A stretch of DNA of 60,579 nt from the IMG/VR virus record IMGVR_UViG_3300026269_000197, positions 1-60,579 of that record. One strand, written 5' to 3'. This document shows positions 1-60,579 of this stretch, one piece after another (within the stretch, counting starts at the first letter, position 1; each line of letters starts with the position of its first letter). Under the pieces are notes generated by a model. The model saw nothing but the letters and a program-made list of their open reading frames with translations. It made no database searches and was not told the DNA's origin. The DNA is from a virus (Duplodnaviria > Caudoviricetes). The translations under genes and the position numbers were made by a program.

Positions 1-17
1 TAGAAACTTCAGAATTT

Positions 18-188
18 TTATAATTTATTAGCTATCTTTAGTTGTAAAATAGTAACCACCCCAATTATGATCAAAATACTGCCAATAGGCAACAAATAAT
101 CTAATGAAGGGAATAGAAAATATCCGATTAGGACAGAAATTCCAATTAAAATAAATCCAGCAATTCCATTTACAGCAAATTTACTCAT
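18..188 (-). CDS. small two-TM membrane protein (56 aa), possibly non-phage
   Basis: Hand-translated: MSKFAVNGIAGFILIGISVLIGYFLFPSLDYLLPIGSILIIIGVVTILQLKIANKL. Two hydrophobic segments. Not in the ORF track. Confidence 0.5.
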   Translation of the reverse strand: MSKFAVNGIAGFILIGISVLIGYFLFPSLDYLLPIGSILIIIGVVTILQLKIANKL

Positions 189-209
189 GCATTATCACTT
201 TTTAGAATT

Positions 210-308
210 TTAACGCATGAATTCAGCCATTTCCATAGAGAAAAAGAAAAATCCGATTCCTCCACCAATCATTGCAATCCAGGCAATAACTTGTTGTTTT
301 TTATTCAT
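210..308 (-). CDS. small single-TM peptide (32 aa), possibly non-phage
   Basis: Hand-translated: MNKKQQVIAWIAMIGGGIGFFFFSMEMAEFMR. Basic N-terminus followed by a hydrophobic helix. Confidence 0.4.
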   Translation of the reverse strand: MNKKQQVIAWIAMIGGGIGFFFFSMEMAEFMR

Positions 309-540
309 AAAATAAAAAAATAATACTCATTATTGAATCTAATTGGTAAGTTAAGACAATTATTAATCAAAAATATCTAATGTTACAGTTCCTTATTATT
401 CAAAAAGTAAGTAACTCTTTCGTTTCTTTATTCATAATTCTTGAATATAGAGCAACTTTTGGGATTCTTCTTTACGTTAATAGGAAATGCAGAGAAATAA
501 TATCTGAAGATGAAGTTTACCCGTGAAAATCTAGAAGAGT

Positions 541-717
541 TCAAGATTGTGTTAAAGAAATTGCGCCGATGTAAAAAATCAGAATAGGATTTCCAAGGTA
601 ATAGAACTTACAGCTAGGGTCAACAAACCAAACTGTATTTTCTTCAGGTATTTTATCGTTCATTTCTTCTAAAGCATTATCAGATTTTTCTTCTAGTGTT
701 AGTTGTTTCTTTTTCAT
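541..717 (-). CDS. hypothetical protein (58 aa); may span a sequence junction
   Basis: Hand-translated MKKKQLTLEEKSDNALEEMNDKIPEENTVW... with a purine-rich RBS upstream (AGAGAGAAC). Confidence 0.4.
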   Translation of the reverse strand: MKKKQLTLEEKSDNALEEMNDKIPEENTVWFVDPSCKFYYLGNPILIFYIGAISLTQS

Positions 718-743
718 ATTGTTCTCTCTTTCTTTATTATTGG

Positions 744-944
744 TTAGTTAAAAGTTGCGTCAGGCAATACTGCAATACAATTCAAATCATTATCTTTTAA
801 AAATAACAATAATTCATAATGCGTAATTGTTTGGTCTTTATTGAAATAAGAAAGTCCTGGCTCAATTACGGTGTAAGTAGCAGATTGAATAAAGTCTAAA
901 GGAAGTTTCTTATTCATACTTTCTATAAATTGTGTCTTATTCAT
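744..944 (-). CDS. hypothetical early protein
   Basis: ORF track 744..986. The likely start is MNKTQ at 944, after an AAAGGA RBS. Confidence 0.6.
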   Translation of the reverse strand: MNKTQFIESMNKKLPLDFIQSATYTVIEPGLSYFNKDQTITHYELLLFLKDNDLNCIAVLPDATFN

Positions 945-981
945 TTGTGTGTCCTTTCGTTGGTTAATATGTGTATAGACT

Positions 982-1010
982 ATCATATTGTTATATCATT
1001 GTATAGTGAA
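982..1010 (-). promoter_or_regulatory. putative sigma70-type early promoter
   Basis: Minus strand reads TTCACT-17 bp-TATGAT upstream of the 944 start. Confidence 0.45.
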
Positions 1011-1044
1011 ATAATCATTAATATTTTTCACTTAATAAACAAAA

Positions 1045-1059
1045 GAACAAAGGGAGAAC
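1045..1059. promoter_or_regulatory. GAAC-N7-GAAC motif (alphaproteobacterial LexA-box consensus)
   Basis: GAACAAAGGGAGAAC, 35 bp upstream of the putative -35. Confidence 0.4.
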
Positions 1060-1237
1060 TTTACGCTGAGGATACGGAATATTATAACTATGTGTGTTGA
1101 ACCTTCAGGAAAGACCTCCAAGTAATACTTTAAAGACATTTTCAGAAACGACACGAAATTTGAGTGAGTGGGCGACTCGGTTTTTCTGAGCATTTATTAG
1201 CTTGATTACTAGTGGCAACTGACGGTTTAATTTCCTC

Positions 1238-1245
1238 TATAAATA
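1238..1245 (+). promoter_or_regulatory. T4-type late promoter
   Basis: TATAAATA just upstream of the ATG at 1254. Confidence 0.7.
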
Positions 1246-1253
1246 TACTTACT

Positions 1254-1388
1254 ATGTTAGCGAAAATATTTAATACTCTATGGTTATATAAACTTAACTT
1301 TATACGAAACAACCCTATGCTAGCTTGTTGGTTAGCTTGGTTGGAAGGTATATTAATAGGTGTGTTGATTATGTACTTCTGGTTTTAG
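1254..1388 (+). CDS. small membrane protein (44 aa)
   Basis: Hand-translated MLAKIFNTLWLYKLNFIRNNPMLACWLAWLEGILIGVLIMYFWF. Lies directly after the late promoter and ends 2 nt before the next ATG. Confidence 0.55.
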   Translation: MLAKIFNTLWLYKLNFIRNNPMLACWLAWLEGILIGVLIMYFWF

Positions 1389-1390
1389 TT

Positions 1391-1729
1391 ATGTTTAGAA
1401 TTATATTATTTTGTTTGATATTATTATACACAACTTCGGCGAGTGCAATCAGCAAACTCTTAATGTATCATAATCCTTATTGTTCTTATTGCGTTAAGTT
1501 TATTAAAGAAGTCGCAATAGATTTTAAGCACGATAAAGTAGATTTAAGAATAGTAGTCAGAAATGAAGAACCTTTTTGGTTTACTATGGCAATTAACGAA
1601 AATAGAATTAAACCTATAAGAGGTACACCTACCTTTATACTATGGGATGGTGAGAACGAAATAGCACGACTCGTTGGTTATTCAAGTAAAGAAAGTTTTT
1701 ATAATAGATTAAATGAAATATTGAAATGA
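1391..1729 (+). CDS. exported thioredoxin-fold protein (SoxS-like)
   Basis: Signal peptide (MFRIILFCLILLYTTSASA), CSYC active site and cis-Pro motif IRGTPTFIL...RLVGY. The ATG at 1391 is preferred over 1325. Confidence 0.8.
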   Translation: MFRIILFCLILLYTTSASAISKLLMYHNPYCSYCVKFIKEVAIDFKHDKVDLRIVVRNEEPFWFTMAINENRIKPIRGTPTFILWDGENEIARLVGYSSKESFYNRLNEILK

Positions 1730-1730
1730 T

Positions 1731-2591
1731 ATGAGATTAATACAACCTATATTCGCTGGAACACAAACTAAAGAAACTGGTCTTGGAGAACATAATAAAA
1801 TATACAATGCTTGGAAAGAAGCAGGTGAGAGAATAAAGAAAGATATTGATTTAGGCGTTAAAGAGTTTCTATTGTTTTATATACCTGAATTTAAGTTAGG
1901 TGAAAAATCATCTGGTTGGAGAGAAGGTGAAGGTATTGATGAACATAAGTTTGACCAAGTGTGTGTTACCGCTGCTAGTCTTTCACAAATTATACAACCT
2001 CAATGTAGATTGATTGTAGATTTATGTTTATGTCCTTATACGCCTGATGGTCATTGTAATATTACAGGTAACCAAGAATTAACAGACCGTTATCTTAAAC
2101 AAATGGCAAAAGATATTTACACGGCTTCTGGTGCTACAATAGCGCCAAGTGATTGTGGAGAGAATACGGTTAAGAATATTAAATCTTTAAAAGATGGTAG
2201 TATAGAAGTGATGAGTTATAGTACAAAATTTCGTTCTAGTTTCTATGTTGGTTGGAGAGATACATTAGGAATTAAACCAGGTATACATAGACCATATCAA
2301 TTAGATGTAGAAACTAAAAAAGGTGATATACTTGCAAGAGCAGTTAAGTATAGAGAAGATGGTGCTGATGAATTACTAATTAAACCTGGTATGACAAGTA
2401 TAGATTTAATTAGTGATATAAAACATTTTAATTATAATACTCCTGTTGGTGTATATCAAACAAGTGGCGAATGGTTAGGTATTCATACAGAAGATAATTT
2501 AAAAGAAACATATCAAGTATTCAAAAGAGCAGGCGCTGACTTTATGATAAGCTACGGTGCTAGGAACTTGATAAATATTATAGATGAATAA
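1731..2591 (+). CDS. hemB: delta-aminolevulinic acid dehydratase / porphobilinogen synthase, Zn-type
   Basis: DLCLCPYTPDGHC Zn motif, IAPSD, MSYSTKF and IKPG Schiff-base lysines, YQTSGE, FKRAGADFMISY. Confidence 0.92.
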   Translation: MRLIQPIFAGTQTKETGLGEHNKIYNAWKEAGERIKKDIDLGVKEFLLFYIPEFKLGEKSSGWREGEGIDEHKFDQVCVTAASLSQIIQPQCRLIVDLCLCPYTPDGHCNITGNQELTDRYLKQMAKDIYTASGATIAPSDCGENTVKNIKSLKDGSIEVMSYSTKFRSSFYVGWRDTLGIKPGIHRPYQLDVETKKGDILARAVKYREDGADELLIKPGMTSIDLISDIKHFNYNTPVGVYQTSGEWLGIHTEDNLKETYQVFKRAGADFMISYGARNLINIIDE

Positions 2592-2772
2592 GAAATTAAA
2601 TGATTTGGTATTATTACTTCAACTGATTGTTATAATGTTTTTAGCTTATACAATCTGGCAACTACAAATTGATGTATCAATTTTATATAATATGTTAATT
2701 GAGTTAGAAGAATTAATATTAGATACTAGCGAAGATATGGGCGATGTATTAGACAATGGTTGGAATGCGTAA
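2584..2772 (+). CDS. small membrane-anchored hypothetical protein
   Basis: N-terminal TM helix and acidic tail; overlaps the hemB stop. Confidence 0.55.
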   Translation: MNKKLNDLVLLLQLIVIMFLAYTIWQLQIDVSILYNMLIELEELILDTSEDMGDVLDNGWNA

Positions 2773-3056
2773 TGTGGAAAGTATTTGCTATATTTTGTGT
2801 TCTATTACCAGGTGGGGAATGTGAAAAGAAATATGAATTACCAGAAACCATTTATAATACTAAAGAAGAATGTTTAATCAAAGCACAATGGAAAGCAGAC
2901 CAAATGATTAAATTTATAGAAGAAAGTGGTTCTGCATTATCTTTCAATATCGGTTGTGAAAAACAGAAAGTTGGAAATAGTCCAGGCCTAAATAATAAAG
3001 ATGACAAACTTAATTACAATAACAGAAAACGCAAACCAACATCTAACCGAGCTTAG
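2772..3056 (+). CDS. small Cys-containing, probably exported hypothetical protein
   Basis: Start at MWKVFAIFC is coupled to the previous stop (TAATG); four Cys residues. Confidence 0.55.
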   Translation: MWKVFAIFCVLLPGGECEKKYELPETIYNTKEECLIKAQWKADQMIKFIEESGSALSFNIGCEKQKVGNSPGLNNKDDKLNYNNRKRKPTSNRA

Positions 3057-3327
3057 CAAAGAACATAATAAGAAGTATGTTAGACTAGAGGTTAAAGGTG
3101 GTGGTTGTGCTGGTTTTAAATATGAGTGGTCATTTGAAGATAATAAAGATGACAATGATGAAGTATTAAAATATGAAAACTTTACATTGTTAATAGATAA
3201 GTCTAGCATATTAATGTTAGCAGGAATGACGGTAGAATATCGTAAAGAGATATTTGGTTCATTTTTAGAATTAAAAAATCCAAACGCTACAAGCACTTGT
3301 GGTTGTGGAGAAAGTTTTGGAGCATAG
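3001..3327 (+). CDS. iscA: A-type Fe-S cluster carrier (IscA/SufA/HesB family)
   Basis: VKGGGCAGFKY and C-terminal NPNATSTCGCGESF motifs. Confidence 0.95.
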   Translation: MTNLITITENANQHLTELSKEHNKKYVRLEVKGGGCAGFKYEWSFEDNKDDNDEVLKYENFTLLIDKSSILMLAGMTVEYRKEIFGSFLELKNPNATSTCGCGESFGA

Positions 3328-3336
3328 AAAGATATA

Positions 3337-3579
3337 ATGACTGAACAAGAATTACAATTATTTGATAATGCTGAAATCAATCTACCTTTAGATAAAGATT
3401 ATGAGTATCAAATGAATTTGTTAAAGAAACAATTACAAATGATATTAGATGACGAAAGAGGTGATTTAGATTTGTGTAAAAAGATTGAAGTATTGACTAT
3501 TGAAAATAAGATACTAAAAGAAAAGAATAAGTTTTTAAACGATACAATAAAAGACATTGGCATATTGACAAAAGAATAA
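3337..3579 (+). CDS. hypothetical coiled-coil protein
   Basis: ORF sits in an operon-like position; heptad-like composition. Confidence 0.6.
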   Translation: MTEQELQLFDNAEINLPLDKDYEYQMNLLKKQLQMILDDERGDLDLCKKIEVLTIENKILKEKNKFLNDTIKDIGILTKE

Positions 3580-3593
3580 TAAACTGATAGAGT
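3565..3593 (+). promoter_or_regulatory. putative sigma70-type promoter
   Basis: TTGACA-17 bp-TAGAGT immediately before the ATG at 3600. Confidence 0.5.
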
Positions 3594-3599
3594 AATATT

Positions 3600-4349
3600 A
3601 TGACAAAATTTAGAGAAGAAACAATCATACCTCAAATGGTACATCCAGATATAAATGGAGAAGTACTATACCCATTTGGTCCACCAATCTATCGTTGTGA
3701 AATGGATACAAACATAATTGATATGTTGATTGAAGAAGGACAACGAACAAGAAACGATAAAGATAAAGACCATAGACCTAAACTTGCAGGTAATATGAAA
3801 AAAGGAACTAGTATTCAATATCCTGCAGGACCTAATAACGATATTAGAAATAAAGCTGATAAAGCAATAGTACAAAAAGTTTTTGAATTTTTTGAAATAC
3901 TACAATCTAATAATGGACCTCAATGGCCTAATGTACAAAAAACGATGATGGGACAATCTGGTGGTATGGGTGCATTAAGATTACAACAACTATGGATAAA
4001 CTTTCAACACGCAGGTGACTTTAATCCAGTACACGACCACGGTGGTTTGTTTAGCTTTGTTATGTATGGAGAAATAGATGATGAAATATTTGAAAAGGAT
4101 ATTCCTATTAGCAATAGTCAACACGCAGGTCAAATAGTATTTCAATATGGAGAAAGAATAACAGATTTACAAAGTAATAGTTTTTCTATTAAACCATATA
4201 AAGGATTAATGTTTGTTTTTCCTGCTGGTTTAAATCATTATGTACCACCATATTATAAAGACTTTGAGAGAATAAGTATAAGTGGTAATTATGTATTAGA
4301 ACAAGTGGACCAATCAAAAATGAAAAATATGAAGTTAGATATAAAATGA
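3600..4349 (+). CDS. 2OG-Fe(II) oxygenase-fold protein (phage type)
   Basis: WINFQ..GDFNPVHDH, FPAGLNHYVPP and RISISGN motifs. Confidence 0.85.
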   Translation: MTKFREETIIPQMVHPDINGEVLYPFGPPIYRCEMDTNIIDMLIEEGQRTRNDKDKDHRPKLAGNMKKGTSIQYPAGPNNDIRNKADKAIVQKVFEFFEILQSNNGPQWPNVQKTMMGQSGGMGALRLQQLWINFQHAGDFNPVHDHGGLFSFVMYGEIDDEIFEKDIPISNSQHAGQIVFQYGERITDLQSNSFSIKPYKGLMFVFPAGLNHYVPPYYKDFERISISGNYVLEQVDQSKMKNMKLDIK

Positions 4350-4639
4350 TAGAAGATAGAACAGAAGAAGAAATAATAAAAAATATAAAACATATATTAG
4401 ATGAGAAAGTAGCTCCATCAGTTGCCGCTCACAAAGGCAAGATTAATTTTATCTCATATAAAGATGGAGTATTAAAATTACAGATGGCAGGTTCTTGTAG
4501 TGGGTGTCGTATGTCTCAATTAACTTTGAAACAAGGTGTTGAGAGTATGATGAGACACTATGTACCTGAAGTTCAGGCCATAGAGTCTGAAGATGATAAG
4601 AGTGCTAAAGACCAAGGATATACACCTTGGGCAGTTTAA
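4346..4639 (+). CDS. nfuA: NifU C-terminal/NfuA-type Fe-S carrier
   Basis: VAPSVAAHKGKI...LQMAGSCSGC..SQLTLKQGVE: Nfu domain with CxxC. Confidence 0.9.
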   Translation: MIEDRTEEEIIKNIKHILDEKVAPSVAAHKGKINFISYKDGVLKLQMAGSCSGCRMSQLTLKQGVESMMRHYVPEVQAIESEDDKSAKDQGYTPWAV

Positions 4640-4846
4640 TTATTTCTGTTCTTTATACATTTCTTGCGAATACAAAGATAATATAAACATAGTTATTCCT
4701 AACAATGTAAATACACCACACGCCAACCAATCATTATTCATTGGTATGCCTTTATATCCACCATCTATTGCACCAGCGGCAGCAACTAAACATAGTGTAC
4801 CTCCTACTGACAATGCGATAGTCATATATTCTATTAGTTTTTTCAT
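4640..4846 (-). CDS. small two-TM protein
   Basis: Two hydrophobic helices, GGAG RBS; last gene of the leftward cassette. Confidence 0.65.
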   Translation of the reverse strand: MKKLIEYMTIALSVGGTLCLVAAAGAIDGGYKGIPMNNDWLACGVFTLLGITMFILSLYSQEMYKEQK

Positions 4847-4868
4847 AATGTTCTCCTTATTGTTATTA

Positions 4869-5123
4869 TTAAGCCGCCTCTAACATTCTCATAGGTACTC
4901 TATAAGTTGTCATCTTACATTTAACTAAACAATTTGACCTCATCATTTTAGTAATGACGCCAGGTGTCTTTTTAGTTTTTTGTACGATATTGACATTTGA
5001 GCCAACTTTAAGTGTTGATTTAACCTTAACAGCAATTAAATCATTAATATAGTCTTTTGTTAAGTTTAAGTCCGAAACATTAAGACTAGATAATTGTTTA
5101 TTCAGTTCAGTTAATAGTATCAT
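4869..5123 (-). CDS. hypothetical early protein
   Basis: ORF with AAAGGA RBS in the leftward cassette. Confidence 0.65.
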   Translation of the reverse strand: MILLTELNKQLSSLNVSDLNLTKDYINDLIAVKVKSTLKVGSNVNIVQKTKKTPGVITKMMRSNCLVKCKMTTYRVPMRMLEAA

Positions 5124-5133
5124 AGTGTCCTTT

Positions 5134-5490
5134 CTATTTTAAGTACAATGGACCAGTCCATTGAATTGAGTAATTACCATTTAATACATTTCCTCTAGCT
5201 TGATTTAGAGCAGGTGCTCTCCAACCAGCAGGTTTCAATATATCGCCTGATTTAAAATGTTTAAAGTCTTCTTTTACGATAAAACATTTAACAGAACCGC
5301 CATTAGTTATCTTAATATACTTCTGACCTCCTGAAACGGTAAATCCATTTTTGTATTCATTATACATATTATCTCTTACAACATCAACTTTATTATGTCT
5401 ATTAAAACCACCATAGTCTTCAACCATAGCGTCTATCATAAACTTAATACCTTCATCTATGTTTTTTGCTGTTTTATTTACTTGTATCAT
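5134..5490 (-). CDS. conserved phage hypothetical protein
   Basis: KYIKI...GDILKPAGWRAPALNQARGNV motif, which I recognise from T4-like phage early genes. Confidence 0.7.
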   Translation of the reverse strand: MIQVNKTAKNIDEGIKFMIDAMVEDYGGFNRHNKVDVVRDNMYNEYKNGFTVSGGQKYIKITNGGSVKCFIVKEDFKHFKSGDILKPAGWRAPALNQARGNVLNGNYSIQWTGPLYLK

Positions 5491-5816
5491 TATTTTCTCC
5501 CTTTGTTGTTATACCAAATTGTATCATAAGAAGGAATCACATTTTTATCGCCAATTTTAAATGCGTTTCTAGTGTACATAGGTCCTCTAATTGAAAAACT
5601 AGCTTTTTCCCAATCATTTAAGTACTTACTAGCATTTACATACTTCTCAAAACTATTTTGAGCAGTTTTAAGAGACTTAAAAGGTCCTTTGTGGTCTGTT
5701 ATATTTTCTAAACCATCAATTCCCATATGTAATTCAGAAACATAAAAATATTTCTTTTCTAGGAACCAATTTTCTTCTTTTTTTTCTTTTATCATCATTT
5801 TTTTGTTCATATACAT
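5490..5816 (-). CDS. hypothetical early protein
   Basis: First ORF downstream of the leftward promoter; coupled to the next gene. Confidence 0.6.
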   Translation of the reverse strand: MYMNKKMMIKEKKEENWFLEKKYFYVSELHMGIDGLENITDHKGPFKSLKTAQNSFEKYVNASKYLNDWEKASFSIRGPMYTRNAFKIGDKNVIPSYDTIWYNNKGRK

Positions 5817-5819
5817 ACT

Positions 5820-5848
5820 ATATTACCTTAAATCCAAACAAATGTCAA
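5820..5848 (-). promoter_or_regulatory. sigma70-type early promoter
   Basis: Minus strand TTGACA-17 bp-TAATAT, pointing into the 5816-4640 cassette. Confidence 0.7.
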
Positions 5849-5855
5849 GTAAAAA

Positions 5856-6065
5856 ATGAGCAAAATCCAAAAAAAATCAATAAAATCAATAGTTTTTTTA
5901 CTATTTGTTCTCTTTTTGTTCTATGGATGTGCCAGAAATGTGCATAATTGCAAGTTTTTTCCCGAATTGAGTGAATCTGGTGATGTTGATTCGATTTCTA
6001 AAGAAAATTTACTAAAATCTTTAAATGAAGCAAGAAAAACTTTGCAATTCAAATGTAATTTTTAA
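5856..6065 (+). CDS. putative small lipoprotein
   Basis: Basic N-terminus, hydrophobic core and FYGC lipobox-like end. Confidence 0.5.
   Translation: MSKIQKKSIKSIVFLLFVLFLFYGCARNVHNCKFFPELSESGDVDSISKENLLKSLNEARKTLQFKCNF
5907..5921. promoter_or_regulatory. GTTC-N7-GTTC motif (alphaproteobacterial LexA-box consensus)
   Basis: GTTCTCTTTTTGTTC, 59 bp upstream of the -35 at 5848. Confidence 0.35.
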
Positions 6066-6102
6066 AAAAAATAATAAATATAGTAAAAAGAGAGGAAAAA
6101 TA

Positions 6103-6312
6103 ATGGAAGGCGAATTTAAAGTAAGAATTAAAAATAGAATTTTTACATATAACAACACAAATGATATTCCAAACGAAATTGGAGCAGTAATTTCATTTAA
6201 ACCTGATTATCCAGAACCTCCTCATACTGAAGAACAACATAATTACATATCAACCTTTGAAAGTAAATTAAAACAATTAATGGAGAGAGAATGCCTGCGG
6301 TTACGAGGATAG
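6103..6312 (+). CDS. conserved hypothetical protein preceding PAAR
   Basis: Start MEGEF after a GAGG RBS; ISFKPDYPEPPHTEEQH motif typical of the PAAR-adjacent ORF in marine T4-like phages. Confidence 0.7.
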   Translation: MEGEFKVRIKNRIFTYNNTNDIPNEIGAVISFKPDYPEPPHTEEQHNYISTFESKLKQLMERECLRLRG

Positions 6313-6578
6313 GAGACGCTGATGTTACCCATTGTTCTGGTATGACTAGAGCAGTAGGTAGTGCAAATGTATTTTGCAACGGTATTGCTGTTAGTAGACA
6401 AGGTGATGTTAATACAGGACACAAATATCCAGGTGTACCTTGTCCATCACACGCTCAACCAATAGCAGTAGGTTCAACTACCGTATTTGTTAATGGTGTA
6501 GGTTGTGGAAGAATAGGTGACGCAATATCAGGATGTACTTCTGTGGCAGCAGGAAGTCCTAATGTGTTTGCTGGTTAG
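6291..6578 (+). CDS. PAAR spike-tip protein (gp5.4-like)
   Basis: MPAVTRIGD, GSTTVFVNG..CGRIGD, AAGSPNVFAG. Confidence 0.92.
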   Translation: MPAVTRIGDADVTHCSGMTRAVGSANVFCNGIAVSRQGDVNTGHKYPGVPCPSHAQPIAVGSTTVFVNGVGCGRIGDAISGCTSVAAGSPNVFAG

Positions 6579-6580
6579 TG

Positions 6581-6588
6581 TATAAATA
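6581..6588 (+). promoter_or_regulatory. T4-type late promoter
   Basis: TATAAATA upstream of gp25. Confidence 0.8.
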
Positions 6589-6596
6589 TAAGTGTT

Positions 6597-7022
6597 ATGG
6601 CATTTTACGATTCAACTAGTTTAAAAAATAAAGATAGAGTAAATCGGTTATATTCTGATTTAGACTTGGATTTTACCCGAAATCCTGTTACCTCGGATAT
6701 AGTTAAATTGCAAGATGTGGATGCTGTAAAAAGAAGTGTAAAGAATTTAATACAAACTAATCATTATGAGAGACCATTTCATCCAGAAATAGGTAGTGAT
6801 GTAAGAGGATTGTTATTTGAAAATATGACACCTCTAACTGCGTTAAACTTGGAAAGAAAAGTTATAGAAGTTTTAACTAACTTTGAACCAAGAGCAAAGA
6901 TAGTAAATGTTATTGCTCAACCACAAGAAGACGCAAACAGATACCATATACAAATCAGTTTCTATGTTATTGGTATTTCAACTCCAGTAGTAGTAGAAAC
7001 ATATTTACAAAGGTTAAGATAA
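6597..7022 (+). CDS. gp25: baseplate wedge protein gp25
   Basis: YSDLDLDF..NPVT.D, AVKRSVKNLIQTN.YERPF.PEIG, FEPR motifs. Confidence 0.93.
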   Translation: MAFYDSTSLKNKDRVNRLYSDLDLDFTRNPVTSDIVKLQDVDAVKRSVKNLIQTNHYERPFHPEIGSDVRGLLFENMTPLTALNLERKVIEVLTNFEPRAKIVNVIAQPQEDANRYHIQISFYVIGISTPVVVETYLQRLR

Positions 7023-7023
7023 T

Positions 7024-7251
7024 ATGGCGTGGGTAGATGTACCAGGAAGTAATTCAATATGGCAATATGAAAATACTGCTACGGCAGCAAATACATATCC
7101 AGATTCAGCAGATGGCGCTAATTCAGTAATCGCTAGTGGAATTAGAACATATACTAAACCAGGTGGTGGTACGGTACAAGTTTATATAAGATGTAGAAAA
7201 AAAGGCACAACGGTAGAACGAGGTGAGTTATCAAAAACTTACTTTGATTAA
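7024..7251 (+). CDS. hypothetical virion-module protein
   Basis: ORF between gp25 and gp6 on the same strand. Confidence 0.65.
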   Translation: MAWVDVPGSNSIWQYENTATAANTYPDSADGANSVIASGIRTYTKPGGGTVQVYIRCRKKGTTVERGELSKTYFD

Positions 7252-7267
7252 TAATTAGGAAAGAATA

Positions 7268-9121
7268 ATGGCAAGCACCAAACTAGATATTTCGGAATTA
7301 GATTTTGACCAGATAAAAGCAAACTTAAAAGTATTTTTACAAAATCAAGCAGAATTTTCAGATTATAATTTTGAAGGTTCTGGTTTTTCTGTACTATTAG
7401 ATACACTAGCATACAATACACACTATCTAGGTTTCAATGCTAATATGTTAGCAAATGAAATGTATTTAGATTCTGCTGATGTAAGAGCTAATGTAGTTTC
7501 ACTTGCTAAAATGTTAGGTTATACTCCTTCTTCAGCAAAAGCTCCAACTGCTTCAGTTGACATTACCGTTAATGACGCAACAGGAACAACTTTGACAATG
7601 AATAAAGGTCAAACCTTTACAACTGCTGTTGATGGTACTGCTTACAACTATATTACTAATGATGAAATTACAATTACACCTGTTGATGGTGTATTTAAGT
7701 TTTCAAATGTAACCTTATATGAAGGAACACCAATTACATATAGATATACGGTTGATACGCAAGATCCCGACCAAAAGTTTTTAATACCTAGTGTTAATGC
7801 TGATACAACAACACTAAAAATAAAAGTTCAAACAAGTTTAACAGAAACAACTCAAACAACATATACTTCGGTTACAGGTTTAACAAAATTAACTGATACT
7901 TCTACCGTTTACTTTTTAAATGAAACAGAAACAGGTAAGTATTGTGTAACCTTTGGTGATGGTGTACTTGGTAAAAAATTATCAACAGGTAATATTGTTA
8001 TAATGGAATATATTGTTACCAATAAAGCAGAATCAAATGGTGCTAAGACATTTTCACCAGCAGGTAACATTGGAATGTTTTCAAACATATCAGTTTCAAC
8101 TACTTCTGTATCGCAAGGTGGTAGTGAATCAGAAACAAAAGAGAGTATTAGATTTAATGCTCCTTTACAATACTCAGCGCAAGATAGAGCAGTAACCACT
8201 TCTGATTATGAAACAAAAGTACAATCTTTATATCCAAATGCTATTGCTGTAAGTGCTTGGGGTGGTGAAGATGATGAAACACCAATTTATGGTGTTGTTA
8301 AAATTGCAATTAAGGCAGCTAGTGGTTCTACTTTAACTACTCAAACAAAAGCAGACATTGTTAATAAACTAAAAGAATATAATGTTGCTTCGGTTACTCC
8401 ACAAATAGTTGATCCTGAAACAACAAGTATAATATTATCTACAACTGCAAAATTTAATTCTTCAGCAACTACTAAAGACGCTGAAACATTAAAAGCAAAT
8501 ATTACAAGCAACTTAATTGCTTATAATGCTTCTACACTTCAAAAATTTGATAGTGTATTCAGACATAGTAAAGTTTCTACATTAATTGATAATGTTGATA
8601 GTTCAATATTGTCAAACATAACAACTTTAAAGATAAGAAAAGATTTAACACCTTCTATTGGTAGTTCATTAAAGTATAATGTATATTTTAGAAACGCATT
8701 ATACAATCCACATATGGGACATAACGCAACAGCAGGTGGTATACTATCTTCAACAGGTTTTAAAGTAAATGGTTATAGTGAAGAACAATTTTTAGATGAT
8801 GATGGTAATGGAATAGTAAGAAGATATTATTTGTCAGGTGCAACAAGAGTTTATTCAAACTCAACGCAAGGTACAATAGATTATACGACAGGTGCTATAA
8901 CAATTAATTCATTACAGGTGACATCAATTTCAAATATAAGAGGAAGTGCTTCAAGTGTTATAGAATTAACCGTGCAACCTGATTCCAAAGACATAGTACC
9001 AGTAAGAGACCAAATAATAGAAATAGATATTGCTAATTCTAATATTGCGGTTGAAAAAGATACTTTTGTTGCTGGAAGTTCAGACGCTGGAGTTGGTTAC
9101 ACTACAACAAGCTCTTACTAA
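7268..9121 (+). CDS. gp6: baseplate wedge subunit gp6
   Basis: LDFDQIK.NL, FSDYNFEGS, LAYNTHY, QDRAVT..DY, AWGGED motifs. Confidence 0.93.
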   Translation: MASTKLDISELDFDQIKANLKVFLQNQAEFSDYNFEGSGFSVLLDTLAYNTHYLGFNANMLANEMYLDSADVRANVVSLAKMLGYTPSSAKAPTASVDITVNDATGTTLTMNKGQTFTTAVDGTAYNYITNDEITITPVDGVFKFSNVTLYEGTPITYRYTVDTQDPDQKFLIPSVNADTTTLKIKVQTSLTETTQTTYTSVTGLTKLTDTSTVYFLNETETGKYCVTFGDGVLGKKLSTGNIVIMEYIVTNKAESNGAKTFSPAGNIGMFSNISVSTTSVSQGGSESETKESIRFNAPLQYSAQDRAVTTSDYETKVQSLYPNAIAVSAWGGEDDETPIYGVVKIAIKAASGSTLTTQTKADIVNKLKEYNVASVTPQIVDPETTSIILSTTAKFNSSATTKDAETLKANITSNLIAYNASTLQKFDSVFRHSKVSTLIDNVDSSILSNITTLKIRKDLTPSIGSSLKYNVYFRNALYNPHMGHNATAGGILSSTGFKVNGYSEEQFLDDDGNGIVRRYYLSGATRVYSNSTQGTIDYTTGAITINSLQVTSISNIRGSASSVIELTVQPDSKDIVPVRDQIIEIDIANSNIAVEKDTFVAGSSDAGVGYTTTSSY

Positions 9122-9124
9122 TAA

Positions 9125-11680
9125 ATGGCAAAGTTTACTAAAAAGATTACCAGTCTTATTCAAGGTCAGGTACCTGAATTTGTAATATCAGACCATCCTC
9201 AATTTGTAGAATTTCTAAAAGCATATTTTACATTTATGGAATGTGCTGAATTAGGTATTACTGAATCTCAATCAACAGAAGGTATCTTATTAGAAACAGA
9301 AACAGGTCAATCTAACAAATTATTGTTGGACGCAAGTAGACTTGGTTCAGAAGCAACTCAAATAGACGCTGGCGATAAAGTTTTACAAGAAACTTCCACT
9401 TATGGAAAATTTACTTTCGGCGAAATCATAAAAGGTCAAACTTCTAATGCTCAAACTGCTATATTAGCAGAAGATTTAAAAAATAATAGATTATTCATAA
9501 ATGCAAATGATAAATTTATAGATGGTGAGACAATTGTTGGTTTAACTTCTGGTGCTTCAGGTATTGCAGGAAGTTATAGACCAAATCCAGTAAAATCAAT
9601 CCAAGAATTATTAAACTTTAGGGATCCCGATAAAGTTATACAACATTTCTTATCTCAATTTAGAAACGAAGTCTTAAATACAATTCCAGAAGACTTACAC
9701 GGTGATATTAACAAAAGAGAATTAATTAAAAGAGTAAAAACTTTATATCGTACTAAAGGGACTGCAAAAGGACACGAATTATTTTTTAGATTGTTATTTG
9801 GTGAGAATTCAGAAATATTTTATCCAAAAGAACAAATGTTAAGAGTATCAGATGGAGAGTTTACTTCTAACCAAGTTTTAAGAACAATTAATAGTGTAGG
9901 TAACACAGGAGATTTAGTTGGTAGACAAATTACAGGTTTAACTTCTGGTGCAACTGCAATTATAGAAAATTTAAATAGATTCCAAATTGGAGACAAACTT
10001 GTATCAGAATTATTATTAAACCAAGATAGTATTGTTGGAACTTTTCAAGTTAATGAAATAGTTAGAGGAACAAAAACAGATACCGATGATGTTTACATTA
10101 AAGCTGAGGTTACTGGTGTTCCTGGAACATTTACAATAACAAATGATGGTGCAAACTATATTAAAGGAGACCAAGTTAAACTTTCAGGTGGTGGACAAGG
10201 TTCAATCTGTCAAGTTGGAGAAGTTGGTGGTTCTGGAATAACAAATTTCTATATTAACGCTTCTGGTACACAATATCAAATAGGTGACCAATTAGTTTTT
10301 GATAATGCAAATACAAATGGTGGTGGAGCTGTTGCTGAAGTTGCTGTTGCTAATGGAGCAATTGGTAATGAAACAGGTGACGATGGACATATACTTTTTG
10401 AAACTGCAACAAGCAGATATGATATTAACCCAGGCAGTAAAATAGTTTTAGAAAATGGAGTAGGTGATATTACAGATATAAGATTAATTAATAGTGGTTC
10501 TGGTTATACAAAAACACCTTTGGTTACTATTAATAGTTTAAATGGAGTTAACGCTGAAGTACTTTCATATGGAGACGAAATTGGAAAATTATTAGGAATT
10601 GATATAATAGAAAGTGGTCGTTCACACGAACAAGCGTCAACACCTCCAGCAGTTCAGTTTATAGAATCAATTATTGCGTTAAGTACAAATGGAAACTATG
10701 TAGTTGGCGAAACAATTACTGGTTCTTCTTCTAGTGCAACTGGTGTTGTAGTAAGTTGGGATGCTAATAGAAAATTATTAAGATTAAAAGATAGAAATGC
10801 TAATTCCTTTTCTGTAGATGAAACTATAACAGGTGGTCTTTCAGGTACAACTGGTTTAATGGGAAAAACAGACCCAGCAGTTGCAACGATTGATGTTGTT
10901 GGATTAGCAACAAGTGAAGGTAGATATGTTTCAGAAGACGGACACTTATCAGAAACAACAATGAAGATACAAGATAGTTTATACTATCAGGACTTCTCAT
11001 ATGTTGTTAAAGTAGGTCGTACTATTAATGAATGGCGAGACGCATTTAAAAAGACAATGCACCCTGCTGGTTTCTACTTTACAGGACAAGTTAATATTGA
11101 ATTAAAATTAGATAACAGAATTAAAATGCCTGTTGTTGGTAGGGTTACTGGTATTACTTCAAGTCCTTGGATTACATTAATGAACACATTGTTTGGTAGT
11201 GTATTTGGTAGAAGATTAGGAACAAAAACTGATGGTTCAACTTTAAGAAGTAATCCACTTGAAGGAAAAGCTGCTGATGTTGCCCAAGGAGGTAAATCTC
11301 CTTTCTCAACAACAACTAGGGATGTTACCTTAACACAAACTCCAATATCGTATTCTTTTCAATTTAAACCATTTTATTATTTCAGAACAATCAATACAAA
11401 CTTCGGTTCTGTATATGCTGGACCAAGATTAAGAGAATTTGATAGAAGATTCCAAGGTATGATTAATACAAGTGCTATGAATTGGGCAAGAGTAAAAGAT
11501 TTGAGAGTAATAGGTTCTAATACGCCTGCTGATGGAACAGAAGTTCAATTTGGCGATTTAGCAACTATAGCAAAGACTTATATTACTTTGCCTGTTGAGG
11601 TTTTAGTGCCTCAAGGCAAGTTTAGTAATACAAGTAAGAAATTTAGTAGTGGTACTGCTACTTTTGACGCAAGCTCATAA
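9125..11680 (+). CDS. gp7: baseplate wedge initiator gp7-like
   Basis: QVPEFV..DHPQFVEFLKAYF, LYRTKGT..G..LFFRLLF, IQDS.YYQDFSYV, HPAG; follows gp6. Confidence 0.85.
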   Translation: MAKFTKKITSLIQGQVPEFVISDHPQFVEFLKAYFTFMECAELGITESQSTEGILLETETGQSNKLLLDASRLGSEATQIDAGDKVLQETSTYGKFTFGEIIKGQTSNAQTAILAEDLKNNRLFINANDKFIDGETIVGLTSGASGIAGSYRPNPVKSIQELLNFRDPDKVIQHFLSQFRNEVLNTIPEDLHGDINKRELIKRVKTLYRTKGTAKGHELFFRLLFGENSEIFYPKEQMLRVSDGEFTSNQVLRTINSVGNTGDLVGRQITGLTSGATAIIENLNRFQIGDKLVSELLLNQDSIVGTFQVNEIVRGTKTDTDDVYIKAEVTGVPGTFTITNDGANYIKGDQVKLSGGGQGSICQVGEVGGSGITNFYINASGTQYQIGDQLVFDNANTNGGGAVAEVAVANGAIGNETGDDGHILFETATSRYDINPGSKIVLENGVGDITDIRLINSGSGYTKTPLVTINSLNGVNAEVLSYGDEIGKLLGIDIIESGRSHEQASTPPAVQFIESIIALSTNGNYVVGETITGSSSSATGVVVSWDANRKLLRLKDRNANSFSVDETITGGLSGTTGLMGKTDPAVATIDVVGLATSEGRYVSEDGHLSETTMKIQDSLYYQDFSYVVKVGRTINEWRDAFKKTMHPAGFYFTGQVNIELKLDNRIKMPVVGRVTGITSSPWITLMNTLFGSVFGRRLGTKTDGSTLRSNPLEGKAADVAQGGKSPFSTTTRDVTLTQTPISYSFQFKPFYYFRTINTNFGSVYAGPRLREFDRRFQGMINTSAMNWARVKDLRVIGSNTPADGTEVQFGDLATIAKTYITLPVEVLVPQGKFSNTSKKFSSGTATFDASS

Positions 11681-11688
11681 AGATGGCG

Positions 11689-11696
11689 TATAAATA
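11689..11696 (+). promoter_or_regulatory. T4-type late promoter
   Basis: TATAAATA upstream of 11719. Confidence 0.8.
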
Positions 11697-11718
11697 TTAG
11701 AATAATAGGAAAAGAGAT

Positions 11719-13356
11719 ATGGCAAAGCAAACAATAAATCTAGGTAGTTCTCCAAATGACGGAACAGGTGATAATCTTCGTGTCGGTGGTGATAAAATTA
11801 ATGATAATATAAATGAATTATATACAGCACTAGGAGACGGTTCAGATTTAAAAATTGTAGTATCAGGAGCTTCTTCAAACCAAATTTTACAATGGTCTAC
11901 GACTAATAGTAGATTTGAACCAACAAACTCGGCAGCTGCTGGAGACATATCAGTTGACTTAACTCCACAACTTGGTGGTGATTTAGATGTAAACGGAAAC
12001 AAAATTGTTTCTGCTTCAAATGGAGATATTGAATTAATCCCACACGGTACAGGAAAAATTAAATTAGATACACTAACATTTCCAACTTCTGCTGGAACAT
12101 CAAACTATGTACTTGCAACAGACGGCGCAAGTGCAATGTTTTGGAAACAAGTAGGAAGTACAATTACTCTTTCTGCTGATATTGGTACTAATGATACATT
12201 TACGGTAGGCGATACACTTAACTTTGGTGGTGGTAGTGGAATATCAACAACCGTATCAGACGACAATATTTCAATTGCAATTAATAACACGGTTGCTACA
12301 TTAACAGATTCACAAACACTTTCAAACAAAACTTATGATGACCCAGCTTTAACTGGAGTGTCAACAGGAAATATTAAATTAAGATGTGCTACACTAGGTT
12401 CATTTATTGCTCAAGGTGCTAATGCTCTTGCAAGTTTTGAAGCTGCTAGTGCTTACCCAGGTGCTTTTGCTGTTGATACATCAACTCACAAAGGTTACCT
12501 TGCTTCTAATAATGCTTGGAACGAAATCGCAACTACATTATCATCAATTGATATTTTTGCTGATGTAAATACGACAACTGCAACTCCAACAAACGGACAA
12601 GTACTTACTTGGGTTTCTGGAAGTTCAGATTGGAGACCTACATCTATTGTTTCAGAATTATCAGATGACGCAAGTCCAGTACTAGGTGCTGGTTTAGATA
12701 CTGCTGGATTTACAATTTCAGGAACAGGTAAATTAGATTTAACTGGTTCTGGTTCAAAAGCAAGATACGATTTTACAAATACTGCTGGTTTACCAACGGC
12801 AGCTACTTATACTGGTATGTTCGCTGTAACCACAAGTGATAGTAAAGCTCACTTTGCTACAGGTTCTGGTTGGATAAACATTATAACAGAAAACGATAGT
12901 GTTGATAGACTATCAGATGTTGATACTACTACGGTTACTCCAGTTTATGGACAAGTATTAGTATATGAAAATGTTAGTGGTACTGGAAGATGGAGACCTA
13001 ATGATTATGTCCCTGCTTCTAAAGTAGCAGCTAATTTTAATGTATCTAATAACGGTTCAACAGACTTTACATTTACAGGTGATGGATTTACTACTCATAA
13101 TAGTGGTGGTTCGCAAAATGATCCTGTACTTTATTTAAAGAAAGGACATACATACACTTTTACGGTATCTAGTGGTGCTTCACATCCGTTTGAAATAAGA
13201 ACGGCAAGTGGTGGAAGTGCATATGGATTTGGTGTAGATAATAACTCAACAGGTAGTGGAACAATAACTTTCTGCGTACCAATGAATGCTCCATCAACAT
13301 TATATTACCAATGTACAAATCATAGTGGAATGGGAAATACAATAAACATATCTTAA
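11719..13356 (+). CDS. baseplate/tail-fibre connector (gp9/gp10-like N-terminus) with C-terminal cupredoxin-like domain
   Basis: MAKQTINLG..PNDGTGD.LR.GG.KIN.N..ELY N-terminus; fibre repeats; C-terminal HPF...YYQCTNHSGM. Confidence 0.75.
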   Translation: MAKQTINLGSSPNDGTGDNLRVGGDKINDNINELYTALGDGSDLKIVVSGASSNQILQWSTTNSRFEPTNSAAAGDISVDLTPQLGGDLDVNGNKIVSASNGDIELIPHGTGKIKLDTLTFPTSAGTSNYVLATDGASAMFWKQVGSTITLSADIGTNDTFTVGDTLNFGGGSGISTTVSDDNISIAINNTVATLTDSQTLSNKTYDDPALTGVSTGNIKLRCATLGSFIAQGANALASFEAASAYPGAFAVDTSTHKGYLASNNAWNEIATTLSSIDIFADVNTTTATPTNGQVLTWVSGSSDWRPTSIVSELSDDASPVLGAGLDTAGFTISGTGKLDLTGSGSKARYDFTNTAGLPTAATYTGMFAVTTSDSKAHFATGSGWINIITENDSVDRLSDVDTTTVTPVYGQVLVYENVSGTGRWRPNDYVPASKVAANFNVSNNGSTDFTFTGDGFTTHNSGGSQNDPVLYLKKGHTYTFTVSSGASHPFEIRTASGGSAYGFGVDNNSTGSGTITFCVPMNAPSTLYYQCTNHSGMGNTINIS

Positions 13357-13366
13357 TGGGAAGATG

Positions 13367-13374
13367 TATAAATA
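13367..13374 (+). promoter_or_regulatory. T4-type late promoter
   Basis: TATAAATA upstream of gp8. Confidence 0.8.
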
Positions 13375-13398
13375 GTACAAAGAAACAGGAAACAAACA

Positions 13399-14862
13399 AT
13401 GCCAGCGATTATAACAAGTAAATTTAGACGAAATAATGCTCAACAATTTGAGGAATCTTTTGGTGAAGCAAGTCCAAATGTCTATTACCTAGGAATAGGA
13501 AAACCTTCTGCTTTTGGAACTAAAGATAGAGCAGATGGAAGAACAGATAACATAGGAACTGATTCAGCTCCTATTACACCAGCCGATTCAGTACAAGATG
13601 AGTATGATACTTTTGATGATTTACTGGCTGCTAAAAAAATTACTGCTTCAGATGTAGCTTTTGCTGCTCCAAGAATAAATTGGACATCTGGAACAACTTA
13701 CGATATTTACAGACACGACTATGGAAACAGAATAACAGGAACTACTAATGTTCAAACTGCTAATAGTGGTGCAACGAATTTATATGACGCAAATTTCTAT
13801 GCGATGAATTCAAACTTTAAAGTCTATAAATGTTTAGACAACGATAACAATTCTGCTTCAACGGTTGAACCAACAGGAGAAAGTGTTAATATATTAGAAA
13901 CTTCAGATAACTACAAGTGGAAATATATGTTCACTTTATCTGCAAGTGCTCAAGCTAATTTCTTATCAACAGACTTTATGGGAGTTTCAACAAACTCAGC
14001 GGTAACAAGTGCTGCTGTAGATGGAGATTTATCAATTTTAAAAATTAAATCAGCAGGTACAGGTGGTACTGATGGTACACATACAGGTATCGCAATTAGA
14101 GGAGATGGTACTGGCGGAACTTGTTCAATAACTATTGCTTCAGGTGCGGTTACAAATGCTGTGGTTACTGGAACACCAGTTAACTATTCTTTTGGATATG
14201 TTAGAATGGCAGATATAAATGCTGCTGGTGGTGGAAGTTTATCTGGTGCTGAAATAGATGTAATAGCAGAACCAAAAGGTGGACACGGTTCAGACCCATT
14301 TGAAGAATTAGGTGCTTACTTTATAATACTTAATACTTCTTTTGAAGGTGCTGAAACTGCAAACTCTGGAGACTTTGCTACACAAAACGATTTTAGAAGA
14401 GTTGCTTTAATTAGAGACCCTAAATCTGGTGGTTCAGCTGCTAGTACAACAACTTTAAGAGGAACTAAAGCAATTAGATTTAATTCAGGTGCAGGAACTT
14501 TTACTGCTGATGAAAAAATTACACAAACAAATACAGGTGCTATTGGTAAAGTTGTTCAATGGGATGCTGCTAATTTAATTTTATTTTATACACAAACAAG
14601 ATATACTAACGAAGGTGTTGACGCAAATGGCAATATGACTGCTTTTTCAGGAACCAATGTGGTTACTGGAGATAGTGCAAGTACACCAACAGGAACTCCA
14701 ACAGGCACAACTGAAACGGTTAACAATGTTTCTTTAGTTTCAGGTTATTCTGCTTCTGAATTAGACGCTGACTCTGGCGATGTAATGTACATTGAAAATA
14801 GAGCACCAGTAACCAGAAGTGTTGACCAAACGGAGAATGTTAAGTTAATCATAGAATTTTAA
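13399..14862 (+). CDS. gp8: baseplate wedge subunit gp8
   Basis: MPAIIT..FR, VYKCLDN, YKWKYM, PKGGHG....ELG, YIENR.P..R..DQTE..KLIIEF. Confidence 0.88.
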   Translation: MPAIITSKFRRNNAQQFEESFGEASPNVYYLGIGKPSAFGTKDRADGRTDNIGTDSAPITPADSVQDEYDTFDDLLAAKKITASDVAFAAPRINWTSGTTYDIYRHDYGNRITGTTNVQTANSGATNLYDANFYAMNSNFKVYKCLDNDNNSASTVEPTGESVNILETSDNYKWKYMFTLSASAQANFLSTDFMGVSTNSAVTSAAVDGDLSILKIKSAGTGGTDGTHTGIAIRGDGTGGTCSITIASGAVTNAVVTGTPVNYSFGYVRMADINAAGGGSLSGAEIDVIAEPKGGHGSDPFEELGAYFIILNTSFEGAETANSGDFATQNDFRRVALIRDPKSGGSAASTTTLRGTKAIRFNSGAGTFTADEKITQTNTGAIGKVVQWDAANLILFYTQTRYTNEGVDANGNMTAFSGTNVVTGDSASTPTGTPTGTTETVNNVSLVSGYSASELDADSGDVMYIENRAPVTRSVDQTENVKLIIEF

Positions 14863-14874
14863 CGAGGGAAATAA

Positions 14875-17800
14875 ATGCCAAGTCCAACTGACTTTAATCT
14901 CTCGCCTTATTATGATGATTTCTCGGAAAGCAAAAGCTTTCATAGAATATTATTCAGACCAGCTTTCGCTGTACAGGCAAGAGAGTTAACACAATCACAA
15001 TCTATACTACAAAACCAGATTGAAAAATTTGGAGACCACATATTTAAGAGTGGTGCTCAAATGATACCTGGTGAGATTACTTATGACTTACAATACTATT
15101 CAGTTAAGTTAACTTCATTTACAGGAACAACTACACTTTCAGATTTTGAAGGATTAACTTTAGTAGGACAAACTTCTGCTGTTGAAGCTAAAGTTATGGC
15201 AAGTGATATTGCAACTTCAACTGACCCAAATACTTTATACATCAAATATACAAAAACTGGTGTAGGTAATACTACAAAAGATTTTGTTGCTGGTGAATCA
15301 ATGGTTGCAACACACGGTACTTTAGGTAATCTAACTGCTGTATGTACATCTTCACATATTGGTTCAGCTGCTTCAGTTGCTTCTGGAACTTATTACATTA
15401 ATGGTTTTGCTGTTGGTGTTGACCAACAAACAATCGTATTAGACAAATATACAAACACTCCAAGTTATAGAATTGGATTATCTATAGCTGAAAGTTTTGT
15501 AACCCCAAACAATGACGCTTCACTTGTAGATAATGCTCAAGGTTCTTCAAACGCAAACGCTCCAGGTGCTCACAGATTTAAAATTTCATTAACACTTGCT
15601 AAACTTGCTTTAACTTCTATTGAAGATTCAAACTTTATAGAATTATTAAGATTAAGTGATGGTGCTTTACAAAATAAAGTTAGAAGTTCAGAATACGGAG
15701 TATTAGAAGATACTTTTGCTCGTAGAACATATGACGAAAGTGGTGACTATACCGTAAGACCTTTTGATTTAGATGTTAGAGAACATTTAATTTCTGGAGA
15801 TAATAGAGGTATCTATACTTCTGCAAATGGTGGTGACGCTACTAAACTTGCACTAGGATTATCTCCTGGAAAAGCATATGTTAAAGGATACGAAATAGAT
15901 AAAGTAGGAACAGAATTTATTACAATAGATAAGGCAAGAACATTTGGAAGTGAAAATGGTTTCCCTACAAAATTTGATGTAGGAAATTTTGTTAATGTAT
16001 CTAATGTTTATGGTTCTCCAGATGTAAATTTTATAACAGGAAAAGTAGAAGCTTATAAAGCATTACAATTAAAACTTTCTTCACCTTCTTATACAGCAGG
16101 AACAATTACTGCAAACAACGAAAATTTAGTATTAGATATTGGTCGTGCTAAATCTAAAGGATTTGAATATAACGCAAGTACAAGTTCAGCAATATCTGGT
16201 GCAGGAGCTGTAGCTCCACAAACAACTGAAATTTTTAAACACTTCTTATTTGATATAGAAATGTTTAGTCATATAGGTATCACAACTAACACAGCATTTA
16301 CAACTGGAGAGAAACTAACTGGTTCAACTTCTGGTGCAACTGGTGTTGTAGAAAATGTATCTACTGGAACAACTGCTACAATCGCTTCATCTACAGCAGC
16401 TAATCCTGTTGTTATAACAATGACTGCTGATTTAGATATTAGAAATGGTGACGCAATAAAAATTACTGGTGTTACCACACAAACAGAATTAAATAACAAT
16501 ACTTACTATGTTCAACAAAAAATAGGTGGTACTGCAAAAAGAGATTTCCAATTACTTGATAGTACAGGTACTCTTGTTGACGGAACTGCTCACACAGGTG
16601 CTGGTACAGGTGGTTCAGCTCAAACTGGAAAAGTAGTTATATCAAATGTACAAGGAGAATTTTCTGATGGCGAAACAATTACAGGTGGCACTTCTTCTAA
16701 TACTGCTATCGTAAAAACAAGTGTAATTGGTAATAGAGGATTTACAAGTTATGGTTCTAGTGATATAAAAGAAATTACAATGGCAGGAACTCCAAACTAT
16801 ACTGCTCAAACAGAATTATCAACTGCTTATGGAGACAATCAACAACTATCTGGTTCAATTTCAGTATCAGGTGGTGGACAAGATGTAGTAGGTTTCAGTA
16901 CTAAATTTGATACAGAATTAAAAGTTGGAGATTCACTTCAATTTGCTGATACAGGCGGAACAATTACAACAAGAGAAGTTTTAGAAATTAAAACTTCTTC
17001 ATCATTAACACTTGCAAGTGCTATTGGTGGAACTGCTGTATCAAACTCAATCGCTATAAGACGAAGAGCAAAATTACAAGAAGCTGATAAAAATATTGCT
17101 ATCTTTGAATTACCTTATAGTACAATTAAAACATTAAAAACAGAAACAAACTCTGGTATTGCTGATACCTTATTTACGGTTAGAAAAACTTTTGTTGGAA
17201 CATTAACTTCAACAGGAGATATTACTATTACAGCAAATACAGGAGAGACTTTCCTTTCTCAATCAGAAAGAGACTATTCAGTAACCATAATGTCAAAAGG
17301 TGGTTCTTCTTCTGCTGGTAATGTTGGAGATAAATTATCTACAACTGGAAACCAACACGAAGGTGACGCTGCTTTTACTTTATCTGGTTCACCTGTTGGT
17401 CGTACATTAACTTTAGATTTTGGAGCTAACCATCAAGGACACGAAGTAAAAATTATTGGAACATTAAGTAAATCAGCACAAAACGAAAAAACAAAAACAT
17501 TAACTTCAAATGCTACTACAACTATTACAACTCAAGCGGCGTGTGAGGCAAATGTTATTGGTTTAGGTAAGGCAGATATTTACTCACTTGCTTCTGTACA
17601 TATGGCAGCTGATTTCAGTACAACTCCAACAACTAGTGATACAGATATTACAAGTAGATTTACTTTAGATAATGGTCAAAGAGATAACTACTATGATATT
17701 GGAAGATTAAAAAGAGTTGATGGAAGTTTAAATCCAACAGGACAATTATTAATTACATTTAACTATTTCACACACGGTAATGGAGATTTCTTTAGTGTAG

Positions 17801-20800
17801 ATAGTTATTCAGGACAAATAGATTACGAAAACATTCCAAATTATACTTCTGACACAACTGGTGCTGAATATAAGTTAAGTGATGTATTAGATTTCAGACC
17901 AAGAGTAGATGACGCTTCAACTATAGACTCTGGTTCACAAAATAGAAGTTATGACGGTACTGGTGCTTCAACGGTTGATGTTGTTAAATTTGGAACAAAT
18001 GTAACCACAGACCACGAATTTTATAAAGGAAGAATAGATAAATTATTCTTAACAAGAGAAGGTGAATTCCAAGTACTTAAAGGAGCTCCTGATGTTAAAC
18101 CACAGGCGCCAGATAAGATTGATAACGCAATGCACCTTTACACAATTTCTTTACCTGCGTATAACTTATCAACCGAAGATGTAGTTTTTGAAACGGTTGA
18201 CAATAGAAGATATACAATGAGAGATATTGGAGCTATTGAAAAGAAAATTGATAGAGTTGAATATTATACTCAATTATCTTTACTAGAAAGTGCTGCTCAA
18301 TCTTTACAAATACAAGACGCTGATGGTTTTGATAGATTTAAAAATGGAATTATTGTAGATAACTTTAAAGGTCACGGAATTGGTCAGGTTACAAGTGGTG
18401 ATTACAGATGTTCAGTAGATATGTCTAAAGGAGAATTAAGACCTCACTTTAACCAACAAGCTGTTGAGGTAGAAGAAATAGATAACGATGGAACGGTTTT
18501 AGTTGACGCTGATAGAACAGCAGCTAACTACATAAAGACTGGTGATTGTTTAACATTACCATATACAGAAACAGATTTAATTAATCAACCTTTTGCTTCT
18601 AAAGCAATTAATATTAACCCTTTCGCTATTTTCAGTTGGATGGGAACACTAGAATTAACTCCTTCAAGTGATGAATGGAGAGAAACACAAAGAACACCTG
18701 AATTAGTAGTTAACTCTACAACAGGTGCTTGGGATCAATTATTAAGACAAGGAAATGTACCTAATCAAAATCAAATAGCTATGGGTACGGTTTGGAACGA
18801 ATGGCAAACAAACTGGACTGGCGCACCAACGCAAGTTTCTTCAACAAGAGTAGGTGGTAGATGGAGAAATGGTAGAGCAATCCAACAACTAACTAATATT
18901 ACTTCTATCAATCAAGTTAACCAAAGTAGAACAGGAATTACAACAACTGCAATACCTCAAACGGTTAGAACAAGTATGGGAGATAGAGTAGTTGATGTTG
19001 CCTTTGTAGCATTTATTAGAAGTAGGGATGTTGCCTTTTCTGGTACAAGAATGAAACCAAATGCTAGAGTTTATCCTTTCTTTGATAATGTAGATATTAC
19101 TTCTTATGTAACCCCAACAGGTGGTTCACTTGGAGGAAATTTGGTTACAGACGCAAATGGTTCCGTATCAGGAACTTTTGCAATACCTGATCCAACTAAC
19201 AATTCTAATCCAAGATGGAGAACAGGTGATAGAACATTTAGATTAACTTCATCAAGTACTAACTCTATGGATGCCGCTGCTGTTGATACGGCCGCAAACG
19301 CTGAATATGTTGCAAGAGGATTATTGAATACGGTTAGAGATACAATTGTTTCAACTAGAGAATTTTCAAATGTGATGACAACGGTAACAGACCAACAAAC
19401 GGTTAATAGAACAAGTACAAGACAAGTAGTACAAACGGTTGGTTGGCACGACCCATTATCACAAACATTTTTAACAGATGAGAAAGGTGGTGTTTCTTTA
19501 ACATCAATAGATTTATATTTCTCAACTAAAGACGCAAACATTCCTGTAACCGTACAAATTAGAAATACGGTTAACGGTTATCCAGGAAGTAAAATACTTC
19601 CATTTGGAGAGGTTACTTTAAATCCAAGTCAAGTTAATACAAGTTCAGACGCTTCAGTAAAAACAACATTTACTTTCCCTAGTCCTGTTTATATACAAGA
19701 CCAAGTAGAGTATGCTTTTGTTGTAATGTCAAACTCAAACGATTATCAAACTTATGTTGCTAGATTAGGTGAAACTGCGATAGGTTCTAGTAGAACAATA
19801 TCAGAACAACCATACGCTGGCGTTATGTTTAAATCTCAAAACGGTTCAACTTGGACTTCTGAACCAAATGAAGATATTAAATTTACAATTAAAAGAGCTG
19901 AATATTCAAATGTAGTTGGAACGGTACATTTAGCTAATAAAGAATTACCTGCTTCAGCTTTAGAACAAAATCCAATTAGAACAACAAATAGTTCTGCTGT
20001 AATTAGAGTATTCCATAAAAATCATAACTTACACGATACGAATTCGTGTATAACTATTGCTGGAGTTCCAGCTGGTATTCATAATGGAATTAATGCAACA
20101 GATATTAATGGAACATATACTTCTATATCAAATATAACTTTAGATAGTTATGATATAACAACTAGTGGAACTGCAAACGCAACTGGAGATATTGGTGGCA
20201 CAGCGGTTACTGCTACACAAAATAGACAATTTGATGTATTGAATTTAGCTGGTCTACAAACATTAGCAGTACCAGGAACTTCAATTGTTCCTTATGTAAG
20301 AACAACAACATCTAAAGCAATTCACGGTTCACAAAGTCCGTATGCTTTAACAACCGAAGTTAATAAACAATCGGTTACTATGGCAGATGATATTTACTTT
20401 ACTCAACCACAGGCAGTTATGTCTCAACCAAATGAGACAACTCGTATGTCAGGTAAAAAATCTTTTTATGTTATAATAGAAATGTCAACTACAAATACAA
20501 AACTAACTCCTGTTATTGACTTAGCAAGAAATAGTGTATTCTGTATTTCAAACAGATTAAATAGTCCAACTTCAAGTAATACACCAGACTTTGTTCCTGA
20601 AACAGCTGCTAGTGATACTTCAGGTGCTTCAAAATATATTATTAAACCTGTTGTATTGGCAAACAACTCAACGGCGTTAGATATTAGATTGACACAATCA
20701 GTTAGAGCTAGTGCTGAAGTAGAAGTTTATTACAGAACAACGAGTGCTGATGAAGTTAGAAATATAAATGATATTAACTGGACAGCATTTAACGGAGATG

Positions 20801-20979
20801 GTAGTGCTGATAAAGCGGTTACTTCTTCTGAAGCTGATGATGACTTTAGAGAGTATCAATATTCTGTAAGTGGTGTAAATACCTTTACTGCATTCCAATT
20901 AAAAATAGTACTAAAAGGAACTAACTCTAGTTATCCTCCAATAGTACGAGATATGAGAGGAATTGCATTGGCAATATAA
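14875..20979 (+). CDS. large virion structural protein (VrlC-like / DUF4815-type)
   Basis: FNLSPYYDDF, LFRP..AVQARELTQ.QSILQNQIE, APGAHR, ARRTYDESGDY, YTMRDIG, RFKNG..VDNF; 2034 aa. Confidence 0.85.
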   Translation: MPSPTDFNLSPYYDDFSESKSFHRILFRPAFAVQARELTQSQSILQNQIEKFGDHIFKSGAQMIPGEITYDLQYYSVKLTSFTGTTTLSDFEGLTLVGQTSAVEAKVMASDIATSTDPNTLYIKYTKTGVGNTTKDFVAGESMVATHGTLGNLTAVCTSSHIGSAASVASGTYYINGFAVGVDQQTIVLDKYTNTPSYRIGLSIAESFVTPNNDASLVDNAQGSSNANAPGAHRFKISLTLAKLALTSIEDSNFIELLRLSDGALQNKVRSSEYGVLEDTFARRTYDESGDYTVRPFDLDVREHLISGDNRGIYTSANGGDATKLALGLSPGKAYVKGYEIDKVGTEFITIDKARTFGSENGFPTKFDVGNFVNVSNVYGSPDVNFITGKVEAYKALQLKLSSPSYTAGTITANNENLVLDIGRAKSKGFEYNASTSSAISGAGAVAPQTTEIFKHFLFDIEMFSHIGITTNTAFTTGEKLTGSTSGATGVVENVSTGTTATIASSTAANPVVITMTADLDIRNGDAIKITGVTTQTELNNNTYYVQQKIGGTAKRDFQLLDSTGTLVDGTAHTGAGTGGSAQTGKVVISNVQGEFSDGETITGGTSSNTAIVKTSVIGNRGFTSYGSSDIKEITMAGTPNYTAQTELSTAYGDNQQLSGSISVSGGGQDVVGFSTKFDTELKVGDSLQFADTGGTITTREVLEIKTSSSLTLASAIGGTAVSNSIAIRRRAKLQEADKNIAIFELPYSTIKTLKTETNSGIADTLFTVRKTFVGTLTSTGDITITANTGETFLSQSERDYSVTIMSKGGSSSAGNVGDKLSTTGNQHEGDAAFTLSGSPVGRTLTLDFGANHQGHEVKIIGTLSKSAQNEKTKTLTSNATTTITTQAACEANVIGLGKADIYSLASVHMAADFSTTPTTSDTDITSRFTLDNGQRDNYYDIGRLKRVDGSLNPTGQLLITFNYFTHGNGDFFSVDSYSGQIDYENIPNYTSDTTGAEYKLSDVLDFRPRVDDASTIDSGSQNRSYDGTGASTVDVVKFGTNVTTDHEFYKGRIDKLFLTREGEFQVLKGAPDVKPQAPDKIDNAMHLYTISLPAYNLSTEDVVFETVDNRRYTMRDIGAIEKKIDRVEYYTQLSLLESAAQSLQIQDADGFDRFKNGIIVDNFKGHGIGQVTSGDYRCSVDMSKGELRPHFNQQAVEVEEIDNDGTVLVDADRTAANYIKTGDCLTLPYTETDLINQPFASKAININPFAIFSWMGTLELTPSSDEWRETQRTPELVVNSTTGAWDQLLRQGNVPNQNQIAMGTVWNEWQTNWTGAPTQVSSTRVGGRWRNGRAIQQLTNITSINQVNQSRTGITTTAIPQTVRTSMGDRVVDVAFVAFIRSRDVAFSGTRMKPNARVYPFFDNVDITSYVTPTGGSLGGNLVTDANGSVSGTFAIPDPTNNSNPRWRTGDRTFRLTSSSTNSMDAAAVDTAANAEYVARGLLNTVRDTIVSTREFSNVMTTVTDQQTVNRTSTRQVVQTVGWHDPLSQTFLTDEKGGVSLTSIDLYFSTKDANIPVTVQIRNTVNGYPGSKILPFGEVTLNPSQVNTSSDASVKTTFTFPSPVYIQDQVEYAFVVMSNSNDYQTYVARLGETAIGSSRTISEQPYAGVMFKSQNGSTWTSEPNEDIKFTIKRAEYSNVVGTVHLANKELPASALEQNPIRTTNSSAVIRVFHKNHNLHDTNSCITIAGVPAGIHNGINATDINGTYTSISNITLDSYDITTSGTANATGDIGGTAVTATQNRQFDVLNLAGLQTLAVPGTSIVPYVRTTTSKAIHGSQSPYALTTEVNKQSVTMADDIYFTQPQAVMSQPNETTRMSGKKSFYVIIEMSTTNTKLTPVIDLARNSVFCISNRLNSPTSSNTPDFVPETAASDTSGASKYIIKPVVLANNSTALDIRLTQSVRASAEVEVYYRTTSADEVRNINDINWTAFNGDGSADKAVTSSEADDDFREYQYSVSGVNTFTAFQLKIVLKGTNSSYPPIVRDMRGIALAI

Positions 20980-20983
20980 TTTA

Positions 20984-21208
20984 ATGAGTTCTACAATGAT
21001 TAAAGTAATGAATTTTGACCATTTACAAAGAGATTTAAAATCTAATGCTATTGTAAATACTAGTTCAACTGAATATGAGATATATATTGCTAGAAAACAA
21101 CAAAGAGAATTAGATAAAAATAAAATGCAAGATATGTGTAGAGAAATAAATACTTTAAAGGCAGAATTAATAGAAATTAAAAGGATGATAAAATCAAATG
21201 GCAGTTAG
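20984..21208 (+). CDS. small coiled-coil hypothetical protein
   Basis: LQRDLKSNAIVNT...EINTLKAELIEIK. Typical of the ORF following VrlC-like genes; ATG at 20984. Confidence 0.7.
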   Translation: MSSTMIKVMNFDHLQRDLKSNAIVNTSSTEYEIYIARKQQRELDKNKMQDMCREINTLKAELIEIKRMIKSNGS

Positions 21209-22499
21209 ACAAGTCGCAACGACAGATAGTTTAGATAAATTAAGAACGGAATTTAACGCTCTTGCTTTATCTGATTTTGGAGACATTGCAACACTAGATA
21301 GTTCATTGTCAGCAACTACGGTTATAGGTGCTGTAAATGAAATTAACGCAATCGCAATTGCCGCTGCTGGTTTTACACTAACAGACGGTACAAACAATCA
21401 GGCGGTTGCTTCTGGTAACACATTGACCGTAAGTACTGGTACAGGTTTAGAAGCTATCGTATCATCACCAGATACATTAACAATTAACTTGGATACTAAT
21501 TTAACAGGTTTAACAACTATAGATGTTAATACTTCTGCTGATATTGGAAATATAACTATTTCAAATGGTTCAATTATATCTTCAAGTGGTACAATAGATT
21601 TCGGAAACGAACAATTAAATACAAGTGGTGGAATAACTGCTGGTGGAACGGTAGTAGGTGCTGGTGTAACCATTAATGGTGCTTCAATGAAATTTGAAGG
21701 TGCAACTGCTAACTCTTTTGAAACTACATTAAGAGTTGATGACCCAGGACAAGATAATACAATTACTTTACCAGATAGAAGTGGAACCGTAATCACAACA
21801 GGTGATACAGCTACGGTTACTCAAACAATGATAGCTAATGACGCTGTTAGTACAGACCAAGTTGCTGACACTTCAATAACGGTTGCTAAATTAAAAGATT
21901 TTCCAACTTCAACATTAACCGTAGATACTTTAATTGCAAATAATATTACAGGTACCGCTTCACAATCAAATGCTGTTGCTATTACTGCTGACAACACAGC
22001 AAACGCAACAAGATATATTACTTTTGCTGACGCAACTTCTGGTAACCAAGGATTAAAAACAGATACAGATTTATATTACAATCCTTCAACAAATACATTA
22101 ACAACAACTGCTACAAAAGCAAACTATGCTGACTTGGCAGAAAAATATTTAACTGATAAAGAATATCCAGTAGGTACCGTCTTATGTATAGGTGGTGTTG
22201 CTGAGGTAACTTCTTGTAAACAAAATCATTGTACAAAAGTTGTAGGTGTTGTATCAGAAAAACCTGCTTTCATAATGAATGGAAGTTTAGAAGGAATGTC
22301 TGTCGCTGTTGCATTAACAGGAAGAGTTCCTTGTAGAGTATGTGGACCTGTAAGAAAAGGCGATATGATTGTTAGTTGTGAAAAAGAAGGTTGTGGAAGA
22401 GCAGAAGCAGAACCTAGAACAGGTGCATTAATTGGAAAATCTTTAGTCAATGATGACTCAACAGGAGAAAGAATTGTTGAAATAGTTGTTGGTAAGTAG
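21198..22499 (+). CDS. tail fibre-like protein with C-terminal chaperone/peptidase-like domain
   Basis: Thr/Gly-rich shaft; C-terminal ADLAEKY...VGVVSEKPAFIMN...VALTGRVPCRV..GDMIV..IGKSL. Confidence 0.7.
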   Translation: MAVRQVATTDSLDKLRTEFNALALSDFGDIATLDSSLSATTVIGAVNEINAIAIAAAGFTLTDGTNNQAVASGNTLTVSTGTGLEAIVSSPDTLTINLDTNLTGLTTIDVNTSADIGNITISNGSIISSSGTIDFGNEQLNTSGGITAGGTVVGAGVTINGASMKFEGATANSFETTLRVDDPGQDNTITLPDRSGTVITTGDTATVTQTMIANDAVSTDQVADTSITVAKLKDFPTSTLTVDTLIANNITGTASQSNAVAITADNTANATRYITFADATSGNQGLKTDTDLYYNPSTNTLTTTATKANYADLAEKYLTDKEYPVGTVLCIGGVAEVTSCKQNHCTKVVGVVSEKPAFIMNGSLEGMSVAVALTGRVPCRVCGPVRKGDMIVSCEKEGCGRAEAEPRTGALIGKSLVNDDSTGERIVEIVVGK

Positions 22500-22508
22500 G
22501 AGTATATA

Positions 22509-22988
22509 ATGGACGAACAAACTCAATTGTGGATTAAACGATTAAAAGACGAAATCCAAAATCATAACAGATACGAAGCAAGACAACTATTTTACATAGA
22601 TGATAATGGACTTGACCGAGAGGTTAAAGAACATATGACTTATGGAGAATGGTTAAGAGAATTTAATAGATTTAAAGTTATTAAGGTGGAAGGTTTAGAA
22701 GATGTCTCTTGGTTAAGAGAAGTTTTAGATGAAGTAGTAAAGAATATCACAGGTAAGACTAGACAAGATATTCATTTATTTGTGAATCAAAAACCAGGTG
22801 TTAGTTTCAAATCTCATAAAGACGACAAAGATGTTTACTTATATGTTGTAAAAGGCAAAAAGAAAGTAAATATGAATAATGAGGTTAAACCGATATATGA
22901 TGATGAAGGAATTATCATTAAACAAGGTGTTGAACACTTTGTTGAAAGTGAAGCTGATACTTGGGGGTTAAGTATTGGAGTTATATAA
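22509..22988 (+). CDS. cupin/JmjC-like oxygenase
   Basis: SFKSHKDDKDVYLYVVKGKK and GVEHFV: H-x-D...H metal triad. Confidence 0.75.
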   Translation: MDEQTQLWIKRLKDEIQNHNRYEARQLFYIDDNGLDREVKEHMTYGEWLREFNRFKVIKVEGLEDVSWLREVLDEVVKNITGKTRQDIHLFVNQKPGVSFKSHKDDKDVYLYVVKGKKKVNMNNEVKPIYDDEGIIIKQGVEHFVESEADTWGLSIGVI

Positions 22989-22990
22989 TA

Positions 22991-24025
22991 ATGAATTGGA
23001 TGTTTTATGTCAAAACAACCGAAACCTGTAATCTAAATTGTAAACATTGTTTTACTTCAGGTACATCTGGACCTAAAGTATATTGGGACACAACAAAGAT
23101 TATTAAATGGTTCAAAGCATTTCGCAAATTTAACTATCACAAAAACGACACAGCACATTTAGAATTTCACGGTGGTGAACCATTTTTGGTTCCTGTATCT
23201 GAAATGGATTATGTGTATGACGCAACTAAAGGATTGTGGGACAATCAATCTTATGGTGTAACCACTAATCTTTGTTTCAAATTAAAACAAGAACACATAG
23301 ATTTTATGAAAGGTCCTCTTGGTGGCAGATGTGGAACATCTTGGGATCCGAAGATTCGTTTTGAGAATGAAAAACAATTAAACTTATGGAGACGAAATGT
23401 TGCTACTTTAGTTGATGAAGGTATAACGGTTAAACTTTTTATATCAGTAACCAAAGATACAATAGCAATTGAGCCAATTGAATTATTGAAATGGGTAAAG
23501 GATTTAGGTGTTAAAGAAATGGCACTTGAAAGATTGACAGGTAATGGTAATGCAAACTTACATCCAGAAATATTCCCACGAAACATAGACCAAGATAAAT
23601 GGTTTTTAAAAATGCACGAGCAGATGATACAATACAATGCTAGAAAGTGGTTTGAAAATGAATTTTTTGAAACTATTTACTCAAAATTTACTGCTGGAGA
23701 CAATACGCAAGGAACTTTCTGTAGAGATTGTGAACAAAAACTATTTACACTAAACGCAACTGGCACAATAGGTGGTTGCCCTAATGCTGCTCCTGAATTT
23801 ACTTTTGGAACGCTAGATGACCCTTTGGATGGTCTTATAAATAGTCCTAAGCGATTACACAATATAGCGTGTGAAGTGGCAAGAAACCCATTGTGTTGGG
23901 AATGTCCAGTTTTCAAGTATTGTGGTGGAGATTGTCACCAATTAGGATGGCAAGGTGATATATGTGGCGCTCCGAAATCACTTATGAAACATTTGGCGCA
24001 AAATAGAAGTGAGGCAATATGGTAA
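22991..24025 (+). CDS. radical SAM protein with SPASM-like domain (rSAM-1)
   Basis: CNLNCKHC, FHGGEP, C-terminal CRDC...GCP...CWECPVFKYCGGDC...C. ATG at 22991. Confidence 0.93.
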   Translation: MNWMFYVKTTETCNLNCKHCFTSGTSGPKVYWDTTKIIKWFKAFRKFNYHKNDTAHLEFHGGEPFLVPVSEMDYVYDATKGLWDNQSYGVTTNLCFKLKQEHIDFMKGPLGGRCGTSWDPKIRFENEKQLNLWRRNVATLVDEGITVKLFISVTKDTIAIEPIELLKWVKDLGVKEMALERLTGNGNANLHPEIFPRNIDQDKWFLKMHEQMIQYNARKWFENEFFETIYSKFTAGDNTQGTFCRDCEQKLFTLNATGTIGGCPNAAPEFTFGTLDDPLDGLINSPKRLHNIACEVARNPLCWECPVFKYCGGDCHQLGWQGDICGAPKSLMKHLAQNRSEAIW

Positions 24026-24792
24026 CATTAACAAGTCCGATAACGGCACAGAACATTGTAGATAGATTTAAAGAATTGGTAACAGATGTAGCTGATACTC
24101 AAATAGTATGGGGTACAGATAGTTTACCAGGACACTCAGCGTTTGCTGCTTCAGATTTTGGTGGAGTAGTAGATGGTATGTCTTTAGTATTAACTAGTGC
24201 TAGTGGAACTTTTACAGCAAGCGAAACGGTTACAGGTTCTATTTCAGGTACGGTAGGTACGGTTGTAGATTATTCTAGTAATACATTAAAAGTTAGAAAT
24301 ATAGTAGCAGGTTCTGGACAAACAAATTTTTTACAAAATGATGTTTTAACTGGTTCTAATTCTGGTGCAAGTGGAACTATTTCAACAATGACAGAAGTAT
24401 CAGCAGTTAGTCTTGGTATATCAGGAACTAATATTGGTACGGTGGGAAGTAATATTAACGCTTTCAACATATACAATACATTAAAAACAGAAATGTTGCT
24501 TTACACTAATATTAAAAATACAAATGCTGTGGTTACAATGACAGGTGCTGGTCAACAATATTCAGATACACAAATTGCACACTTACCAACAGGACAAAGA
24601 ACAAATCCCACAATTTCTCAACCAGGTACATTAACGCAAGGACAAGTTGTTAGTTCAACAAGTATAGAGAGCTTTATGTCATCACTTGCAAGTACATATA
24701 ATACTGAAAGAGGAACAACTTATACATTGACAAAAACTATTTGCCATTCAAGTTGCCACTCTAGTTGCCACGGAAGTAGGAGCAGAAGATAA
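24019..24792 (+). CDS. putative virion protein and rSAM substrate with C-terminal (CHxS)3 tail
   Basis: Thr/Ser/Gly-rich body with baseplate-type repeats (FTASETVTGSISG, FLQNDVLTGSNSGASG); ends ICHSSCHSSCHGSRSRR. The function is inferred. Confidence 0.7.
   Translation: MVTLTSPITAQNIVDRFKELVTDVADTQIVWGTDSLPGHSAFAASDFGGVVDGMSLVLTSASGTFTASETVTGSISGTVGTVVDYSSNTLKVRNIVAGSGQTNFLQNDVLTGSNSGASGTISTMTEVSAVSLGISGTNIGTVGSNINAFNIYNTLKTEMLLYTNIKNTNAVVTMTGAGQQYSDTQIAHLPTGQRTNPTISQPGTLTQGQVVSSTSIESFMSSLASTYNTERGTTYTLTKTICHSSCHSSCHGSRSRR
24742..24777 (+). repeat. 3 x 12-bp coding repeat encoding CHSS-CHSS-CHGS
   Basis: TGCCATTCAAGT TGCCACTCTAGT TGCCACGGAAGT. Synonymous divergence between units implies selection at the protein level. 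Confidence 0.9.
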
Positions 24793-25484
24793 TGATTGAA
24801 ACTATAGTACCAATTGATTTAAAGAATTTAAAAAAATATTTTGAAGATAAATCTGAAAGTTATATGATAGATTATGAAAAGAGTAAATTAAAAGGTGCTC
24901 AATTCTTAACTTATATAAGCAATTTAGATATACCTTGCGATATATTAAACTATGATGATGAATTACTATTATCATATTTTGAAACACAAATGTTAGTAAG
25001 TATACCGATGTTAGAAAGAGTTGCTATGCAAGTTCTTTTTGAACATAAAGGTTTAGAGAAAAATGTACTTCACGGTGCTTTTATTTCTCAAAATTTAGAG
25101 ATAATAGAAGAATGGGCAAACAAATTAGAAAGTCTGCCTTTATACAATATGTCTATTGTAGGAGAAGGTGCTTTTAAAGATTTTGTTGAGACTTATCCTA
25201 AAGATGAGACTAATGATGTAAAAGGTATTAATTTTGTTAGTCTATTGAAACATACAGATTTTTATTCTTATTATAATAAAACTAACGAAAAGAATGTTAA
25301 GTATTATACTAAATACTTTACAGAATATATGTTTAAAGGCAAAAGTCTATTTGATTATTGGGGTGTAAAAGAAAACCCTATGTTTTTAATGACTTGGGCA
25401 GTTGCTGAAGGAAAGTTTGATACTAAAAAATATAACGAAGCTAAAAAAGCTGATATAGGAAGATTAAATGCTACACCTGTTTAA
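24792..25484 (+). CDS. hypothetical protein in the rSAM cluster
   Basis: Translationally coupled (TAATG) to 24019..24792; no motif recognised. Confidence 0.75.
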   Translation: MIETIVPIDLKNLKKYFEDKSESYMIDYEKSKLKGAQFLTYISNLDIPCDILNYDDELLLSYFETQMLVSIPMLERVAMQVLFEHKGLEKNVLHGAFISQNLEIIEEWANKLESLPLYNMSIVGEGAFKDFVETYPKDETNDVKGINFVSLLKHTDFYSYYNKTNEKNVKYYTKYFTEYMFKGKSLFDYWGVKENPMFLMTWAVAEGKFDTKKYNEAKKADIGRLNATPV

Positions 25485-26583
25485 TAAAGTTTATTTACAA
25501 TTTGATGACTCAATAGATTGTCATACAAATAGATATGTTATTTCCGAAGAAAAAGGAAATCCAATGCTATCAGAATTAGGTAGTGCTTATAGAGGCACAC
25601 TAATTAACTATGCTAAAAATAGAAATGAAATGCAAGGTAAGTTTGACGACTTAACTGGTTTCTTTGAAGATGTATGTACTAAACAAAAATCATTAAATAG
25701 TAAAGTTGTTATATATTGCGACACACAAGCATTTTTAGAATTATCTGTTATCTGGTTAAAAACTATCTTACCTTTTGGTGATAGTGATAGTATTGTTAAA
25801 TACCTAGACATACATTTACACAACGAAAGAATTATTACAAATACACAATGTCAACCAACACATATTTTAGACTTAACTAAACTGAATGCAGGTTTAGGAG
25901 ATGTTAAAGGATATGCTGATGTTTTACCTACTTTAGAATTAGATAGAATTAAAGCGCTTAATTTAAATTTCTCAATTGAATTATTGCTTGGAGAGTATTT
26001 TGCTGGTGCTGATACACACGAAGACAATTTACTTTCCTCTTATCATATGTTCTTAAAAAGATTTTATAAAGAGATATTAACAGATGTTAGAGAAGATACA
26101 TTATTAAATCTTTTAAATAAATCGCAACAAACTGCTGTAGGTTATTCTGATAGTGATGTTGTAATAAATGCTGATAACCCTTTTGAAGGAATTACAGAAT
26201 TGGCTGCCTTTGCTGATACGGATGTCTTTACGGCGAAACCTGTTGCAAATGCTGGATATGTGAATACAATAACTATAGATAATTTGTCAAGTGAAAAACA
26301 AACTGCATTAAAAACTATAATTAACACAATACAAACACTACAAAATATTCCAAATCCAGATTACTCAATGGCAAATTTTGATAAAGCGTGTCAGACATCT
26401 TTATCTAAAAGTGATTTTGATACAATAATTAATGAAGCGGTGGCGAATAGTCCATCTTTGGCGTATATTCCAAGATTTGATATTGGTAATGTTAATTACT
26501 CTTTTATTCAATATCTACTTTCTTTAAAGAAAGATAACGATTCAAGTACGCTAGGGAAATACAGACTATTCGCAAACTCGTAG
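25468..26583 (+). CDS. hypothetical protein in the rSAM cluster
   Basis: 371-aa ORF overlapping its upstream neighbour; no motif recognised. Confidence 0.75.
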   Translation: MLHLFNKVYLQFDDSIDCHTNRYVISEEKGNPMLSELGSAYRGTLINYAKNRNEMQGKFDDLTGFFEDVCTKQKSLNSKVVIYCDTQAFLELSVIWLKTILPFGDSDSIVKYLDIHLHNERIITNTQCQPTHILDLTKLNAGLGDVKGYADVLPTLELDRIKALNLNFSIELLLGEYFAGADTHEDNLLSSYHMFLKRFYKEILTDVREDTLLNLLNKSQQTAVGYSDSDVVINADNPFEGITELAAFADTDVFTAKPVANAGYVNTITIDNLSSEKQTALKTIINTIQTLQNIPNPDYSMANFDKACQTSLSKSDFDTIINEAVANSPSLAYIPRFDIGNVNYSFIQYLLSLKKDNDSSTLGKYRLFANS

Positions 26584-26591
26584 GAGTTTAA

Positions 26592-27644
26592 ATGCGTGAG
26601 TTTTTAATAGACCCCAAAAGAGACCCCGAGCAGGAGTACACAATTCATTTATTTGAATTTTGTAATTTAAGATGTGCTTTCTGTTGGCAAAACCACGAAG
26701 ACACGGTTGGAATAGATACCGTAATCAATAAATTAATTCCCGTAGAAAAATTTATCAAACACGAATTGATGATGAGTGTTGTATTTAATATTATGGGTGG
26801 CGAAGTCTTTGCACCTGCCATCTACAATAAAGAATTAAATCACGCTTATAAAACTTTATCAAAAGGCATACAAAAGATATGTGAACGATATGATAAGAAA
26901 GTTAGAATTAATTGGGTTACTAATTTGATTATGAGTGATGAAGGTAATGAGTTATTAAGAGATTTATTAAGTTGGTCTGAACACGAAGGTATTGAAGCAA
27001 CAATTACTACAAGTTATGATCCTAGAGGAAGATTTAGTAAAACAGATTTAGAACGATTTAAACAACAAGTAATCTATTGGGGAAAAGAAATAAAATCTTT
27101 TTCAATGTTAATAACTAAACCAATGATAAAGTATCATTTAGAACAAGGTGACCCATACTTTAAACACTTATATGACCAAGGTTATGAAATTTATTTTGAT
27201 TACTATACACCAGACCAACACGCAAAATTTTTTATGCCAAGTGATACAGAATTATTAAAGTTCTTTAAGTATATAATAGATAACTATCCAAATTGTTCTC
27301 CTGTAAGAGAATGGATATTTAAGAAAAGAAATTATGCTAGTTGTAGAACAAGTAAATTGATATTACAAGATAATACATTATGTCAATGTGGTAATCTTGT
27401 ACAGGACCCAAAAGATTTAGTAATGTATAGTTCTCCTATAAAGAAAAAAGACAACTCAATTATTGAAAATAAATTTTTAGAAAAATATAATTGTGCTAGT
27501 TGTGAATTTTTAGATAGATGTACTTTAGGTTGCTTTATGAACCACGATTATAAATGGAGGGAAGAATTGGATGAATGTGTTTACAAACTTACGCACAGAT
27601 ATATTGAAAATGTACGAGTACAAAGAAACTTTATCGCAACCTGA
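26592..27644 (+). CDS. radical SAM protein with SPASM-like domain (rSAM-2)
   Basis: CNLRCAFC, MGGE, C-terminal C...CQC...CASCEFLDRCTLGC...C. Confidence 0.92.
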   Translation: MREFLIDPKRDPEQEYTIHLFEFCNLRCAFCWQNHEDTVGIDTVINKLIPVEKFIKHELMMSVVFNIMGGEVFAPAIYNKELNHAYKTLSKGIQKICERYDKKVRINWVTNLIMSDEGNELLRDLLSWSEHEGIEATITTSYDPRGRFSKTDLERFKQQVIYWGKEIKSFSMLITKPMIKYHLEQGDPYFKHLYDQGYEIYFDYYTPDQHAKFFMPSDTELLKFFKYIIDNYPNCSPVREWIFKKRNYASCRTSKLILQDNTLCQCGNLVQDPKDLVMYSSPIKKKDNSIIENKFLEKYNCASCEFLDRCTLGCFMNHDYKWREELDECVYKLTHRYIENVRVQRNFIAT

Positions 27645-28206
27645 TATTTCAAAACTTAAAATTAACAATACAGACATTGAAATACAATTAGATAAATTTC
27701 CAGTTCAGAAACCATTTATACCTAGAATAGATGGTAGACAAGCACATTTATTTTTATGGTTAGGTAAGAAAGAAGATGATATTGAAACTTACAATCTAGC
27801 AGAAAAGAATATAGGTGAAAAGATGTGGGTACATAATAAAACACCTAATACTTTTATAAAAGGTGTAGGTATGTTTCATATCTATGATGAGTATGTTATA
27901 GTAGGGTCTTTAAAGTATCCTGGTTATATGCGAAGTAAAAGTCCAGTAGAAAGAAGAAGATTGATAAGAACAATGTGGTGTGAAACAATTAATATATTTA
28001 AAGATAGAAGAATATTATGTCCTACAGGAACTTATTTTGATTATTTACATTTATCTATGAATCAAATGAAGGCACAAAAAGAACCTTATCATAGAGAGAT
28101 AATGCAACAATTTGGTTTTGAAAAAGATGTTATATATGACCACTTTTGGATTAGAGATAAAGATACAAAAACTGGTTTAAATTGGATTGAATTATATGGA
28201 GATTAA
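27610..28206 (+). CDS. hypothetical protein in the rSAM cluster
   Basis: ORF track 27571..28206; the likely start is MYEYKE at 27610. Confidence 0.7.
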   Translation: MYEYKETLSQPDISKLKINNTDIEIQLDKFPVQKPFIPRIDGRQAHLFLWLGKKEDDIETYNLAEKNIGEKMWVHNKTPNTFIKGVGMFHIYDEYVIVGSLKYPGYMRSKSPVERRRLIRTMWCETINIFKDRRILCPTGTYFDYLHLSMNQMKAQKEPYHREIMQQFGFEKDVIYDHFWIRDKDTKTGLNWIELYGD

Positions 28207-28774
28207 ATTTACAGATACGATAAATGTTTTTGACGATTTCTTAACTGATAAAGTGTTAATTAATAAGTTAAAAAAAGAAAGTAAAATTGATACTACAATT
28301 AAAGGACAAGATACATTTAATTTTACGCCTTGTCAAAAAGAATTTTCTAAAATTGCAAATGCAACATTGATAAACTATTGTCTATCAAATAATATAGATT
28401 ATAATAATTTAGAGTTATCTAATTTTCAAAAAGGTAGATTAAAGAAGTATGATAAGTCTAGTGTGACCAATCATTTATATGAACCACACCACGACCAAGT
28501 TGAAGGTGCTTTTATTTCTGCAATCTATTATATAGATAGTGATTATACACCTGAAAAATGGGTAGGTGGTGAATTAAGTATATACAAAAATTTAACCTTT
28601 GCTGAATACCCAAATAACACCATAAACATAGAACCTATACCTAATAGACTGATAATGTTTCCTGGGTTTCTAGTACATAGAGTTAAACCATACTTCGGAG
28701 AAAATCCTAGAACATCTTTAGTATTAGGATGGGAAGTAAAAGACCAACCAAAAACTGAACCGATATGGATTTAA
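28187..28774 (+). CDS. 2OG-Fe(II) oxygenase (prolyl-hydroxylase-like)
   Basis: PHHD...SAIYY...GGEL...PNRLIMFP..LVHRV...R. Confidence 0.88.
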   Translation: MNYMEIKFTDTINVFDDFLTDKVLINKLKKESKIDTTIKGQDTFNFTPCQKEFSKIANATLINYCLSNNIDYNNLELSNFQKGRLKKYDKSSVTNHLYEPHHDQVEGAFISAIYYIDSDYTPEKWVGGELSIYKNLTFAEYPNNTINIEPIPNRLIMFPGFLVHRVKPYFGENPRTSLVLGWEVKDQPKTEPIWI

Positions 28775-29853
28775 TAATTAAACCAACTGAATTATGTAAT
28801 TTCAAATGTACATTTTGTTCAAGTACTCAACTAACAAAAGAGAAAAAGAATTGGTTGAAACACGAACAAATATTTGAGTTCTTAACAAGATTTCCTCATA
28901 CTAAAACTATTATAGTAAATGGTGGGGATCCTTTGATGATGGAACCTGAATACTATTGGAAGATTATTAGATGGTTAGATGAAAGAGATTATGCAACATC
29001 AATTTCTCTAACAACAAACTTATGGCCGTTCTTAAAGAAACCTAGTTTGTGGGTAGACTTATTTAATGATAAAAGAATAGGAGTAACCACTTCTTTTCAA
29101 TATGGTGGTGGAAGATTAAAAGGAGACTTTACAGAATTTACGGAAGACGACTTTTGGCAATGTTCAGACGCAATGTTAAAGTATTGTGATTATAGACCAG
29201 ACTTTATTTCTGTTATAACAAAAGAAAACAAACACAATGCAATTAAAAATGTTGAGTTAGCAAAGTTTATGTCAGAAGATAGAGAACCAGAAGGTACTTT
29301 ACATAATTTATATAGAGAAGAAAAAACTGGTGTTGAATGTAAATTAAATTATGCAATGGCAAGTGGTGACCAAAAAGAACCATTTTTATTATCAGATATA
29401 TATGAGATATATACTAAAATATATAATCAAGGTTTAGCACCTTGGGAATTTAATACGAAACAAATGATGTTGACTATTAAAGATTGTAGTACTACTTGTC
29501 CTTTAAGTAGAAAGTGTGATGAAGGTATAAGATGTTTACAACCCGATGGAGACTATTATAGTTGTGGTGCTTTTGGTGATGATAGAGATAAAGAAATAGA
29601 TTTTAAAAGAGAAATGAAAGGTGAGTTTTTTACACCTTTACAAGATGACCTTTCATTAAATAGTATGAAAAAATCTTGTTATATTTGTCCAATGTTTAAT
29701 ATATGTAATGGTTGTAGAAAGACAATAAAAGATTATCAACACGCTGGAGTAATAGAGAAACATTGTGAGAAGATGAAACGAATAGGACCTGATATACTAA
29801 AAGCAAATGGCAGTACTTTACAAATGACACCATATATAAGTGAGGCACAATGA
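28765..29853 (+). CDS. radical SAM protein with SPASM domain (rSAM-3)
   Basis: IKPTELCNFKCTFC, NGGDP, CP...C...DGDYYSC...CYICPMFNICNGC...C. Confidence 0.93.
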   Translation: MDLIIKPTELCNFKCTFCSSTQLTKEKKNWLKHEQIFEFLTRFPHTKTIIVNGGDPLMMEPEYYWKIIRWLDERDYATSISLTTNLWPFLKKPSLWVDLFNDKRIGVTTSFQYGGGRLKGDFTEFTEDDFWQCSDAMLKYCDYRPDFISVITKENKHNAIKNVELAKFMSEDREPEGTLHNLYREEKTGVECKLNYAMASGDQKEPFLLSDIYEIYTKIYNQGLAPWEFNTKQMMLTIKDCSTTCPLSRKCDEGIRCLQPDGDYYSCGAFGDDRDKEIDFKREMKGEFFTPLQDDLSLNSMKKSCYICPMFNICNGCRKTIKDYQHAGVIEKHCEKMKRIGPDILKANGSTLQMTPYISEAQ

Positions 29854-30371
29854 TAAAAACTAGTAATAATATAGAAAATGTTTTAATCAATGGAGTTTGG
29901 CCTACAGCAGACCCATTGCCGTTTAGATTTTTTGAAGGTGTTGAAATACCATTTAAAAGTTTAGAAGGTTATAAAGTAGCAGTACATACTCCAGAAGTTG
30001 AGAATGCTCTCAAAATGTGCCATACTTATTTGGGTAATAAATATATTAAACAATTGTCTAATAAGTATAACTTATATGGTCAACCAGAAATAGTTAACGG
30101 AGTAGACAAAGGTTCGTTGAATTGGCATAATGATAATAAAGAAGGAGCAAATATTGCTGCTATTATCTATTTCACTTCAGCAAGTAATCCTGATACAGGA
30201 GGACAATTAGAAGTAAGAAGTAAGGACAACAAAAGTTTATCTGCATACTTGTACCCAGGCAAGACAGATGTAGTATTATTAAACCACGCTAAACAATGGG
30301 AACATAGAGTTGGAGAATTTAAACCAATAGGTGTTGAACGAATAGCAGGATATTTTGACTATAATATATGA
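29850..30371 (+). CDS. 2OG-Fe(II) oxygenase
   Basis: WHND...IIYF...GGQL...WEHRV...R. Confidence 0.82.
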   Translation: MIKTSNNIENVLINGVWPTADPLPFRFFEGVEIPFKSLEGYKVAVHTPEVENALKMCHTYLGNKYIKQLSNKYNLYGQPEIVNGVDKGSLNWHNDNKEGANIAAIIYFTSASNPDTGGQLEVRSKDNKSLSAYLYPGKTDVVLLNHAKQWEHRVGEFKPIGVERIAGYFDYNI

Positions 30372-30472
30372 GTGAATTAGAATTTTTTAAATTTATACAA
30401 CAAATGGAAAAAGAAGTATACGGTATTACTCCATTCTTTGAGGAATTAGATTATGACGAAACAGAAAATTAA
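30368..30472 (+). CDS. small acidic peptide (34 aa)
   Basis: Hand-translated MSELEFFKFIQQMEKEVYGITPFFEELDYDETEN. ATGA overlap with the oxygenase stop; fills the gap to rSAM-4. Confidence 0.5.
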   Translation: MSELEFFKFIQQMEKEVYGITPFFEELDYDETEN

Positions 30473-31427
30473 TTTATCAATTAATCCATCTTATCATTGT
30501 AATTTTAGATGTTCTTGGTGTTATCTTACACCTAAACAATTAGGTGACACTAAAACTATAAGTGATGAAAGATTAAATGAATTACTAGCAGAAGTTTCTG
30601 CTCATAGAGAAATTAATCATATTGATTTATATGGTGGTGAGATTGGTCTATTAAAGAAAGAACAATTAAAGAACATCACAGAAGTTATTAGATTATATTA
30701 TAAAGATAAAATCAATATCAATACAAACCTTTCCGTATTAAGAGAAGAATTTTTTTATCCTGAATATTATTTAAGTGTATCTTGGGATTTAGAAACTAGA
30801 CAAGACTTTATTAAAGTTAGAGAGAATATGGCGAAACTGCCAGTTGACTTTTCTCTATTATGTTTAGCAACAAAAGAAGTAATGCACCATTCCGTAGAAC
30901 ACTTTTGGTCTATGATTAATAGAATTAACTTTGAATCTGAAAAAGCAAATCGTGGTAAATCTCATTTAAAAAGTGTAGAAGTAAAACCTTATAGTGCTAA
31001 TCAAGCAAATGACCAAGAAGTAACCCACGCACAATACGAAGACTATATTTTAAAATTACTAGAAATGGAAAGTTCATTGAAAAAAGGTAAATATGAATTT
31101 GTAAATAAAAAGAAAGTAATTGCTTCTTTAAATAAAGAATATAACGCATTTAGCGATGACCATTTATATATTACACCAAACGGTAAGTTCGCTGTATTAG
31201 AATTTGATAAAGATAATAGAGAATACTTTTTAGAATTAAATAGTTTTGAAGAATATGAAAATTGGTGTAAAAAAGAAAAAGAGAAAACAATATCACCTAT
31301 ATGTAAGAGTTGTGAATATCTAGGAGGTTGTTTAACAGAACATTATCAATATGTCAAAGATTTAGATAATGGTTGTAATGGATATAGGTATCTATTGGAT
31401 ACTTATGAAATGAGATATGGCAAATAG
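30453..31427 (+). CDS. radical SAM protein (rSAM-4) with reduced SPASM-like tail
   Basis: CNFRCSWC, YGGE, C-terminal CKSCEYLGGC...C. Confidence 0.92.
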   Translation: MTKQKINLSINPSYHCNFRCSWCYLTPKQLGDTKTISDERLNELLAEVSAHREINHIDLYGGEIGLLKKEQLKNITEVIRLYYKDKININTNLSVLREEFFYPEYYLSVSWDLETRQDFIKVRENMAKLPVDFSLLCLATKEVMHHSVEHFWSMINRINFESEKANRGKSHLKSVEVKPYSANQANDQEVTHAQYEDYILKLLEMESSLKKGKYEFVNKKKVIASLNKEYNAFSDDHLYITPNGKFAVLEFDKDNREYFLELNSFEEYENWCKKEKEKTISPICKSCEYLGGCLTEHYQYVKDLDNGCNGYRYLLDTYEMRYGK

Positions 31428-32211
31428 AGCATTTTGTATAGGTAATGGAAGAAGTAGAAAAGGTTTTAATTTAAACTCATTAAAATCTCGTGGAGTAATA
31501 TTAGGTTGTAATAATCTATATAAAGATTTTGCGCCAGATATATTAGTTTCAGTTGACCATCCACTTATGCACAACATTTATAATTCTGGTTATTGTTATA
31601 CTTCTAAATGTTATTTTAGAGATTGGATAAAAATACCACAAGAGAATTATGAAAATATGTTGGCAGGTTTCTTTCCTGATTATAGACATATAAGAGCAAT
31701 AAGAAAGTCAGGTCATTTAGTAGAAAACAATAGAGCAGGTTCAAATGAATTTGTATTGCACGGATATAATGACAAACAAACTGGAAAGAATATGGTGACG
31801 GTAAGTTGGTGTACAAAAGATTATGTTTATAATATGACGGATATAATAAAAGATCCAGAGCAAACAATGTGGTCTGCTGGTCCTTCAAGTGGTTATATTG
31901 CTTGTAAGACTATTAATAATATGAAAGAAGTATATTTAATTGGACACGATTTATATAGTTCTAATAAATCATTTAATAATGTCTATGCAGGACAACCTTA
32001 CTATGTATCAGATACACACCCTAGTAATTATTATGTACAGAATTGGATAATGCAATGGAAGAAGTTGTTTAGATGGTATCATCATATTAAGTTTTATAAA
32101 GTCAATAGAAGAAATTTTTTAAATATAAATGTTCCTGAATGGAATGATTGTAAGAATTTGGAGTATATAAGCTATGAAAGAATGGAAAATCAAACAAGAA
32201 GTCTACCATAG
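31417..32211 (+). CDS. glycosyltransferase-like protein (sialyltransferase/Maf-like GNGxS fold)
   Basis: CIGNGRSR, GCN.LY....PDILVSVD, SAG, VYLIGHD. The family assignment is tentative. Confidence 0.55.
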   Translation: MANRAFCIGNGRSRKGFNLNSLKSRGVILGCNNLYKDFAPDILVSVDHPLMHNIYNSGYCYTSKCYFRDWIKIPQENYENMLAGFFPDYRHIRAIRKSGHLVENNRAGSNEFVLHGYNDKQTGKNMVTVSWCTKDYVYNMTDIIKDPEQTMWSAGPSSGYIACKTINNMKEVYLIGHDLYSSNKSFNNVYAGQPYYVSDTHPSNYYVQNWIMQWKKLFRWYHHIKFYKVNRRNFLNINVPEWNDCKNLEYISYERMENQTRSLP

Positions 32212-32611
32212 ACTAAATCCTACTCACTCGGATATGTTAATGGATAAAGAAATATCCTTAATATGGGATGAACAGGATATAGTACGATATGCCATTAAAC
32301 ATTGGCACGAAAGAGTAGATAAGTTTATATATCCAGCAAAGAGTTATTGTGTAGCAATATGTTATGCAAAGTGGATAGAGAGAGATTATGGAGATAATTT
32401 TTGGGACTTATTAAATGACCCAAAATTATTGTATAGTAATGACCCTTACTTTGAAGTATACAAAGATAAGAAACACATATACAATCCTATTATATCAACT
32501 TTCCCTGAAGATGAAACTCAAGGAATGATACCAGATATAAGGGATTGGTATGAAAAAGAAATAAAGTACGATACTGGAATTAGTATAAATAGTAAATATA
32601 AGGAGAAATAA
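32174..32611 (+). CDS. hypothetical protein
   Basis: ORF overlapping the previous gene; aromatic-rich. Confidence 0.7.
   Translation: MKEWKIKQEVYHRLNPTHSDMLMDKEISLIWDEQDIVRYAIKHWHERVDKFIYPAKSYCVAICYAKWIERDYGDNFWDLLNDPKLLYSNDPYFEVYKDKKHIYNPIISTFPEDETQGMIPDIRDWYEKEIKYDTGISINSKYKEK
32584..32591 (+). promoter_or_regulatory. T4-type late promoter
   Basis: TATAAATA upstream of 32614; marks the end of the rSAM cluster. Confidence 0.75.
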
Positions 32612-32613
32612 TT

Positions 32614-32850
32614 ATGGCTATTAAGATAAATGGTAAAGAGTACGATGAAACGAAGTTTGACGACAAGACTAAAAATTATGTGATTGCTCGTCAGGAACTT
32701 GTTCAAAATCGTGCTAGACTGGAGATTGAATCGGAAAAGATTGAGGTATTGATAAGATTTTACAATGCTAAGATTTGTGAATTCCTAGGAATTGACCCCA
32801 ATGCTCCTAAAACAAATACCGAAGAAACAAAAACAGAAATAAAAGAGTAA
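32614..32850 (+). CDS. small coiled-coil hypothetical protein
   Basis: AGGAG RBS; IKINGKEYD N-terminus followed by a coiled coil. Confidence 0.7.
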   Translation: MAIKINGKEYDETKFDDKTKNYVIARQELVQNRARLEIESEKIEVLIRFYNAKICEFLGIDPNAPKTNTEETKTEIKE

Positions 32851-32854
32851 TTAG

Positions 32855-33196
32855 ATGGCAGCAATTGCTAACCTACGAATCGACCAAGGCACTACATTTT
32901 CTAGTAATATAACATTAGCGGGAAATGATGGAGCAGCTTGGGACTTGACTGGACATACCGTAGAAGCCAAAATGGCTAAAGGGTATGAAAGCACAAAGAC
33001 ACGGACTACAATGACAACTGCTGTAGCGAATCCGACTACAGGAATTATCACACTATCATTAACTTCAGCACAAACGGCTGCTTTGGACGCACCTAGCAGA
33101 TATGTTTATGATGTAGAGGTCACTAGAACAAGTGATAGTGTAGTAACCAGAGTAATTGAAGGTATAATAACCATCCGTCCTAATGTGACCGTATAA
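32855..33196 (+). CDS. virion structural adaptor (Ig-like, BppU-like)
   Basis: NLRIDQGTTF, DLTG, G.ITLSLTSAQTAAL..RYVYDVE..RVIEG...P.VT. Confidence 0.75.
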   Translation: MAAIANLRIDQGTTFSSNITLAGNDGAAWDLTGHTVEAKMAKGYESTKTRTTMTTAVANPTTGIITLSLTSAQTAALDAPSRYVYDVEVTRTSDSVVTRVIEGIITIRPNVTV

Positions 33197-33233
33197 TTTC
33201 TTCAAAATTGTATATTTTTGAGTTACCGTTTGG

Positions 33234-33241
33234 TATAAATA
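33234..33241 (+). promoter_or_regulatory. T4-type late promoter
   Basis: TATAAATA upstream of 33265. Confidence 0.8.
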
Positions 33242-33264
33242 TTAACAAATAGGGGAGAAAACAA

Positions 33265-33522
33265 GTGTCTCAAATAAAAGCTAGAATAGATTCAACAATT
33301 AGTAGACCTCAACAAGTATCGGTTACTATGCCTGCTGGAGCAGCGTCTCAAACTGCTGTTACCAACTCAACATTAAAATTAAGACTTCTATCCGATGTAG
33401 ACGCAAGTACCCTGGCTGATGGTTCAATGATTCAGTATTCTTCAACAAGTGATAAGTTTGTTGTAAGAGACGAAATCTCAACTACAACAGGTTCTATCAC
33501 TTTAAATGGTGGTTCATTTTAA
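33265..33522 (+). CDS. small fibre-associated protein
   Basis: GTG start with RBS; LSDVD repeat motif and C-terminal LNGGSF. Confidence 0.7.
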   Translation: MSQIKARIDSTISRPQQVSVTMPAGAASQTAVTNSTLKLRLLSDVDASTLADGSMIQYSSTSDKFVVRDEISTTTGSITLNGGSF

Positions 33523-33538
33523 ATAGAGAGAAAAGAAT

Positions 33539-35278
33539 ATGGCAACAATAATACGAATAAAAAGAAGTGCTAACACAACTGCTCCTAGTACATTAAAACT
33601 TGGAGAATTAGCTTTAACTTATGGAACTGGTACTGCAGGAAATAATGGAGATAGATTATTTGCTGGAACAGGTGGGGTTGATGGAAATGGTGACGCAAAC
33701 GATATTGATGTAATTGGTGGTAAGTATTTTACAAGTTTATTTCCTACTACAAACGGCGTAGTTGGAGCAGAAAAATTAATAACAACAGATTCAAATAACA
33801 GAATTGACCAAATGGTGTTTGGTAACTCAAATACTGATTCAGGTCAAATCACATTTAACGAAGCATTAAACAACGGTTCAAACAATGTTGTTTTAAAAGC
33901 TCCGTTATCATTAACAAACTCATCTACACTTTTATTACCTGATGGTGCTGGAAGTGCTGGACAATTTTTAAAAGTAGATTCAGCAAGTGGTTCGGAAGCT
34001 CAATTAGGTTTCGCTGATGTTGATACTACTCTTACTTTAGAAGATAGTACAGGAACATCAATTAACTATTCAACTGCAAACACTTTATTGTTAACAGGTG
34101 ATGGTACAATTGATACTGCCGCTACTGCTAACACAATTACAATTAAAGTACAAGATGGTTCAATTGGAACAACTCAACTTACAGACAACAATGTAACCAA
34201 TGCTAAATTAGCAAACACTAGTGTTACCGTTGGAAGTACTGCTGTTGAATTAGGTGGTTCTGCATTAACAGACCTTGCTGGAATAACAAGTGTTATTGTT
34301 GATGACTTATCTTTAAACGGACAAGACATTTCAACAACAGGAAGTAATAAAGATATTACTTTAACTCCACACGGAACTGGTGTTGTAACCGTACCTAGTG
34401 GATATAAAGATAGAGCAGGTTTTGGTGCTGACGCATTGGCAACTAAAGAGTATGTTGATGGATTTACTTCAGGTTTAGATGTTAAAGATAGTTGTAGAGT
34501 TGCTACTACTGCTAACTTAACGGTTACTTATGACCAAACAAATAAAAGATTAGATAACGCTGACACACAAGCTGCTTTGGCAATTGATGGTGTTACCTTA
34601 TCAGTTAACGATAGAGTATTAGTTAAATCTCAAACAGAAGCAAGACAAAATGGAATTTACAAGGTAACAGATGTTGGTTCTAACTCTTCTAATTGGAGAT
34701 TAGAAAGAAGTTCAGATACGAATACAGGTGCTCAACTAACAGGTGGTTCATTTACTTTCGTTGAAGAAGGAACTGCTAATGCTGATAATGGTTATACATT
34801 TACTCACAATGGTATACCTACATTAACAGACAATACTTTATCTAACAATACAGAATTACCAGTATCACAATTCTCGGGTGCTGGACAAGTAGTAGCTGGT
34901 GCTGCTCTTGTAAAAGCTGGGAATACTTTAGATGTTAATGTTGATAACGCTTCAATCGCTGTTGTATCAGACGCTTTACAAGTTAAAGCTGGTGGTATTA
35001 CAAATGCTATGTTGGCAGGAAGTATTACAAATGCTAATCTTGCTGATCCAAATGTTTCACTTGCAGGTGAAACTGGAACTGGTACGGTTGGACTTGGTGG
35101 TACATTAACTTTTACTGCTGGCGAAGGAATTGATACTTCTGCTTCTGGTTCTGCAATTACAATTGCTGGGGAAAACGCTTCAACAACAAATAAAGGAGTT
35201 GCTTCTTTTAGTACTGATAACTTCACGGTAACAAGTGGTGATGTTGCGGTAACTACTATTGATGGTGGGTCATTCTAA
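33539..35278 (+). CDS. tail fibre protein
   Basis: IRIKRS..P.TL..GELA N-terminus, ATKEYVD, GLDVKDSCRVATTAN, DRVLVK.QT..QNGIY, terminal IDGGSF. Confidence 0.8.
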   Translation: MATIIRIKRSANTTAPSTLKLGELALTYGTGTAGNNGDRLFAGTGGVDGNGDANDIDVIGGKYFTSLFPTTNGVVGAEKLITTDSNNRIDQMVFGNSNTDSGQITFNEALNNGSNNVVLKAPLSLTNSSTLLLPDGAGSAGQFLKVDSASGSEAQLGFADVDTTLTLEDSTGTSINYSTANTLLLTGDGTIDTAATANTITIKVQDGSIGTTQLTDNNVTNAKLANTSVTVGSTAVELGGSALTDLAGITSVIVDDLSLNGQDISTTGSNKDITLTPHGTGVVTVPSGYKDRAGFGADALATKEYVDGFTSGLDVKDSCRVATTANLTVTYDQTNKRLDNADTQAALAIDGVTLSVNDRVLVKSQTEARQNGIYKVTDVGSNSSNWRLERSSDTNTGAQLTGGSFTFVEEGTANADNGYTFTHNGIPTLTDNTLSNNTELPVSQFSGAGQVVAGAALVKAGNTLDVNVDNASIAVVSDALQVKAGGITNAMLAGSITNANLADPNVSLAGETGTGTVGLGGTLTFTAGEGIDTSASGSAITIAGENASTTNKGVASFSTDNFTVTSGDVAVTTIDGGSF

Positions 35279-35658
35279 TGGCTACCGTTCTTAAACCAAA
35301 AAGAAGTTTTACGGCGACTGCCATACCAACGGTTTCTGATTTAGAAATTGGTGAGTTGGCAATGAATGTTGCTGATGGTAAGTTTTTTACAAAATTAAAT
35401 GCTAGTACTATTAAAGAAGTTGGTGGTGCAAGTGCTGTTAATATTCAATCAGTATTAAGTGCTGGTGCAATTTCAACAACAGATTTAGTTTTTAATAATG
35501 CAAATATTATATTTGAAGGTGCTACACCTGACGCCTACGAAACAACATTAACGGTAGAAGACCCGACTGCTGATAGAACGGTTAAACTACCTAATTCAAG
35601 TGGAACTTTGGCGTTAACAGGTGATATTCTTGCTTTCGCTGTAGTATTTGGGGGATAA
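35278..35658 (+). CDS. short fibre-module protein
   Basis: KPKRS..P...GELA N-terminus plus FEGAT...ETTL...P..DRT..LP module also present in 21198..22499. Confidence 0.7.
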   Translation: MATVLKPKRSFTATAIPTVSDLEIGELAMNVADGKFFTKLNASTIKEVGGASAVNIQSVLSAGAISTTDLVFNNANIIFEGATPDAYETTLTVEDPTADRTVKLPNSSGTLALTGDILAFAVVFGG

Positions 35659-35664
35659 TAAACA

Positions 35665-35994
35665 ATGGCAAGTGCTTTTAAAAATGCTGGACAAGAAAAT
35701 CCAACAACTGACGGTGTAGGTGCTAATGTATATACGGCTCCTTCTAATGGAACTGCTGTATTACACGCTGTTTATATCTCAAACAAGAATCCAGCTACTC
35801 AAGCAGTAGTAGATGTATCGGTTACGATAGATGGTGGAACAACTTTTAGAAGTATTATAAAAGGTTGTATAATTCCACAGAATAACACTTTTATATTAGA
35901 CAAACCAGTCAATTTAGAAGCAAACGATATAATAAGAGTAGTGAGTAATGTGGCGAGTACGGATACTTTTATATCTGTACTAGAGAATACATAA
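35665..35994 (+). CDS. small virion structural protein
   Basis: MASAFKN...VYTAP...LDKPVNLEAND beta-rich domain in the fibre module. Confidence 0.7.
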   Translation: MASAFKNAGQENPTTDGVGANVYTAPSNGTAVLHAVYISNKNPATQAVVDVSVTIDGGTTFRSIIKGCIIPQNNTFILDKPVNLEANDIIRVVSNVASTDTFISVLENT

Positions 35995-36010
35995 TAGTTA
36001 AAAGATAGAT

Positions 36011-36027
36011 TATAAATAGTATAAATA
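36011..36027 (+). promoter_or_regulatory. tandem T4-type late promoters
   Basis: TATAAATA at 36011-36018 and 36020-36027. Confidence 0.8.
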
Positions 36028-36047
36028 TAAACAAAGAGGAATTTTAA

Positions 36048-36545
36048 ATGGGATTAGCATTAGCAACAGGAGCAAGTCAAGCCGTTGGGGTAGACGCTGC
36101 TGGATTTCAGATTTCAAATGAATACGCTATGCACGCCCTTAACCGTGATGTAAACGGACTATTGATTTATACAAAAACATCAATGGATAGTACGGATACT
36201 ATTGAGGTTAACGATGGACAAGGATTTGGTTATAATGGTTTTGAAGGACTTGCATTAGGAAAAGCAAGTGATGGTACAACCGTTCAGAATACTTTACAAA
36301 GTACATATGACGAAAGTACAGACGACCACTATCAAACAAATGCTAAGTATAGAAAATATCAACAGGTCAGATTTGACCCTTTGAAACTTTTTTATTTTAT
36401 TAATGATGAAGGAATGTTAGTTGCGAGATACCAACACGACTATACATATGCTGCTACAGAAACGGCAACTTCAACTACTGGTAATAACTGGATACCTTCT
36501 GGTGGCGTTTATTATACACAAGCCAATCAGGAAAGGTATTTGTAA
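36048..36545 (+). CDS. hypothetical virion-module protein
   Basis: GAGG RBS, late promoter upstream. Confidence 0.7.
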   Translation: MGLALATGASQAVGVDAAGFQISNEYAMHALNRDVNGLLIYTKTSMDSTDTIEVNDGQGFGYNGFEGLALGKASDGTTVQNTLQSTYDESTDDHYQTNAKYRKYQQVRFDPLKLFYFINDEGMLVARYQHDYTYAATETATSTTGNNWIPSGGVYYTQANQERYL

Positions 36546-36569
36546 AACAAAAATTAGAGAGAGATAAAA

Positions 36570-39500
36570 ATGGCAGATTTTATTTTAGGTAGACTTAAAT
36601 TTCACTTCAAAGGTGATTGGGTTACCTCAACAGCATATATTAAAGATGATGTTGTAAGATATGGTGGAAATAGTTTCGTTGCTATGGCGAACCATACATC
36701 TTCAGCACTTTTTGAAACCGACCTTACATCAACAAAATGGAAAAAAATGGCAGCTGGGCAAGACTGGAAAGGTGCTTGGGCAGCTACTACATTTTATAAA
36801 GTGGACGATGTTGTACAATGGGGAGGTTCTACCTTCGCTTGTAATGAAGCACACACTTCACAAGCAGATTTATATGACGACACATCAAAATGGACATCTT
36901 TTGTTCCAGGATTTAAATGGACAGGTACTTACACAAATGGTACTGCATACAAAGTTAACGATTTAGCAAAATATGGTGCAAATGTTTATATTTGTTCCGT
37001 AGAACATACTGCCGCTTCTACAATAGATACTGCTAAATTTTCTATGTTCGTATCAGGACTAGAATTTGAAGATTCATACAACGCTGGAACAGCTTACCAA
37101 GCTGGAGACATTGTATCTTATGGTGGATATAATTATGTTGCTAAAGTACAAAGTACTGGCGAAACACCATATAACAATGCTACTAAATGGGAAGTATTAA
37201 CAACTGGTTATAAAATGGTTGGTACCTATGCAGGTGCAACCGCTTATAAAACTGGTGATGTAGTAATGTATGGTGGTCATACTTATGTTGCAAAAACAGA
37301 CGCAACAGGAATTGTACCAACAACAACTGCAACTTGGGATTTATTAAACGAAGGTTTAAAATGGAATGATAGCTGGACTGACGGAGCTGAATATGCTCCA
37401 GGTGACGCTGTTGCTTATGGTTCATCTTCTTATAGATGTAAACTTGCTCATACTGCTACTGCTGTAGCTGGTGACGCTAAAAGACCAGATTACGATACAG
37501 GTGGAGTTTATTGGGACTTACTTGCTGAAGGAGATTCAAACTTTGTTACCACTACAAGAGGTGACTTATTAACTAGAAACGCAACACAGAATGTTAGATT
37601 AGGAATTGGAACAACTGGTTCAATGCTTAAATCTGATGGTACAGATGTTGCTTGGGCACTTGCTCAAACTAACGACAATGTATATTTTGTTGCACCTCAC
37701 GGAACAGACGCTTTACCAAGTACAGACGCTGGTAGAGGAACTTCTTTAGATAAACCTTGGGCGTCAATTAAATACGCTTGTGATTGGTTAAAAGACACAG
37801 GTAACTCTGGATTAGATTACACGGTTACGGTTACAGATTCAACTAACTTTACAATTACTTTAGGCACATCAACTTATGCTCACACATATTCAACTGGTGG
37901 TAAAGTACACAAATCAGATTTTAGTACGGTTAACATAACAAACGCTCCATATAACAATGGAACAGGTGTGGTAACTATTACAACTTCAGGTGCTCACGGA
38001 TTATCAACTAGTGATAAAGTAAAACTATCAGGAATAGTTTATACTTGTTCTGCTGGAACAAAAACTTATCCAAAAGATACGGTTAACAAAACTCTTTATG
38101 TTAAAACTGGAGAGTATACAGAAGCATTACCAATTGTTGTTCCTGCGAACACACAAATGATTGGTGACGGAGTAAGAAGTACAAGAATTAAACCTGCTTC
38201 AGGTAATTCAGTAGTTGCTGGATTAACTAACACACCTAACGCAAGAGCAGATATGCTTAGAGTTAGAAATGGTGTTACCATTACAGGATTTACTTTTTCT
38301 GGAATGACTGGAACAATGGGTGCTGCTGACGCAAATGGCGTAGCAAGACCAAATACTGCTGACGGTGCAACTCGTTCAGGAGTAGTTATTGCTTTAGACC
38401 CAGGAACTGGAACTACAGATACTGCTGCTTGGATAGAAACTAAATCACCATTTATACAAAATTGTACACACTTTGGAACAGGTTCAGTTGGTATTAAGAT
38501 TGATGGTTCACTACACGGTGGTGGATATTCTTCAATTCTTGCAAACGACTTTACACAAATTTCAAGTGATGGTGTTGGTTGCTGGGCATTATCAAATGCT
38601 AAATCAGAATTAGTATCAGTATTCACTTATTACTGCCATCACGGTTATTTGGCTGATAGTGGAGCTGTTATCAGAAGTTTGAACTCTAACAACTCTTATG
38701 GAGAATATGGTTCAACTGCTGCTGGTATTGACGCAAACGAAACACCTTATACAGGTTCAGTAGATTTAAGAAACAATGAAGCTAAAGTAGGAAGAACTTT
38801 AGTTGCTGGTTCTGGAATCGGAAGATTAGAAATGGAATATGCTGGAGAAGGTTATTCTTCTGCTACAATTGCAATCGGAGGTTCTGGTGCTTCAGGTGCT
38901 GTAACCGCTGGATTTAGTGATGGTGCTGTAAAACACATCACGGTTGCAACAACAGGTTCTACACACTTTACAACTTCTGCTTTCGCACAATCAGGAACTT
39001 CAACTACATTAAAACTTGCTGCTTCTGATTCACAACCAGACGATTTCTATAATGGAATGAGAATAAATGTTTACACAGGAACTGGTTATGGTAATACTGG
39101 TATTATCGCTGACTATGTTGCTTCTACAAAAACTTGTTCAGTACAAAAAGAAAATGGTACTGCAGGTTGGGATGTATGGGTAAACTCTGGTTTATCTTCT
39201 GCTACATCTTTTGATACAACATCTGGTTACGAAATAGAACCAAGAGTAGTTTTATCTGGTGGTGGTTCTCCAACAAGAGACGCATTAGCAAGAGCTGTTG
39301 TAGATAATCAACAAATTTCAAAAATTTATATATTAGACGGTGGTGCTGGATATACTTCTGCACCTACGATAACAATTACAGACCCTAACGCTTCAACGGT
39401 TGGTACTGCTACTTCTGAAATAGGAGATGGAGTAATATCACAAACAACGGTTGGAACTGCTGGTTCTGGATACAAAACAGAAACAACAACTGCTACCGTA

Positions 39501-40556
39501 TCTGGTAATGGTTATGCTGAAATATCAAGTGAAGGTACTGCCTTTGTTAGATTAACAGGATTATCAAAATCACCTACAGGTGGAGACATTGTAGAGTTTG
39601 CTGGAATAACTGGACAAGCTTACTATGTTGTGGCGGTTACAGGATATTCTGCTGGTGCTGGATTAGTTAGAGTAAATCCAAAATTTACAACTGCTAATAA
39701 ACCAACTCACGGAGAGACTGCAACTTTAAGAAGTAATTACTCAAACATAAGATTAACAGGACACGACTTCTTGGATGTTGGTACTGGAGATATTACAACA
39801 ACTAATTATCCAAATGTCGCTACACAGGCGCCAGACGCTAATGATGAAATCTTTGAAGCTGATAGAGGAAGAGTATTCTATTCTTCAACAGACCAAGATG
39901 GTAACTTTAGAGTAGGTAATTTATTTAAAATTGAACAGGCAACTGGTAAGGCAACATTGAACGCTGAAGCATTTGACCTTTCTGGACTACAAGAATTAAG
40001 TCTAGGTTCAAGTGCTCAAGGAAACTTTGGTGCTACAATTGCTGAATTTAGTACCGATGGTACTTTGGCAGACAATTCTGATACTGCTTTAGTAACCGAA
40101 AGAGCAATTAAGACATATGTAGATGGACAACTTGGTGGTGGACAAAATGACTTGTCAGTTAACTCATTAACGGCTGGTTCAATTACTGCTACAGGACAAA
40201 CAATATCTACAACAGGATTAAGTGGAACAGATGTAAACTTAACTATTGGTACACAAAACGATGGTATTATTACTCTTTCTGCTCAAGCACAAACAAGTAT
40301 TACACCAACAAGTGGCAACGACCTTGTTAATAAGTCATATGTTGACGCACAAGGAACACCAACATTGCAAACACTTTCTATTGATGATGTAGATTTATCA
40401 TTAAAAAGAAGAGTCATTACAAATGCTAATGAACTTATACAAAAAGAAAGTACTCAATTTGATGGTACGGATGCAACTGAAGGATTTGAATTTATTAACG
40501 GCACAATGCAAATTAATATTGACAAAGCTGGAGATTTGGTAATAGAAACAATATAA
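36570..40556 (+). CDS. large tail fibre/spike protein with N-terminal carbohydrate-binding-like repeats and beta-helix region
   Basis: Six W/Y...TAY..GDVV.YGG repeats; VYFVAPHG.D...KPWASIK, VKTGEY.E, SPFIQNCT, ANDFTQI beta-helix motifs. Confidence 0.8.
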   Translation: MADFILGRLKFHFKGDWVTSTAYIKDDVVRYGGNSFVAMANHTSSALFETDLTSTKWKKMAAGQDWKGAWAATTFYKVDDVVQWGGSTFACNEAHTSQADLYDDTSKWTSFVPGFKWTGTYTNGTAYKVNDLAKYGANVYICSVEHTAASTIDTAKFSMFVSGLEFEDSYNAGTAYQAGDIVSYGGYNYVAKVQSTGETPYNNATKWEVLTTGYKMVGTYAGATAYKTGDVVMYGGHTYVAKTDATGIVPTTTATWDLLNEGLKWNDSWTDGAEYAPGDAVAYGSSSYRCKLAHTATAVAGDAKRPDYDTGGVYWDLLAEGDSNFVTTTRGDLLTRNATQNVRLGIGTTGSMLKSDGTDVAWALAQTNDNVYFVAPHGTDALPSTDAGRGTSLDKPWASIKYACDWLKDTGNSGLDYTVTVTDSTNFTITLGTSTYAHTYSTGGKVHKSDFSTVNITNAPYNNGTGVVTITTSGAHGLSTSDKVKLSGIVYTCSAGTKTYPKDTVNKTLYVKTGEYTEALPIVVPANTQMIGDGVRSTRIKPASGNSVVAGLTNTPNARADMLRVRNGVTITGFTFSGMTGTMGAADANGVARPNTADGATRSGVVIALDPGTGTTDTAAWIETKSPFIQNCTHFGTGSVGIKIDGSLHGGGYSSILANDFTQISSDGVGCWALSNAKSELVSVFTYYCHHGYLADSGAVIRSLNSNNSYGEYGSTAAGIDANETPYTGSVDLRNNEAKVGRTLVAGSGIGRLEMEYAGEGYSSATIAIGGSGASGAVTAGFSDGAVKHITVATTGSTHFTTSAFAQSGTSTTLKLAASDSQPDDFYNGMRINVYTGTGYGNTGIIADYVASTKTCSVQKENGTAGWDVWVNSGLSSATSFDTTSGYEIEPRVVLSGGGSPTRDALARAVVDNQQISKIYILDGGAGYTSAPTITITDPNASTVGTATSEIGDGVISQTTVGTAGSGYKTETTTATVSGNGYAEISSEGTAFVRLTGLSKSPTGGDIVEFAGITGQAYYVVAVTGYSAGAGLVRVNPKFTTANKPTHGETATLRSNYSNIRLTGHDFLDVGTGDITTTNYPNVATQAPDANDEIFEADRGRVFYSSTDQDGNFRVGNLFKIEQATGKATLNAEAFDLSGLQELSLGSSAQGNFGATIAEFSTDGTLADNSDTALVTERAIKTYVDGQLGGGQNDLSVNSLTAGSITATGQTISTTGLSGTDVNLTIGTQNDGIITLSAQAQTSITPTSGNDLVNKSYVDAQGTPTLQTLSIDDVDLSLKRRVITNANELIQKESTQFDGTDATEGFEFINGTMQINIDKAGDLVIETI

Positions 40557-40559
40557 ATA
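40552..40559 (+). promoter_or_regulatory. T4-type late promoter
   Basis: TATAAATA overlapping the stop codon and upstream of 40583. Confidence 0.75.
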
Positions 40560-40582
40560 TAGTTAAATTAGGAAGATAAACA

Positions 40583-43500
40583 ATGGCAACAACAAAACAA
40601 AGAATTGGAAATCTGTTCTTCAATTATCAAGGAGAATATTCAGCTACAAAGACTTATTACCACGATGATGTTGTACAATACAACAACACGGATTGGATTT
40701 GTACAAAGAATTCTGCTACAACAGGAACTGCTCCAGTAGACAATGAAAGAAGATATGTAAGAATTACTAAAGCTGTTTCAGCGAGTACAGGTTCTAACGC
40801 ATACAAATGGGATGGCGAAGCTACTTGGCCGCAAACAGAATTACAATATAAAATTGGTGATACTTTGGTATTATACCAAGATGGAAACGATTTTGATGAT
40901 AACAAAATTGCTTTTTCAGATTCATCTACAAACAAAAATACAAATTTATTCCACAAAGATGTTACCTATTTCTTAAATGGCAAAGCTGTTGGTGCTGGTA
41001 CGGCAACTAATGAATACTTTAATTCATCAGCTTTTAACAATGCTACTAAAAGAGAAATTAGAATAGAATTTACAAGTGAAACACCTAAAGAAATTTATAT
41101 GTTTAACTACGATAATCCAAGTGCCAATTGGGGTCCTAAAATAGTTGTTGCTGACCATTCAATTTGGAAACCGATTAGACAATCATTTAAATGGAGAGGT
41201 GAACACGATAACACAAACGATAGTGGTTCATATCAAACTTATTACGCAAATGACATAGTAAGAATAGTTGTTCCTTTAGATAACGACTTTTCTGAAACGG
41301 TTATGGACCAAGAACATATCCAATCTACAAGAGCAACTTATATTTGTATAAGACAACATACTTGTGATGGTACTGACAAATATTTACCTTGGGACCAAGA
41401 AGCTGATACAGACGACAATAAGTATTGGGAAAGAATTTCTGAAGAAATGCAATTTGACGATGAAATCGTTGAAGATAGTGGAGCTGTTGCTACAATTACA
41501 AATGTATCTGCTGCTTCTCCAAGTAGAAAACAAGGATTTTACAGATATGTAAATTGTAATAACATAACTGCCGCTGCTGAAAATAGTGGCGCAGGAAGAA
41601 CTGGTGGATATAATACACCAATGTTTGATGTTGAAGTAGAAGGTTATCAATCTGCAAAGACTTGGACGATTGAAACAAGTGCTCATTACAAAAGAAAAAA
41701 AGGAAAATACAATAATGTAACCCACACTTCTTCAAGTGGTGGTGGTTCAAACTCCTATTGGGATTTTGAAGTTGACCAAGAAGGAAAAGTAATTAAAGCT
41801 GTTCTTACGAAGAAAAATCTTGGTGGTGATATGGGTGGATTAGGATATGCTGTTAACGAAGAATTAACTTTTGCTGACGCAAGTTTCGGTGGCGGTGGTG
41901 CTGCTGATGTAGTCTTAAAGATAACTGCAATAGGAACTTGGGGTGCATTAAACATAAATTTATGTAAAGACGATAGACAAGGAAGACAACACGCACAATG
42001 GTATAACGACAACGAGGCACCAGTATTTGGTGGAGAAAATAACGCTACTAATGACCAATTAGGATTTGATGGACAAATATTTTATTCTTCTGCCAATGTA
42101 ACCTTTGATGTTGCAAGTACAAGTAAAAAAGCTAGAGGTTATGCTACAAGATTTTCAGGAAATAGATTAGAGTGTATGAGTTTATGTAATACAAATGGTC
42201 CAATTGGAGACGATAACAAGTATTACAGATTACCTGGACAATTCCAACAAGCTAACTGCGTTAACTGGCCGTGTTTTATTAATGGTCGTGGTGGTATTAC
42301 AAGTTGGGGTTCAAACTCAACTGGACAAAACGGAATTAATCAAGGTTCTGTACTAATGGGAGTTGGAATGACTTTCCCATTTACAGATTGGTATAGAAGT
42401 ACAGATAACGGTGGTAGTGGTATTCATACTACTCCTGATGGAGAACCACCTAAAGCTATTCAATTAATATCTGGATATGAAACTGGTATGGCATTATTTA
42501 ACAATGGCGAAATATACCATTGGGGTTATGGAGGTCACGGACAAAGTGGTGACGCTGCTACTTCAACTAGAAGTTATCCAGTAAGATGTGGTGGAACATA
42601 TCAGGAAGTTTATGCTGCTGCTAATGCTTCAACACACACTTTAATGTCTACAAGAATTAAAAGAATATGGATGACTAATTGGGGTGGAGACAATAATACA
42701 AGTACTCATAGTTGCTATGCGTTAGATACTGATGGCGAATTATGGGCGTGGGGTTATAATGGATACGGACAATTAGGAGATAATACTACAACAGAAAGAA
42801 ATAGACCACAAAAAATTAACAAGACTTCTTACTTTAATGGTAATAAGATTGTTGCTTTCTGGACTGCTGGAGCAGGATACGCTTTCTGTTTCGCTTTAGA
42901 TGACGCTGGAAAATTATATAGTTGGGGATACAATGGTTACGGTGTTTTAGGACACGCTAACACAACTAACTTATCAGTACCAACAGAAATTCCATCAATC
43001 ACTTGGGCAAATGGTTCTTCTGATCCTGGTAAGATTAAAAAATTATTAGTTGATTCTCAACAATCATACCAAAGGGTTGCTATTCTTACAGACAAAGGTA
43101 AGATATATTGGTGTGGAAGAAATGAATACGGTTGGGCGATGATGGGAAATACAACAGATGTTAATACATTTACTCAAATGTCTGGTGGACCTGGAAGCGG
43201 AACTAATTCATATTGCGCTAATATGTGGTTTACTGGAAATGGAAGATACGCAAGTTTCTGGACTAAAGATAGTACAGGTGCTATAAAATGTTGTGGTTAC
43301 AATAGTTCTTATGAATTAGGAATTGGAAATAACAACAACCAATCAGCTGCTGTATCACCTAAATGGCAAATTAATGGAACAACAACTGCTGATTTAGAAA
43401 ATATTAAAGACATAGGTTGCAATAGTGAATATGGTAACCAATGGATGTGTAATGTATGGGTATTAACTTACGATGGATTTATGTTTAATACTGGAAGAAA

Positions 43501-43801
43501 CAACTATGGAATTGGTTGTCAAGGTTATTCTTCTAGTTATAATGACAGACAATCAACAAACAATATAGAAGAAACAGATGATTATTACTTCCAAATGCAA
43601 AGAATGCCGAATTATGCACACGGCAGAATCGAAGATGTAAGAGGAAGAGGTTATTACTCAACTGATGGTAACAGATACCACTTTAGAGAAATTAGAACAT
43701 TTGATAACAGGTACTTATTATGGGGTTATGGTGGAGATTATATAATGGGACAAAATGATGGAAATTACCACTCAACTGCTCAACCACCTGTTCTTGGATA
43801 A
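40583..43801 (+). CDS. RCC1/BLIP-II repeat beta-propeller virion protein 1
   Basis: Repeated ALD.DG.L(W/Y).WGYNGYGQLG motifs. Confidence 0.8.
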   Translation: MATTKQRIGNLFFNYQGEYSATKTYYHDDVVQYNNTDWICTKNSATTGTAPVDNERRYVRITKAVSASTGSNAYKWDGEATWPQTELQYKIGDTLVLYQDGNDFDDNKIAFSDSSTNKNTNLFHKDVTYFLNGKAVGAGTATNEYFNSSAFNNATKREIRIEFTSETPKEIYMFNYDNPSANWGPKIVVADHSIWKPIRQSFKWRGEHDNTNDSGSYQTYYANDIVRIVVPLDNDFSETVMDQEHIQSTRATYICIRQHTCDGTDKYLPWDQEADTDDNKYWERISEEMQFDDEIVEDSGAVATITNVSAASPSRKQGFYRYVNCNNITAAAENSGAGRTGGYNTPMFDVEVEGYQSAKTWTIETSAHYKRKKGKYNNVTHTSSSGGGSNSYWDFEVDQEGKVIKAVLTKKNLGGDMGGLGYAVNEELTFADASFGGGGAADVVLKITAIGTWGALNINLCKDDRQGRQHAQWYNDNEAPVFGGENNATNDQLGFDGQIFYSSANVTFDVASTSKKARGYATRFSGNRLECMSLCNTNGPIGDDNKYYRLPGQFQQANCVNWPCFINGRGGITSWGSNSTGQNGINQGSVLMGVGMTFPFTDWYRSTDNGGSGIHTTPDGEPPKAIQLISGYETGMALFNNGEIYHWGYGGHGQSGDAATSTRSYPVRCGGTYQEVYAAANASTHTLMSTRIKRIWMTNWGGDNNTSTHSCYALDTDGELWAWGYNGYGQLGDNTTTERNRPQKINKTSYFNGNKIVAFWTAGAGYAFCFALDDAGKLYSWGYNGYGVLGHANTTNLSVPTEIPSITWANGSSDPGKIKKLLVDSQQSYQRVAILTDKGKIYWCGRNEYGWAMMGNTTDVNTFTQMSGGPGSGTNSYCANMWFTGNGRYASFWTKDSTGAIKCCGYNSSYELGIGNNNNQSAAVSPKWQINGTTTADLENIKDIGCNSEYGNQWMCNVWVLTYDGFMFNTGRNNYGIGCQGYSSSYNDRQSTNNIEETDDYYFQMQRMPNYAHGRIEDVRGRGYYSTDGNRYHFREIRTFDNRYLLWGYGGDYIMGQNDGNYHSTAQPPVLG

Positions 43802-43833
43802 TAAATATAATAGAAGGTAAATAGGAAAACAAA

Positions 43834-46800
43834 ATGGCAAAAATAAATCTCGGTAGAATTAAACTCCAATTCCAAGGAGAGTTCAATAGAGACCAAATGT
43901 ACAGAAGAGACGATATTGTCTACCACTCAAATGCGATGTGGATTATGACAAATGAATATCTTCCAGATGGTTCTAGTGCTTACGCTCCAGGAAGTAAAGT
44001 TCAAGGTTACAATGTAAAAGAAAAAAATATTGTACAAGGTGGACAAGATCCAAACTATAACGGTGCTGACGCATTTAGTTATACACAATATTGGACAGAA
44101 AACGAAAGAAAAGCTGAAAGACAAAGAACAGATAGAGACGGAAATCCTGTTAAATACAATTCAACTTATGGCTCTAACGAAGATGGAGCACACGAAATTA
44201 ATTATAACCAAATAGATACTCAATTAGGAACAATTGTACGCCATCAATCCCACCTAATGGATGAGTATGACGCTATGTTCCGAGAAACAGAAGACGACTA
44301 TTCAGAAATGGATACTTACAATGGTTATGAACAAACTTATTTTAGATACCACTACAGACCAGTAGACAATACTTTTGATGTTGCTGTTAATGTTTCTGGT
44401 GGTGTACCAGATTTCAAAATTGACAATAGAGTAGGTTCATCTACTAAAGGAAGACAATTTGCTGGTTACAGAAACTTTGAGTTTGTTAAAGAAGGTCATA
44501 GATATGCTTTCGTACAACACAAAAATTCAAACAAATTTTATCCGTTAGGATTTTCTTATACTGCCGATGGTATTCATAATACTGGAAATACAGGTAAGTC
44601 ATTAGGACAAGACCACGATGGTCCTTACTATGTTAAAGGTACTGCTTCAAATGGTGATAGTGGTTTCTTTTCTCCATTATACAAAACTGCTGTTGCTGCT
44701 AACGCTGAAGATACAAGACGAGGTGGACAAGGTGTTTCTCACAAATTAACTTTTGACCAAGGTGATGTACCTGGTTATGAAACAACTTCTGTTGCTTTAC
44801 AAGGTTGGTTACACGATGACGGAACACAAAGAAAAGATACACAAGTTTCTGTTCTAACAGACGCTTCTGATAACACTTACTTACAGGTTACAAATGCTTG
44901 GGAAGGAACTACTTCTGGTGGTGCTTCTACAAGAACAAGAAAAACAATTTACTTAAACACAGGTGATTCAACTGAACATCACGCACAAACAGGAACAACT
45001 TATTCTTATGTTTATGTTGATGGTGCTTTACAAGTTGGTTCAAATATAACTGCTGTTATAACACAAAGTAGAGACGATACAACAACTGCTAATAATGGTG
45101 CTGGAAGACAAAGACTATTAGTAAACGGAAAACCTGTTTACCAATTAGTTGCTGAAGCTTCTAATGTTGTTGTTGGTGGTATATCTGGTGCTTATCAGGC
45201 AATAGATAATACTGGTACTGGAACAACTACTGCTTTAGGTTCATCTCCAACTTCTAACGAAGATAAGATTGACCTTTATATGCCTAAACTTACAGACCCG
45301 ACTGAAAATGCGGAAAGAACTTTCCAAATGACGGTTGCTTCTAGTAAATTTAATGTAGATGGTGCTGTACCAACTGCTAATACGGTTAAATTAGAAGAAG
45401 GAAAAACTTATAAGTTTGACCAATCAGATTCTACAAACGCAAGTAAGACATTAAAATTCTCAACAACTAGTGATGGAACACACGCTAGTGGTTCTGCATA
45501 CACAACTGGAGTAACCACTTTTGGAACTCCTGGAAGTGCTGGTGCTCATACAATAATTAAAGTAAGAGCTAATACTGCTAAACTTTATATTTACTGCCAC
45601 GAAAGTGCTTCTCACGGATTTGCAACAGAAACATATGATAGTGCTACAAATTTAGGAAAATCATATGCACCTGCAAACATAATGAAATGGAGAGGTTTTG
45701 GTAAAAACGGATGGGTTAAATATTACCTAGATGGATACCAAGTAGATGAAAATACTTACATTGAGACATTTTTCAATTCAATTGGAGACAATGATGACCA
45801 CGAGTACAGACAAAAAATGGAAAATGGCAAATGGAAAGGTGGAAAACAATACAACTTTGCAAACAAAGGTGAGAGAACGGTTGAGTTATATGTACCTTAT
45901 CAAACAACTCAATCTGAATCAGAAAAAACGGTTATATATCCATTCTGTTTAGAACCAACAACTGCTAGTAGAGCTACTACTGGTATGTACAACGATTTAG
46001 GTTTCTCAATTGAGAAGTCTTGGAGAGGTTACAAACATTGGGACAAATTACAATCATCTTTAAGATTTAGAGGTGAGTATTCTGTTAACACACAATACAA
46101 TCACAATGATGTTGTATCTTACAAACCTTACAAAAGAATATCAACTGGAGAGAAATGGTACAGACACGGTACTGGCTTATATAGAGCTATAAGAGATAAC
46201 AAAGGTAGACCACCTCAACACGGTTTCCAAGAACCAACAAGGTCTCCTTTAATGACTAAATCTTCGGTTACATCAAACAGACTTACTGGTTATGCTGACC
46301 ACGAAAATAATAACGAAACAGGTAAAAACTATCCTCCACATATTCAATCATACCATAATGCTTGGGAATCCTTTGCAGGTATGAACTCGCAAGAACAATG
46401 TGCTGGAGTTTGGTTCCCGAATAGAGGTCCAATCGCTTGGCCGTATAAAGACGGAAGAAGTGAAAATGGTAACATTTACAGATGTCATATGTACATTGAT
46501 AAGAATGGTGCTGTATGGACAATTGGACACGGTACTTCTGCTTCTAATATGGAAAAAGACCGTTCATCTTCATACTTTAGAGAAGTAACCTTTAGATGGA
46601 GAGATTTCTACAATTCAGAAAGTAGAAACGAAGGTGGATACAATCATAGAAAAGGACCTAAATGGTCTCGTTATGATAGAATGAGAACACCAAGAGCTAT
46701 CCAAATAGAAATGTCTTATGACGCAACAATGATTCTATTTGATAACGGAGAAATATTCCACGGTGGATATGGTTCACACGGACAACAAGGTACTGGTTAT

Positions 46801-47922
46801 GACGGTGCTCCTGGTAATGCAATGTCACCTGACGGTGTTGAAGATGTCCACTTCATTAAAATGACAATGAAAATTCAAAACGAAGATTCAATACATACTC
46901 CTTGCGCTTTAACAGACGAAGGTGATGTATATGTTTGGGGTTACAATGGTTATGGCGAAGTTGGTGATGGTAGAACTCAACACGCATACGGACCAAAAAG
47001 AATTCCAAGAGAATGGTTTAATGACGAGAAGATTATAGATATTACTTGCTCAGGCGGTGATAGTACATCTTTCTATGCTAGAACTTCACAAGATAACATT
47101 TATGCTTGGGGAAGAAATAACATAGGTCAATTAGGAGATACAACAACTACAGACAAATACAGACCAGTATTGATGACAGGATTTAATGCTTCTGATAATG
47201 GTGGTATCGCTGTATGGCAAGCTTGTTCTCACTCATCTAACTCTTGTTTCCAAATATTAGATGGAAACGGATATATTTGGAGTACAGGTAAAAACGATTA
47301 TGGTAACTTCTTTGATAACTCAACAACTGATAGAAGTACTATGACACAGGCAACTGCTTCTCCTGCTGGAGATATAGTTGACTTTTGGGCTTGTAGATGG
47401 AACGGATATAGAACAACTTTCGTTAGATTGAAAAATGGAGAGACTTGGACTGCTGGACACTCTGGAGGTTATTACAATTCAGGTGATGGTGGAACAGGAA
47501 CAAATACAAGTCCTGTACAAGTAGATAAGATTAACAACTTAAAAGAAGTTGCAATTTGCAACACTTATTCTGACCAAGGAAGAAGTTATTGGTTAACTGA
47601 TAATGGGGAATTCTTCTGTCAAGGTAGGGATGTTTATTCATCTATGCCTAATCCAATTGCTGGAGATAACTGGACTGGTGAAGATGGAACATACAAACCA
47701 TATCACGCTTATGTACCAGCGGCAACAAGAATAAGAACAATGTGTATTCAAGGTATTGACCAATCAACTAACTACTACGGACTTCAACCAATGGTTGGAA
47801 CGGAAGATGGTCAAGTGCTACTTTGGGGATTTTCTAGTAATAACAACTTGGGACACCACGCAACTGCTACCTGGTCAAACACAGGCAGACCGATGATGTG
47901 GCAAGCTGGTAATGGTAGATAA
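43834..47922 (+). CDS. RCC1/BLIP-II repeat beta-propeller virion protein 2
   Basis: GDVYVWGYNGYGEVG and IYAWGRNNIGQLG repeats; shares its N-terminal module with neighbours. Confidence 0.8.
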   Translation: MAKINLGRIKLQFQGEFNRDQMYRRDDIVYHSNAMWIMTNEYLPDGSSAYAPGSKVQGYNVKEKNIVQGGQDPNYNGADAFSYTQYWTENERKAERQRTDRDGNPVKYNSTYGSNEDGAHEINYNQIDTQLGTIVRHQSHLMDEYDAMFRETEDDYSEMDTYNGYEQTYFRYHYRPVDNTFDVAVNVSGGVPDFKIDNRVGSSTKGRQFAGYRNFEFVKEGHRYAFVQHKNSNKFYPLGFSYTADGIHNTGNTGKSLGQDHDGPYYVKGTASNGDSGFFSPLYKTAVAANAEDTRRGGQGVSHKLTFDQGDVPGYETTSVALQGWLHDDGTQRKDTQVSVLTDASDNTYLQVTNAWEGTTSGGASTRTRKTIYLNTGDSTEHHAQTGTTYSYVYVDGALQVGSNITAVITQSRDDTTTANNGAGRQRLLVNGKPVYQLVAEASNVVVGGISGAYQAIDNTGTGTTTALGSSPTSNEDKIDLYMPKLTDPTENAERTFQMTVASSKFNVDGAVPTANTVKLEEGKTYKFDQSDSTNASKTLKFSTTSDGTHASGSAYTTGVTTFGTPGSAGAHTIIKVRANTAKLYIYCHESASHGFATETYDSATNLGKSYAPANIMKWRGFGKNGWVKYYLDGYQVDENTYIETFFNSIGDNDDHEYRQKMENGKWKGGKQYNFANKGERTVELYVPYQTTQSESEKTVIYPFCLEPTTASRATTGMYNDLGFSIEKSWRGYKHWDKLQSSLRFRGEYSVNTQYNHNDVVSYKPYKRISTGEKWYRHGTGLYRAIRDNKGRPPQHGFQEPTRSPLMTKSSVTSNRLTGYADHENNNETGKNYPPHIQSYHNAWESFAGMNSQEQCAGVWFPNRGPIAWPYKDGRSENGNIYRCHMYIDKNGAVWTIGHGTSASNMEKDRSSSYFREVTFRWRDFYNSESRNEGGYNHRKGPKWSRYDRMRTPRAIQIEMSYDATMILFDNGEIFHGGYGSHGQQGTGYDGAPGNAMSPDGVEDVHFIKMTMKIQNEDSIHTPCALTDEGDVYVWGYNGYGEVGDGRTQHAYGPKRIPREWFNDEKIIDITCSGGDSTSFYARTSQDNIYAWGRNNIGQLGDTTTTDKYRPVLMTGFNASDNGGIAVWQACSHSSNSCFQILDGNGYIWSTGKNDYGNFFDNSTTDRSTMTQATASPAGDIVDFWACRWNGYRTTFVRLKNGETWTAGHSGGYYNSGDGGTGTNTSPVQVDKINNLKEVAICNTYSDQGRSYWLTDNGEFFCQGRDVYSSMPNPIAGDNWTGEDGTYKPYHAYVPAATRIRTMCIQGIDQSTNYYGLQPMVGTEDGQVLLWGFSSNNNLGHHATATWSNTGRPMMWQAGNGR

Positions 47923-47924
47923 AG

Positions 47925-47932
47925 TATAAATA
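47925..47932 (+). promoter_or_regulatory. T4-type late promoter
   Basis: TATAAATA upstream of 47969. Confidence 0.8.
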
Positions 47933-47968
47933 GAAGTATAACAAAAAAAGAAAACGGAGATAAAAACA

Positions 47969-48358
47969 ATGGCAAAAGTAATATATTCAATGACTGCTGG
48001 AATTGGTCAAGGTGATGATTATACTGCTCCTACAGGAGATACGCCTATTAGTTTAGGAGAGTTAAATGGTAAAGCATACTTCTCTATTGATGATGGTAAT
48101 ACTACCATTTCAACTAGTGGTGCAAATGATTCTGTATACGGTGTATCAGTAGTATCAGACGCAGACGAAAAAACAGCAATCAAAAATAGTAGCTCTTATG
48201 TTGAACAAGGTTTAGATAACCTAGACAACGATTTTATGGCAGGTAAAAATATGATAGATTTATTATCAGATGTGGCAGATGACACTTCTGCAACTAAAAC
48301 TGCTATCGCTGACCATAAAACTGCAAAAGCTAATTTTTTGACAAATTTAGGATTTTAA
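47969..48358 (+). CDS. hypothetical protein (possible fibre assembly factor)
   Basis: GGAG RBS; lies between the RCC1-repeat genes. Confidence 0.65.
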   Translation: MAKVIYSMTAGIGQGDDYTAPTGDTPISLGELNGKAYFSIDDGNTTISTSGANDSVYGVSVVSDADEKTAIKNSSSYVEQGLDNLDNDFMAGKNMIDLLSDVADDTSATKTAIADHKTAKANFLTNLGF

Positions 48359-48383
48359 TTAAACAAGTATTAGGGAAAGTAAT

Positions 48384-50579
48384 ATGGCATTATCAATAAC
48401 AGATTTTAAAGTAACCTGGAGAGGTGCTTGGAGAGATAAGGAAAGCTACAAGAAAAATGATGTAGTTTACTGGAGAGGTAAATCTTATAGATGTATTGAA
48501 GATACACCTATGAATTATACTATTTCTTCTGAAGCAATGATTAATACTAACTCGTATGGTCAATATCAACCTACGATTAGAAAAAGAAGCTATAGACCAG
48601 ATGACAGAAGATACTGGACATTATTACTAGCAGGTAACGATAACATTGAAACTTGGCAATATTGGAGACAATATGAAAGAGGCGAAATGGTTAAAGTTGC
48701 TGACAAAATTTATCTTTGTTTACAAAGAACAAGATATTGTAATACTTGGGTAGAAGAACACGATGGAAGACCATCAAAATATTGGGAACTAATTTACATA
48801 AACGAAAACAAGTGGTGTACAAGAAACGAAGTTGTATCATTTAACAACCGAGCTCCGTTAGGTTGGAGATACAATATGGGAGTTTCACACACAGGTTGCT
48901 CAGACCAATCATATAGAACTTGTACTTTATGTTCAGATGGTTCTGATATGTGGGTTGGTTCTTCTGACAATACCTCATCTTCAGGATTAGGAGAAGGTAC
49001 TGCTGGAAATGACGAACCTGCAAAACATATGTCAACAGGTTTCACATTTACAGATTGGATGGCGTCAACAGATAATCAATCTTGGAATATTAATGCAACA
49101 GGAAGAATGACTACTCCTGATGGTAAAGCTCCAAGAGTTATCCAAGTTTCAAAAAATTATAACAGAACATATTGGTTGTTTAACAATGGTGAAGTATATG
49201 CTTCAGGTAACAATGGAAATTATTCTTTAGGAAATTCAGAAACAACAGATAGACCTTATGCAGTTAGGGTAACGGCAAACGATACGCAAGACTGGCAAGG
49301 TAATACAATTGGAAAAACATATAACCAAACTAGAATGGTTAAAGTAGGATTTTCAGACGAGGCACACGATAGTGGTACTACTTCTAATTGGTCATTAGGA
49401 TCAGATGGAAGTGTATGGGTTTGGGGTTACAATAACAACGGTCAATTAGGACTTGGTAATCCTTCAATTAATAACTCAACAGATACTACTGGTGGACCAA
49501 CTTCAACTGCTTTCTATAGTGCCAATATTCCTAGACCAGTAAGATTACCACAATCATATTTTGATGGAAGAAGAATTGTAGATATGTGGTCTTCAGGTTC
49601 AGAAGAATGTTGGTTCCACGCACTTGACGATACAGGTCAACTATGGGCGTGGGGACATAACCAATACGGTGAATTAGGAGTAGGTAACAGAAATGGAACT
49701 TATTACTATACAAAACCTACAAGAGTTGGAATTAACTGGAACAGATACGGTGGAATAAAATTATACAAATCAACTTGGTCAAACGGTGGAAACTCTTCTA
49801 CACACATTTTAGATGGTGAAGGATATATGTGGTTCACAGGTTATACAACTTCAGGCGCTTGGCCGATAGGTTCTCCTGGCTATACAGATACGCACCATAT
49901 TGGTTCGTTCAGAAGAGAAGGTCACTTTATAAATGGTGATATTGACTTCTTCTGGTGTGGTGGAGATGAAAACAAATGGTTGTATTTAAGACAAAAATCA
50001 ACAGGTATGCTATGGGTACACGATGGTAACTATGGAACTTATGGTGGTCGTGGACAATCAGTAGAAAGTAATGGATACTGGTATTCTTCAGGTGGTCACC
50101 CAGGAAGTTTCATACATCAAAAAGGTCCTAAATGGGCGGTTAATGTATGTGATGTAGGTATGAGTAGAGCTGATGGTTCTTATATGTACTCTTTCCCAAT
50201 GATACTTGATGACGAAGGAATTATATGGGGTGGTGCTCCATATTCAAACGATGAACACGGTTTAGGTGGAGACTCAAGTAATAATGACCAATACACTAAT
50301 GGTGGTCGTAATGACACGCAAGGTGCTATGGAAGACAATGAAATGTTTAGAACAAGAAAAAGAATTGTATTCCAACCTGCAGGTGGTCATAGATGGACAG
50401 ATTTATTCTATTCAGGAACTGGTTCTTCAAACATACCAAGAGCTCTTAACCAAAGAGGTCAGGTATACTGGTGTGGATATGATGGTGGATCTTCGGTAAC
50501 TCAACACTATGACTATTATGGTGAAGGTGCTAATAGTAACCAAACTGCTTACTTCTTCCACTTGGGTCCTAGAGACTAA
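48384..50579 (+). CDS. RCC1/BLIP-II repeat beta-propeller virion protein 3
   Basis: GSVWVWGYNNNGQLG and GQLWAWGHNQYGELG repeats. Confidence 0.8.
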   Translation: MALSITDFKVTWRGAWRDKESYKKNDVVYWRGKSYRCIEDTPMNYTISSEAMINTNSYGQYQPTIRKRSYRPDDRRYWTLLLAGNDNIETWQYWRQYERGEMVKVADKIYLCLQRTRYCNTWVEEHDGRPSKYWELIYINENKWCTRNEVVSFNNRAPLGWRYNMGVSHTGCSDQSYRTCTLCSDGSDMWVGSSDNTSSSGLGEGTAGNDEPAKHMSTGFTFTDWMASTDNQSWNINATGRMTTPDGKAPRVIQVSKNYNRTYWLFNNGEVYASGNNGNYSLGNSETTDRPYAVRVTANDTQDWQGNTIGKTYNQTRMVKVGFSDEAHDSGTTSNWSLGSDGSVWVWGYNNNGQLGLGNPSINNSTDTTGGPTSTAFYSANIPRPVRLPQSYFDGRRIVDMWSSGSEECWFHALDDTGQLWAWGHNQYGELGVGNRNGTYYYTKPTRVGINWNRYGGIKLYKSTWSNGGNSSTHILDGEGYMWFTGYTTSGAWPIGSPGYTDTHHIGSFRREGHFINGDIDFFWCGGDENKWLYLRQKSTGMLWVHDGNYGTYGGRGQSVESNGYWYSSGGHPGSFIHQKGPKWAVNVCDVGMSRADGSYMYSFPMILDDEGIIWGGAPYSNDEHGLGGDSSNNDQYTNGGRNDTQGAMEDNEMFRTRKRIVFQPAGGHRWTDLFYSGTGSSNIPRALNQRGQVYWCGYDGGSSVTQHYDYYGEGANSNQTAYFFHLGPRD

Positions 50580-50587
50580 CATAAATA
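50580..50587 (+). promoter_or_regulatory. late-promoter variant before the bilin cassette
   Basis: CATAAATA, one mismatch to TATAAATA. Confidence 0.45.
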
Positions 50588-50642
50588 CTATATTATAGAC
50601 CTGCTTTACTATGGGTCACTATATAACAACTTGGAGTGAAAA

Positions 50643-51449
50643 ATGAAAGACCTAGAAACCTTTATTGAAAAGGCACGAAACAACTATGAATCAATGGATT
50701 TCATAGTAGATTACAACAACAATAAACTCATCAAAGAAGTTAAAGGAACTTACTTTTATAATCAATGGTTGGTTATAAATCAGTTAGAACATTTAACTTT
50801 AGAAATCACTAAAGACTTTCCCGAAATAAACATAAGAGAAAAGCTATATGAGGCATTTAAACAAGAATGGCCTTATGAAGCTGATGATATTTCAAAACCT
50901 TGGGTAGAACCATCAATGATGTATGGTACCGAAGTATGGGTAAATCATTTAAAACCTTTAAAAGATACTCCACACAAACTAGTTGCTCAACTATACGCTA
51001 CTCATAGCGAAATACATAAAAATCAAAAATCTTCTATATTAGTTGACAAGTTAAAAACTTTATTTGAAAAATATTACAAAGACCATAAAGAAGAAATGTT
51101 AGAGGAAGTTAAAATGTCTTGGGATTTTAAAAGAGGTTTAGTACAAGATTTAATGGCACACCAAGAACATATGGAAGAGGTCTTACCTAGAATTGCTTTA
51201 TTCAAAATTGGTGCAAAAGAAATAATGGAAGATAAATCAGGTATTAATAATATGTCTGCTGGTAATAGAGACGAAACAGAAGATATGAAAGTAAGAGCAG
51301 AATTAATGAAAAATGCGGTTACTATGAGAGAAATGGATGTTGATGATTTGCCAGAAGAATATAAAGATTATGTTAACGAAGATATAAAGGCAGAACAACA
51401 AAAGAAAGATGAACTAGATAAAAAATTTAAAGAAGCACCAAAAAGATGA
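50643..51449 (+). CDS. degenerate heme oxygenase-like protein
   Basis: Aligns by eye with the adjacent HO (YFYNQW/YLFNQH; PHKLVAQLYATH/PEKIAAHIYVRH) but lacks the proximal His and GDLSGG. Confidence 0.55.
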   Translation: MKDLETFIEKARNNYESMDFIVDYNNNKLIKEVKGTYFYNQWLVINQLEHLTLEITKDFPEINIREKLYEAFKQEWPYEADDISKPWVEPSMMYGTEVWVNHLKPLKDTPHKLVAQLYATHSEIHKNQKSSILVDKLKTLFEKYYKDHKEEMLEEVKMSWDFKRGLVQDLMAHQEHMEEVLPRIALFKIGAKEIMEDKSGINNMSAGNRDETEDMKVRAELMKNAVTMREMDVDDLPEEYKDYVNEDIKAEQQKKDELDKKFKEAPKR

Positions 51450-52102
51450 AGACATTAAAAGAACTTACTTGGGAACATCATAAAGAAGCTGAACGCCAAG
51501 GATTTGTAAAAACAATTATGTCAGGTAAAATAAATCCTGAAATATATGGTATCTATCTTTTCAATCAACATCAATGTTATAATATGTTAGAAGCGTTAGC
51601 AATGTCAGAAGGTATCTTTGATGATATGCCTGAATTGAGACGAGCACCATCTATCAAAGCAGACTTTGATGAATTGTGGACATATAATTGGAAACCACCA
51701 TTGATGGAATCTACAAGTAAATATTTGGATTATATTAATAAAAATTTAATGGATAATCCAGAAAAAATAGCTGCTCACATTTATGTAAGACATATGGGAG
51801 ATTTATCTGGTGGTCAAATGATAAGAAAAAAGATACCAGGTCAAGGAAAATATTATCAATTTAATATTAGATATGTTGAAGGTAGAAATCAACCATATAA
51901 AAACATTAAAGAATTAAAAGAAGCATTAAGAACTAAAGTGGATAGTTATCAAAAGTATTCAGACCAAAGTACTATATCTGAAAATATTAATAGTGTTGTT
52001 TATGAAGCAAGAATATGTTTTGGATTTGCAACAGATTTATTTAAAGATATGAAAAAATTTATTGAACAAAACGAAAAGAGGTTTGGTGATGGCAATTTAT
52101 AA
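51446..52102 (+). CDS. hemO: heme oxygenase
   Basis: LKELTWEHHKEAE proximal His and AHIYVRHMGDLSGGQ distal helix. Confidence 0.93.
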   Translation: MKTLKELTWEHHKEAERQGFVKTIMSGKINPEIYGIYLFNQHQCYNMLEALAMSEGIFDDMPELRRAPSIKADFDELWTYNWKPPLMESTSKYLDYINKNLMDNPEKIAAHIYVRHMGDLSGGQMIRKKIPGQGKYYQFNIRYVEGRNQPYKNIKELKEALRTKVDSYQKYSDQSTISENINSVVYEARICFGFATDLFKDMKKFIEQNEKRFGDGNL

Positions 52103-52796
52103 ACGAAGTAGAATATGGCAGATGTTAGAAGAAACTACTAACTATCTTACAGCAGTTTTTGATAGAGAAGGTAAAGAAATATTTGAACCAACTATGGAAA
52201 AATTTAATCGTCCAAAAGACGGTTGGGTTAATAGAGTATGGGAAACACCAGAAGCGAGAAGATGTCATTTAGATGTTGTAGACGCAAGAGGAACAAAAGG
52301 TTTATATATGTTTCATTGTTGTGTATTTCCAAAACTAACACACCCAGGTCCAATATATGGACTTGATGTTATTGCTGGTGCAAAAAAGGTTACAGGTTTC
52401 TTCCACGACTTTTCTCCACTTGCAAAGAGAGACCATTCAATGGTTGATTGGTTTGTGAAAGAAGCAAGTAATTATAAACCATCTAAAGTACGAGAACTAC
52501 CTGATTGGGCAATGAAAATTTTTAGTCCTGGTATGGTTGCTGCTAGTAATATAACACAAGAAAAAGAATTAAATGCCGCTTTAAGTTTAGCACAAACTAA
52601 TTTAGGTGCTTACTTTACATTATTAAGACGAGAAAAAGGAGAAGGAAATATACAAGAAATAAAAGACGCACAAAACAGATACGCAAAACATCAAAGAGAA
52701 AATCCTCATACGCCTAGAGTAATGAAGTCTTTAGGATTAAAAGATGAAGATGTTGAAGAATTTTGTACAAACGCATTATTTCCTTATGTTGAATAA
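52089..52796 (+). CDS. pcyX: ferredoxin-dependent bilin reductase (PcyX/PcyA type)
   Basis: [53 protein letters not shown]. Position between hemO and hemA matches described phage pcyX cassettes. Confidence 0.8.
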
Positions 52797-53998
52797 TGGA
52801 ACATTTAGATAAATTTAAACAGGTCATAGACGATTATAAATCAGATGGAAGATATAGAACTTTTAATGATATTATAAGAACAAGAGGAAAGTATCCTCAC
52901 GCCATTTGGTATTCAAAATACTCAATCAAAAATATTGTCAATTGGTGTTCCAACGATTATCTTGGAATGGGACAACATAACTATGTCATAGACTCTATGA
53001 AAACAGCACTTGAAACGAGCGGAGCGGGTGCTGGAGGGACAAGAAACATATCAGGCACTACTCACTATCATAATGCTCTGGAACGAGAACTAGCGTCTCT
53101 CCATAAGAAAGAAAAAGCATTATTATTTACTTCTGCTTATAATGCCAATCAAACAACTTTAGAAACAATGGGTAAGGTTATGCCTGATTTATTGTTTATA
53201 TCAGACGCACAAAATCATTCTTCTATCATACAAGGTTTACGCCATAGTAGATGTAGAAAAGAAATATTTAAACATAATGATTTAGATGATTTAGAAAGTA
53301 TTTTAAAATCTGAACCAGGTCCTAAATGTGTAGTATTTGAAAGTGTATATTCTATGGACGGAGATATTGCTCCTGTAAAAGAAATAGCTGACTTATGTAA
53401 AAAGTATAATGCAATTTCTTATATTGATGAAGTACACGCTGTTGGTCTTTATGGAAAAGAAGGTGCTGGAATATGTGAAAGAGATAATGTAGAAGTTGAT
53501 ATAATAAATGGAACATTAGCAAAGGCGTTCGGTGTACAAGGTGGATACATCGCAGGAAAGAGAGAGTTTATTGACACAATAAGAAGTATGGCTAGTGCTT
53601 TTATTTTTACAACTTCTGTAAGTCCAGTTATTTGTGCTGGTGCTTTAACGAGTGTTAAGTATGTTAGAGACCATCCTGAATTAAGAGATAAGATACACGA
53701 AAGAGCAAACAAAACAAAAGAAGAACTTGAAAGACAAGGAATAGAAGTTATGAAAAATGATAGTCATATTGTTCCTGTTATTATTGGAGAAGCTAAAAGA
53801 TGTAAAGCAGTATCAGATGAATTACTTTACAAAGAAGGTATCTATGTACAACCTATCAATTGGCCAACGGTTGCTGTAGGTACTGAAAGATTAAGATTTA
53901 CTCCAACTCCATTTCATACAGATAATTTGATATTTGATATGGTAGTTAAAGTCAAAGCTGCTATTAAAAGATGTGGAAAGAAACTGAATTATGATTGA
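52796..53998 (+). CDS. hemA: 5-aminolevulinate synthase
   Basis: [50 protein letters not shown] (PLP Lys), [10 protein letters not shown]. Confidence 0.95.
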
Positions 53999-54170
53999 TA
54001 AAATTATAGCTGATGGTGGAGATGGATTAGATGTCCTAATATATTGTCTAAAACACGAACCTTTTATACAAGGAATTATATTATTTGGTCTGTTTTTAGC
54101 GATATTTTCTTGGTACTATGATAATAAAGTAGATGATAAGGCCGTTTGGTCAAATAACGACCATCTATAA
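53991..54170 (+). CDS. small membrane protein (59 aa)
   Basis: Hand-translated [46 protein letters not shown]...; overlaps the hemA stop. Confidence 0.55.
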
Positions 54171-54172
54171 AT

Positions 54173-54180
54173 TATAAATA
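54173..54180 (+). promoter_or_regulatory. T4-type late promoter
   Basis: TATAAATA upstream of gp13. Confidence 0.8.
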
Positions 54181-54206
54181 TAGCAAAGAATTAGAAGGAA
54201 ATAACT

Positions 54207-55010
54207 ATGGCTCAACCTAATACAAGACAGACATTAATCTCTTATGCTAAAAGAGCATTGGGGCATCCTGTTATAGAGATAAATGTTGATGATGACCAAA
54301 TAGATGATAGAGTAGATGAGGCGCTACAATACTGGCAACAATATCACTATGATGGTATCAAAAGAACTTATTTAAAATGGCAATATACACAAGCAGAAAA
54401 AAATAGAATCTTAACTAGTAATAGTGAAGCAGGAACAAAGAATTCTGTAACCTCTACTTGGAAAGAAGATAACAATTATATTGTTGTTCCAGAAACCGTA
54501 TTTTCGGTTACAAATATATTTCCTTTTTCAAACAAAGGTAATTTAAACTTATTTGATGTTAGATACCAATTAAGATTAAATGACTTATACGATTTCTCAT
54601 CAACTTCTGTTATTAACTATGATGTAGTTATGAGACAATTAGATTTCCTAGACCACATATTAGTTGGTGAAAAACCATTAAGATTTAACCAACACGATAA
54701 TAGATTATACATTGATATGGATTGGGAAAACGATTTAATGATAGATGAATATATTGTTATTGAATGCTACAGAAAAATGGATCCAGACACATATACAGAT
54801 GTCTATAATGATATTTGGTTAAAGAAATATACAACTGCACTAGTTAAAAAACAATGGGGTGCTAATCTATCAAAATTTGCTGGTGTTGCTATGATAGGTG
54901 GTGTAACCTTAAATGGTGAACAAATCTATACACAGGCATTAGCAGATATAGAGAAGTTAGAGGAAGAAATAAAATCTCTACAAGAACACCAAGCACTAAT
55001 GATAGGATAA
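54207..55010 (+). CDS. gp13: neck protein gp13
   Basis: LG.PVIEINVDDDQI.DR.DEAL, WLKKY.TAL.K.QWG.NLSKF, GGVTLNG. Confidence 0.92.
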   Translation: MAQPNTRQTLISYAKRALGHPVIEINVDDDQIDDRVDEALQYWQQYHYDGIKRTYLKWQYTQAEKNRILTSNSEAGTKNSVTSTWKEDNNYIVVPETVFSVTNIFPFSNKGNLNLFDVRYQLRLNDLYDFSSTSVINYDVVMRQLDFLDHILVGEKPLRFNQHDNRLYIDMDWENDLMIDEYIVIECYRKMDPDTYTDVYNDIWLKKYTTALVKKQWGANLSKFAGVAMIGGVTLNGEQIYTQALADIEKLEEEIKSLQEHQALMIG

Positions 55011-55017
55011 AAATAAA

Positions 55018-55857
55018 ATGGCCGTTAATCATTATTTTCAAGGCGGCGATGGCATAGGTAGTCAAAGTGAGAAAAGATTAATAGAAGATTTAATCGTAGA
55101 GAATTTAAAAATCTATGGACACGCTGTTTATTATTTACCGAGAACTCTAGTTAATAGAGATTTAATTCTTGGTGAGGATTCTGCGTCTAGGTTTGACGAC
55201 TCGTATCTAGTAGAAATGTATTTTGACACACCACAAGGGTTTGCTGGTGAAGAAGAAATAATTAGTAAGTTTGGATTAGAAGTAAGAGACGATACAACTT
55301 TCGTTATTGCTAAAAGAAGATTCCAAGAACAAGTAGATGACCCAGCAAACCTAATGGTGGATGGCAGACCTAATGAAGGTGATGTTATTTACTATCCTTT
55401 AATGAATAGGTTTTTTGAAATTGCGTTTGTTGAAGACCAGGAACCTTTCTTTCAATTAGGAAATTTACCTGTCTATAAATTAAGATGTAAAACATTTGAA
55501 TACTCTAGTGAAGAATTTAATACAGGTCACGCTGACATTGACCAAGCTGATGATAGAAAATCACTTGATACATCTTTGGCACACCAGTTTAGACTTGAAG
55601 ATGGTACATTAAATCAATCTTCTTATAGTGGTTTCTTACAATTAGAAACAGGAGATAAACACGGTAATCCTTGTTATTTAATTAATGAAGATTGGGACGA
55701 CACTACAACTGATGGAGACGCTGCTGAAAGTGTACAAACAAAATCTGCTTATGCTGATAATTTAGATTTAGATTCAGCTGCTGGTTTTGATACTGCAACG
55801 GTTAATGATGATATACTTGACTTTACAGAAAACAATCCATTTGGAGAAGTTAAATAA
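55018..55857 (+). CDS. gp14: neck protein gp14
   Basis: E.LKIYG..VYYLPR, SKFGL, RPNEGD.IY, EPFFQLG, FEYSSE, DFTE.NPFGE. Confidence 0.92.
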   Translation: MAVNHYFQGGDGIGSQSEKRLIEDLIVENLKIYGHAVYYLPRTLVNRDLILGEDSASRFDDSYLVEMYFDTPQGFAGEEEIISKFGLEVRDDTTFVIAKRRFQEQVDDPANLMVDGRPNEGDVIYYPLMNRFFEIAFVEDQEPFFQLGNLPVYKLRCKTFEYSSEEFNTGHADIDQADDRKSLDTSLAHQFRLEDGTLNQSSYSGFLQLETGDKHGNPCYLINEDWDDTTTDGDAAESVQTKSAYADNLDLDSAAGFDTATVNDDILDFTENNPFGEVK

Positions 55858-56024
55858 TGGAAAGAGATAGACATAAACAACTAGTAGAACATACTAATAG
55901 AATTAATAAAGAAAAAAAAACTTTAGAGTTATCTAAAACTTTAAGAAAAGAAGTTGAGATAGGTGCTACAGGCACACAAAAATATAGATTTAAAAAAGGA
56001 CCTAATAAAGGTAAGGTAGTATAA
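55857..56024 (+). CDS. small basic protein (55 aa)
   Basis: Hand-translated MERDRHKQLVEH...GATGTQKYRFKKGPNKGKVV. TAATG coupling at both ends. Confidence 0.65.
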   Translation: MERDRHKQLVEHTNRINKEKKTLELSKTLRKEVEIGATGTQKYRFKKGPNKGKVV

Positions 56025-56836
56025 TGTTTGGAACTCATTTTTATAACGAAGGTATGAGAAGATTGACTATTGCTTTTGGTCAAATCTTTAATAAGATTGT
56101 TGTACAAACAAAAGACGCAAATGGTTCAGTAGTTAAAAGATTTACGGTGCCATTAGCATATGCGCCAAAAGAAAAATTTATTGTTAGATTAACTCAACAA
56201 GGTGATTTAACAGATAAACAATTTGCAACGGTACTACCTCGTATGGGATTTGAAATAGAAGGTATAGAATATGACCCTAGTAGAAAGTTAAATAAATTAC
56301 AAAAATTTAGAAAACCAAACACAGATGGTTCTTCTACGGATCAAGCTAATAAAATGGACTTTAACTATACTCCAGTTCCATATAATATAACATATAAATT
56401 GTTTATATTTACAGCAACTGCTGAAAATGGTTTACAAATTTTAGAACAAATAGTACCGTACTTTCAACCAGATTATACGGTTACAATTAATATGGTTCCT
56501 GATTTAGGAATTAAGCGTGATGTTCCAATTGTAATTGGAGACATACAATACGAAGATAGTTATAGTGGAGATTTTGAAACTAGAAGAGCAGTAATATATA
56601 CTATGACCTTTACTGCTAAAACTTATCTATACGGACCTTCTACAACAGCAGGTGTTGTTAGAAAAGTACAAACAGATTTAGGAACTGATTCAGTCAGTAA
56701 GGCAAGAGAAGAAAGAATAGTAATTACTCCTGACCCTACAACAGCAAAACCTGGTGATGATTTTGGATTTACAACAACTATATCATTTTTTGAAGATGGT
56801 AAAAAATATGACCCTTCAAGTGGAAGTGATACATAA
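56024..56836 (+). CDS. gp15: tail sheath stabiliser / completion protein gp15
   Basis: FG..FN, VPLAYAPKEKF, LPRMGFE, PVPYN, QILEQIVPYFQP, FTAKTYLYGP. Confidence 0.92.
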   Translation: MFGTHFYNEGMRRLTIAFGQIFNKIVVQTKDANGSVVKRFTVPLAYAPKEKFIVRLTQQGDLTDKQFATVLPRMGFEIEGIEYDPSRKLNKLQKFRKPNTDGSSTDQANKMDFNYTPVPYNITYKLFIFTATAENGLQILEQIVPYFQPDYTVTINMVPDLGIKRDVPIVIGDIQYEDSYSGDFETRRAVIYTMTFTAKTYLYGPSTTAGVVRKVQTDLGTDSVSKAREERIVITPDPTTAKPGDDFGFTTTISFFEDGKKYDPSSGSDT

Positions 56837-56848
56837 TGAGAGGATACA

Positions 56849-57532
56849 ATGGACGATATTTTATACAAAGAAAACTGCCTACCAGGTAATGTAGCAAATA
56901 GTTTTCAACACAACATATACAGATTAGGTTATATAATCTCTAAAGATATATTAGACCAACAAATGAGCAATCCAGGTATTGTTAAAGATGACAATACATT
57001 TACTACCGTTCAAATGGTACACCGAATCTATTCACACCTAGACCAAAGACCACAAGTTAACCCAGGATTAGAACCAATTAAATATGCTTTGAATATAATG
57101 GTTGAAGGTTTTGGTTATAAAGTAAAAGATATATTAAGATTAAAGTTTAATTGTATGCAACCTCATCCAAATTTCAAAGAAGGTATGTATAACACAGCAC
57201 ACATTGATGACGAAGAAATGGCTCAACATTGGATTTTAATTTACTATCCAATAGATTGTGATGGTGATACTTATTTGTTTAATGAGAAATTTGATAAAAC
57301 AAAGAAACCAGAAAGACTAACTATACATAAACGAATAACACCAAAAGCAAATAGTTGTGTTATGTTTAGAGGAGATAGATTTCACGCAAGTGCTAACCCA
57401 ATGAAAAGTGAAATGAGAATTATATTAAATTGTAATTTTTCTTTATTAGAGAATAAGGATGTGTATAATGAAAATAATAGAGATACAAGTAAAGACCCTT
57501 TCAAAGGAACTAGTATAGAAGGTAAAGACTAA
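56849..57532 (+). CDS. 2OG-Fe(II) oxygenase-fold protein
   Basis: NTAHID...LIYY...DGDT..F...PKAN..VMF.G..FHAS...R.ILN.N. Confidence 0.75.
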   Translation: MDDILYKENCLPGNVANSFQHNIYRLGYIISKDILDQQMSNPGIVKDDNTFTTVQMVHRIYSHLDQRPQVNPGLEPIKYALNIMVEGFGYKVKDILRLKFNCMQPHPNFKEGMYNTAHIDDEEMAQHWILIYYPIDCDGDTYLFNEKFDKTKKPERLTIHKRITPKANSCVMFRGDRFHASANPMKSEMRIILNCNFSLLENKDVYNENNRDTSKDPFKGTSIEGKD

Positions 57533-58032
57533 TGGGAAAATTAGAAGATAAAGTAAATGATATTTTAGGTATTAAGGAAGAAAGTACTCCTGTCGCTGAA
57601 TTAATGGTGCAAGAGAAAAAAGTTCCTGTGCCTAGAAAAGAGGATCCTAAAAAGGACGATATAGATAATGATTACAAATATAGTAGAGAAAACTATTATA
57701 ATTTAATTGAAAGAGGACAAGACGCTATTCAAGGTATATTAGATGTTGCTAAAGAGGGACAACATCCAAGAGCATATGAAGTTGCAGGTGTATTAATTAA
57801 AAATGTAGCTGACACCGTTGATAAATTACAAGACTTACAAACTAAATTATCAAAACTAAAAGAGTTACCTAATAAGACTACTGCTAAGATTCAAAATGCT
57901 TTATTTGTTGGGAGTACTACAGACTTGCAAAAGATGTTGAAAGATAAAAAAATTGTTAAAACAACTTCTGAAAAAATGCAAGACGATTTAGAACCGATTG
58001 TAGTAAACGACAAAGAGAAAAAAGATGATTAA
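57532..58032 (+). CDS. gp16: terminase small subunit gp16
   Basis: DYKYSRENYY.LIE.G, HPRAYEV, NALFVGST.DLQK.L. Confidence 0.92.
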   Translation: MGKLEDKVNDILGIKEESTPVAELMVQEKKVPVPRKEDPKKDDIDNDYKYSRENYYNLIERGQDAIQGILDVAKEGQHPRAYEVAGVLIKNVADTVDKLQDLQTKLSKLKELPNKTTAKIQNALFVGSTTDLQKMLKDKKIVKTTSEKMQDDLEPIVVNDKEKKDD

Positions 58033-59659
58033 TGACGCATATTTAGGAAATCCAAATCTTAAAAAATCAGGTACTAAAACCGAGTTTACGGAAGAACAAG
58101 TAAATGAGTTTCAAAAATGTTCTGAAGATCCAATCTATTTTATTAAAAATTATGTAAAGATTGTATCGCTTGATGAAGGTTTGGTTCCTTTCAACACTTA
58201 TAAGTTCCAAGATAAGATGATTGAGACTATGCACAACGAAAGGTTTTCAATCTACAAACTACCTAGACAAAGTGGTAAATCTACAACTATTATATCTTAC
58301 TTATTACATTACGCATTATTTAATCCCAATTCAAGTATAGCTATTCTTGCTAATAAATCTTCAACTGCTAGAGATATATTAGGAAGATTACAACTTGCTT
58401 ATGAAAACTTACCAAAGTGGTTACAACAAGGTGTTATCAATTGGAACAAAGGTAATATAGAATTAGAGAATGGAAGTAAACTAGTGGCGGCCGCAACTTC
58501 TTCAAGTGCTGTCCGAGGTGGTTCATATAATATAATATTCCTTGACGAGTTTGCTTTCGTACCTACTACTATTGCCGAACAATTTTTTAGTTCTGTTTAT
58601 CCTACAATTACTTCTGGTAAATCAACTAAAGTAATTATAGTCTCAACTCCCCACGGAATGAATCAGTTTTATAAATTATGGATAGACGCTGAGAATGGAC
58701 AAAATGATTATGTACCAATTGAAGTACATTGGTCAGAAGTACCAGGTAGAGACAATAAGTGGAAAGAAGAAACAATTAGAAATACATCGGAAGCACAATT
58801 TGCTAGTGAGTTTGAGTGTGAATTTTTAGGTAGTATAGATACATTAATTTCAGCTGCCAAAATAAAAGCGACACCGTATATAACACCATTACAAACAAAT
58901 GGCAGATTAAGTGTCTTTGAAAAACCTATTAAAGGAAACACATATCTATGTACGGTTGATGTTGCCCGAGGTTCTTTAAAAGATTATTCAGCATTTATTG
59001 TTTATGATGTAACCAACTTACCTTATAGAATAGTTGCGACATTTAGAGACAATGAAATTAAACCTATGTTGTTTCCTGAAATGATTTCTAAAGTATGTAT
59101 GAAATATGAACAGGCACATATACTTGTTGAAGTAAATGATATAGGCGCTCAAATTTCAGATGGTTTACATTTTGAAATTGAGTATCCAAATGTATTAATG
59201 ACTACACAAAAAGGTCGTGCTGGTCAAATACTTGGTGCGATGTTCAGTCAAAGAGGTTCACAATTAGGTGTTCGTATGACAAAACAGGTAAAGAAAATGG
59301 GTACTGCTAATATCAAATCAATTATAGAGAGTGATAAACTGATTATAAATGACTTTAATATTATAACAGAAATGTCCACTTATACCCGAAAAAATCAATC
59401 TTGGCAGGCAGAAGAAGGTTGCAATGATGACTATATGTCTTGTTTAGTAATACTTGGTTGGGTTGCAAACCAAAGGTTTTTTAAAGAATTAACAGATAGA
59501 AATATAAGAGCAGAAATGTACAAAGAACAAGAGAAGCTAATAGAACAAGATATGGCACCTTTTGGATTTGTAGATGATGGCATAACAAAAGAAGAAGATA
59601 AGCCGACCGTAGATGAATATGGAACGGTTTGGCATCCCGTAGTACGCAAAGGACAATAG
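58025..59659 (+). CDS. gp17: terminase large subunit gp17
   Basis: YLGNPNLK, PRQSGKST (Walker A), IFLDEFAF (Walker B), STPHG, DVARG, DDYMS. Confidence 0.96.
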   Translation: MINDAYLGNPNLKKSGTKTEFTEEQVNEFQKCSEDPIYFIKNYVKIVSLDEGLVPFNTYKFQDKMIETMHNERFSIYKLPRQSGKSTTIISYLLHYALFNPNSSIAILANKSSTARDILGRLQLAYENLPKWLQQGVINWNKGNIELENGSKLVAAATSSSAVRGGSYNIIFLDEFAFVPTTIAEQFFSSVYPTITSGKSTKVIIVSTPHGMNQFYKLWIDAENGQNDYVPIEVHWSEVPGRDNKWKEETIRNTSEAQFASEFECEFLGSIDTLISAAKIKATPYITPLQTNGRLSVFEKPIKGNTYLCTVDVARGSLKDYSAFIVYDVTNLPYRIVATFRDNEIKPMLFPEMISKVCMKYEQAHILVEVNDIGAQISDGLHFEIEYPNVLMTTQKGRAGQILGAMFSQRGSQLGVRMTKQVKKMGTANIKSIIESDKLIINDFNIITEMSTYTRKNQSWQAEEGCNDDYMSCLVILGWVANQRFFKELTDRNIRAEMYKEQEKLIEQDMAPFGFVDDGITKEEDKPTVDEYGTVWHPVVRKGQ

Positions 59660-59749
59660 TATAAATTTGATTAATCATAAATATAAGCGATTGAGAAATT
59701 TGAATATGGGCGTATGAATAATACGAGTTTTGAACAACAAAGTAAATTA

Positions 59750-59769
59750 TGTATTTAAATTTAAATACA
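59750..59769. repeat. perfect 20-bp palindrome in the gp18 leader
   Basis: TGTATTTAAATTTAAATACA equals its own reverse complement. Confidence 0.8.
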
Positions 59770-59802
59770 AGAAATAAAATATAATAAAGAGGAGAAAACC
59801 TA

Positions 59803-60579
59803 ATGGCATTTCAAGTATCACCAGGAGTTCTCGTACAGGAAAAGGATTTAACTAACATAATCCCAGCTGTCTCAACAAGTATTGGAGCATATGCTATCAA
59901 TGCAAGTAGAGGTCCAGTTTCAGAAGTTACCTTAATATCTTCTGAGCAAGATTTTGTAAGTACATTTGGAAAACCGACACAAAGTAATTTTGAGGAGTAT
60001 TTTACTGCTTCATCATTCCTTCAGTATTCCAATGCCTTAAAAGTTGTACGGACTGAAAATACTGGTATAAAAAACGCTGTGACCAACTCGGGAACAGCAC
60101 TATTGATTCGTAATACGGATCATTACAGCTCAACATACCTAGCTGACGGTGCATATACAGGAATCTCTGGAATAGAGTTTGCTGCTAAATGGGCAGGCGC
60201 TTGGGGTAACGGATTAAAAGTATCTGTTTGTCCTTCAGCGAGTGCTTATGAAACAGAAGCGGTTACAACCGTATCTGATTCAGCAATAGCATTAAACGAT
60301 ACAACAATAACGGTAGCAAGTGGAACCAACATAGGTGTTGGTGACATTATATCTTTTTCATCTACGGCAGGAACTAACGACTATGATGACGGCCTAGAAT
60401 ACGAAGTAACCGATGTTTCATCTAACGACTTAACATTTAAGAAAAAAGTAGGTACTGGCGGACTAGGAACAATCTGTCCGAACGGTGCTAATGTAAGACG
60501 AAGATGGCAATATTACGATTTCGTAAGTGGAGCACCTGGAACATCTCCAGATGTTGCTTCTGCAGGAAGAAGTAATGAC
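59803..60579 (+). CDS. gp18: tail sheath protein gp18 (runs off window end)
   Basis: Hand-translated MAFQVSPGVLVQEKDLT...GPV...FGKP...ASSFLQY.NAL.VVR; GAGGAG RBS; follows gp17. Absent from the ORF track because there is no stop in the window. Confidence 0.93.
   Translation, partial: MAFQVSPGVLVQEKDLTNIIPAVSTSIGAYAINASRGPVSEVTLISSEQDFVSTFGKPTQSNFEEYFTASSFLQYSNALKVVRTENTGIKNAVTNSGTALLIRNTDHYSSTYLADGAYTGISGIEFAAKWAGAWGNGLKVSVCPSASAYETEAVTTVSDSAIALNDTTITVASGTNIGVGDIISFSSTAGTNDYDDGLEYEVTDVSSNDLTFKKKVGTGGLGTICPNGANVRRRWQYYDFVSGAPGTSPDVASAGRSND

Follow-up and report, generated by a model that had tools for sequence, protein, structure and literature searches.

Several described systems lie close to the locus considered here. 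Dynobactin and darobactin maturases and the triceptide enzymes form aromatic-to-Cβ links across three residues, His included. The anaerobic sulfatase-maturing enzyme (anSME) has the substrate motif Cys/Ser-x-Pro/Ala-x-Arg. QhpD is a SPASM enzyme that forms several Cys thioethers in QhpC, the small subunit of quinohemoprotein amine dehydrogenase; QhpC, a periplasmic protein that is leader-processed, remains within a larger assembly, and an oxygenase step follows. The bacterial HXS antiphage system consists of the effector HxsA, the radical SAM (rSAM) enzymes HxsB and HxsC, and HxsD. According to the available part of its description, the rSAM enzymes act on an HxS-repeat effector, which once mature stops DNA entry in the periplasm; modification falls on the unit SHRSS, and basic residues are important (PMC13128918). 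In pelagimyophages, the portion of the report available describes rSAM "gene cassettes" in the host recognition cluster after VrlC, a cluster also rich in sugar genes (PMC7029224). The gene set described below, which also occurs in jumbo phages and predatory bacteria, was previously unstudied.

The window (the whole 60,579-nt stretch of DNA that was analysed) derives from a marine T4-like phage, and its 2034-aa protein and baseplate genes fit the pelagimyophage type. Sited among tail-fibre genes at 22509-32611 are 14 coupled ORFs, all on the + strand, with adjacent ORFs overlapping by 1-74 nt or lying 2-8 nt apart. These include four rSAM paralogs, two 2OG oxygenases, a cupin-like HxD..H protein and a 257-aa protein with a tail-like tag at its C-terminus. 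An earlier sequence-only reading had given the same gene order and coordinates, had placed the genes between fibre genes and had seen no protease or exporter. The ORF list proved identical, family searches of neighbouring ORFs returned fibre or baseplate genes on the flanks, and Pfam, NCBIfam and PHROG profile searches of the cluster matched no protease or exporter family. The features are as follows.

21198-22499, + strand: tail-fibre-like protein, 433 aa; matches phrog_19602 (tail fibre), phrog_22593 and phrog_6427
22509-22988, + strand: cupin-fold protein, 159 aa; Pfam Cupin_2 at 24.5 bits, below the 27.2 cut-off; HxD...H triad
22961-24025, + strand: rSAM1, radical SAM/SPASM enzyme; phrog_1802, E 2.7e-65; TIGR04085 (SPASM) at 28.3 against a cut-off of 27
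23836-23843, + strand: T4-type late-promoter-like motif TATAAATA, inside rSAM1 and 183 nt upstream of the tagged gene
24019-24792, + strand: tagged protein, 257 aa; predicted alpha/beta fold with a beta-barrel insert and a disordered C-terminal tail
24742-24789, + strand: tag, residues 242-257, CHSSCHSSCHGSRSRR-COOH; proposed modification site
24792-25484, + strand: orphan core protein, 230 aa; phrog_20767, E 1.2e-60
25468-26583, + strand: orphan core protein, 371 aa; conserved MxHLFxKxY N-terminus
26592-27644, + strand: rSAM2, radical SAM/SPASM paralog; phrog_1802, E 5.7e-41
27571-28206, + strand: accessory ORF, 211 aa; in 23/82 loci only
28187-28774, + strand: 2OG-Fe(II) oxygenase a; PF13640 at 35.9 bits against a cut-off of 27
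28765-29853, + strand: rSAM3, radical SAM/SPASM paralog; phrog_1802, E 2.1e-54
29850-30371, + strand: 2OG-Fe(II) oxygenase b; PF13640 at 29.7 bits against a cut-off of 27
30368-30472, + strand: doubtful ORF, 34 aa
30453-31427, + strand: rSAM4, radical SAM paralog; phrog_1802, E 1.3e-34; Pfam Radical_SAM at 31.4 against a cut-off of 29.5
31417-32211, + strand: accessory ORF, 264 aa; phrog_30607 (function unknown) is the sole match
32174-32611, + strand: orphan core protein, 145 aa; phrog_20737, E 3e-38

The tag reads as three C-H-x-[S/N] units followed by R-x-R-R-COOH, giving three Cys-His pairs and an Arg-rich end. An alignment of 63 tagged sequences, whose identity elsewhere is 21-95%, leaves nine of the 16 tag residues unchanged throughout (C242, H243, C246, H247, C250, S253, R254, R256 and R257), and the tail is the sole invariant part of this very diverse family. 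It was found at the C-terminus of 94/96 homologues among word-search matches, whilst the strict end CHxxCHxxCHxxRxRR is carried by all 67 tagged ORFs of 63 loci and by 130 of 142 further 50%-cluster representatives; among these further representatives the Ser positions may also hold Asn, Ala or Gln. Family members are 126-300 aa long, and 847 clusters at 50% identity match the family profile at E≤0.001. The AlphaFold2 model of the 257-aa protein (mean pLDDT 91.3, pTM 0.83, tail blocks 66 and 52) predicts an exposed, low-confidence end on a confident globular fold. No fold match to this model was found in the PDB at E≤0.001; in BFVD the model matches family members, and its insert matches cyanophage structural and fibre proteins. 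Neither a signal peptide nor a peptidoglycan-binding domain was seen. Some phages carry two tagged paralogs whose bodies differ and whose tail is the same, an arrangement typical of substrates rather than helpers.

All four rSAM enzymes match phrog_1802 (E 2.7e-65 to 1.3e-34) and contain CxxxCxxC. Alignments of 30-31 orthologues per enzyme bear out the earlier claim of this motif together with C-terminal Cys in all four. rSAM1 has invariant C23, C27 and C30 plus eight further Cys, rSAM3 has invariant C11, C15 and C18 plus nine, and rSAM2 has conserved C24, C28 and C31 plus seven; in rSAM4, C16, C20 and C23 are conserved with a reduced C-terminal cluster of four (C284, C287, C293 and C308). rSAM1 has no N-terminal recognition domain; it shares 7 nt with the tagged gene, to which it is translationally coupled. 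rSAM3 is the most conserved paralog, with 53-59% identity to its jumbo-phage and Bdellovibrionota orthologues. At most loci rSAM4 is followed by the 145-aa gene, either directly or, in the nearest relatives of the window, after the 264-aa ORF. Each of the four orthogroups has T4-like phage, jumbo-phage and bacterial members (the jumbo-phage member for rSAM4 being that of locus L002 only), and the paralogs are therefore old and not redundant.

Over its full length, rSAM1 best matches DynA among NCBIfam models (37.7 bits), with anSME and TIGR04083 also found, and its best full-length match among solved structures is anSME 4k37 (E 2.1e-5). For rSAM3, too, DynA is the best match: the alignment again spans the whole protein (residues 4-340 with positions 4-345) and scores 39.8 bits, the cut-off being 450. 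A Bdellovibrionota rSAM1-like paralog scored 69.7 bits to DynA and 68.3 bits to anSME. For rSAM2 and rSAM4, matches to known families are confined to the N-terminal cluster-binding stretch. It had been suggested that grouping with nucleotide or cofactor enzymes would tell against a protein-modifying role; matches to MoaA, QueE and NrdG were weak and covered only some 80-100 N-terminal cluster-binding residues, and the closest full-length matches of rSAM1 and rSAM3 are SPASM enzymes that modify proteins or peptides (DynA, anSME). With the exception of the SPASM domain model, every window enzyme scored below 40 bits against curated NCBIfam families with cut-offs of 180-650, so that function is not transferable by homology.

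Three putative oxygenases accompany these enzymes, and catalytic residues are kept in all seven. The cupin-fold protein is likely an Fe(II) oxygenase: at least 90% of 29 sequences keep H103, D105 and H143. Its gene is present in 55/82 loci and precedes rSAM1 in jumbo phages too. Conserved residues are H101, D103, H164 and R175 in 2OG oxygenase a, and H93, D95, H152 and R164 in 2OG oxygenase b. The 2OG oxygenases vary in number and position among loci (a in 22/82, b in 47/82), and because of this variability hydroxylation may not be essential.

The three orphan proteins are widespread. The 230-aa protein is found in 64/82 loci, including jumbo phages, and the 371-aa and 145-aa proteins in 54/82 loci each; all three also occur in Bdellovibrionota, and the N-terminal motif of the 371-aa protein is common to RSF1 ORF072 and Bdellovibrionota homologues. 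No consistent Pfam match emerged among 31 members of the 230-aa family or 26 of the 371-aa family. The 145-aa protein is predicted to be helical (AlphaFold2 pLDDT 85.4), has many conserved aromatic and acidic residues, and its model found no PDB fold match at E≤0.001. The 211-aa and 264-aa ORFs are accessory. The former has no NCBIfam, Pfam or PHROG match. The 264-aa ORF occurs in 12/82 loci, closest relatives only; with no Pfam or NCBIfam match, it gives no family support to its former label "GT-like". The 34-aa peptide earlier counted as a member does exist as an ORF but was found only in two related loci (L003 and L055) and is not core; it has no Cys, and its acidic end is similar to that of a 189-aa ORF which L090 has in the equivalent place. 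Upstream, the 433-aa tail-fibre-like protein is a conserved neighbour, with a homologue beside the cluster in 59/82 loci, Atu_ph07 included. Its Cys residues are not conserved, so that nothing obvious marks it as a second substrate.

The core set (cupin, rSAM1-4, tagged protein and the three orphan proteins) recurs in marine T4-like phages, in jumbo phages of Ralstonia, Burkholderia, Agrobacterium and Pseudomonas, RSF1 and Atu_ph07 among them, and on chromosomes of the predatory Bdellovibrionota. A tagged ORF was found in 63 of the 66 loci L001-L066, the other three having less than 500 nt of room, and it lies within 150 nt of the rSAM1 end in 58/63. One clade retains the enzymes with a neighbouring tag in 0/16 loci; whole-record searches of this clade revealed two tandem tagged genes on 3/5 contigs. 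The synteny survey proposed earlier for the tailed protein thus places it with the enzymes in every locus having room, or elsewhere on the contig. These gene neighbourhoods support a coherent, conserved pathway around the protein with the CHxS-type tail rather than a chance grouping.

The T4-type late-promoter-like motif TATAAATA has 12 matches in the window, all on the + strand, of which 11 are directly upstream of ORF starts; none lies between 13367 and 23836. The cluster had been described as having no internal late promoter, but the match at 23836-23843 lies within it, and the motif is found ≤400 nt upstream of the tagged gene in 29/31 related loci, with eleven different offsets between -14 and -198. 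The available part of the Atu_ph07 paper gives CDS 170-215 as one cluster of virion proteins, and the tagged gene of Atu_ph07 is number 170, assuming that paper and RefSeq share gene numbering. The late promoter, the fibre-type insert and this numbering suggest, indirectly, that the tagged protein is probably virion-associated. With no protease or exporter beside the enzymes, the product is more probably a retained protein than a secreted peptide.

A nearly invariant tail beside a conserved enzyme set, recurring together in jumbo phages and predators, indicates that the set probably matures the tail chemically. We put at roughly 60% the probability that this is a multi-step radical and oxidative maturation of the tail on a late, probably virion-associated protein. 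Gene content, synteny, tail conservation, catalytic motifs and the late-promoter motif are observed, whereas we infer the substrate role of the tail, the kind of bond, the sequence of steps and the place on the virion. Weighing against this reading are the enzyme scores below the curated cut-offs, the N-terminal-only matches of rSAM2 and rSAM4, the variability of the 2OG oxygenases and the 16 loci in which the enzymes lack a tagged neighbour. The substrate would be the 257-aa protein, a predicted folded domain with its last 16 residues exposed. rSAM1, closest to DynA and anSME, free of a peptide-recognition domain and coupled to the gene of the proposed substrate, would be the first enzyme to work on the tail, and the ancient paralogs rSAM2, rSAM3 and rSAM4 would perform further, non-redundant radical steps. 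The cupin and the two 2OG enzymes, as Fe(II) oxygenases, may add hydroxyl groups. The likeliest chemistry would be intramolecular cross-linking of the tail, either from His to the Cβ at i+2, as in three-residue cyclophanes and dynobactin, or through Cys thioethers; cyclophane-type aromatic-to-Cβ links that include His would fit the H-x-[S/N] of the tail. The 230-, 371- and 145-aa orphans could be subunits for recognition or chaperoning. The matured protein would appear late in infection and would probably be part of, or act on, the host-recognising baseplate/fibre apparatus. Of the sequence-only reading, the conserved pathway around a tailed protein stands; the "candidate novel system" is coherent but not unique, being shared by jumbo phages and Bdellovibrionota, the latter also showing that it is not confined to phages. 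The parallel drawn with the Hxs system does not extend to membership, and the claim of no internal late promoter falls.

The tail might instead be an unmodified Cys3His3 end that binds a metal or cluster, with the protein serving as metal or Fe-S donor, redox partner or metal-stabilised fibre tip, and the rSAMs acting on fibre proteins or sugar. Three Cys and three His could bind metal without covalent change, and only the Cys-His pairs and Arg are strictly invariant, the Ser positions being more permissive. Fibre genes on the flanks, sugar-type genes beside the cluster in L071 and L080, and the many sugar genes of the pelagimyophage host-recognition cluster as far as described (PMC7029224) would offer other targets. 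We nevertheless consider this unlikely, given that the flanking fibre protein does not conserve its Cys, that tagged gene and rSAM1 are coupled in 58/63 loci, that paralogs with differing bodies share a tail as substrates do, and that the SPASM types nearest rSAM1 and rSAM3 act on peptide chains. Four rSAMs and three oxygenases are many oxidative enzymes for one short tail, which would suit a sacrificial scaffold whose tail is cross-linked, oxidised and finally cleaved to release a small cofactor- or metallophore-like molecule, in the style of PQQ or mycofactocin, the latter likewise modified at a C-terminal site. Such a scaffold is, however, quite improbable: no protease, peptidase or exporter was matched in the cluster, the conserved and, in the model, confidently folded body with its fibre-type insert would be wasteful if disposable, and the tagged gene has its own late promoter, like its neighbours in the structural region.

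A phage counterpart or antagonist of the HXS system, mimicking or countering the effector during genome delivery, could be read from the three H-x-[S/N] units with their basic end, from the weak matches of rSAM1 to HxsB and rSAM3 to HxsC, and from carriers (phages and Bdellovibrionota) that must cross a Gram-negative envelope. Those matches, however, stand at 35.9 bits against 370 for HxsB and 31.7 against 267.9 for HxsC, no better than the DynA or anSME scores, HxsA and HxsD gave no match, PADLOC matches only a generic viperin-type N-terminal region, and neither signal peptide nor peptidoglycan-binding domain was seen; Hxs membership is accordingly unsupported and we hold this reading to be very unlikely. 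Least probable of all is that the enzymes modify DNA or nucleotides (thymidine hypermodification, queuosine-type) and have no connection with the tagged protein. Phage rSAM enzymes are known from DNA hypermodification and there are weak matches to MoaA, QueE and NrdG, but these span only the first ~80-100 residues, the cluster lies in the baseplate/fibre region with no late-promoter motif at 13367-23836, the kinase, glycosylase or transferase partners usual in such pathways are missing from it, and it is too regularly linked to the tagged gene.

Maturation of the tail, the preferred reading, can be set against the known systems. The cluster shares with the pelagimyophage rSAM cassettes its position after VrlC among tail fibres; the available part of that paper mentions the cassettes only, without substrate, tail motif, distribution or function (PMC7029224). 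QhpD and QhpC offer a parallel in that SPASM thioethers are made in a retained protein before an oxygenase acts; QhpC is leader-processed, whereas the phage cluster has no protease. anSME (4k37), the only solved structure aligned with rSAM1 over its full length, acts on a folded protein without a leader, as proposed here. The last tag unit, C-H-G-S-R, resembles its motif, although the third position is Gly, Ser or Asn rather than Pro/Ala, rSAM1 scores 35.5 bits against a cut-off of 349, and the tagged protein has no sulfatase fold. The compact architecture without a recognition domain is that of DynA/DarE, XyeB, FxsB, YhhB and GrrM, and DynA is the best full-length NCBIfam match of both rSAM1 and rSAM3; scores to these families are nevertheless 20-40 bits against cut-offs of 310-650, and DynA and the triceptide enzymes work on short leader-core peptides, later cut and exported, whereas the proposed phage substrate is a folded protein of 126-300 aa. 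Judged by analogy, the nearest counterpart is the bacterial HXS antiphage system. As far as the available description of HXS goes (PMC13128918), the phage system differs in having a Cys before each His, in a tail that is very C-terminal and nearly invariant, in at least four rSAM paralogs (against two) with up to three oxygenases, in having no signal peptide or peptidoglycan-binding domain, and in being encoded by phages and predatory bacteria, among fibre genes. On the same description the two would be alike in that several rSAMs mature a whole protein with repeated H-x-S units in a basic context, in that a small accessory protein partners one enzyme, and in a role in phage-host conflict at the envelope.

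The cluster at 22509-32611 was re-derived as the same 14 ORFs that the sequence-only reading had called, all on the + strand and overlapping or separated by gaps of no more than 8 nt. These are listed below with the upstream fibre gene and the number of related loci in which each was found. The loci comprise 80 viral contigs found with rSAM1, the first of four radical SAM paralogs, as the query, plus two annotated jumbo phages. Genes were placed with a BLAST-based map, and since many contigs are cut the counts are lower bounds.

Genes of the cluster and the upstream fibre gene, with the number of the 82 loci containing each (lower bounds).
21198-22499: 433-aa fibre protein, 59/82 loci
22509-22988, + strand: cupin, 55/82 loci
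22961-24025, + strand: radical SAM paralog rSAM1 (query)
24019-24792, + strand: tagged protein (257 aa; its last 16 residues, 242-257, form the tail), 62/82 loci
24792-25484, + strand: 230-aa protein, 64/82 loci
25468-26583, + strand: 371-aa protein, 54/82 loci
26592-27644, + strand: radical SAM paralog rSAM2, 64/82 loci
28187-28774, + strand: 2OG oxygenase a, 22/82 loci
28765-29853, + strand: radical SAM paralog rSAM3, 69/82 loci
29850-30371, + strand: 2OG oxygenase b, 47/82 loci
30368-30472, + strand: 34-aa ORF, 2/82 loci
30453-31427, + strand: radical SAM paralog rSAM4, 63/82 loci
32174-32611, + strand: 145-aa protein, 54/82 loci
Within 22509-32611, + strand: 211-aa ORF, 23/82 loci
Within 22509-32611, + strand: 264-aa ORF, 12/82 loci

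PHROG matches in the window, a 60,579-base IMG/VR virus record of 37% estimated completeness, include T4-type baseplate wedge proteins, a 2034-aa phrog_358 protein, tail fibres and the large terminase. This fits the layout of pelagimyophages, in which the region after the VrlC baseplate protein is described as the 'host recognition cluster' and rSAM 'cassettes' have been remarked on (PMC7029224). The window is AT-rich overall, with a G+C content of 0.29-0.30 in the cluster (0.286-0.303 across 24001-32000) against 0.34-0.38 in the structural flanks, consistent with a cassette that has a separate history. Three very large ORFs (1072, 1362 and 731 aa) lie among the fibre genes at 40583-50579 and match phrog_4219, with RCC1-like 'regulator of chromosome condensation' repeats.

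Within the cluster, both 2OG oxygenases belong to the 2OG-Fe(II) superfamily (PF13640, 35.9 bits for a and 29.7 for b, cut-off 27), and their HxD...H...R residues are conserved in alignments of orthologues. The cupin, a candidate cupin/JmjC-like oxygenase, scores just under the PF07883 cut-off (24.5 bits against 27.2), with H103-x-D105...H143 conserved in 29 sequences. The label 'GT-like', previously attached to the 264-aa ORF, found no support in family searches. For the 230-aa protein the best score in an ESM Atlas search was 0.75, with no family; the 145-aa model had no match in the PDB at E<=0.001 (Foldseek); and when every member of the 230-aa and 371-aa families was scanned with Pfam, no family was common to more than two members.

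The C-terminus of the 257-aa protein reads CHSSCHSSCHGSRSRR. When residues 210-257 served as query in a word-based search, 94 of the 96 proteins returned had this 16-residue tail at their end; the two exceptions finish in the sequence of the following gene (the 230-aa protein). C242, H243, C246, H247, C250, S253, R254, R256 and R257 are invariant in a 63-member alignment in which identity to the window protein drops to 21%. A profile search of 1.84 billion cluster representatives returned 847 at E<=0.001, 119 of them at E<=1e-30. CHxxCHxxCHxxRxRR forms the end of 130 of the 142 newly returned representatives, the remaining 12 being truncated or carrying small variants. In these 130 sequences the pattern is C-H-x-[S/N] three times, then R-x-R-R-COOH; the Cys, His and Arg residues are without variation, and the 'Ser' positions hold Ser in 103-122 sequences and Asn, Ala, Asp or Gln in the others. 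The last unit, C-H-G-S-R, is faintly like the sulfatase motif C/S-x-P/A-x-R. Its third position is G, S or N in 110/130 sequences and Ala in just 2, so that the sulfatase Pro/Ala is not kept.

The body that bears this tail is predicted with confidence to be a folded protein, ranging from 126 to 300 aa across the family. AlphaFold2, run with the 63-sequence alignment, gave a model with a mean pLDDT of 91.3 and a pTM of 0.83, consisting of an alpha/beta body with a beta-barrel insert of ~70 residues. The last strand (235-241) leads into the tail, where confidence falls to 66 and then 52. No fold in the PDB matched at E<=0.001 (Foldseek). In BFVD the whole model matched two uncharacterised family members and Atu_ph07 gp170. 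The insert alone matched cyanophage proteins named structural protein, fibre protein, Gp14 neck protein and baseplate wedge gp53, over 77-90 columns at an rmsd of 2-4 Å. The insert may be a mobile binding module. The insert (window 24170-24400, residues ~50-130) is missing from the common 188-aa family members. In loci L024-L027 (~11043-12411) the tagged protein is apparently split into a 308-aa ORF with the conserved N-terminus and a Gly-rich end, then a 140-aa ORF with the C-terminal half and the tag. A predicted complex of rSAM1 with the tagged protein scored 0.02, which gives no answer and was weighed neither way.

The tailed protein had been expected to co-occur with the enzymes, and it does. 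Among the 66 loci L001-L066, all but three contain a tagged ORF, and those three leave less than 500 nt of room for one. The ORF starts within 150 nt of the end of rSAM1 in 58/63 loci, and four loci have two tagged genes. The other 16 loci (L067-L082) share the order cupin, rSAM1, rSAM3, rSAM4, 145-aa protein, rSAM2, with no tagged gene within 10 kb in any of the 16. Five full records from this group were searched; on three, two tandem tagged genes (126-138 aa) were found elsewhere, and the other two are short fragments. A second, divergent operon on the minus strand adjoins the main cluster in two of these loci (L071, 15020-19429; L080, 15494-20558) and has four more ORFs with the radical SAM motif, joined in L080 by a distant homologue of the 230-aa protein. 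In the tree these extra ORFs fall outside the four main orthogroups, near additional paralogs from jumbo phages and Bdellovibrionota.

CxxxCxxC is present near the N-terminus of all four rSAMs, as had been read from the sequence, and is invariant among 30-31 orthologues of each; all four match phrog_1802 (E 2.7e-65 to 1.3e-34). The C-terminal Cys cluster that had been ascribed to every one of them proved uneven, with 8, 7, 9 and 4 conserved extra Cys for rSAM1 to rSAM4 in the same orthologue sets. With four, rSAM4 therefore retains only a reduced, twitch-like set. The CxxxCxxC motif and the Cys-rich C-terminal domain together place the enzymes in the radical SAM superfamily with a SPASM/twitch extension. 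Pfam PF04055 (cut-off 29.5) is passed by rSAM3 (30.2) and rSAM4 (31.4), with rSAM1 (23.7) and rSAM2 (23.8) below it, and SPASM model TIGR04085 (Cx2Cx5Cx3C; cut-off 27) is passed by rSAM1 (28.3), with rSAM3 (19.7) below. Since all four begin directly at the cluster motif, they have no N-terminal peptide-recognition domain; many RiPP maturases carry one, and anSME and DynA do not. When 70 rSAM-motif ORFs, taken from the window and from 13 loci, were placed in a tree, four orthogroups were resolved, with extra paralog groups in jumbo phages and bacteria. Each orthogroup contains members from T4-like phages, jumbo phages and Bdellovibrionota (the jumbo-phage member of rSAM4 coming from locus L002 only), so the four rSAMs are ancient and non-redundant.

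None of the four reached the cut-off of a curated equivalog family in NCBIfam. The top models for rSAM1 were DynA (full length), TIGR04083, HxsB (N-terminal two thirds) and anSME, and the top model for rSAM3 was DynA, again at full length. At 37.7 and 39.8 bits against a DynA cut-off of 450 (NF041298), rSAM1 and rSAM3 lie outside the dynobactin-type family, as they do for DarE (NF038005; 19.9 and 22.1 bits, cut-off 650). The same holds for rSAM1 with anSME (TIGR03942; 35.5 bits, cut-off 349.45) and HxsB (TIGR03978; 35.9 bits, cut-off 370), for rSAM3 and rSAM4 with HxsC (TIGR03977; 31.7 and 18.8 bits, cut-off 267.9), and for the triceptide maturases XyeB, FxsB, YhhB, GrrM and AmcB (all <=26.6 bits, cut-offs 310-450). 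A rSAM1-like paralog from Bdellovibrionota scored 69.7 bits to DynA and 68.3 to anSME. The alternative that these are nucleotide or cofactor enzymes draws on matches to MoaA, QueE, NrdG and viperin, all confined to the first ~80-100 residues, and PADLOC likewise returned generic viperin-type N-terminal matches only. Searched against the PDB, the rSAM1 profile aligned an anSME structure over its full length (E 2.1e-5); the rSAM3 profile matched only the N-terminus of MoaA and was set aside. By the test set in the sequence-only reading, under which clustering with nucleotide or cofactor enzymes would count against it, the peptide- or protein-modifying reading stands, though the placement is remote.

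Other substrates within the region fared poorly. The 34-aa ORF, which the sequence-only reading had counted among the parts of the cluster, is kept only in two near relatives; with no Cys and only these two loci, it was ruled out as a precursor peptide. It ends in ...EELDYDETEN, and the 189-aa ORF that takes its place in L090 (16033-16602), a locus from the prokaryote genome scan, ends in ...EEFDYDAAED; the 34-aa ORF may be the leftover of a lost gene. The 433-aa fibre protein was ruled out as a second substrate because its Cys are not conserved. Nor is this a classical RiPP pathway, in which a short leader-core precursor goes with a leader protease and a gene for export or immunity: the proposed precursor here is folded, and Pfam, NCBIfam and PHROG searches matched no protease or transporter/exporter family in the cluster.

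The cluster had been thought to have no internal late promoter, which did not hold. A T4-type late-promoter motif, TATAAATA, occurs at 23836-23843, within rSAM1 and 183 nt before the tagged gene. The window contains 12 copies, all on the + strand, and the 11 others, at 1238, 6581, 11689, 13367, 32584, 33234, 36011, 36020, 40552, 47925 and 54173, lie just upstream of ORF starts. The total equals the chance expectation, although the strand and positions are unlike chance, and the copies look like a late-promoter map of the structural region. Since none lies between 13367 and 23836, the cupin and rSAM1 share one promoter-free stretch with the upstream baseplate and fibre genes. The motif was found within 400 nt upstream of the tagged gene in 29/31 related loci, at eleven offsets from -14 to -198, and the tagged gene therefore appears to have its own late promoter, an arrangement that suits a stoichiometric product more than a catalyst.

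DNA near-identical to the window (at least half of sampled words) was found in 17 marine or seawater runs, 4 of which are possibly from the source sample. None of the runs holding such DNA is listed on record as RNA. Three labelled RNA-Seq, a label that is a guess, gave short contigs with 0-2 differences at 25337-25854, 28757-29039 and 31797-32001, which are no proof of transcription or of gene ranking. Two contig joints in run X5, skipping ~4.6 kb from the end of rSAM2 to the 264-aa ORF (27476-32103/32128), have sides of only 21 letters and were set aside as unreliable; if real, they would represent a variant without rSAM3 and rSAM4.

Beyond these phages, tblastn found rSAM1 and the 230-aa gene together in 15 cultured jumbo phage records. 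These are Ralstonia phages RSL2, RSF1, RsoM3USA and the FLC4 phages, Burkholderia phages FLC6, FLC8 and SURPRISE13, Agrobacterium phage Atu_ph07, Sinorhizobium phage Phosso and Pseudomonas phage pPa_SNUABM_DT01. The ORF after rSAM1 ends in CHSSCHSSCHGSRGRR in RSF1 and in CHSSCHASCHNSRSRR in Atu_ph07, while the remainder of each protein differs. In the phage collection, neither the 10-kb region (megablast) nor the tagged protein (tblastn) found a match.

A scan of one genome per prokaryotic species returned eight loci. Four are Bdellovibrionota MAGs with a tagged gene, a 230-aa homologue and three to seven rSAM-motif genes; three of the four sit on contigs of 178-300 kb. Two have housekeeping neighbours, namely an E1 dehydrogenase and YceI (L093) and a phosphonate ABC transporter (L097). 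Homologues of the 371-aa and 145-aa proteins were detected in only part of the Bdellovibrionota loci. No signal peptide was found in the Bdellovibrionota homologues of the tagged protein, which would fit cytoplasmic maturation by oxygen-sensitive enzymes. Beside the cluster in L097, a Pseudobdellovibrio MAG, the ORF at 17582-18628 fuses a type IV pilin N-methylation motif/N-terminus to a Peptidase_S74 fibre-chaperone domain; its predicted product is a fibre-like protein in a predatory bacterium. L090 (32.5 kb), assigned to a Rickettsiales MAG, is syntenic with the window gene for gene, in a stretch that runs from the 2034-aa protein across the whole cluster to the fibre genes. This contig is of phage origin but was binned into a bacterial genome, which hints at a SAR11-type host. 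The sequence-only reading had understated how general the finding is: the system is widespread among phages and also occurs in predatory bacteria.

In Atu_ph07, most virion proteins are reported as encoded in three clusters, CDS 31-76, 170-215 and 284-329 (PMC6102473). RefSeq numbers the tagged gene 170, and the enzyme genes downstream of it (165-169) lie outside these clusters. Together with the late-promoter motif and the likeness of the insert, the CDS number is an indirect sign that the tagged protein may be virion-associated. In the available text of other jumbo-phage papers the enzymes appear only in gene lists, among 'other genes' (PMC11898562, PMC5468394).

The gene-level observation from which the earlier reading set out was confirmed, and its interpretation is supported in part. 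Our overall reading is a multi-enzyme radical and oxidative maturation of a protein tail, to which we assign a probability of about 0.6. The tail would be the shared substrate: rSAM1 would act on it first, the rSAM2-4 orthogroups would add later radical steps, the oxygenases would hydroxylate, and the tail Cys could form thioethers or hold metal. Triceptides and dynobactin contain three-residue aromatic-to-C-beta cross-links, a spacing that the H-x-[S/N] units of the tail would fit, and the orphan core proteins (230, 371 and 145 aa) might, by analogy only, act in recognition or as chaperones. Any one specific bond type is unlikely to be the right one. More speculative still, and rather improbable, is that a dedicated factory of four to eight rSAMs, common to phages of Gram-negative bacteria and to predatory Bdellovibrionota, turns the invariant Cys-His-rich, Arg-tipped tail into a rigid, cross-linked, possibly metal-holding 'warhead' on the baseplate/fibre apparatus, engaging or crossing the prey envelope. 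Such a device might be a receptor ligand, a metallophore mimic or a DNA escort through the periplasm that opposes HXS-type defence.

Radical SAM/SPASM enzymes are known to mature peptides that are secreted, a few enzymes and one antiphage effector, the last a very recent case. The literature searched, a collection with few subscription journals, gave no account of what this phage system does and no virion-module protein matured this way. The system is large, with 847 tagged-protein clusters (50% identity) and a presence in abundant marine phages, cultured jumbo phages and predatory bacteria, and it offers a handle in the nearly invariant 16-residue tail and four orthologous enzymes with new specificities. 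It could bring to light new chemistry for cross-linking proteins, as well as a step in host recognition or entry by phages that has gone unrecognised, and could explain the rSAM 'cassettes' of the pelagimyophage host-recognition cluster. Were the 'warhead' reading true, it would be the first radical-SAM-matured structural virion component, and would tie phage infection to bacterial predation at the level of mechanism.

Among known systems, the bacterial His-Xaa-Ser (HXS) antiphage system comes closest in its logic; in it HxsB and HxsC mature the HxS-repeat effector HxsA, with +8 Da on an SHRSS motif, and HxsD partners HxsC (PMC13128918). The cluster is not an HXS system, because every Hxs model was far out of reach; neither the tagged protein nor any of the orphan proteins had an NCBIfam match at E<=0.01, so neither HxsA nor HxsD was recognised among them. 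The likeness lies in the phage tail, which bears three H-x-[S/N] units. We place the system among the pathways in which radical SAM enzymes mature proteins, as a variant with a chemistry that we infer.

Follow-up and report, generated by a model that had tools for sequence, protein, structure and literature searches.

The window, which is the whole stretch of DNA analysed (60,579 bases), is an entire virus record with a completeness estimate of 37%. Baseplate wedge genes occupy positions 7268..14862. They are followed on the + strand by a gene for a giant structural protein of 2034 amino acids with DUF4815 (14875..20979). A fibre-like protein of 433 amino acids (21198..22499, + strand), recognised through PHROG tail-fibre matches, has a Cys-rich C-terminal domain that is also found ahead of tail-bearing genes in other phages. 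Directly downstream of this gene begins a module of radical SAM (rSAM) genes and their neighbours, all on the + strand, which includes a protein with a short repeated Cys-His tail.

The module's first gene encodes a cupin-fold protein of 159 amino acids (22509..22988; Cupin_2 24.5 bits, below the cut-off of 27.2), and many viral loci, as well as the phages RSL2 and Atu_ph07, have a homologue of it upstream of rSAM_A. Next come rSAM_A (22961..24025), the gene of the tail-bearing protein (24019..24792), and orf230 (24792..25484), a conserved partner assigned to phrog_20767. These genes are tightly packed: rSAM_A overlaps the tail gene by 7 nt, and the start of orf230 overlaps the stop of the tail gene by 1 nt (TAATG). 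Homologues of orf230 also occur at Bdellovibrionota loci. Its AF2 model has a pLDDT of 88.6, and a PDB fold search with that model gave no match (best E 0.34).

Further downstream lie orf371 (25468..26583), a conserved module protein that is syntenic in related loci and belongs to no Pfam, NCBIfam or PHROG family; rSAM_B (26592..27644; phrog_1802; PF04055 23.8 bits, below the cut-off), a paralogue with homologues in jumbo phages and Bdellovibrionota; and orf211 (27571..28206), syntenic among closer relatives only. NCBIfam likewise has no match for orf230 or orf211, and the ESM Atlas held nothing usable for orf230 or orf371. The module continues with a 2OG-Fe(II) oxygenase (28187..28774; PF13640 35.9 bits, cut-off 27), rSAM_C (28765..29853; PF04055 30.2 bits, cut-off 29.5; phrog_1802), a second 2OG-Fe(II) oxygenase (29850..30371; PF13640 29.7 bits, cut-off 27), and rSAM_D (30453..31427; PF04055 31.4 bits), the fourth radical SAM paralogue. 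The best conserved rSAM paralogue of the set is rSAM_C, with 52-61% identity to copies in Bdellovibrionota, jumbo phages and elsewhere; a PDB sequence search with it found no match. Homologues of rSAM_D, at 39-50% identity, are present in Bdellovibrionota, Atu_ph07 and other loci. No peptidase family appeared among the module proteins in Pfam, PHROG and NCBIfam searches. PADLOC-DB 2.0 gave no full-length defence match for them, only short matches of pVip models to the N-terminal rSAM core at 22-36 bits.

The open reading frame at 24019..24792 encodes 257 amino acids and ends in CHSSCHSSCHGSRSRR, the closing part of the longer C-terminal stretch TKTICHSSCHSSCHGSRSRR that runs to the stop. This tail (24742..24789, + strand) consists of three Cys-His-x-Ser repeats and then Arg-x-Arg-Arg. 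The first-pass annotation had placed all three Cys and three of the five His of the protein in it, and the translation agrees: Cys stands at 242, 246 and 250, and His at 39, 186, 243, 247 and 251. The coordinates given there are exact, since codon 242, the first Cys, begins at 24742 and the stop codon occupies 24790-24792. The nucleotide pattern TGYCAY-N6-TGYCAY-N6-TGYCAY has a single match in the window and none in 100 dinucleotide-preserving shuffles. Related loci provide 167 different tails of 51 nt, and in these TGT and TGC, CAT and CAC, AGY and TCN for Ser, and AGR and CGN for Arg are all freely used. It is thus the protein rather than the DNA that is under selection.

The rest of the protein is predicted to form an alpha/beta body (AF2 model, pLDDT 85.2, pTM 0.70) into which a beta-barrel of some 80 residues (about 53-127) is inserted. 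The last predicted beta strand, residues 235-241, runs into the tail, where pLDDT falls to 63 and then 49. Matches of the model in BFVD are members of the same family, cyanophage structural or fibre proteins, and gp53-like baseplate proteins. Pfam and NCBIfam have no family for the protein at E<=0.01, a PDB fold search found no match below E 0.07, and the main texts of the papers on Atu_ph07, FLC6, RP12/RP31 and S13 do not name it. The gene lies between the baseplate wedge genes and the tail-fibre genes, and its product is taken to belong to the baseplate/tail-fibre gene block, with a putative structural role.

In a ribosomal peptide pathway (RiPP) of the strict kind, the precursor is a short leader-core peptide and a protease releases the product. 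The carrier of this tail is a folded protein of 257 amino acids, and no leader, RRE domain or protease was found for it or its module. The term "core peptide", which had been applied to the tail at the outset, is thus a loose one. In the strict RiPP sense it does not hold.

The tail is the hallmark of a large protein family. A profile of the family collects 629 cluster representatives (E<=1e-3), and the strict motif terminates 136 of the best 150 among them. The ending CH..CH..CH..R.RR is present in 112 of the 120 homologues listed as best matches. Six of the remaining eight are truncated or chimeric, and two carry one substitution. Lack of conservation in homologues had been named beforehand as grounds for rejecting the core-peptide idea; these counts show that it is kept.

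A position table of 252 unique tails shows how the repeats are constrained. Cys and His are invariant, and position 3 is free, being frequently Gly. Position 4 is Ser in 231, 214 and 225 of the 252 tails for repeats 1, 2 and 3, respectively; the other residues found there are N, A, Q, D, K or R, and in none of the 756 cells is it Gly or Pro. The last repeat reads C-H-[G/S/T/N]-[S/A/N]-R, so that the position two residues after Cys is neither P nor A. In a set of 295 unique sequences, 228 have a body without any Cys and 292 have exactly three repeats. A variable number of repeats had been considered as a sign of iterative processing, and this idea was dropped on account of the latter count.

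The tail is also kept where the body has diverged beyond the reach of BLASTP, namely in the jumbo phages RSL2 and Atu_ph07 and on Bdellovibrionota chromosomes. ORF068 of Ralstonia phage RSL2 and gp170 of Agrobacterium phage Atu_ph07 end in CHSSCHTSCHGSRGRR or CHSSCHASCHNSRSRR; BLASTP aligned these proteins over the tail only, or over the tail and about 30 further residues. Both genes sit directly after an orthologue of rSAM_A (45-50% identity). A motif-only scan of prokaryote genomes found 39 real tails, 27 of them in Bdellovibrionota. The loci in these bacteria have the same enzyme set in a rearranged gene order. On the one Bdellovibrionota chromosome examined for this, housekeeping genes flank the module, and a Peptidase_S74 fibre gene accompanies it on a Bdellovibrionota chromosome.

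Association with radical SAM genes is similarly persistent. In all 25 related loci, the gene immediately before the tail gene is rSAM_A. When viral contigs were scanned for the motif alone, 116 tail loci emerged, of which 95 have an rSAM homologue in the fetched locus and 87 have a homologue of orf230; in 75 of the 95, no more than 100 bp separate the nearest rSAM gene from the tail gene. In the prokaryote scan, rSAM homologues lie within 8 kb of 34 of the 39 real tails. The motif might have turned out to be widespread without such neighbours, an outcome that the first-pass annotation had set down as counting against a link, and the two scans show the opposite. In the other 21 viral loci rSAM is absent from the fetched stretch. 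Eighteen of these belong to a subclass of short proteins (125-140 aa) positioned after a fibre gene, and in the six loci of this subclass with an rSAM gene the distance is 4.7-7.4 kb. At the level of genes, such co-inheritance shows a functional link, without showing which protein acts on which.

The adjoining enzyme, rSAM_A, carries the radical SAM motifs together with a complete SPASM domain. In 41 aligned sequences, C23, C27 and C30 (CxxxCxxC) and the GGEP at 71-74 are invariant. The seven-Cys motif of SPASM domains is CX9-15GX4C ... CX2CX5CX3C ... C, and rSAM_A has C257-x10-G268-x4-C273, C312-x2-C315-x5-C321-x3-C325 and C335, again invariant; C254 is near-invariant and brings the conserved C-terminal Cys to eight. 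By its cluster motif, GGEP and SPASM Cys, the protein is thus a member of both the radical SAM and the SPASM groups. The generic SPASM model TIGR04085 scores 28.3 bits (cut-off 27), and PF04055 scores 23.7 bits, under its cut-off of 29.5.

Among solved structures, only anSME aligns with rSAM_A end to end (4k37, E 1.5e-8, profile 11-318 to chain 12-333). The two proteins are of the same size, and the N-terminal domain seen in CteB and 8vpo is absent from rSAM_A. Its rSAM core begins at about residue 11, compared with 104 in CteB, which leaves no space for an RRE. None of the module's rSAM proteins attains the curated NCBIfam score of any characterised maturase family, and the chemistry can therefore not be transferred by homology. 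A complex prediction that paired rSAM_A, loaded with SAM and three 4Fe-4S clusters, with tail-protein residues 205-257 scored 0.30, where the mark was 0.32; it was made without controls and counts neither way.

Small peptides are known to undergo radical SAM maturation, as are a few proteins, namely sulfatases, HxsA and CrpA. Protein-sized substrates matured at repeated motifs are described, in the accessible parts of the reports, for the HXS system (PMC13128918) and for the thioethers of CrpA/CrpC (PMC13692751). In the HXS antiphage system, two rSAM enzymes, HxsB and HxsC, act with HxsD to mature HxsA, according to the accessible part of its description (PMC13128918; Nat Commun 2026). The system resembles the present module in having a protein-sized substrate, short His-x-Ser repeats, a basic region, and several rSAM genes with a small accessory protein alongside; in HXS a site-specific covalent change is made inside the repeat. 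The present tail differs in having an invariant Cys in each repeat, a period of four, and repeats that, with the RxRR after them, form the very end of the chain. Its carrier belongs to a phage tail module and is also found in predatory bacteria, whereas HxsA is a periplasmic peptidoglycan-binding defence effector, and the enzymes here are four rSAMs with oxygenases. The HxsA family consists of His-Xaa-Ser repeat proteins with a peptidoglycan-binding domain; the 257-aa protein falls in no Pfam or NCBIfam family, this one included, although H-x-S occurs three times in its tail. In NCBIfam, no component of the module reaches the family scores of HxsA, HxsB, HxsC or HxsD; rSAM_A has 35.9 bits against HxsB (TIGR03978, cut-off 370) and rSAM_C has 31.7 against HxsC (TIGR03977, cut-off 267.9).

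Another system for comparison is that of Methanococcus voltae, where CrpC, a SPASM rSAM enzyme, forms ranthionine thioethers on the Cys-rich CrpA. As described in the accessible part of PMC13692751, it cross-links Cys to the residue about three positions on (C-x-x-D/Q). Both cases pair a SPASM rSAM with a full-size protein whose C-terminal part repeats a Cys motif. However, CrpC has an RRE and belongs to TIGR04463, and rSAM_A has neither feature; the repeats of CrpA are 17 residues long and ten in number and, as far as that part of the report describes them, have no His and no phage context. PapB of the ranthipeptides (NF047865) scores 32.6 bits against a cut-off of 340 and SCIFF (TIGR03974) 18.9 against 425, and the RRE is absent, which places the module outside the ranthipeptide/SCIFF group.

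Triceptide and CXXX-repeat maturases offer a parallel, being rSAM/SPASM enzymes that work iteratively along short repeats. For triceptide maturases, motifs with His are known, as described in the accessible part of PMC11499958. By its NCBIfam name, the CXXX-repeat family TIGR04115 has Cys at every fourth residue, a period that the tail shares. The substrates of these enzymes are short leader-core peptides, unlike the folded structural-module protein found here. Scores for the triceptide families are 16.6 bits for XyeB (cut-off 450), 23.1 for FxsB (370) and 26.6 for YhhB (445), and the CXXX-repeat maturase model gives 18.9 against 350, so that the module enzymes fall within none of them.

Taken together, the conservation of the tail, its co-inheritance with the enzymes, the cofactor motifs of rSAM_A, the limits on position 4 that go beyond metal ligands, the gene overlaps and the precedents favour the reading in which the tail of a folded baseplate/fibre-module protein is the substrate of the surrounding enzyme set, and this is probably the case. 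The earlier proposal that the neighbouring rSAM enzymes target the tail holds as far as sequence data go. The substrate site, (Cys-His-x-Ser)x3-Arg-x-Arg-Arg, would make up the last 16 residues of the protein, which comes from a T4-like marine phage. The enzymes would be rSAM_A, the three other rSAM paralogues, the orf230 protein, the cupin and the two 2OG-Fe(II) oxygenases. They would act in the cytoplasm on an exposed, flexible tail after the protein has folded, with the body and the basic RxRR end substituting for a leader peptide. A 5'-deoxyadenosyl radical would take hydrogen in each repeat, leading to a new covalent bond, and the oxygenases may hydroxylate the rSAM product afterwards. 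The outcome would be a small, rigid, basic and possibly metal-binding C-terminal knot, used for assembly or function of the fibre or baseplate structure.

If the tail is modified, the favoured chemistry, though somewhat short of an even chance, is a thioether from the Cys sulfur to C-beta (or C-alpha) of position 4, closing a single small ring in each repeat. Other outcomes would each have a minor share, in falling order: some further kind of chemistry; a His-centred cross-link or an HXS-like change; and oxidation of Cys to formylglycine in at least the last repeat (CHGSR).

His-centred chemistry on each H-x-S, in the form of a three-residue cyclophane (listed as an option in the first-pass annotation) or of the HXS type and with Cys in some other role, would be a special case of the enzyme-substrate reading, and overall it is quite improbable. 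H-x-S does occur in every repeat, and the accessible parts of two reports provide precedents, namely a change of +8 Da at SHRSS that requires His and both flanking Ser (PMC13128918) and a synthase of His-C2-to-Lys-C-beta cyclophanes (PMC11499958). The sub-threshold scores for HxsB and HxsC point the same way, but they are a tenth of the cut-offs and reflect the generic rSAM core only. Such chemistry would also leave the equally invariant Cys without a role, and position 4 is occasionally Ala, Asn or Asp. The anSME-like build of rSAM_A, with its end-to-end alignment to anSME only (PDB 4k36-4k39), shared rSAM core and SPASM domain, lack of an RRE and eight C-terminal Cys, suggests formylglycine-type oxidation, which is not among the options of the first-pass annotation. 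The protein substrates of an anSME are modified at a short Cys/Ser motif with a final Arg, which in sulfatases is C/S-x-P/A-x-R. The last repeat, C-H-G-S-R, matches it in C, S(+3) and R(+4), and oxidation of Cys (or Ser) to C-alpha-formylglycine there would provide a reactive aldehyde for covalent linkage. This version, likewise nested within the enzyme-substrate reading, is less probable again: the motif differs at +1 and +2, the latter being neither P nor A, Arg follows one repeat of three, no sulfatase is present here, and rSAM_A scores 35.5 bits against the anaerobic sulfatase maturase model TIGR03942, which has a cut-off of 349.45.

Two other explanations place the enzymes' action elsewhere. 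In one, the tail of a fibre or baseplate protein would stay unmodified and bind Zn, Fe or an Fe-S cluster, perhaps with several chains of an oligomer contributing. Metals are classically bound by Cys and His, iron is bound by His motifs in T4 gp37 and in the tips of phage spikes, and the gene lies among baseplate and fibre genes. The invariance of both residues, the free position 3, the Cys-free bodies and the fixed number of three repeats are what a metal site would show, the last fitting a defined site and a substrate equally well. An unmodified site would, however, leave unexplained why the rSAM set stays beside the tail despite divergence of the body and rearrangement of gene order, and why Gly never takes the Ser-like position 4 and R-x-R-R is retained. 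It is an unlikely but live rival; a modified tail could also bind metal, and the two readings are not exclusive. Alternatively, the tail could be a handle for docking or assembly, for instance in fibre attachment or as a subunit of the enzyme complex, while the enzymes modify some other target such as a small molecule or the neighbouring fibre protein, which is rich in Cys. The module has a fibre-like gene beside it in the window, in Atu_ph07, on a Bdellovibrionota chromosome and in the short tandem subclass, and the Cys-rich C-terminal domain of the window's own fibre-like protein would offer a target. Yet the element that is near-invariant across lineages is the tail and not the fibre, and an rSAM gene sits no more than 100 bp from the tail gene in 75 of the 95 rSAM-positive viral loci, which makes this reading rather improbable. 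The idea that heme or bilin is attached covalently, offered earlier as the most speculative option, found no support. The window does have a gene for heme oxygenase at 51449-52045 (81.4 bits) and one for a ferredoxin-dependent bilin reductase at 52230-52784 (69.7 bits), but these genes are about 27 kb from the tail, and none of five other tail-bearing genomes (the complete RSL2 and Atu_ph07 genomes and three Bdellovibrionota assemblies) has either family. Attachment of a heme or bilin made by these enzymes is extremely improbable.

Only tentatively can the enzyme-substrate reading be extended to an undescribed pathway common to unrelated phage lineages and predatory Bdellovibrionota. In it, four rSAMs and iron oxygenases would cross-link the (Cys-His-x-Ser)3-RxRR end into a possibly metal-loaded knot needed to attack the envelope of prey or host, and this would be the first protein modification of a virus particle made by radical SAM enzymes. 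A literature search found no description of the Cys-His tail system or its modification, and no report of radical SAM maturation for proteins of phage structural modules. Clusters of rSAM and 2OG oxygenase genes have been reported from host-recognition regions of marine myoviruses, without explanation in the accessible part of that report (PMC7029224). If the enzyme-substrate reading is true, it would explain why such clusters recur. It would also define a widespread system, spanning marine T4-like phages, jumbo phages of plant-associated bacteria and predatory bacteria, and a new covalent chemistry for virions or attack fibres. With a motif of just 16 residues and enzymes of about 350, the proposal is directly testable.

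A further feature of the locus is TATAAATA (23836..23843, + strand), a box resembling a T4 late promoter and a candidate only. It lies within rSAM_A codons (L-I-N-S), 183 nt upstream of the ATG of the tail gene, and its frequency in the window equals chance (12 found, 12.15 expected). RNA-library contigs from three studies run from about 23786, 23849 or 23871 to 24058-24063, with scattered further pieces; contigs of this kind cannot show transcription, starts or levels, and stretches that they leave uncovered carry no meaning. The starts at 23849 and 23871, from two of the studies, fall near the box and are a weak hint. In all 25 related loci, TATAAATA is kept at -176 to -183.

The tail protein is encoded at 24019..24792 on the + strand and is 257 residues long, ending in ...TKTICHSSCHSSCHGSRSRR. 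Its last 16 residues, the tail, consist of three Cys-His-x-Ser repeats followed by R-x-R-R, and 24742..24792 (+) corresponds precisely to these 16 codons and the stop. The tail contains every cysteine of the protein (242, 246 and 250) and three of its five histidines (243, 247 and 251), the remaining two being at 39 and 186. Translation of the ORF thus bears out the position and composition given in the first-pass annotation. A degenerate DNA pattern encoding three Cys-His pairs spaced at period 4 has a single match in the window, which is a whole IMG/VR virus record of 37% estimated completeness, and no match in any of 100 shuffles.

That annotation had taken the tail for the likely core peptide, a reading that requires a motif conserved in homologues and not widespread away from radical SAM genes. 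Conservation is readily seen. A word-indexed search gave 271 homologues at E<=0.01, and 112 of the best 120 end in CH..CH..CH..R.RR. Of the eight exceptions, six are truncated or chimeric products of contig ends, and two differ by a single residue. The homologues form two size classes, of 257 and 177-190 aa, the larger having an insert of about 80 residues. A 65-member profile, run against 1.84 billion cluster representatives, matched 629 of them at E<=1e-3, of which 281 reach E<=1e-10. The strict motif closes 136 of the best 150 profile matches; the remaining 14 have truncations, frameshifts or rare changes, such as an extra Gly ahead of RxRR or two Cys-His units. No complete family member lacking this type of tail was seen in the homology and profile sets. 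Among 167 distinct tails synonymous codons vary freely, including swaps between both Ser and both Arg codon families, so selection acts at the level of the peptide.

Constraints within the repeat can be read from 252 unique tail contexts, whose motif-derived part has its Cys, His and three Arg fixed by the pattern used to find it, so that their invariance counts as a result only in the homology-derived sets. Position 3 is free (A, S, T, G, Y and others). At position 4, Ser occupies 231, 214 and 225 of the 252 contexts in the three repeats; the alternatives are N, A, Q, D, K and R, with no Gly or Pro in 756 cases. Immediately ahead of the first Cys stands V, I or L, preceded by a beta-strand-like alternation of polar and hydrophobic residues. 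Among 295 unique sequences, 292 have three repeats and three have four, and in 228 the body, the protein without its tail, is free of Cys. Tail variants are found at loci L059 (3907-4266, -), L060, L068 and L110: one protein carries two full blocks, CH..CH..CH.., four residues, then CH..CH..CH..RGRR, and three proteins have four repeats in place of three.

With the family alignment, AlphaFold2 models the body at pLDDT 85.2 and pTM 0.70, while the tail departs from the last strand at low confidence (63, then 49). The fold has no match in the PDB. In BFVD, the insert resembles repeated domains in cyanophage structural and fibre proteins, and the whole protein weakly matches gp53-like baseplate wedge proteins (E 6e-4 to 3e-3).

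The tail gene lies in a module of tightly packed genes, on the + strand like every large ORF of the window. T4-like baseplate wedge genes (7268..14862, +) come first in gene order, then a DUF4815 protein of 2034 aa (+), and a fibre-like protein of 433 aa (21198..22499, +) directly precedes the module. The block opens with a cupin (from 22509, +) and the radical SAM gene rSAM_A (from 22961, +), whose stop overlaps the tail gene start by 7 nt. The tail gene stop in turn overlaps the start of orf230 (phrog_20767; 24792..25484, +). Then follow, all on the + strand, orf371, rSAM_B, orf211, a 2OG oxygenase, rSAM_C, a second 2OG oxygenase and rSAM_D, which ends at 31427. Tail-fibre genes (36570..40556, +) lie downstream, with the terminase further on. 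orf230 is modelled at pLDDT 88.6 and pTM 0.83 and matches no PDB fold (best E 0.34); it is a conserved module protein whose predicted fold is apparently new to the PDB.

Among 28 related loci, rSAM_A stands directly ahead of the tail gene in all 25 with upstream DNA, and the order of the rest of the block is kept. A motif-only scan of viral contigs gave at least 119 stretches, 116 of them real tail ORFs. Among the matches listed, 95 of these 116 have a homologue of rSAM_A to rSAM_D inside the locus (the nearest lies no more than 100 bp away in 75 loci and no more than 2 kb away in 89), and 87 have an orf230 homologue. The fetched locus shows no radical SAM gene in 21 of the 116 among the matches listed: 18 belong to a short subclass of 125-140 aa, mostly tandem pairs behind a fibre-like gene, and three are short or edge loci. 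Six short-subclass loci have a visible radical SAM gene, 4.7-7.4 kb away.

These tandem pairs come directly after the fibre-like gene and both copies carry the same Cys-His tail, with radical SAM genes several kb off or beyond the fetched locus. The subclass, which has no member in the window, includes viral loci L078, L103, L111, L116, L131, L136, L140, L150, L152, L154, L155, L163, L165, L167 and L175 and genome loci L048, L058 and L075.

Prokaryote genomes, scanned for the same motif at one per species, gave 47 stretches, of which eight are low-complexity or non-family and 39 are real tails. Radical SAM homologues lie within the 8-kb locus in 34 of the 39, in varying gene orders; in neither scan is the tail widespread without such neighbours. 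Contigs titled as Bdellovibrionota-type predators, some of 1.3 to 2.8 Mb, carry 27 of the 39. In the one chromosome of these 27 examined in detail, the module sits between a serine dehydratase and a Mrp/NUBPL-type ATPase. It has D-, C-, B- and A-like radical SAM regions and another, weaker one resembling rSAM_B, together with two 2OG oxygenases, one JmjC/cupin protein, a homologue of orf230 and a fibre protein with Peptidase_S74. Three loci titled as Rickettsiales (L040), Methanobacteriota (L077) and Marinovum (L039) MAGs hold a phage-type module with 42-81% identity to the window proteins, and look like phage contigs binned into MAGs.

The tail also outlasts the body. Jumbo phages that infect Sinorhizobium, Agrobacterium, Ralstonia, Burkholderia and Pseudomonas encode rSAM_A orthologues of 41-51% identity. 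Directly 3' of them lie ORF068 of the Ralstonia phage RSL2 (186 aa, ending in VCHSSCHTSCHGSRGRR) and gp170 of the Agrobacterium phage Atu_ph07 (296 aa, ending in FCHSSCHASCHNSRSRR), and both phages also have the module set. Mutual BLASTP alignments of these two and the window protein are confined to the tail, or the tail and about 30 residues. Profile and fold comparisons still connect the bodies: hhalign relates that of a Bdellovibrionota member (98.6% probability over 124 columns), and Foldseek matches gp170 (E 4e-4). The tail-radical SAM association therefore persists through body divergence, rearrangement and a change of host life-style. The case for a direct functional link rests mainly on this persistence.

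Across 41 aligned sequences, rSAM_A keeps CxxxCxxC (C23, C27, C30), GGEP (71-74) and a complete SPASM pattern (C257..G268..C273, C312, C315, C321, C325, C335), with C254 nearly invariant. It exceeds the SPASM domain cut-off (28.3 against 27 bits). It matches many peptide maturases, but weakly: DynA (37.7 bits), HxsB (35.9), anSME (35.5), PapB (32.6) and the CXXX-repeat maturase (18.9) all score about a tenth of the respective cut-offs. Of the enzymes with a solved structure, anSME alone aligns from end to end; CteB and 8vpo align only past about 100 N-terminal residues, so rSAM_A lacks an RRE-type domain. rSAM_B, rSAM_C and rSAM_D are paralogues that share a PHROG or match PF04055. No module protein reaches the defining family scores of the HXS, anSME, ranthipeptide/SCIFF, CXXX-repeat or triceptide systems, and the module matches no PADLOC defence model at that level; generic SPASM radical SAM is the sole class reached.

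The tail is constant, exposed, constrained beyond metal ligands and co-inherited with a fixed set of radical SAM and oxygenase genes, so enzyme and substrate is the simplest reading. From these sequence patterns, covalent modification of the tail by that set seems somewhat more probable than its absence. The favoured chemistry would be one thioether ring in each repeat, from Cys to position 4, because Cys is invariant, position 4 always offers a C-beta, and the spacing is the C-x-x-X of CrpA. A His-centred cross-link or formylglycine oxidation would be less likely alternatives. The main rivals to modification are a plain metal site, which is rather unlikely, and, less likely still, a docking role for the tail with the enzymes' substrate elsewhere. 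Modification and metal binding could also both be true. Attachment of a bilin or heme, raised in the first-pass annotation, is not supported. The window does encode a heme oxygenase (PF01126, scoring 81.4 bits) next to a ferredoxin-dependent bilin reductase (PF05996, 69.7 bits), at 51446..52796 (+). However, these lie about 27 kb from the tail, and none of five other carriers has either. Both are usual auxiliary genes in marine cyanophage-like myoviruses.

Radical SAM enzymes with protein-sized substrates include anSME, which acts on sulfatases. Action at a repeated motif of such a substrate is found in HXS (PMC13128918) and, with thioethers, in CrpA/CrpC (PMC13692751). Full-text searches found no description of tail or module. 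Radical SAM, cupin and 2OG genes are listed but not discussed in papers on carrier phages (PMC8066314, PMC5468394, PMC11898562), and a pelagimyophage study places radical SAM cassettes within a host-recognition cluster (PMC7029224).

Weak hints of tail gene expression come from a TATAAATA box and from RNA-library contigs. The box lies 183 nt upstream of the ATG, within rSAM_A, and each of 25 related loci keeps it between -176 and -183; however, it overlaps rSAM_A codons L-I-N-S. The window has 12 such boxes against 12.15 expected by chance, hence no enrichment. All 12, from 1238 to 54180, are on the + strand, that of all large genes. Contigs from two studies run from 23849 and from 23871 to about 24060, and one from a third spans 23786-24058, although such contigs are unable to reveal starts or transcription. 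Across the three studies (23786..24063) they share an end at 24058-24063, about 40 nt inside the tail gene, which may reflect strain variation breaking assemblies or an RNA feature.

Two further features may be mentioned. The fibre-like protein at 21198..22499 (+) has eight Cys within its last 100 or so residues; this domain is found again beside tail-bearing genes of other phages and may act as a further substrate or bind metal. Near the tail-fibre genes, two large proteins (40583..43801 and 48384..50579, +) have PHROG matches to 'regulator of chromosome condensation', that is, RCC1-like beta-propeller repeats.
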